From a virus (lineage: Duplodnaviria; Caudoviricetes), in the IMG/VR virus record IMGVR_UViG_3300009702_000041, positions 1-43,468 of that record: a stretch of 43,468 nucleotides of DNA; one strand, given 5' to 3'. Numbering within the stretch: position 1 is the stretch's first letter; each line of letters begins with the position of its first letter. The notes beneath the pieces are model-generated. The model was not told the origin of the DNA and searched no databases. It worked only from the letters and a program-made list of their open reading frames with translations. The position numbers were made by a program, and so were the translations under genes. Of this stretch, positions 1 through 43,468 are shown piece by piece.

Positions 1-1296
1 ATTTTCAAAAATATGAAATAATTGTATACCTTTTTCTTTACATAATTTAGTTTTATTAAGATGTCTGTTTTTATTTTCGGTATCAGCAGAATACGATGAA
101 TGCCAGAATAAACCATTATATTCAATTGCTAAATTATGGTCCGGTATATAAATGTCCAATTCTAAAGGTTTAATTATCTGTCTATTGCCGGATTGTACAT
201 TATCAATTAAAGATTGACAAAATTCTAAAATTTCATTTTCAGCAATAGATTTATTATAAGGATAACATTTGAGACAACGAATATAAAAATGAGATGATTC
301 TCTTATTTCACCACATTTATGCTTATATTTAATAAAATTATTATTTTTATTTATATATTCATTTATAGTAGTTAATAATTCATAATCATTTGGAATTTTT
401 GCTTTAATCTTATAAAAATGAAATTTTCTATGCGATTTTTTAATTTTTAATGCACCACTTTCATAACTCGTTAATCCCGTTTTTGGATTAATTTTTAATT
501 TTGTTTGTTTACTTTTTATTCCAATTTGTTGATAACCAGATAATCCTGTTTTTGGATCAATTTTAATTAATGTTTTTCTTGTTTTTATCCCAATTAATTT
601 GCGTTTTGTTAATCCAGTATTATTATCTATCTTATCTAATGATAATTTAATTTTTTCTTTAATTCTAGATAATTCTAAAACAGATTTAATATTATCAATA
701 TTATCAATTTCTTCCTGTGTTCCAAATTTCAATACTTGGTTTTTTGTATCATTATCTCGTAATTGCCCATTATTCCAATTATGTTCAATACCATATCTTT
801 CCAATATTGATTCTTTAGCTTTTTTTCTAATAAAGGTTAATGAAAAAGAAGATTTAATATTATCAATATTATCAATTTCTTCCTGTGTTCCAAATTTCAA
901 TACCAGGTTTTTTATGCCATTATCTCGCAAATATCCCAACTTCCAATTATGTTCAACACCATAAGTTTTTACCATGGCATTTTTATAATTTTCTCGATAT
1001 TCTGGCGATTTTTTAGCACATTTTGAACAATACTTATTATAAGTATATTTTTTATCACCACGCTCATTCCAATAAGGAACAGCAACTTTACACATATCAC
1101 ATTTAACTAATTCTGTAATTTCATTTTTAACATAATAAATACGTTCTCTAATTGATACATTATTATCTAAAAAATTTGTAATTTCAACCAATTCTAAATA
1201 ATTATTATACCACCTATTATTTATTTTCTTTATATTAGTTAATCGCTTACATGAATCACAAAATTTAATTAATTCTAAAACATTTTTAGAATACAT
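1..1296 (-). CDS. Hef-like/Vsr-type endonuclease family, copy 1 (runs off window start; not in ORF track)
   Basis: Manual translation from ATG at 1296: MYSKNVLELIKF...CDMC...CSKC, two 56-aa YG(V/I)EHNW repeats, three I(D/N)xxTGL repeats, HKCGE...RCLKCYPYNKSIAENEI...ELDIYIPDHNLAIEYNGLFWH...QLFHIFEN; open to position 1. Confidence 0.9.
   Translation of the reverse strand, partial: MYSKNVLELIKFCDSCKRLTNIKKINNRWYNNYLELVEITNFLDNNVSIRERIYYVKNEITELVKCDMCKVAVPYWNERGDKKYTYNKYCSKCAKKSPEYRENYKNAMVKTYGVEHNWKLGYLRDNGIKNLVLKFGTQEEIDNIDNIKSSFSLTFIRKKAKESILERYGIEHNWNNGQLRDNDTKNQVLKFGTQEEIDNIDNIKSVLELSRIKEKIKLSLDKIDNNTGLTKRKLIGIKTRKTLIKIDPKTGLSGYQQIGIKSKQTKLKINPKTGLTSYESGALKIKKSHRKFHFYKIKAKIPNDYELLTTINEYINKNNNFIKYKHKCGEIRESSHFYIRCLKCYPYNKSIAENEILEFCQSLIDNVQSGNRQIIKPLELDIYIPDHNLAIEYNGLFWHSSYSADTENKNRHLNKTKLCKEKGIQLFHIFEN
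682..963. repeat. Internal 168-nt-period duplication in nuclease copy 1
   Basis: 682-735 is identical to 850-903 (agatttaatattatcaatattatcaatttcttcctgtgttccaaatttcaatac); similarity continues beyond. Confidence 0.9.
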
Positions 1297-1322
1297 TTTT
1301 ACATATATTTTATTTTGATTTT

Positions 1323-1330
1323 TATAAATA
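1323..1330 (+). promoter_or_regulatory. T4-type late promoter
   Basis: TATAAATA 97 nt upstream of the fibre gene, which has an AAGGAG SD. Confidence 0.65.
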
Positions 1331-1332
1331 TC

Positions 1333-1341
1333 ATTATAACA
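1333..1341 (-). promoter_or_regulatory. Extended -10 sigma70-type promoter for nuclease copy 1
   Basis: TGTTATAAT on the minus strand; AT-rich background lowers specificity. Confidence 0.5.
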
Positions 1342-1427
1342 AATAAAATATAACACATAAATTAAAATTAAATTTAAATTTATTTTTCAAACAAAATAAT
1401 TAATCTATTAATAAGGAGATATAATAT

Positions 1428-4046
1428 ATGATTATTAACGGAAATCTAAAGTTCGCTAGTGCGGGATTTGGCGAACTTCAAAACGCAGTATTAGAAAATT
1501 TAACAACTACCGCTCGTGATTTAATAACTACACCAGGTGTTGGTCGAATAATTTTTAATACCACAACATCGGTATATAACTTTTATGATGGCACGACTTG
1601 GCAAATATTTGGTACAGGCGGTGGTATTGGTGCACTTCAAACTGAAGTTGATGCCATTGAAGCAGCATCCGGAAGTATTTTTAATACTGACGGAACATAT
1701 TTAGCTGCTACTCTTAATGCATTAGGAAATATTACTAATGCTACAACATTAGCAGATGCATTAGGTCAGTTAGATGCAGCTATTACTGCAGCAGCTGGTG
1801 TTGATACATTAGGTGAATTAACTGATGTAACTTTAACAACTCCAGCAAATACTGATTTATTACAATATAATGGAACAGCATGGGTTAATGTAGCATCAAC
1901 AACAATTGGTGAATTTGGATTTAAAACAATCAATGGTGATTCTGGTTCTGCAGTTGCTGATATTCTTGGTGATACTCTTGGATTAGTTGGTGCTACAAAT
2001 GGTGGTGTTACTACTGTTGGTGAAAATACTGGTGATACAGTTTCTTTTGCTTTAACACCAGTTGATTTAGCAACTTCTGTTGCAACAATGGTTGGTGGAG
2101 ATTTTATAGTAGTTTCTGATTCTCTTGATACAGCTACAACATCTGCGAAAAAAATAACAATTACTAAATTAATTCAAGATTTAGATCTTGTTACAGCTGC
2201 TGCCGATGGTATGTTAGTTCGTACTGGTGCTGATACATATGCTTCACGTACAATTACTGCTTCTGCGGTTGCTGGTGATCAAGGTATTTCTGTTGTTAAC
2301 GGCAATGGTGTTACAAGTGATCCTACTATTGGATTAGATATTGTTGGTTTAACTGCTGAAGCTGGTACACCAAGTGCAACTGATTTATTAGCATTGTATG
2401 ATGGAACTAATAATGTTAAAACAACACTTTCTCAATTAAATTCTGCTTTAATAGCTGTTGGTACTGCATTAAATGATTTAACAGATGTAACTATTACAGC
2501 TGCTGCAAATAATGAATTTTTAGTATTTAATAGTACTTCAGGTGCATGGGTTGATACTACTCCAGCTAATGCTCGTACAGCAATGGATGTTTATTCAACA
2601 GGTACTGCAGATTCTACATTTGTAAATGTTGCTGGTGATACAATGACTGGTAACTTAGCAATGGGTACAAATCTAATTACTGGATTAGGTACTCCATTAG
2701 CTGGTACAGATGCAACAAATAAAAGTTATGTTGATGCATTGGTTGCTGGTTTAACATGGAAAAATGCTGTTATTGTAGCTTCAACCGCTAATATTAATTT
2801 AACCACTGGCGGATTATTAACAATTGATGGTGTAATATTAACAGCTGGTCAACGTGTATTGGTTAAAGATCAAACAACTACTTCTGAAAATGGTATTTAT
2901 GCCGCTGCGGTTGGTGCATGGACTCGTGTTACAGATATGGATTCATTAACACCGGTTGATGAAGTTAATTCAGCTGCTGTATTTGTTGAACAGGGTACAG
3001 TATATGCAGATACAGGTTGGACTGAAACAGCTACTGTTGCAACATTAGGAACTGATCCAATTATATGGACTCAATTTAATGGTGCTTCTGGTATAACAGC
3101 TGGTGTTGGTTTAGCAAAAACCGGTAATACTTTAGATGTTAACTTAGGTGCTGGTATTGCTCAATTACCATCTGATGAAGTTGGTGTTGATTTATTTACC
3201 GATGGTGGTTTACGTTTATCTGATACTGTTGGTGGTGCTGCAAGTACTTTAACTGGTGCTAAATTAAGAATATTGGTTGATGGTACAACATTATCAATGT
3301 CAACATTAGGTATTAAAGTTCCTACTTCTGGTATTACTGCAACAGAAATTTCTTCAGCTGCATTAGGTAATGGTTTAACTGGTGGATCTGGTACTGTATT
3401 AAGTGCTGATTTAAAAACTGCTTCTGGCTTAGTAATAGATACTGGTCAAATCAGTCTTTCTGCTATTCCAAATAGTGCATTGGCTAATAATTCAATTACA
3501 TTAGCTGCTGATACTGGTATTTCTGAAACAACTGCTCTTGGTGATACATTAACATTAGCTGGTGGTACAGGTATTGATAGTGTAGTTTCTGCTACTGATA
3601 CAGTAACATTTAATTTAAATGCTGCAATTGGTTTATTAACAGATGTTGATACAACAACAACTGCTCCTGTTACTGGCGATGCATTAATATTTAATGGTAC
3701 TAATTGGGTTCCAGGTGAAGCTGCTAATCACCAAACTCTTGACTTAACTGATGTTACCGCATCTGCAACAGCTGCAGGTCAAGTATTAGTTGCTGATGGT
3801 TCTAATAATTACACACCTCATCAAATTCAATTTGTTGATAGTGTAACTGTTGCTGCAACAACATGGACTGTAACTCATAATTTAAATCAAAAATTTGTAA
3901 ATGTAACTGTTTACGATTCAACTGATAATATGATTATACCACAATCCGTTGTTGCTACAAGTACTTCGGTAACTACTATTACTTTTAACACTGCTATTAC
4001 TGGTACAGCAGTTGTTATGGGTATTAATGGTTTAGCTGCAGTTTAA
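1428..4046 (+). CDS. Large fibre/adhesin-like virion structural protein (872 aa)
   Basis: Thr/Gly/Ala-rich; four LxxLTDV...L.(Y/F)NG..W-type repeats, GDTMTGNL and DATNKSYVD fibre motifs, IDGV...RVLVKDQ...ENGIY domain, C-terminal WTVTHNL domain. Confidence 0.8.
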   Translation: MIINGNLKFASAGFGELQNAVLENLTTTARDLITTPGVGRIIFNTTTSVYNFYDGTTWQIFGTGGGIGALQTEVDAIEAASGSIFNTDGTYLAATLNALGNITNATTLADALGQLDAAITAAAGVDTLGELTDVTLTTPANTDLLQYNGTAWVNVASTTIGEFGFKTINGDSGSAVADILGDTLGLVGATNGGVTTVGENTGDTVSFALTPVDLATSVATMVGGDFIVVSDSLDTATTSAKKITITKLIQDLDLVTAAADGMLVRTGADTYASRTITASAVAGDQGISVVNGNGVTSDPTIGLDIVGLTAEAGTPSATDLLALYDGTNNVKTTLSQLNSALIAVGTALNDLTDVTITAAANNEFLVFNSTSGAWVDTTPANARTAMDVYSTGTADSTFVNVAGDTMTGNLAMGTNLITGLGTPLAGTDATNKSYVDALVAGLTWKNAVIVASTANINLTTGGLLTIDGVILTAGQRVLVKDQTTTSENGIYAAAVGAWTRVTDMDSLTPVDEVNSAAVFVEQGTVYADTGWTETATVATLGTDPIIWTQFNGASGITAGVGLAKTGNTLDVNLGAGIAQLPSDEVGVDLFTDGGLRLSDTVGGAASTLTGAKLRILVDGTTLSMSTLGIKVPTSGITATEISSAALGNGLTGGSGTVLSADLKTASGLVIDTGQISLSAIPNSALANNSITLAADTGISETTALGDTLTLAGGTGIDSVVSATDTVTFNLNAAIGLLTDVDTTTTAPVTGDALIFNGTNWVPGEAANHQTLDLTDVTASATAAGQVLVADGSNNYTPHQIQFVDSVTVAATTWTVTHNLNQKFVNVTVYDSTDNMIIPQSVVATSTSVTTITFNTAITGTAVVMGINGLAAV

Positions 4047-4067
4047 GCAACTTAGCTGTTTAAAATA

Positions 4068-4100
4068 TGTGGAGTTAAGAAATTAGCTCCACAATTTTTT
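4068..4100 (+). terminator. Intrinsic terminator
   Basis: TGTGGAGTTAA-GAAA-TTAGCTCCACA followed by a T-run. Confidence 0.75.
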
Positions 4101-4118
4101 ATCAATAAAGGAAATGGA

Positions 4119-4736
4119 ATGGATTTTCACGGACACATAAATCTTCAAAATAATGAAATGCGTAAAATGGCATTTGATGCAGAAACAGATTTTCCTGCTT
4201 CACCAGTTGTTGGGCGTATGGTTTTTAAAAATTTTACTCTTTATATGTGTGTTGATTTAAACGGAATATTACCAATATGGGTACCGGTTACAAATACAAT
4301 TAATATGTATACCCATACACAAAGTACTGCTGCTACAACTTGGAATATTAAACATAGTTTAGCTGGATTAAATCCAGTTGTACAAGTATATGATTCTACT
4401 GATAAATTAATCATACCACAATCTGTTGTTGCGACAGATTCTTTAAATTTAACAATTACATTTAATACGGCAATTACTGGAAAGGCAGTTATACTTAAAG
4501 GTGATGAAATTCCTACTGATGGAATTGGCGTATTATCTCCAACAAGAGTTGCATATACACAAGATTTTACTTCTGCTACTACAATTGTCGTATTGCATCA
4601 GTTAGGTTATTATCCTATTGTAAGGGCTTATGTTGGCGGTAATGAGATATTACCTCAATCTGTTATTCATGATAGTATATATCAAGTAACTGTAACTTTT
4701 TCTAGTGCCCAAACCGGTACTTTAAGATTAGCATAA
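4119..4736 (+). CDS. Virion fibre-associated protein: MDFHG N-module plus two THNL-type domains
   Basis: MDFHGHINL start; HTQ..A..W.I.H.L...P.VQVYD...I.P..V motif occurs twice (second copy degenerate); SD AAGGA. Confidence 0.7.
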   Translation: MDFHGHINLQNNEMRKMAFDAETDFPASPVVGRMVFKNFTLYMCVDLNGILPIWVPVTNTINMYTHTQSTAATTWNIKHSLAGLNPVVQVYDSTDKLIIPQSVVATDSLNLTITFNTAITGKAVILKGDEIPTDGIGVLSPTRVAYTQDFTSATTIVVLHQLGYYPIVRAYVGGNEILPQSVIHDSIYQVTVTFSSAQTGTLRLA

Positions 4737-4745
4737 GGAAATATT

Positions 4746-4976
4746 ATGGGATTAGAAGTATTATATCAAGGAGGCATTCATCATATACAAAGTACGGCCT
4801 CTACATCATGGGTTATAACTCATAATTTAAATACATTAGAACCAATAGTCGATTGTTGGATAAATAATGCTGGTAGTAAAACAAAAATTTTACCATTAAA
4901 TGTTGCTGCAACTGATGCAAATGTTTGTACAATTACATTTTCATCTGCTCAATCAGGTGAAGCATTTTTAACATAA
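4746..4976 (+). CDS. Stand-alone THNL-domain protein (76 aa)
   Basis: HIQSTASTSWVITHNL...ILP...TITFSSAQSGEA; SD TAAGGA. Confidence 0.75.
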   Translation: MGLEVLYQGGIHHIQSTASTSWVITHNLNTLEPIVDCWINNAGSKTKILPLNVAATDANVCTITFSSAQSGEAFLT

Positions 4977-4990
4977 GGAGATATTAAAAA

Positions 4991-5206
4991 ATGTCAAGTT
5001 TTAATCATAGCCAAGGAACATCTTCTACATCATGGGTTATAACTCATAATTTAGATGTTGGTGAAACAGTGGTAGATACATTAATAGATAATGGCGGTAA
5101 TTTAGAAAAAATATTACCATTATCAGTTATTCATACTGATAATAATACATTAACTATTAGCTTTACAGCGGCACAAACCGGTAAAGCAAGAATAATAGGA
5201 AATTAA
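4991..5206 (+). CDS. Stand-alone THNL-domain protein (71 aa)
   Basis: HSQGTSSTSWVITHNL...ILP...ISFTAAQTGKA; SD AAGGAG. Confidence 0.75.
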   Translation: MSSFNHSQGTSSTSWVITHNLDVGETVVDTLIDNGGNLEKILPLSVIHTDNNTLTISFTAAQTGKARIIGN

Positions 5207-5225
5207 TTTATAAAAAGGAAACAAA

Positions 5226-5645
5226 ATGGATTTTCATGGTAATATAAATTTAAAACAAAATAAAATGCAACAACTAGTATTTCAGACAGAAACTGGATTT
5301 CCAGCTTCACCTGTTGTTGGGCGTGTTGCATTTAAAGATCAACGCTTGTATATGTGCATTGCATTAAATGGCGCAATACCAGTTTGGTTACCAATGACAA
5401 ATACTATCGATACATATATTCATGCACAATCTACTGCAGCTAGTACTTGGACTATAACACATAATCTAAATACAACAGCACCAATTGTTCAAATATATGA
5501 CTCAAATAATTCGATGTTAATACCAAATACTGTCACTAATATTGATAATAATAGTATGTCAGTCAATTTAGGTGCAGCAGCAACTGGTAATGCAGTAGTT
5601 ATGTTTGGTAATCTTATACCACCATCTGGTGTTGGCTTATTATAA
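5226..5645 (+). CDS. MDFHG N-module plus THNL domain, no C-terminal head
   Basis: Paralogue of 4119 and 5670; ends at the PSGVGLL linker. Confidence 0.75.
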   Translation: MDFHGNINLKQNKMQQLVFQTETGFPASPVVGRVAFKDQRLYMCIALNGAIPVWLPMTNTIDTYIHAQSTAASTWTITHNLNTTAPIVQIYDSNNSMLIPNTVTNIDNNSMSVNLGAAATGNAVVMFGNLIPPSGVGLL

Positions 5646-5669
5646 GCTACTAATAATTAAGGAAACAAA

Positions 5670-6878
5670 ATGGATTTTCATGGAAATATAAATCTTAAAA
5701 ATAATGAAATGCAAAAACTTGTTTTTCAACTAGAAACGAGTTTTCCAACAGATGCTGTTGTTGGAACCGTAGTATTTAAAAATAAAATATTATATATGGC
5801 AGTTGCTATAGGTAATGATGCTGGGTTGGTTTGGATTCCATTAACAGAATCAATTAATACTTTTGTTCATGACCAAACTAGTGCAGCAACCGCTTGGACG
5901 GTAACTCATAATTTGGGAATAAATAATCCAGTAGTTCAAATATATGATTCAAACCACGAATTAATAATTCCGAATGATGTATCAATTTCAACTAATTTAG
6001 AATTAGTAGTTACGTTAAATTCTGCAATTTCTGGAAGAGCTATTGTTATGGGAGGAGATACGATACCTGTAAATGGAATTGGTATTATTGAACCTACATT
6101 ATTTGCTGCTTGGGATATTACTAATGCAGTATATGATAACAAATCTATAAGTTTATCAAGTCAACTATCTGATGCACAAGATGCTACATTTAATAGTGAT
6201 GGAACTAAACTATATACAGTTTCATTTAGTAATACTACAGTTTACCAATATTCATTAAGTACGGCTTGGGATGTTAGTACTGCTACTTATGATAATAAAT
6301 CTTTATCGGTTGTAGCTTCTCCTACAGCAATATTAATAGGCGATAATGATACTAAATTATTTTCTTTAGGCAGTGGTAATAGTGTTTCACAATATAATTT
6401 ATCTGTAGCTAGCGATATAAGTACAGCAACATTTATAACTACTAAAGCATCTGGTGGAAGTGCTACATCAGTTGAAGGATTTTCTATAGTTAATGGTGGA
6501 ACACAAATGTATGTTGCTTCAAGAAGCCCATTTATTGGAGTGCATCAATATACATTAGGTACTGCATGGGATATATCTACAGTTACACCAACTGGAACAT
6601 CATTAAATGTTTCTGCTACAGTTTCTAATTTTCTTTTTGGTATGCAAATATCTTTTGATGGAACTAGATTATGGGTTATAGATGGTAATGGTGCAGGAAA
6701 AATATATCAATATGATCTTGGAACAGCATATGATATTACAACTGGTATATATAATAATATCTTTTTAAATACTACCACACAAACCGGCGGCACTATAACA
6801 GATATGCATATTGGTAATAACGGAAATACGTTATTTGTAAATTCATTAACTGATGTATACCAATATTTACTTTCATAA
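5670..6878 (+). CDS. MDFHG plus THNL plus C-terminal beta-propeller (putative receptor-binding/decoration protein)
   Basis: Repeated F..DGTK.Y...YQY.L.TAWD.STA blades. Confidence 0.7.
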   Translation: MDFHGNINLKNNEMQKLVFQLETSFPTDAVVGTVVFKNKILYMAVAIGNDAGLVWIPLTESINTFVHDQTSAATAWTVTHNLGINNPVVQIYDSNHELIIPNDVSISTNLELVVTLNSAISGRAIVMGGDTIPVNGIGIIEPTLFAAWDITNAVYDNKSISLSSQLSDAQDATFNSDGTKLYTVSFSNTTVYQYSLSTAWDVSTATYDNKSLSVVASPTAILIGDNDTKLFSLGSGNSVSQYNLSVASDISTATFITTKASGGSATSVEGFSIVNGGTQMYVASRSPFIGVHQYTLGTAWDISTVTPTGTSLNVSATVSNFLFGMQISFDGTRLWVIDGNGAGKIYQYDLGTAYDITTGIYNNIFLNTTTQTGGTITDMHIGNNGNTLFVNSLTDVYQYLLS

Positions 6879-6904
6879 ATATAATTCAAAGTTAAGGAAA
6901 CTAA

Positions 6905-8128
6905 ATGGATTTTCATGGAAATATAAATCTTAAAAATAATGAAATGCAAAAACTCGTTTTTCAACTAGAAACGAGTTTTCCAACCGATGCTGTTGTTGGA
7001 ACCATAGTATTTAAAGATAAAATATTATATATGGCAGTTGCAGTAGGTAATGATTCTTCATTAGTTTGGATTCCATTAACAGAATCAATTAATACATTTG
7101 TTCATGATCAAACTAGTGCATCAACAACTTGGACAGTAACTCATAATTTGGGAATAAATAATCCGGTAGTTCAAATATACGATTCAAACCATGAATTAAT
7201 AATTCCGAATGATGTATCAATTTCAACTAATTTAGAATTAGTAGTTACGTTAAATTCTGCAATTACAGGAAGAGCTATTGTTATGGGAGGAGACACGGTA
7301 CCAGCAAATGGAATTGGTATAATAGAGCCTATAGTTGTTGATTTTAATTATAATATATCTGGTGGAACATTTGCATCTAAAGAATTTTTACCAAGCCAAG
7401 GTGGCACTTCATCAGGAATGACTTTTAAGCCTGATGGCACAAAAATGTATTTAGAAATAATTTCAGGATTCTTATTTCAATATACATTAAGTACAGCATG
7501 GGATGTTAGTACTGCTTCTTATGATAATAAATCATTTGATGTTCGTGGTCTTACTGGTGGACAAACAATATCTGTAGATTTTTCTCCAGCAGGAAATAAA
7601 CTATTTATAGCAAATGTTATTAATGGAACTGGAGGTTGGATTCAAGAATTTAATTTAAGTACACCATGGGATATAAGTACCAGAATAGTCGGTGGATCAT
7701 TTATGACTAATTCACAATCATCATTTCCAACAGGTATATCTATTAAACCTGATGGAACAAAGATGTTTGTGGTTGGGCAAGATCCTAATGATAGACTATA
7801 TGAATATTCATTAAGTATTCCATTTGATGTTACATCTATGACATATACAGGTAATGCATTTACCTTAGTACAAACAGGTACTGGTAGTGGGGCTGAGATA
7901 TATGTTAACACATTAGGAACAACATTAATAATTTCTGATTTTTCATTAGATAAAATATTTCAATATTCATTAAGTACTGCATGGGATTTATCTACAATAA
8001 CATATGATAATATTGAATTAGCTACTTCACCAGCCACGATAGCAAAAGGTATTCATGTTGGTAATGGTGGAAACTCATTATATATTAATGATCAGGGAGC
8101 TCATAAAGTATTCCAATATAATATATAG
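6905..8128 (+). CDS. MDFHG plus THNL plus a divergent beta-propeller
   Basis: First ~140 aa nearly identical to the 5670 gene up to GIGIIEP, then divergent LSTAWD blades. Confidence 0.7.
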   Translation: MDFHGNINLKNNEMQKLVFQLETSFPTDAVVGTIVFKDKILYMAVAVGNDSSLVWIPLTESINTFVHDQTSASTTWTVTHNLGINNPVVQIYDSNHELIIPNDVSISTNLELVVTLNSAITGRAIVMGGDTVPANGIGIIEPIVVDFNYNISGGTFASKEFLPSQGGTSSGMTFKPDGTKMYLEIISGFLFQYTLSTAWDVSTASYDNKSFDVRGLTGGQTISVDFSPAGNKLFIANVINGTGGWIQEFNLSTPWDISTRIVGGSFMTNSQSSFPTGISIKPDGTKMFVVGQDPNDRLYEYSLSIPFDVTSMTYTGNAFTLVQTGTGSGAEIYVNTLGTTLIISDFSLDKIFQYSLSTAWDLSTITYDNIELATSPATIAKGIHVGNGGNSLYINDQGAHKVFQYNI

Positions 8129-8178
8129 TCAACTACCCCTGAGCTAAAAAACTGACGGGTTTTCTTGCCACAAGATCT
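8128..8178 (+). mobile_element. Miniature IS200/IS605 (IscB-type) end-derived element, copy A
   Basis: GTCAACTACCCCTGAGCTAAA...GGGTTTTCTTGCCACAAGATCT then ATAAA; near-identical to 30667-30716; family assignment from recalled IscB-element ends. Confidence 0.6.
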
Positions 8179-8197
8179 ATAAAATTAAGCAAACTGA

Positions 8198-8320
8198 ATA
8201 GATTTTCATGAAAACATAAATTTAAAAAATAATGAAATATAAAAACTCGTTTTTCAACTAGAAATGAGTTTTCTAATTAATACAATTGTTGGAATTATGG
8301 TATTTAAAGATAAAATATTT
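8198..8320 (+). pseudogene. Decayed 5' fragment of another MDFHG-family gene
   Basis: Translates IDFHENINLKNNEI*KLVFQLEMSFLINTIVGIMVFKDKIF; start ATG>ATA and in-frame TAA; colinear with 6905-7027. Confidence 0.9.
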
Positions 8321-8372
8321 ATTATTGGAGTATCATCTAGAATTTTTAGAATTGATATGTAAATAAAAATAA

Positions 8373-8406
8373 TTTGGTAATAAATATTAAATTATTTATT
8401 ACCAAA
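8373..8406. terminator. 14-bp perfect inverted repeat between converging operons (probable terminator)
   Basis: TTTGGTAATAAATA-ttaaat-TATTTATTACCAAA. Confidence 0.55.
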
Positions 8407-8449
8407 CAATTGCTTCTACCGATAATTTATCTATTGCAGCATCAATATT
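8399..8449 (-). pseudogene. Remnant C-terminus of a DUF4376/tail-fibre-assembly gene
   Basis: Minus strand reads NIDAAIDKLSVEAIVW*, compare QIDASTTKIAIEAIIW* at the end of 19105..19776; an in-frame TGA lies just upstream. Confidence 0.55.
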
Positions 8450-8486
8450 ACTAATATCATAATATCAATTTATTTATTAAATAATT

Positions 8487-10043
8487 CTATAAAATCACAC
8501 GTCTAAATGTATTTTGGTTTAAAACAACATTTTCTATTCCTAATCCATTACGACCACCATATCCACAAGTATATAATTTTCCATCAGAAGTTACTAATGT
8601 AGAATAAAACTGATCAGCATATCCATGAGCACGAATATCAGTAACATTTGTTGGTTCATTGAATAAAATTGGTGTATATGTTGATGCATCAGTAGTACTT
8701 CCAATACCTAATTGACCTACATTATTTCTTCCAGCACCTACAAGAATACCATCTGATTGAAGTAACCATACACTACTTCTATAACTATATGTATTGGCAT
8801 CCTCTGATGTAAATATTTTATCTATTTGAGTGGTTGATTGATTAGGTATTCCATTATCAGTAAATGTACCATCACCTAATTGTCCATAAGGATTATAACC
8901 CCAACGAACAAATGTTCCATCAGTATTTTTGCAATATACAGTCATTGCACCTCCACCAAATGCATGTATTTCAGATACTGGTTTTGTTAATGTTACTTGT
9001 ACTGGGGTTGTTTGGTTAGCACCACCGATTGTGCCATTACCTAATTGTCCAAATTGGTTACCGCCTGCTGAATAAACATTACCATTGATATCTAAATATA
9101 TAAAAGAGGATACGGTATTTAGTGCTGTATCAAAATAACCACATGCACCATGTATATCTACAATATCAATTGCATTAGTTGTAAAAAATGTTATTTCTGT
9201 AAATACATTTGGTGAAGTTGTGTTACCTAATCCCAATTGCCCATATCCATTATATCCAGCAGCCCATAGTTTATTATTTGCTGTTTTTATAAACATGGCA
9301 CCATATGTAGATCCTAAAATCCAAACATTGGTGATTGGAGAACTACCAGGATCAGGAGTTACCAATTGAAAAAATGAATTCTGTTGTATCGTGTTACCCA
9401 ATCCTAATTGACCTTGATTATTATTTCCAGAAGCCCAATATTCGCCATTTGTTAATTTCACAACAATTGGCCAATCATTTACTGAATATGAAATTGCTTT
9501 ATTGTATATTATTTCAGAAACTGTGCCATTAAAAGTAGCTACTTTTTTTGGAGTAGATTGATTAGCGGTATCGCCATGCCCTAATGCTCCTGCACCACCA
9601 TAACCCCAACTATATAAATTGCCGGTTGACATTAAAGCAAATGATGCTTGAGATATTAATAATCCTTGAACCACATGCCCGGTTTCATCTACTGGAAAAT
9701 GCACTTCTTGTGGTAATTGGTAAGATGTAGTAGTTGTTCCAATACCTAATTCACCAGAGTCTTGATTTCCCCATACAAACATTTTGTTATCTTGAGTAAT
9801 AAGAGCACCACCTAAATGACTTTGTGGTGAACCTATTTTTAAAACTTGTTTAGATGCATCAAGAGCAGATACTTCCCAAGCTGTGCCATTATAAACATAA
9901 TTTCCAATAACACCATCAGTTTGATAAAATGCTTCTCCAATTTGTGGTGCAATTGAAGCTAAACGCTCTGCTTCCGTGCCATTTACGATTGTTAGGTTTT
10001 TAACGATTGATCCATTTAACAATGTTATTTTGTCATATATCAT
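8487..10043 (-). CDS. RCC1-repeat beta-propeller protein with fibre-type N-terminal module (paralogue C)
   Basis: Repeated G.N..GQLG.G blades; N-terminal GTEAERLA..P..GE.FYQTDG...YNG..W. Confidence 0.85.
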   Translation of the reverse strand: MIYDKITLLNGSIVKNLTIVNGTEAERLASIAPQIGEAFYQTDGVIGNYVYNGTAWEVSALDASKQVLKIGSPQSHLGGALITQDNKMFVWGNQDSGELGIGTTTTSYQLPQEVHFPVDETGHVVQGLLISQASFALMSTGNLYSWGYGGAGALGHGDTANQSTPKKVATFNGTVSEIIYNKAISYSVNDWPIVVKLTNGEYWASGNNNQGQLGLGNTIQQNSFFQLVTPDPGSSPITNVWILGSTYGAMFIKTANNKLWAAGYNGYGQLGLGNTTSPNVFTEITFFTTNAIDIVDIHGACGYFDTALNTVSSFIYLDINGNVYSAGGNQFGQLGNGTIGGANQTTPVQVTLTKPVSEIHAFGGGAMTVYCKNTDGTFVRWGYNPYGQLGDGTFTDNGIPNQSTTQIDKIFTSEDANTYSYRSSVWLLQSDGILVGAGRNNVGQLGIGSTTDASTYTPILFNEPTNVTDIRAHGYADQFYSTLVTSDGKLYTCGYGGRNGLGIENVVLNQNTFRRVIL

Positions 10044-10055
10044 TTATATTTCTCC

Positions 10056-11615
10056 TTAAATTATGATACGTTTGAATATGGTCTGGTTTCCAGCATTGTT
10101 TGTTATTCCTAACCCATGACGAGCACCATATCCACAGGTATATATATCTCCATCTGAGGTTAACAAAATAGCATATCTGCCACCAATTTCATATCCATTA
10201 CCTTGAATATCTAATATTTTGCTTGTTTCTTTAAATATCACATCAGTAAAGGATGTTAAATTTCCAACTATTCCAGTTCCACTTTCACCTGCACCATTCT
10301 GGCCAGCCGCTTTTAATGTATTATCTGCATATAATATGTATACGGTTGAATAAAAACCATATACATGAGCATCTCCGGTTGAAAATATTTTTGAAATTGC
10401 CGTAGCATCTTGATTTGGTGTTCCATTACTAGTAAGTGTACCATCGCCTAATTGGCCAAGGGCATTATATCCCCAACGAACAAATGTTCCATCAGTATTT
10501 TTACAATATACCGTCATTGGGCCACCACCAAATGCATGTATTTCAGATACTGGTTTTGTTAATGTTACTTGTGTAGGAGTTAACGTATTACTACCACCAA
10601 GTGTGCCATTACCTAATTGTCCCCAATCATTATTTCCGGTTGAATAAACATTACCATTGGTGTCTAAAAATATAGTAGCTCCATTAGTAACAGCAGAAGT
10701 TGTAAAATATCCATATCCACCTTGTATATCCACGATATCTATTGTATTGGTTGTGAAATATGTTACTTCAGCTAAAGTGCTATTTGTGGCGGTACTAACT
10801 CCAGTTCCGAGTTGTCCATGAGTACCAAAACCAGCAGCCCAAATTTTGTTATTAGCTGTTTTTATAAAAATAGAACCATACGTAGATCCTAAAATCCAAA
10901 CATTTGTAATTGGAGAAGATCCAGGATCAGGAGAAACTATTTGAAAAAATGAATTTTGTTGCGTAGTATTACCTGTTCCCAGTCCTCCAAAACCATTATA
11001 CCCACAAGCCCAATATTCACCATTTGTTAACTTCACTATTGTTATTCTTTGATCTGTTGCATAGCCATTAATTTTAGGTTTAACAAATTCAGAAACTGTA
11101 CCATTAAATGTTGAGACTTTCGTAGGTATATGTTTATTTACTGTGTCACCGTGTCCCAAATTACCAAATCCACCAAAACCCCAACTATATAAATTACCTG
11201 TTGATGATATAGCATATCCTTGCTGACCAATTAACATAGCATCAACAATTGTTCCGCTTTCATCAGATGGCAAGACAACCTCTTGTGGTGTAAGAAAAGA
11301 TACTGTATTACCTAATCCAAGATCACACTGAGGTGAATCACCCCAAACCATTAATCTACCATCATTTGTTAGAAATCCATTACCATTATAACTATTAATC
11401 GTAGCAAGAGAACCGGCAGTTTTAGATGTATCCGGTCCAGGAAATTCCCATTTAGAACCATTATGAACATATTTACCAATAGTTCCATCAGTTTGATAAA
11501 AGATTTCTCCAGCACTTGGAGATGTTAAAGCTAAACGTTCTGCTTCTGTTCCTGAGTCAACGGTCAAATTTTTAAAATCAGCACCATCGATCATTTTTAA
11601 TCCATCATATAACAT
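10056..11615 (-). CDS. RCC1-repeat protein (paralogue B)
   Basis: Same architecture, colinear with paralogues A and C. Confidence 0.85.
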   Translation of the reverse strand: MLYDGLKMIDGADFKNLTVDSGTEAERLALTSPSAGEIFYQTDGTIGKYVHNGSKWEFPGPDTSKTAGSLATINSYNGNGFLTNDGRLMVWGDSPQCDLGLGNTVSFLTPQEVVLPSDESGTIVDAMLIGQQGYAISSTGNLYSWGFGGFGNLGHGDTVNKHIPTKVSTFNGTVSEFVKPKINGYATDQRITIVKLTNGEYWACGYNGFGGLGTGNTTQQNSFFQIVSPDPGSSPITNVWILGSTYGSIFIKTANNKIWAAGFGTHGQLGTGVSTATNSTLAEVTYFTTNTIDIVDIQGGYGYFTTSAVTNGATIFLDTNGNVYSTGNNDWGQLGNGTLGGSNTLTPTQVTLTKPVSEIHAFGGGPMTVYCKNTDGTFVRWGYNALGQLGDGTLTSNGTPNQDATAISKIFSTGDAHVYGFYSTVYILYADNTLKAAGQNGAGESGTGIVGNLTSFTDVIFKETSKILDIQGNGYEIGGRYAILLTSDGDIYTCGYGARHGLGITNNAGNQTIFKRIII

Positions 11616-11627
11616 AGTAATATATCC

Positions 11628-12077
11628 TTATACAGTAGCCCATATAGTTTCTTGTGCTCTACCTGCCAATACAAGAGCTTCTTTTAATTCTTCACGAGTT
11701 ACAGTTAGCATGGTATTATCAGCCATTTTCCATTGAATAGTTTCTGTTGGATTTAAACCAGTTACTGCTCGTGCCATGCGAGTTTGAGCATCTTCATTTC
11801 CTTGAAATGTATTACCAGCGGCAGTTGTAACAGTTATTTGAGTAACATCAAAATCACGTTGACGTTTTGCTATGGCATAGTTAACTGCTGTTGCCGTGGC
11901 ACTATCATTATCCATTGATAGATCAATAAAGTTAATACCATTGTTAGCTAACCAATCTTGTATTTCTGCATTTGTTTTTAAAAGATGATCTAATGTACCA
12001 CTTTTAAATGTGTTATCGTCATTTTTTAAAATTACATAATCTCTTTTGTCATCAAGCCATTTTACATATACTATCAT
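11628..12077 (-). CDS. DUF4376-like tail fibre assembly/chaperone protein
   Basis: FQGNEDAQTRMARA...WKMADN...T.EELKEAL motif. Confidence 0.7.
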   Translation of the reverse strand: MIVYVKWLDDKRDYVILKNDDNTFKSGTLDHLLKTNAEIQDWLANNGINFIDLSMDNDSATATAVNYAIAKRQRDFDVTQITVTTAAGNTFQGNEDAQTRMARAVTGLNPTETIQWKMADNTMLTVTREELKEALVLAGRAQETIWATV

Positions 12078-12102
12078 TTTTATTTTCCTTAAGTTGAGGT
12101 TA

Positions 12103-13662
12103 TTAAATCAGTATTCTTCTGAATGTTGTTTGAAACGCGGTGCTACCAGCTATGCCAAGAGCACGAAATTGTCCATATCCACAAGTATAAATTTTCCCTT
12201 CACTTGTCAATAATGTAATACTACTTCCATCATTACCTGATCCATTTCTACGTATATCTATAATTTTTGATGAATCATTAAAAAATATTGGTTGAAATGT
12301 TAATGAATCAGTATTAGTTCCGATACCCAACTGTCCGATTGCATTTCTTCCAGTGGCCATAAGAATACCATCTGATTGTAAAATCCAAATCGAAGTTAGA
12401 TAAGAAAATGTATCCATAGCACCCGTATTAAATATTTTATCTATTTGGGTAGTTGATTGGATTGGTGTTCCACTACTAACAATGGTTCCATCAGCCAATT
12501 GTCCAAAGGCGTTGTATCCCCAACGAACGTATGTACCATCGGTGTTTTTACAATATACCGTCATCGGGCCACCACCACATGCATGTATTTCAGATACTGG
12601 TTTTGTTAATGTTACTTGTGCAGGTGTTAATGTATTAGCATTAAGCACTGTGCCATTACCCAATTGTCCAAATTGGTTATTACCTGTTGAATAAACATTA
12701 CCGGCATCATCTAAAAATATAGTAGCTCCATTAGTAATAGTGGTGGATGCAAAATATCCATAGCCGCCTTGTATATCCACTATATTTATGCCATTACTTG
12801 TAAAATATGTTACTTCTGTAAACACTTTTGTTAAAACTGTATGGCCCAATCCTAATGTACCATGGTTGTTATATCCGGTTGCCCAAATTTTGTTATTAGC
12901 GGTTTTTAACATTACCGCACCAAATGTGGTTCCTAAAACCCAAACATTTGTAATTGGTGAACCGCCTGGATCAGGAGAAACTATTTGAAAAAATGAATTT
13001 TGTTGCGTAATATTACCTGTTCCTAATTGACCAAAATGATTGGCTCCACAAGCCCAATATTCGCCATTTGTTAATTTTACTATTGTTGCCCGATCATTAA
13101 CACGTTGACCGTTTTCAATACCAAGTATCATTTCAGAAACTGTACCATTAAATGCTGCTACTTTTTTTGGAGTAGATTGATTAGCGGTATCGCCATGCCC
13201 TAATGTACCGGTGGAACCTCTACCCCAACTATATAAATTGCCAGTTGATGTTAATGCATATCCTTGTTGTGCTGTTAATGCCGCATTTACAATTGTTCCA
13301 GTTTCATTAAATGGTAATTGTACTTCTTGTGGTGTATCATATGTTTGGGTAGTAGTGCCTAATCCTAACTCACCATAGCCTTGTTGACCCCATGTATACA
13401 ATTTCCCGTTATTTGATAATGCAGAATTAGATTGATTTGCATTTATTGTTGTTAATTTAGATATGACACTACTTTGACTGCCTGAAATTATATTCCAATT
13501 TGTTCCATCATAACTATAATTACCGGCGGTACCATCAGTTTGATAAAATAATTCTCCAACTTGTGGAGAAACTAATGCCAAACGTTCAGCCTCAGTTCCA
13601 GGTTGAAGGGTCAAATTCTCTGCTTGAGATCCTTCTACGAATATAACACTATCATGAATCAT
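12103..13662 (-). CDS. RCC1-repeat protein (paralogue A)
   Basis: Same architecture; SD AAGGAG. Confidence 0.85.
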   Translation of the reverse strand: MIHDSVIFVEGSQAENLTLQPGTEAERLALVSPQVGELFYQTDGTAGNYSYDGTNWNIISGSQSSVISKLTTINANQSNSALSNNGKLYTWGQQGYGELGLGTTTQTYDTPQEVQLPFNETGTIVNAALTAQQGYALTSTGNLYSWGRGSTGTLGHGDTANQSTPKKVAAFNGTVSEMILGIENGQRVNDRATIVKLTNGEYWACGANHFGQLGTGNITQQNSFFQIVSPDPGGSPITNVWVLGTTFGAVMLKTANNKIWATGYNNHGTLGLGHTVLTKVFTEVTYFTSNGINIVDIQGGYGYFASTTITNGATIFLDDAGNVYSTGNNQFGQLGNGTVLNANTLTPAQVTLTKPVSEIHACGGGPMTVYCKNTDGTYVRWGYNAFGQLADGTIVSSGTPIQSTTQIDKIFNTGAMDTFSYLTSIWILQSDGILMATGRNAIGQLGIGTNTDSLTFQPIFFNDSSKIIDIRRNGSGNDGSSITLLTSEGKIYTCGYGQFRALGIAGSTAFQTTFRRILI

Positions 13663-13789
13663 GAATCTTTTCTCCTTGTGTTATTAAATTTATAATTGTA
13701 TTTATTAATATAATTAATATTTTTTATAAAAATTTTAACTTAATAATTTTTAAATATTAATGTAAATATTTTAAATATTCTTTAATTTG

Positions 13790-13798
13790 TGATATAAT
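13790..13798 (+). promoter_or_regulatory. Extended -10 promoter, probably giving a leaderless mRNA
   Basis: TGATATAAT followed by 7 nt then ATG at 13806; no SD. Confidence 0.5.
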
Positions 13799-13805
13799 TA
13801 AATTT

Positions 13806-14885
13806 ATGATAAATTATACTATTACTCAACCACAAAAAATGATTAATGATAATTTAATTGTTAAACATTTATCTGGTTCTAAATCTTATGGAACTGATAT
13901 TCCAGAATCTGATACCGATTATCGCGGAATATTTTATGCAAATAAAATAAATATTGTAACTCCATTTTTCCCAATTAAAGAGGTTATTGATTTTGATGAG
14001 GAAGATACTAAATTATATGAATTAACACATTTTTTAAAATTATGTGTTGATTGTAATCCTAATATTGTTGAATCTCTTTGGGTTGATCCATCTCATATTA
14101 TATTTAAAGATTCAAAAGGTATATATAAAAAACTTATAAAATATCGATCAGATTTTTTATCTACTAAAATAGCTCATACTTATTCAGGATATGCATTTGC
14201 ACAACTTAAAAGAATTAAAGGTCATAATAAATGGATAACTAATCCTCAATCAATTAATCCGCCAAGACAAATTGATTTTATTTCATTGGTACAAAATTTT
14301 ACTGATAAAAAAATATTTAAATTTAATTTAGAAGAATTAGAAAAATCATCTGTATCATATAGAATTATTCATTTAGGTAGTCAAATAAATGGAATATATG
14401 AATCTCCTGGATATTCATTATATGATAAAGATTTTACTTTAAATAATAGTGTTTATGATTCTAATAGTGGATTTTTAGAAAACAATATTCCAAAATATCT
14501 GGTTAAATATAATAAAGTAGAATATAATTTAGCATTAGAAAAATGGAAACAATATTGGGAATGGAAAAAAAATCGTAATGAAAAAAGATCAACATTAGAA
14601 GAACAATTTGGTTATGATACTAAACATGCTATGCATTTAATTAGACTTTTACGAACTGGGTATGAAGTATTAACAACTGGTAATATTAATGTATATAGAA
14701 AAGACCATGATGAATTATTAGCAATTAGAAATGGTTCCATGACATATGAAGAAATTATTAATTATGCCGATGATATGGATAAAAAAATTAAAAAAGTATA
14801 TAATAATTCAGTATTACCTAAAAAAGTTGATAAAATTAAAGTAGCTAATATATTAATAGAAATACAAGATTTGTGTTGGTCTTAA
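13806..14885 (+). CDS. DNA polymerase beta-superfamily nucleotidyltransferase (RlaP/Nuc-transf-like)
   Basis: GSKSYG...SDTDYRG motif, CNPNIVE, YDTKHAMHLIRLL. Confidence 0.85.
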   Translation: MINYTITQPQKMINDNLIVKHLSGSKSYGTDIPESDTDYRGIFYANKINIVTPFFPIKEVIDFDEEDTKLYELTHFLKLCVDCNPNIVESLWVDPSHIIFKDSKGIYKKLIKYRSDFLSTKIAHTYSGYAFAQLKRIKGHNKWITNPQSINPPRQIDFISLVQNFTDKKIFKFNLEELEKSSVSYRIIHLGSQINGIYESPGYSLYDKDFTLNNSVYDSNSGFLENNIPKYLVKYNKVEYNLALEKWKQYWEWKKNRNEKRSTLEEQFGYDTKHAMHLIRLLRTGYEVLTTGNINVYRKDHDELLAIRNGSMTYEEIINYADDMDKKIKKVYNNSVLPKKVDKIKVANILIEIQDLCWS

Positions 14886-14886
14886 A

Positions 14887-15345
14887 ATGTCATTAATTTA
14901 CCAAGTTTTAGGGAAATTAGAAAATATTCCGAAAATTTTAAAAATATATGATGAATATTTGATAGATGCAGAATCAGATTTATCATTAGTTGGAAAATCA
15001 TTAGAAGAAGCATGTAAAGAACATGCTTCTTTACAAAGTTATTATTACGAAAAATTATGTGAATTAAAAATTTTGTTAAAATATGTAGAATCCCAATTAG
15101 ATAAAACTAAAGGTGAATTATATAAAAAATATACAGAAAATTATAGTATTAAATTAGCAACAACAGAAAAAATAAATTATATTAAGATGGAACCTAAATA
15201 TATTTCTATGAATTGCATATATTTAGAAGTAGAAGAAATATTTGAAAAATTTAAAGCAATTGTAGAATCATTTAATAGTCGTGGATATATGTTAAATAAC
15301 ATAACAAAAGCAAGAATTGCCCAAATAGAAAGCACAATTATATAA
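14887..15345 (+). CDS. uvsY: UvsY-like recombination mediator
   Basis: 152-aa helical protein ending SRGYMLNNITKARIA, directly upstream of UvsW. Confidence 0.65.
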   Translation: MSLIYQVLGKLENIPKILKIYDEYLIDAESDLSLVGKSLEEACKEHASLQSYYYEKLCELKILLKYVESQLDKTKGELYKKYTENYSIKLATTEKINYIKMEPKYISMNCIYLEVEEIFEKFKAIVESFNSRGYMLNNITKARIAQIESTII

Positions 15346-15362
15346 AAATAAAAATAATTCAA

Positions 15363-16859
15363 TTGTCAAATCAATGCATTATCACATTAACTTCACAAGT
15401 TAATTGTACTTTATCAGGTTTATCCCCAACTATTCGAGAATATTTTTATGAAAAATTCGAATATGAAGTTCCTGGCGCTAGATTTTCAGCTAAAGTACAA
15501 TTAGGAATATGGAATGGAAAAATTTCATATTTTAAAAAAAATGGTGAAACTAATATAAATCTTCTTAAAAATATAGTTCCAGATTTAAAAGAATTAGGAT
15601 ATTCAATTAAACTTGTAGATAAAAGATTAAAATCAAAAACCAATTTTGACCCAATTAAAGAAGATTATTTTTCTCCATTATCTGTTCCAAATCGCCCAGA
15701 TTTACCGGCAATTCTTAGAGATTATCAAATAAAATCTATTAATTCACTGTTAGCAAAAACACAAGGATTAGTCATAGCAGGAACTGGCGCAGGAAAGACC
15801 ATGATCACTGCTGCTCTTTGTTCTGTATTTAATCACAATAATCTTAAAGGAATAATTATTGTTCCCTCTACGTCATTAGTTAAGCAAACAAGAGAATATT
15901 TAGAATTATTAAAATTAGATATTGGTGAATTTTCTGGAAAAAGAAAAGATATTGATCATATGACTGTCGTTTCAACTTGGCAAGCATTACAAAATACTCC
16001 AATAATTATTAAACAATTTCAAATGGTTTTGGCAGATGAATGCCATTTGGTAAAAGGTAACATTTTACAATCTATATTAGGAAATTATGGTGAACATATT
16101 ATTTATAGATATGGATTAACTGCAACATTACCAAAAGAAGATATTCATAGAATTGCTATTCATAATATGTTAGGTAACATTTTATATGAAATACCATCAC
16201 ATGAATTAATAGCATTAGGCCATTTAGCAAAAATTGAAATATCAATTATCCAAATAGAAGCCGATTTAAATGAACAATATCAAACATATATAGAAAATTG
16301 TTTTGATAAACCAGATTCATATGCAAAATTTAAAAATACATATTTTCCTGATTATAATGCTGAAAAGCAATATTTAAAATCTAATATTGGTAGATTAAAT
16401 ATTGTAGCAGATAAATTGATAGAATTATCATTAAAAGGAAAAGGTAATACTTTAGCATTAGTTGAGGGTATAGCTTTTGGTAAAAAATTATTAAAAATAA
16501 TTCAAGCAAAAATAGATATTGAGCATGTTTATTTTCTTCATGGAAATGATGAAGTAGAAATTCGGGCTGAAGTATATAGTTTATTTGAAAATAATAATAA
16601 TATTATAGTTATTGCAACTGTTAATATAGCATCAGTTGGTATTGATATTTCTAGAGTATTTAATTTAGCTTTAATAGATATAGGCAAATCATTTATACGT
16701 GTATTACAATCTATTGGGAGAGGTTTACGAAAAGGACAAGATAAACAACAAATTAATGTATTTGATATTTGTTCAGATTTAAAATATGCAAGAAGACATT
16801 TATCACAAAGAATTAAATTTTATAAAGAGGCAAAATATCCTTATCAAAAAATAAAATAA
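15363..16859 (+). CDS. uvsW: UvsW-like superfamily 2 helicase
   Basis: LRDYQ, GTGAGKT, DECH, GLTAT and LQSIGRGLRK motifs; TTG start. Confidence 0.9.
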   Translation: MSNQCIITLTSQVNCTLSGLSPTIREYFYEKFEYEVPGARFSAKVQLGIWNGKISYFKKNGETNINLLKNIVPDLKELGYSIKLVDKRLKSKTNFDPIKEDYFSPLSVPNRPDLPAILRDYQIKSINSLLAKTQGLVIAGTGAGKTMITAALCSVFNHNNLKGIIIVPSTSLVKQTREYLELLKLDIGEFSGKRKDIDHMTVVSTWQALQNTPIIIKQFQMVLADECHLVKGNILQSILGNYGEHIIYRYGLTATLPKEDIHRIAIHNMLGNILYEIPSHELIALGHLAKIEISIIQIEADLNEQYQTYIENCFDKPDSYAKFKNTYFPDYNAEKQYLKSNIGRLNIVADKLIELSLKGKGNTLALVEGIAFGKKLLKIIQAKIDIEHVYFLHGNDEVEIRAEVYSLFENNNNIIVIATVNIASVGIDISRVFNLALIDIGKSFIRVLQSIGRGLRKGQDKQQINVFDICSDLKYARRHLSQRIKFYKEAKYPYQKIK

Positions 16860-16868
16860 AATAATAAA

Positions 16869-16876
16869 TATAAATA
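16869..16876 (+). promoter_or_regulatory. T4-type late promoter
   Basis: TATAAATA upstream of the tail-collar gene. Confidence 0.6.
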
Positions 16877-16903
16877 TGGAAATAATATATAAAAGGGATT
16901 TAT

Positions 16904-17410
16904 ATGACAACACAGATAAAAGATTTTCAAATAAGTGGTGGAATTATTCCAACCGGTGCGGTAATTGTTATTACTACATCTGTAGTTCCAAATATTTTTT
17001 TTGAATGCGATGGCTCTGCAGTTAGTAGAACTGTATATGCAAATTTATTTGCAGAAATAGGGACATTATATGGAGTTGGAGATGGTTCTACAACATTTAA
17101 TTTACCAGATTATAGAAGTGAATTTTTACGTGGTTGGGACAACGGGAAAGGCATCGATATTGGTCGAGCTATAGCTTCAGGTCAACTTGATGCATTACAA
17201 AATATTACCGGTTTTGTTGGTGTAGATTATGGTGCGGTACAATCTGCATCTGGAGCATTTTCTGGTCCAATATCTTCCGCAGGTACTAATGCAAATGGTG
17301 GTACTATAACTGTAGGCCGTAATTTTGATTTTGATGCATCTCGTGTTGCACGAACTTCAACTGAAACAAGACCAAGAAATAAAGCTGTAATGTTTTGTAT
17401 AAAATATTGA
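16904..17410 (+). CDS. Phage tail collar domain protein
   Basis: CDGSAVSRTVYANLFA.IG..YG.GDGSTTFNLPD.R..FLRG...ETRPRN.A...CIKY. Confidence 0.9.
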   Translation: MTTQIKDFQISGGIIPTGAVIVITTSVVPNIFFECDGSAVSRTVYANLFAEIGTLYGVGDGSTTFNLPDYRSEFLRGWDNGKGIDIGRAIASGQLDALQNITGFVGVDYGAVQSASGAFSGPISSAGTNANGGTITVGRNFDFDASRVARTSTETRPRNKAVMFCIKY

Positions 17411-17411
17411 T

Positions 17412-17987
17412 ATGAATAAAATTATATTAATAAATTTGATAATTACATTAATTTCTTGTAATAATGTACAATCAAAAAAAATCCAAAATATTGAAAAACC
17501 TAAAATTATTAAAGTTGAAAAGATCAAAAATGTTGTAAAAATAAATCCCAATGATTTTTTAAAAATACTTAATAATTATAGAAAAACATTTAATTTAAGT
17601 CAATTAGTTATTGATAATGAATTAACCAAAAGAGCATGTAATCATAATAATTATATGATTAATAAGAGAAAATTAAGTCATGATGGATTTAAAGAAGTTC
17701 GTATGAAAGGTTATTGGTCTTGTATGGAAAATGTTGCAGCTGGACCGACAACTCCTGAAGATGTATTTATTGCATGGAAAAATAGTCCAGGACATAATAA
17801 AAATATGAAAAAACCTGAATTATATCTTCATGGATTATGTTATACAAAACCGTATTGGACATCAATTGGATGTAGAAAAGATCAATTTGCACCTGGAGAA
17901 AAAGGTAAAAAAGATAAAGAATTATGGTTAAAAGAAATGAAATCAAAGCATATTATTAAACCTAAATATACTTTTATTAAACCATAA
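17412..17987 (+). CDS. CAP/SCP-domain putative lipoprotein
   Basis: Signal peptide with LISC lipobox; N.YR, H..YM...SH, ENVA, W.NSPGH..NM motifs. Confidence 0.85.
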   Translation: MNKIILINLIITLISCNNVQSKKIQNIEKPKIIKVEKIKNVVKINPNDFLKILNNYRKTFNLSQLVIDNELTKRACNHNNYMINKRKLSHDGFKEVRMKGYWSCMENVAAGPTTPEDVFIAWKNSPGHNKNMKKPELYLHGLCYTKPYWTSIGCRKDQFAPGEKGKKDKELWLKEMKSKHIIKPKYTFIKP

Positions 17988-17988
17988 C

Positions 17989-18014
17989 AAAAAGGGCTTA
18001 AAAAGCCCTTTTTT
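17989..18014. terminator. Bidirectional intrinsic terminator
   Basis: AAAAAGGGCTT-AAA-AAGCCCTTTTT between converging genes. Confidence 0.85.
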
Positions 18015-18081
18015 ATCGAAATTATTAAATATTTAGTGTAAAAATTTTTAAATAAAAATATGATAATTGTATCACCTCCTA

Positions 18082-18714
18082 TTATTTTTTAGCAAATAGA
18101 CCTTCATTCAAAAATTTAATAATTTCTTTCTTTAAATATTTTTGTGCAGCTGAATCTTGCGATACTTGTTCAGATAATGATAAAATTTGTTCACCATTTC
18201 TGCTCATTTGTAAAGATTCAAATACAGATTTTGGCATTGCACCAGGAGCAGATGGAGTTGCAACAATATCAACTGTAACAAAATTAAATCCGTTAACTTT
18301 TCCTTCAACTACATTACCAGCACCACGACTTGATACACCTAAAAGAACACCTGCTTGTAATAATTGTTTTGCTATTAAACCTGATGGTGTTTCTAACAAT
18401 TTAGCTTTACCTATAACATTATTACCATTCATTGATAATTCTGTAATAACATGCGATACTCTATCTAAATTAATATTAAGTGTATTTGGATGATCTAATT
18501 CACCTAAAATTCCATTTGTTTCAACAATTTTTTGTTTTGCCGCATGCATTTGATTAGTCATTTCAGTAATATCATATATGCGACCATTTCTGTTTTTAAT
18601 TCCGGCTTGCATAAATATTCCAGATAAAAACATATTTTTTCCATCTTGAATTGATTCTGCAATTAATCCGGATTCATCGGCTGTTAATTGTTCTATTAAA
18701 ATTTCCGTTGCCAT
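18082..18714 (-). CDS. gp21: Prohead core protease (T4 gp21-like)
   Basis: GIFMQA..KNRNGRIY, GELDHP, GVSSRG.G, DIVATPSAP. Confidence 0.95.
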   Translation of the reverse strand: MATEILIEQLTADESGLIAESIQDGKNMFLSGIFMQAGIKNRNGRIYDITEMTNQMHAAKQKIVETNGILGELDHPNTLNINLDRVSHVITELSMNGNNVIGKAKLLETPSGLIAKQLLQAGVLLGVSSRGAGNVVEGKVNGFNFVTVDIVATPSAPGAMPKSVFESLQMSRNGEQILSLSEQVSQDSAAQKYLKKEIIKFLNEGLFAKK

Positions 18715-18730
18715 ATTATTTCCTTATAAT

Positions 18731-19045
18731 TTATTCAGAATCTTTTTTCATGTCTTCATCATCATCTTTTTCTATGTCTTCATCATCATCTTTTTTCATG
18801 TCTTCATCATCATCTTTTTTCATGTCTTCATCATCATCACATGTACAATGTTTAGATTTTTCCATGTCTTCATAATCATCATCATCTTTTTTCATATCAT
18901 AATCATCATCATCCATTTCTTTAATACCAACTTCTTCTCGAATAGAAGAATTTAAATAAGTATGAAATTGTTCAGTCGCTATTTCTATATCATCATTAAT
19001 TAATGATTCAACAACTAAATGTAATGTTTTTTGTTTTGCTTTCAT
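18731..19045 (-). CDS. Small acidic prohead-core-like protein (gp67/68 position)
   Basis: Upstream of the protease; helical N-terminus with an Asp-rich DDDEDMKK repeat tail. Confidence 0.55.
   Translation of the reverse strand: MKAKQKTLHLVVESLINDDIEIATEQFHTYLNSSIREEVGIKEMDDDDYDMKKDDDDYEDMEKSKHCTCDDDEDMKKDDDEDMKKDDDEDIEKDDDEDMKKDSE
18741..18836. repeat. Four tandem 24-nt coding repeats
   Basis: tcttttttcatgtcttcatcatca x4 (one variant), encoding DDDEDMKK. Confidence 0.9.
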
Positions 19046-19080
19046 AATAATCCCTTTTTCTTTTTATAAACGATTTAATA

Positions 19081-19088
19081 TATTTATA
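19081..19088 (-). promoter_or_regulatory. T4-type late promoter for the core/protease genes
   Basis: TATAAATA on the minus strand about 36 nt upstream of the 19045 start. Confidence 0.6.
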
Positions 19089-19104
19089 AATTATTTTTAA
19101 TTTT

Positions 19105-19776
19105 TTACCAAATTATTGCTTCTATTGCTATTTTAGTAGTAGATGCATCTATTTGAGCTTCTAAATTCCATTTTTTAGCTAACTGTGTTTGATAATTAAT
19201 TCCTAATTCCTGAACCATTATATTAACATTACTGACTAATTCATTTGAATGTATAATATTATTAAAATCTCTAATATCCATATTAGTAGCACTTAATTTT
19301 TCATTTAATCTAACACCACTATCTAATAAATCGATATTTTCTATATAAGCATCCATTTTATAACCAGAAGTTGGGCAAACATAACCTAATTTTAATTCAT
19401 CAGCAAAACCTTGTTTTATGATATTTTTTTGATTAATTTTAACTAAATTTAAATCTTCTACCCAATTTGTTCCATCCCAACTATCAAATTGACCAGGAAC
19501 TAATGTGGTTAAATTACTTGGTAATGATCCTAAATCATTTTGTATTATTTGTTGTTTAGTTATTGTATCATATACAATACCTCTAAAATCTGGTGTTAAT
19601 GACCATGTTTGAGTATTTTTATCAAAAATTGCCACCTCATTTACTCCGAAATTAATAACTGGAATATCTGTAGCATTAGCTGGTATTAACGACACCATAT
19701 CTAATGGAGCTAATCTTGCTTCATTTTGAGATATATATTCAAATGTTAATGGATCATAATTATATATAGTTGTCAT
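19105..19776 (-). CDS. Tail fibre assembly protein (Tfa-like N-terminus, DUF4376-like C-terminus)
   Basis: IYNYDP.T.EY...IPANAT..P...W...PDFRG..Y...WDG..W; C-terminal IRDFNN and KKW.L...I..I.W. Confidence 0.8.
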   Translation of the reverse strand: MTTIYNYDPLTFEYISQNEARLAPLDMVSLIPANATDIPVINFGVNEVAIFDKNTQTWSLTPDFRGIVYDTITKQQIIQNDLGSLPSNLTTLVPGQFDSWDGTNWVEDLNLVKINQKNIIKQGFADELKLGYVCPTSGYKMDAYIENIDLLDSGVRLNEKLSATNMDIRDFNNIIHSNELVSNVNIMVQELGINYQTQLAKKWNLEAQIDASTTKIAIEAIIW

Positions 19777-19794
19777 TATATTTCCTCTTTAGTA

Positions 19795-21051
19795 TTATTT
19801 ATAAATCCATACTTGATTTCCACAATCAAAAATCTTTCGATATCCGTTATTATACATATTCTCAGTTTCTGTCAAATTTGGATCAAATTCTTTTAATTTA
19901 TTTTTTAATTTATGTTTTTGATATTGAATTCTAGATTCTAAATATTCTTGCATTTCTTTCCAATAAAAATAATTTGGTCCACTTTCATGGCTTAATTCAA
20001 ATCCTAAATTTTTATATAATCCACCGGTACTTCTTCTCATATCTGCATAACTAACAACTGATCCAACATATTTTTTCAAAAAATTCTTAAATAATCTACT
20101 AGCAGCGCCTACAATGGAATAATTAATCTTATTACAAAATCTCAATAATTCCCAATCAATTTTTTTATCATATCTAGATTTACCAAATGTCATTATAGAT
20201 ACTAATTCATCTTCATAATACAATCCTATATTAATAGAACTATTACATTTACCTTGTAAATGATTATTTTCTAAAAATTCCATAGCCTTATTAGAAGATA
20301 CTTGGCAAATTTGACATTTTCTAGCGTATATTTTTTGTGATAATTTTAATTTATTTTTAATAATAGATTTCCAAATTTTTTGTTTTTGAGGATGTATCCA
20401 TTCAGTTTCAAATATATGAAATAATTGTATACCTTTTTCTTTACAGTATTTAGTTTTATTAAGATGATAATCCTTATTTTCTAATTCAACTTTATTACTA
20501 GAATGATAATAAAGTCCATCCATTTCAATTGCTAATTTATATAATGGTATATAAATATCAAGTTCTAATGGTTTTATAATAGAGCTAGAATTTATATCAA
20601 AATCAATATTAATATCAGATAAAAATTCAACAATTTCTTTTTCTAAATAATTTTTGTAAGAATATTTGTATAATCCAAATTTATTTAATTTAATAAAAAA
20701 TGCTTGTTTATCTAATTTATATATATTAGCTAATTCAACCGGAGAATATAATTTTAATTGTTCTATTAACCATTTTTTATTATTAATATTATTATATAAT
20801 TCTTTTAATTCATTTTCATCAAAATTTAATTCATTTAAATATAATAATTTCCAATTATTATATCTATCTTCAATTGATATAGAAGTTTTAATTTCATTTT
20901 CAATATCAGGTTCAAAATGAAAAAATTCTTCTATATTATTTTTCATATTATAAATTTTTAATGCTTTATCTTTTAACTTTTCATCAACAAATCCAATTAA
21001 ATCATTATTATTCAATTGTTTTTTATTTTTTAAATACATTTTAATTCTCAA
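19795..21051 (-). CDS. Hef-like/Vsr-type endonuclease family, copy 2 (no repeat array; start may be ATG 21039)
   Basis: ELDIYIP...AIEMDGLYYH...QLFHIFETEW; YARKC...NHLQG...ELLRFC...SYADMRRS.GGLYKNLGF...DCGNQVWIYK. Confidence 0.9.
   Translation of the reverse strand: MRIKMYLKNKKQLNNNDLIGFVDEKLKDKALKIYNMKNNIEEFFHFEPDIENEIKTSISIEDRYNNWKLLYLNELNFDENELKELYNNINNKKWLIEQLKLYSPVELANIYKLDKQAFFIKLNKFGLYKYSYKNYLEKEIVEFLSDINIDFDINSSSIIKPLELDIYIPLYKLAIEMDGLYYHSSNKVELENKDYHLNKTKYCKEKGIQLFHIFETEWIHPQKQKIWKSIIKNKLKLSQKIYARKCQICQVSSNKAMEFLENNHLQGKCNSSINIGLYYEDELVSIMTFGKSRYDKKIDWELLRFCNKINYSIVGAASRLFKNFLKKYVGSVVSYADMRRSTGGLYKNLGFELSHESGPNYFYWKEMQEYLESRIQYQKHKLKNKLKEFDPNLTETENMYNNGYRKIFDCGNQVWIYK
19796..19803 (-). 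promoter_or_regulatory. Late promoter formed by the last codons of nuclease copy 2
   Basis: TAT AAA TAA contains TATAAATA, about 20 nt upstream of the Tfa gene start. Confidence 0.55.
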
Positions 21052-21119
21052 ATTTTATATTAATATTATTATACCATATTTATCAAAAATAAAATTATAT
21101 TAATTTTAAGTTATTGATA

Positions 21120-21127
21120 TATAAATA
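21120..21127 (+). promoter_or_regulatory. T4-type late promoter for the scaffold gene
   Basis: TATAAATA upstream of 21211. Confidence 0.55.
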
Positions 21128-21210
21128 CTTTAAATAATAATTTTTATAAGTTGTTATTTTAAATAAATAAATCTAATATATTAATTAATTTTTATTATAG
21201 GACAAATAAA

Positions 21211-22248
21211 ATGGAAGAATTATTACAAAAATTATTAGAAGCGGAAATACTTTCAGATAGTACAAAATCTGAATTACAAGAAACTTTTAATTCAAAATTA
21301 CAAGAAGCAATTGAAGAAGTTAAAACAGAAACAGAAGTAGCGGTTAAAGCTGAATTAAGTGAACAATTTGTTTCAGAACGTGAAAATTTAATTGAAGCAT
21401 TGGATACGAAAGTTACTCAATTCTTAAATGAAGAATTTGGTGAATTACGTGAAGACATTAATCGTTTTAGAGATTTAGAACTTGAATATGCCGAAAAATT
21501 AGTTGAAGCTAAAGCTCAAATGAGCAATGAACTTAAAGGTGATTTAAAAGAATTAGTTGAAAGAATGGATTCATTTTTAGAAATTCGTATTAATACAGAA
21601 TTAAAAGAATTACGTGAAGACATTGAAATTAATAAACAAAATAATTTTGGTCGTAAAATATTCGAAGCTATTGCTGCAGAATATCGTAATAATTATGCTG
21701 ATGATGATAATTTAGCAGAAACATTAGCTGAAACAGAAAAACGTTTAGCCGATACAGAAGAAACATTATCTGAAGCAGAAACTAGATTAAATGATATTGA
21801 AAGAACAAATAAATTATCATCTATTCTATCTCCGTTAACCGGAAAACATCGTGATGTTATGGAAGCCATTTTGAAAAATGTTGCAACAGAACAATTGGAA
21901 GAAGGCTATAATACTTTTATAGGTCGTGTATTAAAAGAAGATGTAATGGAAGATGATGATCTTGTTACCGAAAATCATAATAAAAATATGAAATCTAAAA
22001 AAGATTATGATATGAAAGATATGAAATCTAAAAAAGATTATGATATGAAAGATATGAAATCTAAAAAAGATTATGATATGAAAGATATGAAATCTAAAAA
22101 AGATGCTGACATGAAAAAAATGGTTAAAGAAGGAAGAGTTATAAGTGGTGATATTGATCAAGATGATAATATAAATAATAATTCAAAATTATCAGAATCA
22201 AGTAAATCTCGTTTATTAGAATTAGCTGGTATAGCAATTAAAAAATAA
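21211..22248 (+). CDS. gp22: Prohead scaffold/core protein (T4 gp22-like)
   Basis: Glu-rich coiled coil with NNFGRKIFEA motif; first core gene before the capsid gene. Confidence 0.8.
   Translation: MEELLQKLLEAEILSDSTKSELQETFNSKLQEAIEEVKTETEVAVKAELSEQFVSERENLIEALDTKVTQFLNEEFGELREDINRFRDLELEYAEKLVEAKAQMSNELKGDLKELVERMDSFLEIRINTELKELREDIEINKQNNFGRKIFEAIAAEYRNNYADDDNLAETLAETEKRLADTEETLSEAETRLNDIERTNKLSSILSPLTGKHRDVMEAILKNVATEQLEEGYNTFIGRVLKEDVMEDDDLVTENHNKNMKSKKDYDMKDMKSKKDYDMKDMKSKKDYDMKDMKSKKDADMKKMVKEGRVISGDIDQDDNINNNSKLSESSKSRLLELAGIAIKK
21988..22104 (+). repeat. 3.5 perfect 33-nt coding tandem repeats
   Basis: atgaaatctaaaaaagattatgatatgaaagat (MKSKKDYDMKD). Confidence 0.95.
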
Positions 22249-22258
22249 ATAATATAAC

Positions 22259-22292
22259 AAAACGTGGAAAATTTAAATATTTTCCACGTTTT
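22259..22292. terminator. Bidirectional intrinsic terminator
   Basis: AAAACGTGGAAAAT-ttaaat-ATTTTCCACGTTTT between gp22 (+) and nuclease copy 3 (-). Confidence 0.85.
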
Positions 22293-24139
22293 TAATTATA
22301 AATCCATACTTGATTTCCACAATCAAAAATCTTTCGATATCCGTTATTATACATATTCTCAGTTTCTGTCAAATTTGGATCAAATTCTTTTAATTTATTT
22401 TTAAGCTTATGTTTTTGATATTTAATTCTTGATTCTACTAATAAGTCATTTGGTTTCCAATAAAAATAATTTGGACTACTTATATACTCAAACTCAAATC
22501 CTAAATTTTTATATAATCCTCCATCACTATGTCTTATATCTGCATAACTAATAATAGAACCAATATGTTCCTTCAAAAAATTCTTAAACAACCTACTAGC
22601 ACCACCTATAACTGAATAATTAATCTTATTACAAAATCTCAATAATTCCCATTCAATCTTTTTATTATATCTTGATTTACCAAATGTCATTAATGATACT
22701 AATTCATTATTGTAAAATAATCCGATATTAATAGATGAATTACATCGGCCTTGTAAATGATTTTTATCTAAAAATTCTTTAGTTTTTATTGAAGATATTT
22801 TTTGAATTTTACATTTTCTGGCAAATATTTTTTTAGATTGACCTAATTTATTTCTAATAATACTTTTCCAGATTTTTTGTTTTTGAACATTCTCCCATTC
22901 ATTTTCAAATATATGAAAAAGTTGAATTTCATTTTCCATACATAATTTTGTTTTTAATAAATGATAATCTTTATCTTCAGATTCAACAGAATTAAAACTA
23001 TGATAATAAAGTCCATCATATTCTATTGCTAAATTATGATCTGGTATATAAACATCTAATTCTAATGGAGAAATTAATTGTCGATTATTAGATATAACAT
23101 TATTAGTTAAAGATTGGCAAAATTCTAAAATTTCATTTTCGGCAATAGATCTATTATATGGATAACATTTAAGACACCGAATATTCACTTGCCTATGTGC
23201 TATTCGTATTTCTCCACAATCATGCTGATATTTAATTAAATTATGATTTTTATTTAAATATTCGGTTAATGATGTTAATAAAATATAATCAGGATAATTA
23301 TTTTTAAAATTTATTATTAATTTTTTAAAATAATTTATTTTATGTTTTTTACCTATTTTGGTTAATCCAGTTTTTAAATCAATTTTTGAATTGGATTTCT
23401 TTATTTTTATTGCAATTTGTTGATAACCAGATAATCCGGTTTTAGGATCAATTTTAGATTTTGTATTTTTTTGTTTAATAAGACCTAATTCAAAAATATT
23501 TAATTTAGTTATTGGATCAATTTTAGATTTCATCTTTTTCATAGTATCAAATCCATTTTTTTGATAACTATTTAATCCTGTTTCTGGATCAATTTTTAAA
23601 TTTGATTTTTTAGATTTTAATCCGATTTCTTGTGTTCTAGTTAATCCTGTTTCTGGATTAATTTTAGATAATGTTTTACCACATTTTATTCCTCGTTGTT
23701 GTGCTACAGTTAATCCAGTTTCCAAATTAATTTTAGATAATGTTTTTTTCTGCTTAATAGAATTCAATTGATATTTAGTTAATCCTGTTTTTTTATCTAT
23801 TTTAGAATTTGTTTCTTTTGCTTTTAATCCGATTTCTTGTGCCCTAGTTAATCCTGTTTCTGGATTAATTTGCTTACAAGTACACTTAAATGAACAACAT
23901 TTAACCTTATTTAATTTAATATCTATTTTAGAATTATTATTACAAACCGGACATTTTACCTGATCATGTATATTATTTTGAATATACCATAATCTTTCAC
24001 TTAATGATGCATCATAATTAATAAATGAAGTTTCATCTAATAATAATTCCTTTATCTCTGGATTATATCTCATTATATTAATAATACTTCGTATCGATTT
24101 ATTATTTAAATTCAATAACTTTCTAGAATATTTTTTCAT
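22292..24139 (-). CDS. Hef-like/Vsr-type endonuclease family, copy 3 (about 8 INPETGLT repeats)
   Basis: Start placed at ATG 24139 (MKKYS, as in copy 7); CPVC/CSFKC, repeats, HDCG/CLKC, nuclease and C-terminal GNAT-like motifs. Confidence 0.9.
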   Translation of the reverse strand: MKKYSRKLLNLNNKSIRSIINIMRYNPEIKELLLDETSFINYDASLSERLWYIQNNIHDQVKCPVCNNNSKIDIKLNKVKCCSFKCTCKQINPETGLTRAQEIGLKAKETNSKIDKKTGLTKYQLNSIKQKKTLSKINLETGLTVAQQRGIKCGKTLSKINPETGLTRTQEIGLKSKKSNLKIDPETGLNSYQKNGFDTMKKMKSKIDPITKLNIFELGLIKQKNTKSKIDPKTGLSGYQQIAIKIKKSNSKIDLKTGLTKIGKKHKINYFKKLIINFKNNYPDYILLTSLTEYLNKNHNLIKYQHDCGEIRIAHRQVNIRCLKCYPYNRSIAENEILEFCQSLTNNVISNNRQLISPLELDVYIPDHNLAIEYDGLYYHSFNSVESEDKDYHLLKTKLCMENEIQLFHIFENEWENVQKQKIWKSIIRNKLGQSKKIFARKCKIQKISSIKTKEFLDKNHLQGRCNSSINIGLFYNNELVSLMTFGKSRYNKKIEWELLRFCNKINYSVIGGASRLFKNFLKEHIGSIISYADIRHSDGGLYKNLGFEFEYISSPNYFYWKPNDLLVESRIKYQKHKLKNKLKEFDPNLTETENMYNNGYRKIFDCGNQVWIYN

Positions 24140-24238
24140 ATTAATATTATATACCAATTAAAAATATATTTATACATTTATATTAACTTATTGATTTTAA
24201 ACATAAATTTATAAAGTATTGAAATTATTATTAATTTT

Positions 24239-24246
24239 TATAAATA
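24239..24246 (+). promoter_or_regulatory. T4-type late promoter for the major capsid gene
   Basis: TATAAATA 109 nt upstream of ATG. Confidence 0.7.
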
Positions 24247-24253
24247 ATTTTAA

Positions 24254-24347
24254 TCGGTTATAGTGTTAACCGAATTATTTCAGAGGAAGGAAATTTAAGT
24301 ACTGGCTGAATTGATGAAAAACACATCATTCTAATTACTTAATGGAG
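24254..24347 (+). promoter_or_regulatory. Structured 5' leader of the capsid mRNA
   Basis: Stems TCGGTTA/TAACCGA, TTCAG/CTGAA, TGATG/CATCA, and TTAAGTA/TACTTAA next to SD GGAG. Confidence 0.45.
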
Positions 24348-24355
24348 AAATAAAT

Positions 24356-25762
24356 ATGGAAAATTTATTTGAAAATTGGGGAGAAACTAAAGTTGCATTA
24401 TTGGAAGGTTTAACTGCTGATATGCAAAAGATTGTTGATCCTTTGCTTGAAAATCAAAAAAATCAAATTATGCAAGAAGATGCGGCTGCTGGTGCTATCA
24501 GTGCTCATGATGTTGCAGGTTTCAGAAAAATCTTGATACCTATGATTCGTCGTATTATGCCAGGTACTATTGCTACTGAATTAGTTGGTGTACAACCAAT
24601 GGCTGCTCCTGTTGGACTAGTCTATTCTTTACGTTACAAATACTTAGAAGCTGCCGCTGAAACTAATCGCCCAGGTTTTGATGGTAATCCTTTAGTTGCT
24701 AATGATTCTATCGCACTTGGTGATGAAGCATTTGGTAATGATCCAGTATTACGTGCATTCTATTCAGGTGCTGCTGGTGATGGTACTACAGATCCTAAAG
24801 CTCAAGTTGCTGGTGCTGGTGCAATTGATGCTGGTACTCCTGGTGCAATTGATGCAACTACAACAACTGGTGGTGGTTGGCCTTCTTCTTTGGACTCTAC
24901 AGTTCATGATACAGGTACAGTTTTTGGTGATCCTATTGATGGTTCATTACGTGGTGGTTCTGGTTCTTTCATTGAAGGATCTGGTGGTCGTAAAATGGGT
25001 CTTGAAATCATTTCACAAGCTGTTGAAGCTCGTACTCGTAAATTACAAGCTGGTTGGACAATCGAAGCTATGCAAGATATGAACTCACAACATGGTTTAG
25101 ATGTTGAATCTGAAATGACTCAAGCATTATCTGCTGAAATTACTCAAGAAATTGATGCTGAAATCATTAATGACCTATTTGCATTAGCTGGTACGGTTGA
25201 TACTTGGGATTATGCTACAACTGGTGGTGCTGCTTTTGCTCCTGCTTATATCGGTGACCGTTTTGCAAACTTATCTGTTGTTATTAAAAGAGTTGCAAAT
25301 GAAATTGGTCGTAAAACACGTCGTGGTGTTGCTAACTGGATTGTTGTATCTCCAATGGTTGTTTCAGTATTACAATCTGCCGCAAAATCTGTTTTTGCTC
25401 CAGCTGTAAGCGGTTCATTCAAAGGTCCTAACAATACAATGTTAGTAGGTACATTAAATGGTTCTATCAAAGTTTATTCCTACCTATGGAACCAAAACCA
25501 ACCTGGTACCGGTGCAACTCCTGTCGATAGTATCCTAATTGGATATAAAGGTGGTAATGGTGAAACTGATACTGGATATTTCTATTGTCCTTACATTCCA
25601 ATTATGTCAAGTGGTGTTGTAGTTAGTCCTGTAACTTTCCAACCAGTTGTTAGTTTAATGACTCGTTATGGTAAAACTTCATTTACAGATAGCGTAACAT
25701 CTTTGGGAAATTCAGCTGATTATTACGGAAAAATAGCGATTTCAAATTTGGTTTTTAGTTAA
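24356..25762 (+). CDS. gp23: Major capsid protein (T4 gp23-like)
   Basis: LIPMIRR.MP..IA.ELVGVQPM..P.GL, EARTRKLQA.WT.E..QD...HG.D.E, TRRG..N, GYKG...D.GYFYCPYIP, TRYG. Confidence 0.97.
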   Translation: MENLFENWGETKVALLEGLTADMQKIVDPLLENQKNQIMQEDAAAGAISAHDVAGFRKILIPMIRRIMPGTIATELVGVQPMAAPVGLVYSLRYKYLEAAAETNRPGFDGNPLVANDSIALGDEAFGNDPVLRAFYSGAAGDGTTDPKAQVAGAGAIDAGTPGAIDATTTTGGGWPSSLDSTVHDTGTVFGDPIDGSLRGGSGSFIEGSGGRKMGLEIISQAVEARTRKLQAGWTIEAMQDMNSQHGLDVESEMTQALSAEITQEIDAEIINDLFALAGTVDTWDYATTGGAAFAPAYIGDRFANLSVVIKRVANEIGRKTRRGVANWIVVSPMVVSVLQSAAKSVFAPAVSGSFKGPNNTMLVGTLNGSIKVYSYLWNQNQPGTGATPVDSILIGYKGGNGETDTGYFYCPYIPIMSSGVVVSPVTFQPVVSLMTRYGKTSFTDSVTSLGNSADYYGKIAISNLVFS

Positions 25763-25830
25763 GAAAATCTATAACTTGTGGAATATATCTAAATTATTTT
25801 AGGTATATTTTTAATAAGTTAAGCTATATT

Positions 25831-25865
25831 AAAAGGTCAATATTTTTATATTGGCCTTTTTTTTT
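25831..25865 (+). terminator. Intrinsic terminator after the capsid gene
   Basis: AAAAGGTCAATAT-TTTT-ATATTGGCCTTTT plus T-run; nearly the same as 41836-41871. Confidence 0.85.
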
Positions 25866-25888
25866 ATTTTAAAATAACTTATATTTAA

Positions 25889-25903
25889 TGGTATAATATT
25901 AAT
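25889..25903 (+). promoter_or_regulatory. Extended -10 promoter, leaderless (TATAAT-N6-ATG)
   Basis: TGGTATAAT ATTAAT ATG. Confidence 0.6.
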
Positions 25904-27796
25904 ATGAGTACAAAACGGAAAACTATTGAGGAAATTAATGAGATATTATCTAAAGCAGATATAACATTATTATCTGAATATTTTAAACCTACAGATAAAC
26001 ATAAATTTAAATGTAATAAATGTTTGCATATTTTTTCTACAGCATTAAAATTTAAATTAAAACAATGTAGAAATAATAAAATTGCATGTCCTAAATGTGC
26101 AATGAAAGAACAAGTTAAAAATGTGACTAAAATTAATCCAGAAACAGGATTAACTAGGGCACAAGAAATTGCTAGAAAAAGTGCTCAAACAATGAATAAA
26201 AAAGATCCGATTAGTGGCCTTTCTATTTATGATCAAACTGGTGATAAAATTAAAAATAATGTATTTGCGGTTAATGAAACTGGATTATCTAAGGCTAAAC
26301 AACGAGGATTAAAAACTAAACAAACTAAACATAAAATTAATTCAGAAACAGGATTAACTGGATATCAAGAAACGGCATTATTAAGTGCTAAAACAATGAC
26401 AACAACTATTAATCCACAATCTGGTTTAACTATTGCAAAAACTATTGGACAAAAAGTTAAAAAAATAAAAAGTCAAGTTGATATAGATACTGGTTTAACT
26501 GGATATCAATTAATAGGATTAAAAATCCAAAAAGCATTAAATAAAATTGATTTAGATACTGGTTTAAGTATAGCACAAAAAATTCAAATTAAAAAAAGAA
26601 ATACATTAAATACTATTAATCCAGAAACTGGTTTTACTATTGGTGAAGAAATTAATAAAAGAATTCAAGCAAAAATGAATAGCATTAATCTAGAAACAGG
26701 ATTAACATATGCTAAAGAAAAAGGAATAAAATTATCTAGAAGTAAAAAAAATATTACATTTGATAGTACCAAATCTAGATTTGATAATATTGATTATGAA
26801 TTATTAACAACTAAACAAGAATATATAAATTATATTGGTCAACCTATATTATCATATAAACATAAATGTGGAGAAATTCGGAATTCTTTAAGACAAAATA
26901 GAATTCGTTGTCTTAAATGTTATCCATATAATAAATCATTTGGTGAACATGAAGTTTTAGAATATTGTCAATCTTTAAGTGATAATGTTATATCAGGAGA
27001 TAGACACATAATTAAACCTTTAGAACTTGATATTTATATGCCAGATAATAATTTTGCAATTGAATACGATGGATTATACTGGCATTCATTTAATACAATA
27101 ACTCAAGAAGATAAAAATGTTCATTTAAGAAAAACTAAATTATGTAAAGAAAAAAGCATACAACTTCTTCATATATTTGAAAATGAATGGGATCATTATA
27201 AAAAACAAGAAATTTGGAAATCTATTATTAAAAATAAATTAGGACAATCTTTTAAAATATTTGCTAGAAAATGTGAAATATTAGAAGTATCATTTAAAGA
27301 CAGCCAAATATTTTTAGAAAATAATCATTTACAAGGCCGATGTAATTCATCTATTAATATAGGATTATTTTACAATAATGAATTGATATCATTGATGACA
27401 TTTGGTAAATCCAGATTTAATAAAAAAGTTGATTGGGAACTGTTAAGGTTTTGTAATAAGCTTAATTATTACGTTGTAGGTGCCGCTAGTAGGTTGTTTA
27501 AGAATTTTTTGAAGGGACATACCGGGTCTGTGATTAGTTATGCAGATATGAGATATAGTGACGGTAAATTATATAGAAATTTAGGATTTGAATTTGAACA
27601 TATAAGTGTACCTAATTATTGGTATTGGAAAGTTAATAACGGAATTTTATTAGAATCGAGGATACAATATCAGAAGCATAAATTGAAGGGTAAATTAGAA
27701 GAATTTGATGAAAATTTAACAGAAACTGAGAATATGTATAATAATGGATATCGGAAAATATATGATTGTGGAAATCAAGTATGGATATATAAGTAA
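25904..27796 (+). CDS. Hef-like/Vsr-type endonuclease family, copy 4 (about 9 repeats)
   Basis: CNKC/CPKC Zn-ribbon, INPETGLT repeats, HKCG/CLKC, ELDIYMP...AIEYDGLYWH, SYADMRYSDGKLYRNLGF. Confidence 0.9.
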   Translation: MSTKRKTIEEINEILSKADITLLSEYFKPTDKHKFKCNKCLHIFSTALKFKLKQCRNNKIACPKCAMKEQVKNVTKINPETGLTRAQEIARKSAQTMNKKDPISGLSIYDQTGDKIKNNVFAVNETGLSKAKQRGLKTKQTKHKINSETGLTGYQETALLSAKTMTTTINPQSGLTIAKTIGQKVKKIKSQVDIDTGLTGYQLIGLKIQKALNKIDLDTGLSIAQKIQIKKRNTLNTINPETGFTIGEEINKRIQAKMNSINLETGLTYAKEKGIKLSRSKKNITFDSTKSRFDNIDYELLTTKQEYINYIGQPILSYKHKCGEIRNSLRQNRIRCLKCYPYNKSFGEHEVLEYCQSLSDNVISGDRHIIKPLELDIYMPDNNFAIEYDGLYWHSFNTITQEDKNVHLRKTKLCKEKSIQLLHIFENEWDHYKKQEIWKSIIKNKLGQSFKIFARKCEILEVSFKDSQIFLENNHLQGRCNSSINIGLFYNNELISLMTFGKSRFNKKVDWELLRFCNKLNYYVVGAASRLFKNFLKGHTGSVISYADMRYSDGKLYRNLGFEFEHISVPNYWYWKVNNGILLESRIQYQKHKLKGKLEEFDENLTETENMYNNGYRKIYDCGNQVWIYK

Positions 27797-27797
27797 T

Positions 27798-29417
27798 GTG
27801 AAAGATAGAATATTAGAAATAATTAAGGATCAAAAGAAGATACGATTACCAAAAGTTGAAAAAGATTTTTTGGTAGAACAGACGAGTTTTTTGTCAGATG
27901 ATGTAGGCCTTAGGGAACGAATTTGGTGTTATATTAATGATATTGGTGAAGTTCAAATATGTCCTATTTGTAAAATTAAAAAATTGTCATGGTGTCGAAT
28001 TACAAATCAATATAAGAAAAAATGTTTAAAATGTAATTTATCATCCGAAGAAACAAGACGAAAAATAAAAGATACAAATATTAAGAGATATGGAAAAGAA
28101 AATGCTTTTCAATTTTCAGCTGAGAAGATAAAGCAGACTAAATTGGATCGGTATGGAGATTCTAATTATAATAATCGAGATAAATTTAAAAAGACTCTTT
28201 TAGCTCATGGTGGTATAGGTTGGCAATCAGATATTATACAATCTAAGATAAAGAAGACTAAATTAGATCGATATGGAGATTCTAATTATAATAATCGAGA
28301 TAAAATGAGGTTGACTAATATAAAATTATATGGAGAAGATTCTTATACTAAAACTTTTGAATATTGGAAATCAACAGTAATTAATAATAATTTATCCGAA
28401 TTAGAATTATATGAAATATTTAATTTAATTAATGATGATGATTGGCTTACAGCTGCATATAGGAATAATACGGTATTAGGATTGGCTAAATCATTAAATA
28501 TTTCATATAAGCCATTGATTAATAGATTAATTAAATTAAATGAATATATTCCAAAAGATCATAAATCATTAATAGAAAAAATTATATATGATGAATTGTT
28601 AAGGTTATCTGATAATATAATAAAAAATTCAAGATCTATTATATCGCCATTAGAACTTGATTTTTATATGCCAGATGATAATTTAGCGATAGAAATTAAT
28701 GGTTTATATTGGCATTCTGAATTATATGGTATTAATAAAAATTATCATTTTAATAAAACAAGGTTATGTAAAGAAAAAGGTATTCAATTGTTACATATTT
28801 TTGAGAATGAAATATATGATGAAAAAATTTTTAAAATTTGGAAATCTATAATTAGAAATAAATTAGGAAAATCTTCTAAAATATTTGCCAGAAAATGTGA
28901 AATTAAAGAGGTATCATCAAAAGAAACTAGAAATTTTTTAGATATGAATCATCTTCAAGGAAATTGTCCAAGTTCTATTAATTTAGGATTATTTTACAAT
29001 GATGAACTAGTATCATTAATGACATTTGGTAAATCTCGGTATAATAAGAAGATTGATTGGGAATTGTTAAGGTTTTGTAATAAGCTTAATTATTCGGTTG
29101 TTGGAGGAGCCTCTCGTTTATTTAAATATTTTCTTAAAAAATATGATGGGAGTGTAATTAGTTATGCAGATATGAGAAGAAGTGATGGCGGATTATATAG
29201 GAATTTAGGATTTGAATTAAGTCATAAAAGTGGACCTAATTATTGGTATTTTAAAAATAACAATATTGAATTAGAATCAAGAATTATGTATCAAAAGCAT
29301 AAATTAAAGAATAAATTAAAAATATTTGATAAAAATTTGACTGAATGGGAGAATATGCAATTAAATGGATATAATAGAATTTTTGATTGTGGAAATCAGG
29401 TATGGATTTATGTATAA
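27798..29417 (+). CDS. Hef-like/Vsr-type endonuclease family, copy 5 (K/R-YG repeat type; probable GTG start at 27798)
   Basis: CPIC/CLKC; TKLDRYGDSNYNNRDK twice (28125-28184 vs 28245-28304); ELDFYMP...AIEINGLYWH; SYADMRRSDGGLYRNLGF. Confidence 0.88.
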   Translation: MKDRILEIIKDQKKIRLPKVEKDFLVEQTSFLSDDVGLRERIWCYINDIGEVQICPICKIKKLSWCRITNQYKKKCLKCNLSSEETRRKIKDTNIKRYGKENAFQFSAEKIKQTKLDRYGDSNYNNRDKFKKTLLAHGGIGWQSDIIQSKIKKTKLDRYGDSNYNNRDKMRLTNIKLYGEDSYTKTFEYWKSTVINNNLSELELYEIFNLINDDDWLTAAYRNNTVLGLAKSLNISYKPLINRLIKLNEYIPKDHKSLIEKIIYDELLRLSDNIIKNSRSIISPLELDFYMPDDNLAIEINGLYWHSELYGINKNYHFNKTRLCKEKGIQLLHIFENEIYDEKIFKIWKSIIRNKLGKSSKIFARKCEIKEVSSKETRNFLDMNHLQGNCPSSINLGLFYNDELVSLMTFGKSRYNKKIDWELLRFCNKLNYSVVGGASRLFKYFLKKYDGSVISYADMRRSDGGLYRNLGFELSHKSGPNYWYFKNNNIELESRIMYQKHKLKNKLKIFDKNLTEWENMQLNGYNRIFDCGNQVWIYV

Positions 29418-29496
29418 ATTGTTTTTGTTAATTAGTTAACATTTTTATTTTTAATTTAATAGTATAATAATTTTTTTTAATTAAAAAGGTTTTGTT

Positions 29497-30363
29497 ATGA
29501 AAACTATAGAAAATATAAATGATGAAGTTTCAGTTCCTAGTAAAAATATATTTAAAATGTTAGGTTATGTAATTGCACTATTATATATTGTTTTACAAAT
29601 TGTATATCATTCTATGGAATATACCGGTTTTGATATGGAAATGGTTAGGAATAAATTTGTTAGTGTTGGAGGTTATATATTAGAATATATTATTAATGTT
29701 GGAGGTTATATATTAGAATATATTATTGAATATTTTAGCAATTTTCATACTGGAATTTTTAGTGGAATAGTATTAGTTATGATATATTCTTCAATGGCCA
29801 TGAAATTTTTTAAATATTATAATATATCTAGTGATGAATTGGATAGCTTGATAACAGTTATTGGAATTGTATCTATAATTACATTTTGTTTTGAATTTAC
29901 TTTTTTTCAAAGTATTTTGATTTATATAGAAATATTAAGTATTGGGTTTTTTGCTATTAAATTCCCAGATTATGGTATGCCATTATTAATAGTGGTTGGA
30001 TTTGTATTAATTTCTTATTTGTTTATACATATTCTTGATGTTAAAATTGTTCTTTTTAAACATAGGTGGTTTGCATTTATATTAACAGTAATGTATAGTT
30101 TAGCTGCTTGGGATACATTTAAATGTAAGGGATTCTTAGATAGAGAGGATGGTGATATTTATTTGAAATTAGTAATTTTTACTGGATTTCTTTCTTTATT
30201 TGTAATACCTATGACAACTTCTATTTTAGGAAGTATGATTGCTTATATTGTTTTATTAGGTGTTAATGCTATTCTTATTAAGAATCCTGAATTCCGTAAA
30301 ACTTTATTAATGGTATTAGTTGTTTTATGGTTTTATGAAGCATTTTTTAATAATGATGATTGA
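29497..30363 (+). CDS. Multi-pass membrane protein of unknown function
   Basis: Many hydrophobic segments; internally duplicated halves; VGGYILEYII tandem duplication (29664-29694 and 29697-29727). Confidence 0.75.
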   Translation: MKTIENINDEVSVPSKNIFKMLGYVIALLYIVLQIVYHSMEYTGFDMEMVRNKFVSVGGYILEYIINVGGYILEYIIEYFSNFHTGIFSGIVLVMIYSSMAMKFFKYYNISSDELDSLITVIGIVSIITFCFEFTFFQSILIYIEILSIGFFAIKFPDYGMPLLIVVGFVLISYLFIHILDVKIVLFKHRWFAFILTVMYSLAAWDTFKCKGFLDREDGDIYLKLVIFTGFLSLFVIPMTTSILGSMIAYIVLLGVNAILIKNPEFRKTLLMVLVVLWFYEAFFNNDD

Positions 30364-30694
30364 TAATATAATAATTGGTCAACTAGATGTATCTGAAGAA
30401 TCATTAGGTATTTTATCTACAGAAAAATCTATTTATTTAACTATTAATGAAGCTAAATTTGGTGGCAATCAATTATGGTTGCCACTAATATTAAAAAATG
30501 TAGGATTATTTAATTCTACTTCAGAAATAATTAAAATAGATAAACAACGATTAGCATCTAGTAAATTTAAAGATTTAAAAGAACAAAATATATGTAGGGA
30601 AATAATAGAACCAGAGAGTACTAGATTTAAAATAGGTAAAAAAGTTTTTTGGTTATTTGTTAATATGTCAACTACCCCTGAGCTAAATACTTAG
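30353..30694 (+). CDS. Hypothetical protein (probable start ATG 30353; C-terminal residues come from the mini-element)
   Basis: MMIDNIIIG...IGKKVFWLFVN; start overlaps the previous stop. Confidence 0.65.
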   Translation: MMIDNIIIGQLDVSEESLGILSTEKSIYLTINEAKFGGNQLWLPLILKNVGLFNSTSEIIKIDKQRLASSKFKDLKEQNICREIIEPESTRFKIGKKVFWLFVNMSTTPELNT

Positions 30695-30716
30695 GGGTTT
30701 TCTTGTCACAAGATCT
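30667..30716 (+). mobile_element. Miniature IS200/IS605 (IscB-type) end-derived element, copy B
   Basis: GTCAACTA-CCCCTGAG-CTAAATA-CTTAGGGG-TTTTCTTGTCACAAGATCT then ATAAA; hairpin intact. Confidence 0.62.
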
Positions 30717-30729
30717 ATAAATATATTTT

Positions 30730-31044
30730 ATGAAATCAAAAAAATTATCATTTATGGAGTATTTAGAATCAAAAGATCAATTGCGATCTTTTTTAAAAAA
30801 TCCTCCAATAGTAAATAATCAATACAAAGTTAAAAGATTTTGTAAATTATCTACCGGTTCTAATTTAAAAGAAAAATATATTAATTGTTTAAAACCTGGC
30901 GAAGAAATAAAAGTTAAATGGAATTATGAAGATATTAATAATCCAGTATGTGAAACAATTAAAATAAATGATAATGAACATACTGTATATTGGAAATCTG
31001 GAAAATTTTCAGATTGGTTACAAAAAAATACAAGAAAAATATGA
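30730..31044 (+). CDS. Hypothetical protein, possibly head-internal
   Basis: LSFMEYLES N-terminus; TATAAATA at 30716-30723. Confidence 0.65.
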   Translation: MKSKKLSFMEYLESKDQLRSFLKNPPIVNNQYKVKRFCKLSTGSNLKEKYINCLKPGEEIKVKWNYEDINNPVCETIKINDNEHTVYWKSGKFSDWLQKNTRKI

Positions 31045-31110
31045 ATTAATCAATTGACTTATATCTAGGGCATTTTAATAAATAGAATAAATATGCTCTT
31101 ATAAGGAAAA

Positions 31111-34044
31111 ATGATGGGTCAATTCGATACATATAATGATGGTCCAAAACAAATTGGATTTGAAGGACAAGAAATATCAATTAATTTTGATAAAACCAGT
31201 CCAACTACTGCTAGAATAACATGGAATATTCCACCAAGTGTGCAAGGTTGCGCAGGTATTGAAAAATATGATGGCATTGTTATTACATTAGATACAACTC
31301 ATACAAATGTTTCTAAAAGTCCTGTAAATGGACAATTATATACCGCAGATCCTACTGGAGATTTTGATCTTCATGCCGGTGATAAGATTAATACTTCATT
31401 AGTTGTTGGTGCTTTTTATGGTGATAATACAACAACTTTATTAGATATTTCTGGTTTAACAGAAAATCAAGAATATTATGTTTCAGGATTTGCAGTAGAT
31501 CAAGAAAAACGATATCATACTCAAGGTGTTCATACCTATTCATTAAATAAATTAACAGAATTTGGAAAAGCTGATAGAGCAGCATTTCAAAATATTCAAA
31601 TATCAAATGTATTACTTAATGGCTCAGATCCAACCGGATTAAGTCTAATTGATACTTATTCATTTGAATTTATTATTAATGATCCAAATAAATTTACTAA
31701 TATAGCATCATTTCCTGATCCAGGAACACGTCAAGTTGTTATAAATGATAATTTAACACAATCTATATCCATAGATGGAATAAATGCCCAAACAATAGAT
31801 TCATTAATTGAACAGATGAATATTCAATTTATGAAATGTGAAAATCCTTTTACTAATAGTTCTCCACCAAATACAGGTGCATTTTATTGGAATATAACAC
31901 AACAAAAATTATTTCAATGGGATGGATATAAAAATATTGAACAACCTGTAATATTAGAAGATAGCGATCCAACAAATGTTATATTAAATTCTTATTGGTT
32001 TGATGGAACCACTTTATTTAATTGGGATGGATCAACGTGGAATACTGTTACACCAATTATAAAATATCATAAATTTTTTACAAATGTTAGTTGTGATGAT
32101 TATTGGTTTGATGGAACTACTGGTTATAATTGGGATGGCCAAGTATGGTGTTCTGATATAACTTTTGTTCAAGAAAATGATCCTGCTGCTGCTCCAAAAT
32201 TAGATTGTGGTACTTTTTGGTATGACCAAGTTAATGAAATATTATTAAAATTATCAAATGATTGTCATAAATGGATTCCTACTGATGTTATTTATTGGAA
32301 TCAAGATCCAAATGCATTATCAGTAGGAACTTATTGGTATAATGATGTTGATCAACAATTATCTAGATGGAATGGAACAGTTTGGGTAAATATTACTGCA
32401 ACTATTTCTATTATAGAACCACCAACACCCGCAATTAATGAATATTGGGTTAATCCTGAAACAAATATTATTCAACAATGGGATGGAACAATTTGGGTTG
32501 GTATTCCAGCAATAATTTTTGATGCAGACCCAACTTTAAGAGAATCTTGCGGATTATGGTGGAATTCAACAACTGATCAATTATTTATTTGGGATATAAC
32601 AACGGCATCATGGGATTTAGTTGTTAATTTTTTACAACAAGTAATAGATCCATTATTGCCTGCTAAAATAGCAACAGGAACATATTGGCATATTGCTAGT
32701 ACAGAAACATTATTTCAATGGGATGGGATTGAATGGGTTGAAAAAATTCATGTTGATTATCCTACTGATCCTACAATTAGAGTTATTGGAGATATTTTCT
32801 TTAATACAATAACAATGGTTTGGTATACTTGGGATGGCACTAATTGGATTGTTATTAATACTATTAATTCGCCAACAGATCCAAATACATTACCAATAGG
32901 AACATATTGGTTTAATACAACAAATGATACATTACAACAATGGAATGGACTTATTTGGGTAGGATTAGCATATTTAACTAATTCTCCAGCGCCACCAAAG
33001 GATACATTATGGTTTAATACAAATGATAATTTATTATATATTTGGGATGGTACAGAATGGAAATTAGAACCAGGAAAAATTTCTGCCCATATATTTAAAA
33101 ATTGTATTCAATTTCAAACAAGATTATTAGGATCATCTGCTAATATTTTAATTAAACCTGAAACCGATAATTTATTTAAATTTTTAAATTCACCAGGAAT
33201 AAAATATTTACCAGATCAAGATGGACAAGATGGTGTTTCTAATCTTCCATTATATGAACAAATTGGTGTTGGAACAGATGGAAGTCCAGATGAACGAAGA
33301 GAATTAATTGATAGTATAAGGGTTCAATTAGGATATCCTGTTGTAGAAGTTGAATTAACAAAACAACAATTTGATACTTGTATTGATGCCGGAATAGAAG
33401 AATTAAGAAAAAGATCATCAATAGCATATAAAAGAGGATTTATATTTTTAGATTTACAACCAGAAACACAAAGATATTTTTTAACAAATAAAGCTGAAGG
33501 ATTTAATAAAATAGTTAAAGTTTCTAATATTAGCAGACAATCTTCTGCTTATATTGCTGGATTATATGATAATGCTGCTTTTGGACAAATAGCTATTCAA
33601 CATTTATATAATTTAGGAACATATGATTTGTTAACATACCATATAGTTTCTGAATATACGGAACAATTAGAACAATTATTTGCAACTAGAGTATTATTCC
33701 AATGGAATGAAAGAACAAGAGCATTAGATGTATTTCAAAGTGTACATCATACAGAACGTGTATTATTAGATGTATCAATGGAAAGAACAGAACAAGATTT
33801 AATTAATGATAGACATTTAAAAACATGGATAGAAAATTGGGCTATGTCTCAAGCAATGATTTTATTATCACAAATTCGCGGTAAATATGGAAGTTTACCT
33901 GGAGCTGGAGGTGTATCTTTAAATGCCGGTGATTTATATGCACAAGCACAAGATATTATGAATACATTATTATTAGAAATTGATGATATGATTGTAGAAT
34001 TACCAGAAGAATTTGGTATGGAAAGTACATTAATTATTGGATAA
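31111..34044 (+). CDS. gp13: Neck protein (T4 gp13-like) with a ~720-aa N-terminal extension
   Basis: C-terminal LGYPVVEVELTKQQFDTCID and IRGKYGSLPGAGGVSLNA motifs; 11 W(D/N)G..W-type repeats at about 31864-33060. Confidence 0.85.
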   Translation: MMGQFDTYNDGPKQIGFEGQEISINFDKTSPTTARITWNIPPSVQGCAGIEKYDGIVITLDTTHTNVSKSPVNGQLYTADPTGDFDLHAGDKINTSLVVGAFYGDNTTTLLDISGLTENQEYYVSGFAVDQEKRYHTQGVHTYSLNKLTEFGKADRAAFQNIQISNVLLNGSDPTGLSLIDTYSFEFIINDPNKFTNIASFPDPGTRQVVINDNLTQSISIDGINAQTIDSLIEQMNIQFMKCENPFTNSSPPNTGAFYWNITQQKLFQWDGYKNIEQPVILEDSDPTNVILNSYWFDGTTLFNWDGSTWNTVTPIIKYHKFFTNVSCDDYWFDGTTGYNWDGQVWCSDITFVQENDPAAAPKLDCGTFWYDQVNEILLKLSNDCHKWIPTDVIYWNQDPNALSVGTYWYNDVDQQLSRWNGTVWVNITATISIIEPPTPAINEYWVNPETNIIQQWDGTIWVGIPAIIFDADPTLRESCGLWWNSTTDQLFIWDITTASWDLVVNFLQQVIDPLLPAKIATGTYWHIASTETLFQWDGIEWVEKIHVDYPTDPTIRVIGDIFFNTITMVWYTWDGTNWIVINTINSPTDPNTLPIGTYWFNTTNDTLQQWNGLIWVGLAYLTNSPAPPKDTLWFNTNDNLLYIWDGTEWKLEPGKISAHIFKNCIQFQTRLLGSSANILIKPETDNLFKFLNSPGIKYLPDQDGQDGVSNLPLYEQIGVGTDGSPDERRELIDSIRVQLGYPVVEVELTKQQFDTCIDAGIEELRKRSSIAYKRGFIFLDLQPETQRYFLTNKAEGFNKIVKVSNISRQSSAYIAGLYDNAAFGQIAIQHLYNLGTYDLLTYHIVSEYTEQLEQLFATRVLFQWNERTRALDVFQSVHHTERVLLDVSMERTEQDLINDRHLKTWIENWAMSQAMILLSQIRGKYGSLPGAGGVSLNAGDLYAQAQDIMNTLLLEIDDMIVELPEEFGMESTLIIG

Positions 34045-34086
34045 ATTAACATTTTGCGATAAATAAAATAAAATAAGGGATTATAA

Positions 34087-35694
34087 ATGGAAGCTTGTAA
34101 AAAAATAAGAAATGGCGCAATATGTCCCGATAGTGTTCAAAAAAATTCTAATCAATGTTCACCATTTCAATTAACAAAAACAGATAGTAAAGAATTTTGT
34201 TTATTTGATTCTTATGTTGAAGAAAATCTTAATATAGGAGGAGCAGATCTTTTTGTTTTTAAATTATTAGGTGTTCATGAACAAGGAAAATTAATAGATT
34301 TAACTGGTAACGGTACACCAATTTCTTCTGGTACCTCAATCGAATTTTCTGCTGATAACGCCTTTATCACAACAGACTGTTATTGGAAATCATTAGAATC
34401 TGGAATAAATATAACAGAAAATTCTTTTATTGGATATGATTTTGGTGAAATAAAATTAGATAATGCACGTTTACATTATGGTATTCCAACATCTATTAGA
34501 CATAATATATCTACAATAAAAATAAAACAAGGTGATAATTCCATAAATCGTGTAATAAAAGCGAGAATTGAAAGATCCGAAGATGGAATAAAATGGTTTG
34601 GCGCTGCTCTTATAGATTTACCAAATGATAATAATTTAAATACAATTCATTTTAAACATACAGTTACTTCTAGATATTGGAGAATTCGTCCAATTACTTT
34701 TAATGGTGGTGATTCTGATCATTGGGTTGTTAAAGCTATAGAATTAATTGATTATGATTTAACATCTATTGATGATATCCAAGATTCTGTTTTTCAAGAA
34801 AATCGTGATAGAGATTATGCATCGGAAAGTATTTTACTAAAAGGCCAATATGATCTTTTAGATACCCAATCAGAATTAACTAAATTTGGAATTGAATTAC
34901 CATCACAAACATTTTATTTCCAAATTTCATTCTCAGCTTGTGTTAGAAAATTAGGACGTCCTATATTAATAGGAGACATAATAGAGCTTCCTAGTGAAAC
35001 ACAATATGATTTTAATATGGTACCAATCAAAAAGTTTTTAGAAGTCACTGATATTGCCTGGAGCGTTGAGGGTTATACTCCAGGATATACACCAACATTA
35101 TTACGTGTTATAGCTAATCCTATGATGGCAATACAAGAAACAATGGATCTTTTTGATGAATTAAGTCCAAATGAGACTGATGAGACAGGATTGACTAAAT
35201 ATGGATTAGTTGATATAACAGGTGAAGGTAATTCTAATAATGGACCACAATTTCAGGATTATCATAATGATTCTGAAGATGTTGAGGCATTGGCTATGGA
35301 AGATTTGCCAGAAAGTGGAACTGATATTGCTAATCTTACAGAATTTACTGCACAACAAATTAAAAATGCTAATGATCAAGGATTGCATACACTTAGTAAT
35401 ATTAGTGTTGTTCCAAAACGAATTTATGTAGAAGATGCAATGCCATCAAATGGGATTGAATATACAGAGGGCGATGTATTACCAACTAATCCAAAAGATG
35501 GAGATTATCATAGATTAACATATAGTGCGATTGATATTGATATACCTGCTAGATTATTTAGATATTCATTAGTTAAAGGTCGTTGGGTATTTTTAGAATC
35601 AGATAAAAGAAATGCTTGGAATAATTCTAAACCACAAATGGAAGAATATTATAAATCTAGAAATAATCCAACAAGCAATTCAAAAGTAAAATAA
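34087..35694 (+). CDS. gp14: Neck/head-closure protein (T4 gp14-like) with a discoidin (F5/8C)-like insertion
   Basis: FQENRDRDY, LTKFG, GDIIELP; insertion contains ERSEDG..W and SRYWRIRP; lies between gp13 and gp15. Confidence 0.75.
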   Translation: MEACKKIRNGAICPDSVQKNSNQCSPFQLTKTDSKEFCLFDSYVEENLNIGGADLFVFKLLGVHEQGKLIDLTGNGTPISSGTSIEFSADNAFITTDCYWKSLESGINITENSFIGYDFGEIKLDNARLHYGIPTSIRHNISTIKIKQGDNSINRVIKARIERSEDGIKWFGAALIDLPNDNNLNTIHFKHTVTSRYWRIRPITFNGGDSDHWVVKAIELIDYDLTSIDDIQDSVFQENRDRDYASESILLKGQYDLLDTQSELTKFGIELPSQTFYFQISFSACVRKLGRPILIGDIIELPSETQYDFNMVPIKKFLEVTDIAWSVEGYTPGYTPTLLRVIANPMMAIQETMDLFDELSPNETDETGLTKYGLVDITGEGNSNNGPQFQDYHNDSEDVEALAMEDLPESGTDIANLTEFTAQQIKNANDQGLHTLSNISVVPKRIYVEDAMPSNGIEYTEGDVLPTNPKDGDYHRLTYSAIDIDIPARLFRYSLVKGRWVFLESDKRNAWNNSKPQMEEYYKSRNNPTSNSKVK

Positions 35695-35715
35695 ATTAAA
35701 AATAGGAATTAAATA

Positions 35716-36486
35716 ATGGCTGCATTACCATATTATTATGATAATCAAATAAAAAGATATATACTTCAATTTATGGAAATTTTTACCGGATTGCAAGTAA
35801 TGACTGGTATTAGAGAAGATAATACTACAAAAATGTTAGAAGTTCCTATTAGATATGGTGATTCTGATAAAATTGTTGCTAATATTAAATCGGCAGCTAC
35901 ACAAAATAAAATGTTACGATTACCAATAATGAGTACTGCTTATACAGGATTCCAATTAGATCCATCATTAAGAAAAGGTATATCATACGAACGAAAAAAA
36001 GTTTATTTAGAACGTGGAGGTGTATATCCAAATGATATTAAAGTATCACATCAATATATGCCAATTCCATATAGATTAGAAACAGAAGTTTCAATTTATA
36101 CCAGCAATATAGAACAACAATTGCAAATATTAGAACAATTATTAGTTTTATTTGATCCAACTTTACAACTTCAAACTAATGATAATTATTTTGATTGGAC
36201 TAAAATGACAACAGTTACATTAGAAAATATAGGATTAGAAAATAATTATCCTATAGGATCTGATAAAAACATTAGAGTTATTAGTTTATTATTTTCATTA
36301 CCTATATATTTAGCTATTCCAGCCAATATCAGAAAAGATTATATTGCAGATATTTTAGTTAGAATTGGTGTTGTTAAAACAGATTCTAATACACCAGAAG
36401 AAATAATCGCTGACCTAGATGCACAAGGATTAGATTATGAAAAATGGTTTGATTTAAGTGAAGTTGATATTAATAAAATACAATAA
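35716..36486 (+). CDS. gp15: Tail terminator/sheath stabiliser (T4 gp15-like)
   Basis: YYYDNQIKRY..QF..IF, VPIRYG, RLPIMS, PIPY.L, QILEQ...F.P. Confidence 0.9.
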   Translation: MAALPYYYDNQIKRYILQFMEIFTGLQVMTGIREDNTTKMLEVPIRYGDSDKIVANIKSAATQNKMLRLPIMSTAYTGFQLDPSLRKGISYERKKVYLERGGVYPNDIKVSHQYMPIPYRLETEVSIYTSNIEQQLQILEQLLVLFDPTLQLQTNDNYFDWTKMTTVTLENIGLENNYPIGSDKNIRVISLLFSLPIYLAIPANIRKDYIADILVRIGVVKTDSNTPEEIIADLDAQGLDYEKWFDLSEVDINKIQ

Positions 36487-36519
36487 TTAAGTAAAAATAT
36501 CTTTATATGGAGATAAATT

Positions 36520-37380
36520 ATGAAAAAAAGAGCGTTATTAGTAGGAATAAATTATACTGGAACACGAAATGAATTACGTGGATGCATAAATGATGTTATA
36601 TTAATGAATAATACCATTACTCATAAATTTGGATTTACAGATAATAAAAATAAAAGAACATTAACAGATAGTTCTGCAACAACCCAAAATATATTAGAAA
36701 GATTAGAATGGTTAGTTGATGATGCACAACCAGGTGATGTATTATTTTTTCATTATTCCGGTCACGGTAGCCAAATTATTTCTACCGATTATAACAATGA
36801 TTATGAACCAGACGGCAAAGATGAAATTATTTGTCCAATAGACCTTAATTGGAGAGATAAAGTAATCAAAGATGATGATTTTAAAAGAATATTTTCTAGA
36901 TTACCAGAAGATGTTAATTTAACAATATTGTTAGATTGTTGCCATTCAGGCGATGGCATTGATAATGGATATGAATATAAACCTACAATGTTAACTGAAA
37001 AATCTCAAGATATTGTTGAATCACCAAATAGAAATAGATTATTACCAATGCCGGTAGATATTGAATCAAGAGGATTTGGTCTAAAATTACAAACAAGAAA
37101 AGTTGGTGCAATTCAACGTGATTCTTCTAATAGTGGATTATTAATAAGCGGCTGCCAATCACAACAAACAAGTGCTGATGCATGGATCCATAATAAATTT
37201 CAAGGTGCAGCAACATTCTTTTTAAATTATGTATTAGCTAAACATAATTATAATTGCACTTATTTAACTTTAATTGACCATATGAATATTAAATTAAATA
37301 AATATAAATATCAACAAAGACCTGAATTAGATGGCAATAAAAAATTATTTAAAAAGAATTTTTTACAACCATTCATTTAA
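36520..37380 (+). CDS. Metacaspase (peptidase C14)
   Basis: KRALLVGINY, LRGCINDV, HYSGHG (catalytic His), DCCHSG (catalytic Cys), SGC...QTSAD. Confidence 0.95.
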   Translation: MKKRALLVGINYTGTRNELRGCINDVILMNNTITHKFGFTDNKNKRTLTDSSATTQNILERLEWLVDDAQPGDVLFFHYSGHGSQIISTDYNNDYEPDGKDEIICPIDLNWRDKVIKDDDFKRIFSRLPEDVNLTILLDCCHSGDGIDNGYEYKPTMLTEKSQDIVESPNRNRLLPMPVDIESRGFGLKLQTRKVGAIQRDSSNSGLLISGCQSQQTSADAWIHNKFQGAATFFLNYVLAKHNYNCTYLTLIDHMNIKLNKYKYQQRPELDGNKKLFKKNFLQPFI

Positions 37381-37391
37381 AGGAAATAAAA

Positions 37392-37562
37392 ATGTTATTA
37401 GAAGAAATTAATAGAATTGTTACAATAACTCCTGGAATCAAAAAGAAAGGATTCCAGGAATTAGATTTTAAACAAATGTTATCCAAACCAAAAAAGAAAA
37501 AAGAATTTAAAGAATTAGATTTTAAAGCAGCTCTTAAACGAGCTCCGGTTTCTACACAATAA
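37392..37562 (+). CDS. Small basic hypothetical protein (56 aa, not in ORF track)
   Basis: SD AAGGA; MLLEEINRIVTITPGIKKKGFQELDFKQMLSKPKKKKEFKELDFKAALKRAPVSTQ*; internal F.ELDFK repeat. Confidence 0.6.
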   Translation: MLLEEINRIVTITPGIKKKGFQELDFKQMLSKPKKKKEFKELDFKAALKRAPVSTQ

Positions 37563-37871
37563 TTAAATTTTTCGATTATTATCTTCGATTCTGCCTTTAG
37601 CAGCTTTATAGGCAGAATCACCTTTTGTATTTACTAAATTAGCTTCATCATCTAATAATTGTAATCTAGAATAACCATACATATCAATAATTTCATCAAA
37701 AAGATTTTTTAAATCATTACCTTCATACGTATCTGTAATTTGTCCTTTTGGTTCATCATAAATAAAAGCTTTATACAAAGGTCCATTATTATCATCAGAT
37801 TTACGTAGTTGTTCAACTTTAATAAAACCATTTGATTTTGATTCTTTTAACAATTCTTTTAATAGTGTCAT
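37563..37871 (-). CDS. Hypothetical protein (102 aa)
   Basis: SD AAGGA; MTLLKELLKES start; late promoter upstream. Confidence 0.7.
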   Translation of the reverse strand: MTLLKELLKESKSNGFIKVEQLRKSDDNNGPLYKAFIYDEPKGQITDTYEGNDLKNLFDEIIDMYGYSRLQLLDDEANLVNTKGDSAYKAAKGRIEDNNRKI

Positions 37872-37898
37872 TACAATTCCTTAAATAAATATTTATGT

Positions 37899-39536
37899 TT
37901 ATTTATAAATCCATACTTGATTACCGCAATCATATATCTTTCGATATCCATTCAAATACATATTCTCAGTTTCTGATAATTTTGAATCAAATTCCTCTAA
38001 TTTATTATTTAATTTATGCTTTTGATAACCAAGCCTTGATTCTATATAATACTGCCCAGGTTTCCAATAAAAATAATTTGGTTTACTTTCATGACTTAAT
38101 TCAAATCCTAATTTTTTATATAAACCACCATCACTTCGTCTCATATCTGCATAACTAATTATACTCCCATCATAATTTTTAAGAAAATATTTAAATAAAC
38201 GTGATGCTCCTCCAATAACCGAATATCCTATTTTATTACAAAACCTTAACAATTCCCAATCAATTTTCTTGTTAAATCTGGATTTACCAAATGTCATCAA
38301 TGATACTAATTCATTATTGTAATATAAACCTATATTAATAGAACTATTACACTGACCTTGTAAATGATTATTTTCTAAAAATTCTTTAATTTCTTTAAAT
38401 AATATTTTTCTAATTTTACATTTTCTAGCAAATATTTTGGAAGATTTTCCTAATTTATTTCTAATTATAGATTTCCAAATTTCTTGTTTAATAGGATTTT
38501 CCCATTCATTTTCAAAAATATGCAATAACTGTATACCAAGGTTTTTACATAATTTTGTCTTATTTAAATGGCGATTTTTATCTTCAGCATCCATTGAATA
38601 TGATGAATGCCAAAATAAACCATTATATTCTATTGCTAAATTATAATCAGGGATATAAATATCAAGTTCTAAAGACTTAATTATTTGTCGATTACCAGAT
38701 ATAACATTATTACTTAAAGACCGACAAAATTCTAAAATTTTATTTTCAGCTATCGATTTATTATAAGGATAACACCTAAGACACCGAATCTGTTCTTGTC
38801 CATATTTAATTCGAATTTCACCACATTTATGTTGATATTTTATTCTATTATTAATAATATAATCATCTTTCAATGATAATAATGTATAATCCTTTAATTG
38901 ATTTAAAAATAATTTTTTTATATTATTAAAACTATTTTTTCTTTTTAATATTTTACTCTTTTCTAATGATATATCATAAATTGATAATCCAGTTTCAGGA
39001 TTAATCTTTTTCATTGTAATAGCCGCTTTTTTAGCTCCAACTTGATATCCAGTTAATCCAGTTTCAGGATTAACTTTACCCATCATTTCTTTTGTTTTTA
39101 TTGCAATTTCTTGAGCTTTAGTCAATCCTGTTTCAAAATTAATCTCATTTTTAGTTTTTGCTTGATTAATTCCTGCCATTTGATAACCAGTCAATCCAGT
39201 TTCAGAATTAATTTTAGAATTTGTTTCTTTTCTTTTTATTTCAATCTCTTGTGACCTAGTCAATCCGGTTTTAGAATTAATTTTATTTCTAGTACATTTA
39301 AATGAACAACATTTAATTTCATTTTTTTTAATTTTAGTTGGTTTACCACATACTGGACATTTAACTTGTTCATATATATTATTTTTTATATACCAAATTC
39401 TTTCAACACAATTAGCATCATAATTTAAAAATGATGTTTCATCCCATAATAATTCTTTAATATCCTTATTCCGCATCGAATTCATTAATCCCCTAACAGA
39501 ATAATCCTTAATTTTTATTAATTCATTTGAATACAT
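37899..39536 (-). CDS. Hef-like/Vsr-type endonuclease family, copy 6 (5 repeats; start placed at ATG 39536)
   Basis: MYSNELIK, CPVC/CSFKC, five INxETGL repeats, nuclease and SYADMRRSDGGLYKKLGF motifs. Confidence 0.9.
   Translation of the reverse strand: MYSNELIKIKDYSVRGLMNSMRNKDIKELLWDETSFLNYDANCVERIWYIKNNIYEQVKCPVCGKPTKIKKNEIKCCSFKCTRNKINSKTGLTRSQEIEIKRKETNSKINSETGLTGYQMAGINQAKTKNEINFETGLTKAQEIAIKTKEMMGKVNPETGLTGYQVGAKKAAITMKKINPETGLSIYDISLEKSKILKRKNSFNNIKKLFLNQLKDYTLLSLKDDYIINNRIKYQHKCGEIRIKYGQEQIRCLRCYPYNKSIAENKILEFCRSLSNNVISGNRQIIKSLELDIYIPDYNLAIEYNGLFWHSSYSMDAEDKNRHLNKTKLCKNLGIQLLHIFENEWENPIKQEIWKSIIRNKLGKSSKIFARKCKIRKILFKEIKEFLENNHLQGQCNSSINIGLYYNNELVSLMTFGKSRFNKKIDWELLRFCNKIGYSVIGGASRLFKYFLKNYDGSIISYADMRRSDGGLYKKLGFELSHESKPNYFYWKPGQYYIESRLGYQKHKLNNKLEEFDSKLSETENMYLNGYRKIYDCGNQVWIYK
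37900..37907 (-). promoter_or_regulatory. Late promoter formed by the last codons of nuclease copy 6
   Basis: TAT AAA TAA = TATAAATA upstream of the 37871 start. Confidence 0.55.
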
Positions 39537-39565
39537 AATAATATTATAAACTTTTATACAAATAC

Positions 39566-39573
39566 TATAAATA
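39566..39573 (+). promoter_or_regulatory. T4-type late promoter for the sheath gene
   Basis: TATAAATA 116 nt upstream of ATG. Confidence 0.7.
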
Positions 39574-39577
39574 TTTA

Positions 39578-39681
39578 TTGTAGAAAACAACCTAAATGTT
39601 GACCAGAAGTAATTCCCCTGGTTCTACGGCACAAAAGGGAATACGTATTACGGAAAATAACTATTTAAAACATTTAAGGAG
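39578..39681 (+). ncRNA. Candidate cis-regulatory structured RNA leader of the tail sheath mRNA
   Basis: Three-way junction plus loop pseudoknot, and an alternative anti-SD helix (see findings). Confidence 0.5.
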
Positions 39682-39689
39682 AATTAAAA

Positions 39690-41792
39690 ATGGCATTAGT
39701 TTCCCCAGGAGTATCAGTCTCAATTACTGATGAATCATTCTTTGTTCCAACATCAGCGGTAACAGTTCCACTGATATTTGTAGCAACAGAAGATGAAAAA
39801 TTACAACCAGATGGTTTAACAGACGCACCAGGAACATTTGAATGGGATGTTGTTAGAACTGTTACATCGAGAAAACAAGCATTAGATTTATACGGTATCC
39901 CAAGATTCTTAGCAGATACCGCTGGAAATCAATTTCATGGCGATGCAAGAAATGAATATGGTCTATTTGCGTTAAATCAATTCCTAGGAGTTGGTAACAG
40001 AGCTTTTGTTGTCAGAGCAAATGTCAATTTAAATGACGATTTAACAGCAATCAGAGCACTATGGAATAAAAAAATTGCCGCAGCAGGTTTACTTGTTGAA
40101 TCTTTAGCACAAGATTTTATTAATGAATTCAATATAACTAACGGCTATATACCAGGTGATGCAACTGCTGGATATCAAGAAATTGATTACGGAAATTCAA
40201 TTGTTGGTACAAATTTAGTCGGTTTATCAGCAAATACCTATGATTTTTCTATCAATATAGACGGTGGAGGTTTTAACTCTACCACAGTAACTTTATCAGG
40301 TAGCGAAACTTTTGATCAATTAATAACTGCCATCAATGGTGCTATCACTGGTGCAACAGCTTCAATTGTAAACGGACAATTACGTTTCACAAGTGGATCA
40401 TCTGGTACATCTTCAACAATCGGTTTAACAAATGGTACTACATTAGATTTATTTGCAGCAATTGTAAGTTATGTCGGATTATTAACCCCAGTAAATGGTG
40501 TTGATTTATTTAAAGTAACAGTAACAGGCCCAGAATTAATTTCTATTGTAACAGAAGCTACAAATACAACACTATTTAGCAGTAACCAACAATCATTTGG
40601 TTCAGTATTTGGATCATTTTCTTTTAGTACATTAGAACCTATATTCTTTTCTGATCTTACAGCAACACCACTAAATGTATTTGCAAATGGCTTTGATCTA
40701 CCAGCAACTGGAACATTTATTGGATTTAATGGCCAAGTTGCAGACTGGGTTACCAATCTATTAGGAACATTAATTGCTGATGAATTTACCCCTATAGAAG
40801 GATCAAATTTATTCATAGCAGTTGCCGATGATTTTCAATATACAAAAGAATTTAGAAACGGTACAAGTTTAGGTGCTAATGATGCCGCTCGTCGTGTTGC
40901 TATTACAACAGCATTACAAGCAACTATCAATAGCAATACCGAAGTCCGTTCTGAAAATTTTGAATTTAATTTAATACTATGTCCTGGATATCATGAAGTT
41001 GTTGACGAAATGATTGCACTATCCGTTGATATTTTAGAAGAAGCTCTTGTTATTGGTGATACCCCAATGAATATGAATAATTCAGATGTCGTTGCATGGG
41101 CCGGTACAACAGCTCGTCAAATATCACCTCATGTAGCCTATTATTATCCTCATCAATTAGCATCTAATTTAGATGGTGTCAATATATTAGCCGCAGCATC
41201 AGGTACAGCATTAAGAACTTATACATTTAATGATAACGTTTCTCAATTATGGTTTGCACCTGCCGGTACAAGACGTGGTCTAATATCAGGAATTACAGAT
41301 GTAGGTTATGTATCAGGTACATTAGGTGGTCCAACAACCTTTGAACCTCTTCATGTCAATTTAGGCCAAAGAGACGATTTATATAAATATTTCACAAATA
41401 TTAATCCAATGGTATTTTTCCCAGGTCGTGGATTCCTAGTATGGGGACAAAAAACATCCAACCCAGATGCCTCAGCATTAGACAGAGTCAACGTTTCTAG
41501 AATGATCAAATATATTAAACGCCAATTACGTAAAAATACATTATCATTTGTATTTGAACCTAATGACCAATTAACAAGAGATCATCTAAAAACTGTTGTT
41601 GATGCTTTCCTAGGTGACCTAATCATTAAACGTGGCCTATTCGATGCAGTCTCAGTCAGTGATGAATCAAACAATACACCTGACAGAATAGACCGCAATG
41701 AATTGTACATTGATATTGCACTAAAACCTACAAAATCAGCTGAGTTCATCCTTATACCAATTCGAATTGTTAACACAGGAACCGATATATAA
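39690..41792 (+). CDS. gp18: Tail sheath protein (T4 gp18-like)
   Basis: LVSPGV...DES, WFAPAG.RRG, INP...PG.G...WGQKT...SALDRVNV.R, FEPND..TR, DESNNTP..IDRNEL. Confidence 0.97.
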   Translation: MALVSPGVSVSITDESFFVPTSAVTVPLIFVATEDEKLQPDGLTDAPGTFEWDVVRTVTSRKQALDLYGIPRFLADTAGNQFHGDARNEYGLFALNQFLGVGNRAFVVRANVNLNDDLTAIRALWNKKIAAAGLLVESLAQDFINEFNITNGYIPGDATAGYQEIDYGNSIVGTNLVGLSANTYDFSINIDGGGFNSTTVTLSGSETFDQLITAINGAITGATASIVNGQLRFTSGSSGTSSTIGLTNGTTLDLFAAIVSYVGLLTPVNGVDLFKVTVTGPELISIVTEATNTTLFSSNQQSFGSVFGSFSFSTLEPIFFSDLTATPLNVFANGFDLPATGTFIGFNGQVADWVTNLLGTLIADEFTPIEGSNLFIAVADDFQYTKEFRNGTSLGANDAARRVAITTALQATINSNTEVRSENFEFNLILCPGYHEVVDEMIALSVDILEEALVIGDTPMNMNNSDVVAWAGTTARQISPHVAYYYPHQLASNLDGVNILAAASGTALRTYTFNDNVSQLWFAPAGTRRGLISGITDVGYVSGTLGGPTTFEPLHVNLGQRDDLYKYFTNINPMVFFPGRGFLVWGQKTSNPDASALDRVNVSRMIKYIKRQLRKNTLSFVFEPNDQLTRDHLKTVVDAFLGDLIIKRGLFDAVSVSDESNNTPDRIDRNELYIDIALKPTKSAEFILIPIRIVNTGTDI

Positions 41793-41835
41793 CAATAACT
41801 TAGGTGATGTTTTTAATCTAATTTGGATTAACTTT

Positions 41836-41871
41836 AAAGGTCAATATTATTTTATAATATTGGCCTTTTTT
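41836..41871 (+). terminator. Intrinsic terminator after the sheath gene
   Basis: AAAGGTCAATATTAT-TTT-ATAATATTGGCCTTT plus T-run. Confidence 0.85.
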
Positions 41872-41878
41872 ATTTTAA

Positions 41879-41920
41879 TATTATGGGTTTATTATGGGTT
41901 TATTATGGGTTTATTATGGT
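41879..41920 (+). repeat. Non-coding 11-bp tandem repeat
   Basis: TATTATGGGTT x3 plus TATTATGGT, running into the -10 box at 41922-41927. Confidence 0.9.
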
Positions 41921-41933
41921 ATATAATATTAAT

Positions 41934-43468
41934 ATGAAAAAATATAGTAAAGAACTTAAGGAATTATTTAATGATCCTAATATAAGAAGGCCGTCTTCTA
42001 AATGTAAGACAGGGTCTGTATTGGGTGAATTATTAATGAAAGAAACATCATTTTTGGTTAATTGTTTAAAATTATCGACTAGATTGTGGTATGTGGATAA
42101 TGATGTATTTGAACAGGTTAAATGTCCTAATTGTCAAAAACCTACAAACGTTAAAATTGATAAGAATGGGGCAAGGATTCAATTTTGTTCATTGAAATGT
42201 AGCTCTTCATATATTAATCCCGAAACTGGGTTAACAATACAAGAGCAAAATGGAATTATGCAGTCTAAAACAAAGACAAAAAAGGTTGATGGTAAATTAT
42301 CAATAGCACAAATTGGGGCTAAAAAATCGGCAGCTACAATGAAAAAAGTTGGTATTGATGGGTTATCTATATATGAAAAATCAGCTAAAAAGCAGAGCGT
42401 TACAAAAAATAAAGTAGATGATTTAACAGGGAAGACTATGGCGAAAATTGCTGGAGAAAAAGCAAAAGAGACAATGTCTAAAATTAATCCTGAAACAGGA
42501 TTGACTAAATTTCAAGAAATAGGTAAAAAAACAAGTAAAACATTAATAGAAAATCCTAATATATGTAAAGAACGGGTTATTAAAAGAAATGAAACAATGG
42601 CTGAAATTGATAAGGAAATCGGATTAAATTTATTTCAGATAGTTGGGATAAAAATAAAAGAAACATTATTTAAAATTAATCCTGAAACTGGATTAACTAG
42701 GGCTGAAGAAATTGGAATAAAAACAAGAGAAACTAATCGAAGAAAATATTATAAAAAATTATTAGTTAATTTTCCACAAAATTATAAATTATTAACATCA
42801 GAAAATGAATATTTAAATCAAAAAAATAGTTTAATTAAATATCAACATGAATGTGGTGAAGTACGAATAGCACATATACACGTAAATATTCGATGTCTTA
42901 AGTGTTGTCCTTATAATAAATCTATTGCAGAAAATGAAATTTCAGAATTTTGTCAATCTTTAACTAATAATGTTATATCTGGTAATCGACAAATAATTAA
43001 GCCTTTAGAACTTGATATTTATATGCCAGATTATAATTTAGCAATAGAATATGATGGTTTATTCTGGCATAGTTCATATTCAATTGATGCAGAAGATAAA
43101 AATTATCATCTTAACAAAACAAATTTATGTTTAGCAAAAGAAATTCAACTTCTTCATATATTTGAGAATGAATGGGAAGATCCAAATAAACGAGAAATTT
43201 GGAAATCTATAATTAGAAATAAATTAGGAAAATCTTCCAAAATATTTGCCAGAAAATGTGAATTAAAAGAAGTATCTTCAAAAGATTCTAAAGAATTTTT
43301 AGAAAATAATCATTTACAAGGAAATTGTCCAAGTTCTATTAATTTAGGATTATATTACAATAATGAATTATTATCATTAATGGCCTTTGGTAAATCCAGA
43401 TTTAATAAAAAAGTTGATTGGGAACTGTTAAGGTTTTGTAATAAGCTTAATTATTACGTTGTAGGTGC
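41934..43468 (+). CDS. Hef-like/Vsr-type endonuclease family, copy 7 (runs off window end; not in ORF track)
   Basis: Manual translation MKKYSKELKELF...CPNC...CSLKC, about 7 repeats, HECGE...RCLKC, ELDIYMP...AIEYDGLFWH...ELLRFC...VVG; open to the end. Confidence 0.92.
   Translation, partial: MKKYSKELKELFNDPNIRRPSSKCKTGSVLGELLMKETSFLVNCLKLSTRLWYVDNDVFEQVKCPNCQKPTNVKIDKNGARIQFCSLKCSSSYINPETGLTIQEQNGIMQSKTKTKKVDGKLSIAQIGAKKSAATMKKVGIDGLSIYEKSAKKQSVTKNKVDDLTGKTMAKIAGEKAKETMSKINPETGLTKFQEIGKKTSKTLIENPNICKERVIKRNETMAEIDKEIGLNLFQIVGIKIKETLFKINPETGLTRAEEIGIKTRETNRRKYYKKLLVNFPQNYKLLTSENEYLNQKNSLIKYQHECGEVRIAHIHVNIRCLKCCPYNKSIAENEISEFCQSLTNNVISGNRQIIKPLELDIYMPDYNLAIEYDGLFWHSSYSIDAEDKNYHLNKTNLCLAKEIQLLHIFENEWEDPNKREIWKSIIRNKLGKSSKIFARKCELKEVSSKDSKEFLENNHLQGNCPSSINLGLYYNNELLSLMAFGKSRFNKKVDWELLRFCNKLNYYVVG

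What the first reader, a model, noticed from the sequence alone, without database searches (positions are those of the whole stretch)
23350..23870. Variable arrays of ~23-aa I(N/D)PETGLT repeats: possible modular DNA-recognition code
Seen: between an N-terminal Cys Zn-ribbon and an HxCG...CxxC finger, five copies carry tandem ~23-aa units such as INPETGLTRAQEIGLKAKETNSK and IDKKTGLTKYQLNSIKQKKTLSK. Counts are about 3 (copy 1), 8 (copy 3), 9 (copy 4), 5 (copy 6) and 7 (copy 7). The turn (INPETGL) is constant, while the following basic helix varies at recurring positions (RAQEIG, GYQQIA, SIYD, KAQEIA). Similar unit types recur across paralogues (TRAQEI in copies 3 and 4; GYQ in copies 1, 3, 4 and 6). 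Inference: a shuffled repeat array that sets target specificity, loosely analogous to TALE, zinc-finger or NUMOD modules.
Basis: partly seen in the sequence, partly recalled or inferred. Interest (0 to 1): 0.8.

Follow-up and report, generated by a model that had tools for sequence, protein, structure and literature searches.

The report
New repeat arm on phage nucleases
Five genes of an uncultured jumbo phage, likely selfish DNA-cutting genes, carry strings of 3 to 9 copies of an uncatalogued 23-residue module that also occurs on several unrelated phage nuclease types; it likely grips DNA as a long, sequence-tolerant arm, and no simple one-repeat-one-base code was found.

Summary
The repeats are real. 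Five paralogues in a T4-like jumbo phage window carry 3, 8, 9, 5 and 7 units. Each unit is predicted as a short hairpin plus a 14-residue basic helix. The host proteins belong to a known class: Hef-like Vsr-type nuclease fused to a Mom-like domain that keeps most Mu Mom catalytic residues.

The repeat itself matched no Pfam domain or solved structure, and ten literature searches did not describe it. It occurs in about 245 protein clusters, beside GIY-YIG, HNH-like, Vsr-like and TnsA-like nucleases, so it behaves like a new NUMOD-type module.

Arrays grow by block duplication and share units between paralogues. One same-locus pair in two phages keeps five units in order while the nucleases are less alike, so the array probably helps set the target. 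A TALE-like code is not supported: units are only about 35% identical, variation covers most of the helix, no position shows clear diversifying selection, and some arrays are near-homogeneous.

No DNA binding was tested. The scan has noted other repeat-armed nucleases before, with different modules. Verdict: new variant of a known kind.

The parts
22292..24157 (-). Copy 3: free-standing Hef-like gene (Cys ribbon, repeat array, HxC/CxxC motif, Vsr-like nuclease, Mom-like domain), between scaffold and major capsid genes
   Evidence: site empty in XacN1 and Xoo-sp13
23882..23953 (-). N-terminal Cys ribbon (CPVC...CCSFKC), zinc binding inferred
   Evidence: sequence, invariant Cys
23315..23869 (-). 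Array of 8 units of about 23 residues (last one degenerate); each predicted hairpin plus basic helix
23165..23224 (-). HxCG...CxxC motif before the nuclease
22868..23149 (-). Vsr-like PD-(D/E)XK nuclease domain (approximate ends)
22334..22810 (-). Mom-like GNAT domain with H58, R111, D149, R151, Y159 equivalents
22259..22292 (-). 14-pair terminator-like hairpin between the convergent scaffold gene and copy 3
   Evidence: consensus match only
1..1356 (-). Copy 1 (cut by window end): DUF7487-like segment, then 3 units at 424-630
25904..27796 (+). Copy 4: 9 units at 26132-26752, different N-terminus
37899..39590 (-). Copy 6: 5 units at 38937-39281, upstream of tail sheath gene
41883..43466 (+). 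Copy 7 (cut by window end): 7 units at 42213-42743, directly after tail sheath gene; same-locus relative P0004 in L026
19795..21051 (-). Copy 2: same nuclease and Mom-like domain, no repeats of this kind
27744..29417 (+). Copy 5: same nuclease and Mom-like domain, DUF7487-type repeats in the slot of the array

Best explanation
The array is a run of an uncatalogued 23-residue hairpin-and-helix module (fold predicted) that likely serves as the long, sequence-tolerant DNA-gripping arm of free-standing homing-type nucleases, helping to choose the target without a simple per-repeat code. Shown: the units, their spread across nuclease classes, their turnover by duplication, the Vsr-like nuclease and the conserved Mom-like residues. 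Inferred steps: (1) the units line up end to end along a DNA groove, with conserved K16 and T20 holding the backbone and positions 9, 10, 13 and 14 adding base preference; a rough geometric guess is 3-4 bp per unit, 25-30 bp for eight units. (2) The Cys ribbon plus array place the nuclease near a site in a neighbouring conserved gene of a co-infecting phage that lacks the element, and repair copies the gene across. (3) The fused Mom-like domain would modify adenines and protect the donor genome. (4) Duplication and exchange of units and nuclease ends between paralogues let the element drift to new sites.
For: The unit occurs in 245 clusters. Among 164 proteins analysed, my motif rules placed 141 with a nuclease class; Pfam confirmed GIY-YIG or SegE in 14, T5orf172 in 2, TnsA-like in 2 and Vsr-like or Mom in 4 of 132 scanned. 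It fills the slot between catalytic domain and tail where a cultured SegD-position GIY-YIG protein has an I-TevI-type binding region. The 3-unit model has pLDDT 92.7 and resembles long helices; net charge averages +1.9 per unit. The copy 3 site is empty in XacN1 and Xoo-sp13. Copy 7 and P0004 both follow the sheath gene: N-termini are 68% identical against 41-48% for paralogues, and the first five units are collinear (0.64 against 0.34; no permutation of 30000 reached it). Their C-terminal parts are 62% identical against 71-74% among copies from the window and L024. In I-Bth0305I the NUMOD region makes largely nonspecific contacts (PMC3239194, section 19).
Against: No binding or cleavage data exist, and the tools cannot model protein with DNA. 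The locus link rests on one pair. Three other paralogues are also partly collinear with copy 7 (p 0.003-0.014). At the slot upstream of the sheath gene the second phage has a DUF7487-type array instead. The N-terminal tree is mostly unresolved. HNH classes rest on my motifs only; Pfam gave no HNH hit. Iyer et al. read REase-Mom fusions as restriction-modification rather than homing (PMC7824862).
Confidence: 0.55

Rival explanations
1. Modular code: each unit reads a short subsite through helix positions 9, 10, 13 and 14, like C2H2 zinc fingers, so unit order spells the target.
For: Types recur: GY at 9-10 occurs 75 times against 34 expected, in 54 proteins and five nuclease classes (kin not corrected for). 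These positions are under moderate constraint, pN/pS 0.55. Same-locus order is kept. Hairpin-helix beads; PRDM9 and Aart finger arrays appear as weak Foldseek rows (probability 0.03-0.28).
Against: Units are about 35% identical within and between genes, with variation over most of the helix. Order-matched units in relatives are only 1.0-1.2 times more alike than mismatched ones. Whole blocks are duplicated in P0003 and P0004, and P0169 has 11 detected units at 56% helix identity; a strict code would then need repetitive targets.
Confidence: 0.2
2. The array is a non-specific basic tether or ruler; specificity comes from the Cys ribbon, the HxC/CxxC motif and the nuclease dimer.
For: Unit number ranges 1-14. 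Positions 15 and 17-22 evolve nearly neutrally, pN/pS 0.92. I-Bth0305I gets most specificity from its central 14 bp. DUF7487 repeats replace the array in copy 5 and in L026.
Against: Nuclease ends cluster by genome, not by locus (P0005, P0007, P0013: support 95/97), so they are unlikely to define different targets alone. Array order is kept at one locus.
Confidence: 0.17
3. The proteins are mainly fused restriction-modification weapons against host or competing phage DNA, with the array as a shared target-recognition domain, rather than homing elements. This concerns the whole protein and is not exclusive of the best reading.
For: Iyer et al. 2021 predict this for jumbo phage REase-Mom fusions. 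Mom residues H58, R111 and R151 are kept in 21 of 21 aligned proteins, D149 and Y159 in 20 of 21.
Against: The same repeat sits on GIY-YIG and HNH-like proteins with no Mom domain. Copies are scattered between conserved virion genes at sites empty in relatives. Long arrays imply rare sites. PADLOC gave no match for 5 of 5 proteins.
Confidence: 0.2
4. The array does not bind DNA; it is a structural spacer or binds protein or RNA.
For: No structural match to a DNA-bound protein.
Against: Nearly all assignable carriers are nucleases; units are basic; position in the chain matches known binding regions.
Confidence: 0.05

Closest known systems
Hef-like free-standing endonucleases / jumbo phage REase-Mom fusions (phrog_3339, phrog_559; Iyer et al. 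2021, PMC7824862)
   Same: Vsr-like nuclease fused to a Mom-like domain, many copies per genome; the C-terminal part matches 421 of 50,697 phage records, 11-12 places in some Campylobacter phages.
   Different: This 23-residue array was not found in those records.
I-Bth0305I, EDxHD family (PMC3239194; PDB 3R3P)
   Same: N-terminal repeated modules, C-terminal Vsr-like nuclease; fold match TM 0.70 over the target.
   Different: It is intron-encoded, 266 residues long with the nuclease at the C-terminus, and has two NUMOD2/HTH motifs; ours are free-standing, carry a Mom-like domain after the nuclease, and have 3-12 hairpin-helix units.
NUMOD modules, e.g. the three NUMOD3 minor-groove repeats of I-BmoI (PMC3664794)
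   Same: Small basic helical modules shuffled among GIY-YIG, HNH and Vsr-like nucleases in beads-on-a-string arms.
   Different: No Pfam NUMOD match to the arrays at E up to 1; regular 22-24 residue spacing and longer arrays.
DUF7487 repeats (Pfam PF24308)
   Same: 23-residue period, K-x3-T helix end, same slot in paralogous nucleases; nearest ESM feature hit, 0.78-0.80.
   Different: Different turn (YG instead of PETG); profile comparison gave no alignment.
TALE repeats and C2H2 zinc-finger arrays such as PRDM9 (properties recalled, not from a call)
   Same: Tandem arrays that change by duplication and exchange.
   Different: No near-identical scaffold with a two-residue variable site; no zinc ligands in the unit; no code shown.

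Membership tests
Hef-like REase-Mom fusion | Match to the family profiles | tested here: met
   phrog_3339 E 5e-121 and phrog_559 E 4e-104 for copy 3; 7 of 7 copies match both
Hef-like REase-Mom fusion | Mom-like domain with catalytic residues | tested here: met
   H58, R111, R151 in 21 of 21; D149, Y159 in 20 of 21; Y59 is Leu in all; S124 register differs between aligners, a Ser in GxxSRL is present in 20 of 21 (residues from PMC13219725 section 13)
Hef-like REase-Mom fusion | Adenine modification activity | not testable with these tools
   needs assay
EDxHD / Vsr-like homing endonucleases | Vsr-like catalytic fold | tested here: met
   3R3P at rank 2, probability 1.00, TM 0.70, E 0.04; Vsr also listed; 3R3P best PDB sequence hit but E 0.2
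EDxHD / Vsr-like homing endonucleases | Composite E-D-x-H-D active site | tested here: inconclusive
   E[LIV]D...E-x-[DN]-G..H present in 25 of 25 proteins; the last Asp was not mapped
EDxHD / Vsr-like homing endonucleases | N-terminal NUMOD2/HTH motifs | tested here: inconclusive
   No NUMOD2 sequence was available to compare; the predicted unit is hairpin plus one helix
Free-standing homing endonuclease | Optional intergenic insert absent from relatives | tested here: met
   Scaffold and capsid genes adjacent in 2 of 2 relatives examined
Free-standing homing endonuclease | Site-specific cleavage and biased inheritance | not testable with these tools
   needs assay
NUMOD1 / NUMOD3 (Pfam) | Sequence match of the unit | tested here: not met
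   No NUMOD hit on the arrays of copies 3 and 4 at E up to 1; NUMOD3 hits in P0099 and P0148 lie outside the units
NUMOD-type module (works like) | Shared among unrelated nuclease families | tested here: met
TALE-like code | Near-identical scaffold with a narrow variable site | tested here: not met
   35% unit identity; about 11 helix positions at 2.7-3.5 bits over 715 units
C2H2 zinc-finger array | Cys2His2 ligands in each unit | tested here: not met
   column profile
C2H2 zinc-finger array | Similar fold | tested here: inconclusive
   only weak rows
DUF7487 | Profile similarity of the unit | tested here: inconclusive
   No Pfam hit on the arrays; hhalign of 125 against 10 windows aligned 1 column, 3 of 60 shuffles scored as high; period is shared

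The most novel reading that the evidence does not exclude
The unit is a natural zinc-free finger: each 23-residue hairpin-helix reads 3-4 bases through positions 9, 10, 13 and 14, and phages reprogram GIY-YIG, HNH and Vsr nucleases by reshuffling units. In the Hef-like forms one array would aim both a nuclease and an adenine-modifying Mom domain, giving a self-protecting, reprogrammable selfish gene and a new compact DNA-targeting code.
Probability: 0.2. Interest if true: 0.85.

Novelty: new variant of a known kind. Interest (0 to 1): 0.52.

Why it matters
How homing endonucleases move to new targets, and how one nuclease family fills many sites in a single phage genome, is still open. Here one genome holds paralogues with similar nucleases and different arrays, and a same-locus pair differs by a recent block duplication. 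That makes the question directly testable by mapping cut sites and swapping arrays. The module is small, metal-free and confidently folded in prediction. If it carries a code it would be a new programmable DNA binder; if not, it is still an uncatalogued module on hundreds of phage nucleases. The intact-looking Mom domain suggests a way for a free-standing nuclease to avoid cutting its own genome.

Tried and rejected
No whole genome is held for the window, so copies outside it were seen only on separate contigs.

Searches that found nothing for the unit: Pfam (only scattered sub-threshold or zero-stretch hits such as GA and Ig_NUP210), NCBIfam, PDB sequences, Foldseek and VIA on the 3-unit model (best Z 3.5, long helices only; this does not show that the fold is new), annotated phages, GTDB genomes by a two-unit DNA pattern (0 matches), IMG/VR by the search for related loci. 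ESM Atlas hits were 0.78-0.82, leads only (DUF7167, DUF7487). PHROG 21618 matched 19 of 48 segments weakly, best E 0.0009; not followed.

A match of P0112 to Klebsiella phage nucleases was through the GIY-YIG domain; that protein lacks the unit. Homology with DUF7487 was not supported.

Rows dropped before counting: of the 150 listed hits, four proteins over 3,500 residues and P0125 (972 residues) were treated as false or unrelated, and P0025 as a fragment of copy 7. One search held one off-register unit pair; one search repeats the selection test without it.

Sequencing runs: one DNA holder, possibly the source; no RNA holder listed. Its contigs cover the array and showed no joint at a multiple of 69 bases; contigs drop rare variants.

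Literature searches without a description of this repeat; they match words, not sequence. The original Hef paper (PMC1275590) was not held. The NUMOD paper of Sitbon and Pietrokovski was not seen. The supplements of PMC3239194, which list Vsr-like sequences, were not read and may bear on the NUMOD2 comparison.

Full report
Context. The window is part of a T4-like jumbo phage. It has Gp23 capsid, prohead protease, sheath and UvsW genes, and its capsid protein is 63% identical to that of Xanthomonas phage XacN1. Seven ORFs share a C-terminal region matching PHROG families labelled homing or HNH endonuclease (7 of 7); six give weak Pfam Mom hits.

Observation. The repeats are present as described: 3, 8, 9, 5 and 7 units in copies 1, 3, 4, 6 and 7. 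A strict motif occurs 24 times, only in these ORFs, against 0.015 in shuffles. A unit profile hit 5 of 37 window ORFs and 0 of 805 shuffled proteins.

The unit. Across 715 units in 164 proteins, spacing is mostly 22-24 residues. G6 (97%), L7, S/T/N8, Q11, K16 (85%) and T20 are conserved; positions 9, 10, 12-15, 17-19, 21 and 22 vary at about 3 bits. A shorter hairpin variant (ENGLT, EDGLT) exists, and position 12 co-varies with the hairpin, so it is probably structural. AlphaFold gives each unit a small hairpin and a 14-residue helix (pTM 0.30 for the whole protein, C-terminal domain poorly predicted; three units, pLDDT 92.7, pTM 0.64). The three-unit model resembled only long helices. No Pfam, NCBIfam or PDB entry covers the unit.

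Where the unit occurs. A two-unit profile found 245 clusters among 1.84 billion representatives; 150 were listed and examined, and six rows were dropped as set out under Tried and rejected. My motif rules, partly recalled, sorted 164 proteins (these hits plus those and five locus ORFs) into GIY-YIG 32, Vsr-like 27, TnsA-like 25, C-terminal HNH-like 22, Hef-like 20, N-terminal HNH-like 12, T5orf172 3 and unassigned 23. Pfam confirmed 14 GIY-YIG or SegE, 2 T5orf172, 2 TnsA-like, 1 endonuclease I and 4 Vsr-like or Mom among 132 scanned, and no HNH. The array follows N-terminal nucleases and precedes C-terminal ones. That is the behaviour described for NUMODs (PMC2677866 and PMC1564403, passages). 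It was not found in annotated phage genomes or by DNA pattern in GTDB genomes.

The host protein. The nuclease domain matches I-Bth0305I and Vsr, and its motif is intact in 25 of 25 proteins. That paper counts Hef-type enzymes in the family (PMC3239194, passages and section 19). The last domain is Mom-like and keeps most residues that Mu Mom needs (PMC13219725, passages and section 13), although the overall profile match to Mu Mom is weak (E 0.13). Iyer et al. already describe REase-Mom fusions in jumbo phages and predict modification plus restriction (PMC7824862, passages). So the protein class is known. Copy 3 sits between scaffold and capsid genes that are adjacent in XacN1 and Xoo-sp13, as expected for a free-standing mobile gene (PMC2988022, passages).

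How arrays change. P0003 has a recent block duplication (units 88-97% identical in DNA), P0004 and P0015 have internal copies at 77-87%, and 11 of 122 proteins with three or more units hold a near-identical helix pair. Of the 30 closest unit pairs among 92 units from 16 genes, 13 join different genes. P0169, P0171 and P0020 share 61-75% identical N-termini yet have different arrays.

For a role in targeting. Copy 7 and P0004 both lie directly after the sheath gene in two phages whose sheath proteins are 56% identical. Their N-termini are 68% identical and group together (88/94), and five units are collinear. Their C-terminal parts are less alike (62%) than copy 7 is to copies 3, 6 and L024a (71-74%), and three nucleases from one 305-kb contig form a clade while their N-termini do not. 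The front half therefore tends to follow the locus and the nuclease the genome. This rests on one pair and short, partly unresolved trees. A GIY-YIG pair at a shared locus (L013, L025) has 5 and 6 units with similar ends. The slot upstream of the sheath gene holds a DUF7487 array in the second phage, and only one of its Hef-like genes on that contig has this repeat.

Against a simple code. Units are equally unlike within and between window genes (35% and 36%). Order-matched units in relatives are at most 1.2 times more alike than mismatched ones. In close pairs pN/pS is 0.21 for the hairpin, 0.14 for positions 11, 12 and 16, 0.55 for 9, 10, 13 and 14, and 0.92 for 15 and 17-22; single positions reach 1.3 on small counts, which is no clear diversifying selection. 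Some arrays are near-homogeneous. Recurrent types such as GY remain real and keep a looser finger-like code open.

Mechanism. I commit to a sequence-tolerant binding arm on a homing-type nuclease (0.55). DNA binding, groove geometry, the 3-4 bp per unit estimate, homing and self-protection by Mom are all inferred; none was tested. Rivals are a modular code (0.2), a pure tether (0.17), a restriction-modification role for the whole protein (0.2, not exclusive) and no DNA binding (0.05).

Novelty. The proteins are members of the Hef-like REase-Mom class. The repeat works like a NUMOD but fails sequence membership in NUMOD1 and NUMOD3. A link to DUF7487, which shares period and slot, is a lead only. 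Ten literature searches did not describe it; I saw only listings for papers not named here, and passages of PMC3664794. The scan's notes hold no look-alike sequence but list other repeat-armed nucleases. Verdict: new variant of a known kind, interest 0.52.

Noticed in passing
window 27744-29417 (+); L026 1922-3682 and 9266-11095: Paralogues carry DUF7487-type repeats, also with a 23-residue period, in the slot of the array; copy 1 has both kinds in one protein. The ORF of copy 5 overlaps the end of copy 4.
   Followed up: partly
L024 1433-3514 (-): Portal-like gene with an apparent intein (by eye), flanked on both sides by repeat-bearing Hef-like genes with 8 units each.
   Followed up: no
L002-L004, L010: Contigs whose IMG/VR names mark them as a giant-virus bin carry these genes and a phage portal-like gene; they look like jumbo phage sequence.
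   Followed up: no
L001 3746-4780 (-): A second GIY-YIG-like gene near the repeat-bearing one has a different tandem repeat (SIDDPRYISGEL-type).
   Followed up: no
window 4119-13662: Runs of tandem paralogues: four ORFs starting MDFHG, and three 518-519 residue ORFs with repeated GxNxxGQLG motifs that look like beta-propeller tail proteins (by eye).
   Followed up: no
window 13806-14885 (+) and 36520-37380 (+): RlaP-like nucleotidyltransferase and a caspase-like C14 peptidase inside the virion gene region.
   Followed up: no
window 18731-19045 (-) and 21211-22248 (+): Short low-complexity tandem repeats (DDDEDMKK; KDYDMKDMKSK) in head assembly proteins.
   Followed up: no
P0169: A 701-residue Hef-like protein with about 12 similar units is named 'archaellin' by its source, apparently in error.
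   Followed up: partly
alignment A4: phrog_21618 (73 positions, unknown function) weakly matches 19 of 48 three-unit segments and may contain a related unit.
   Followed up: no
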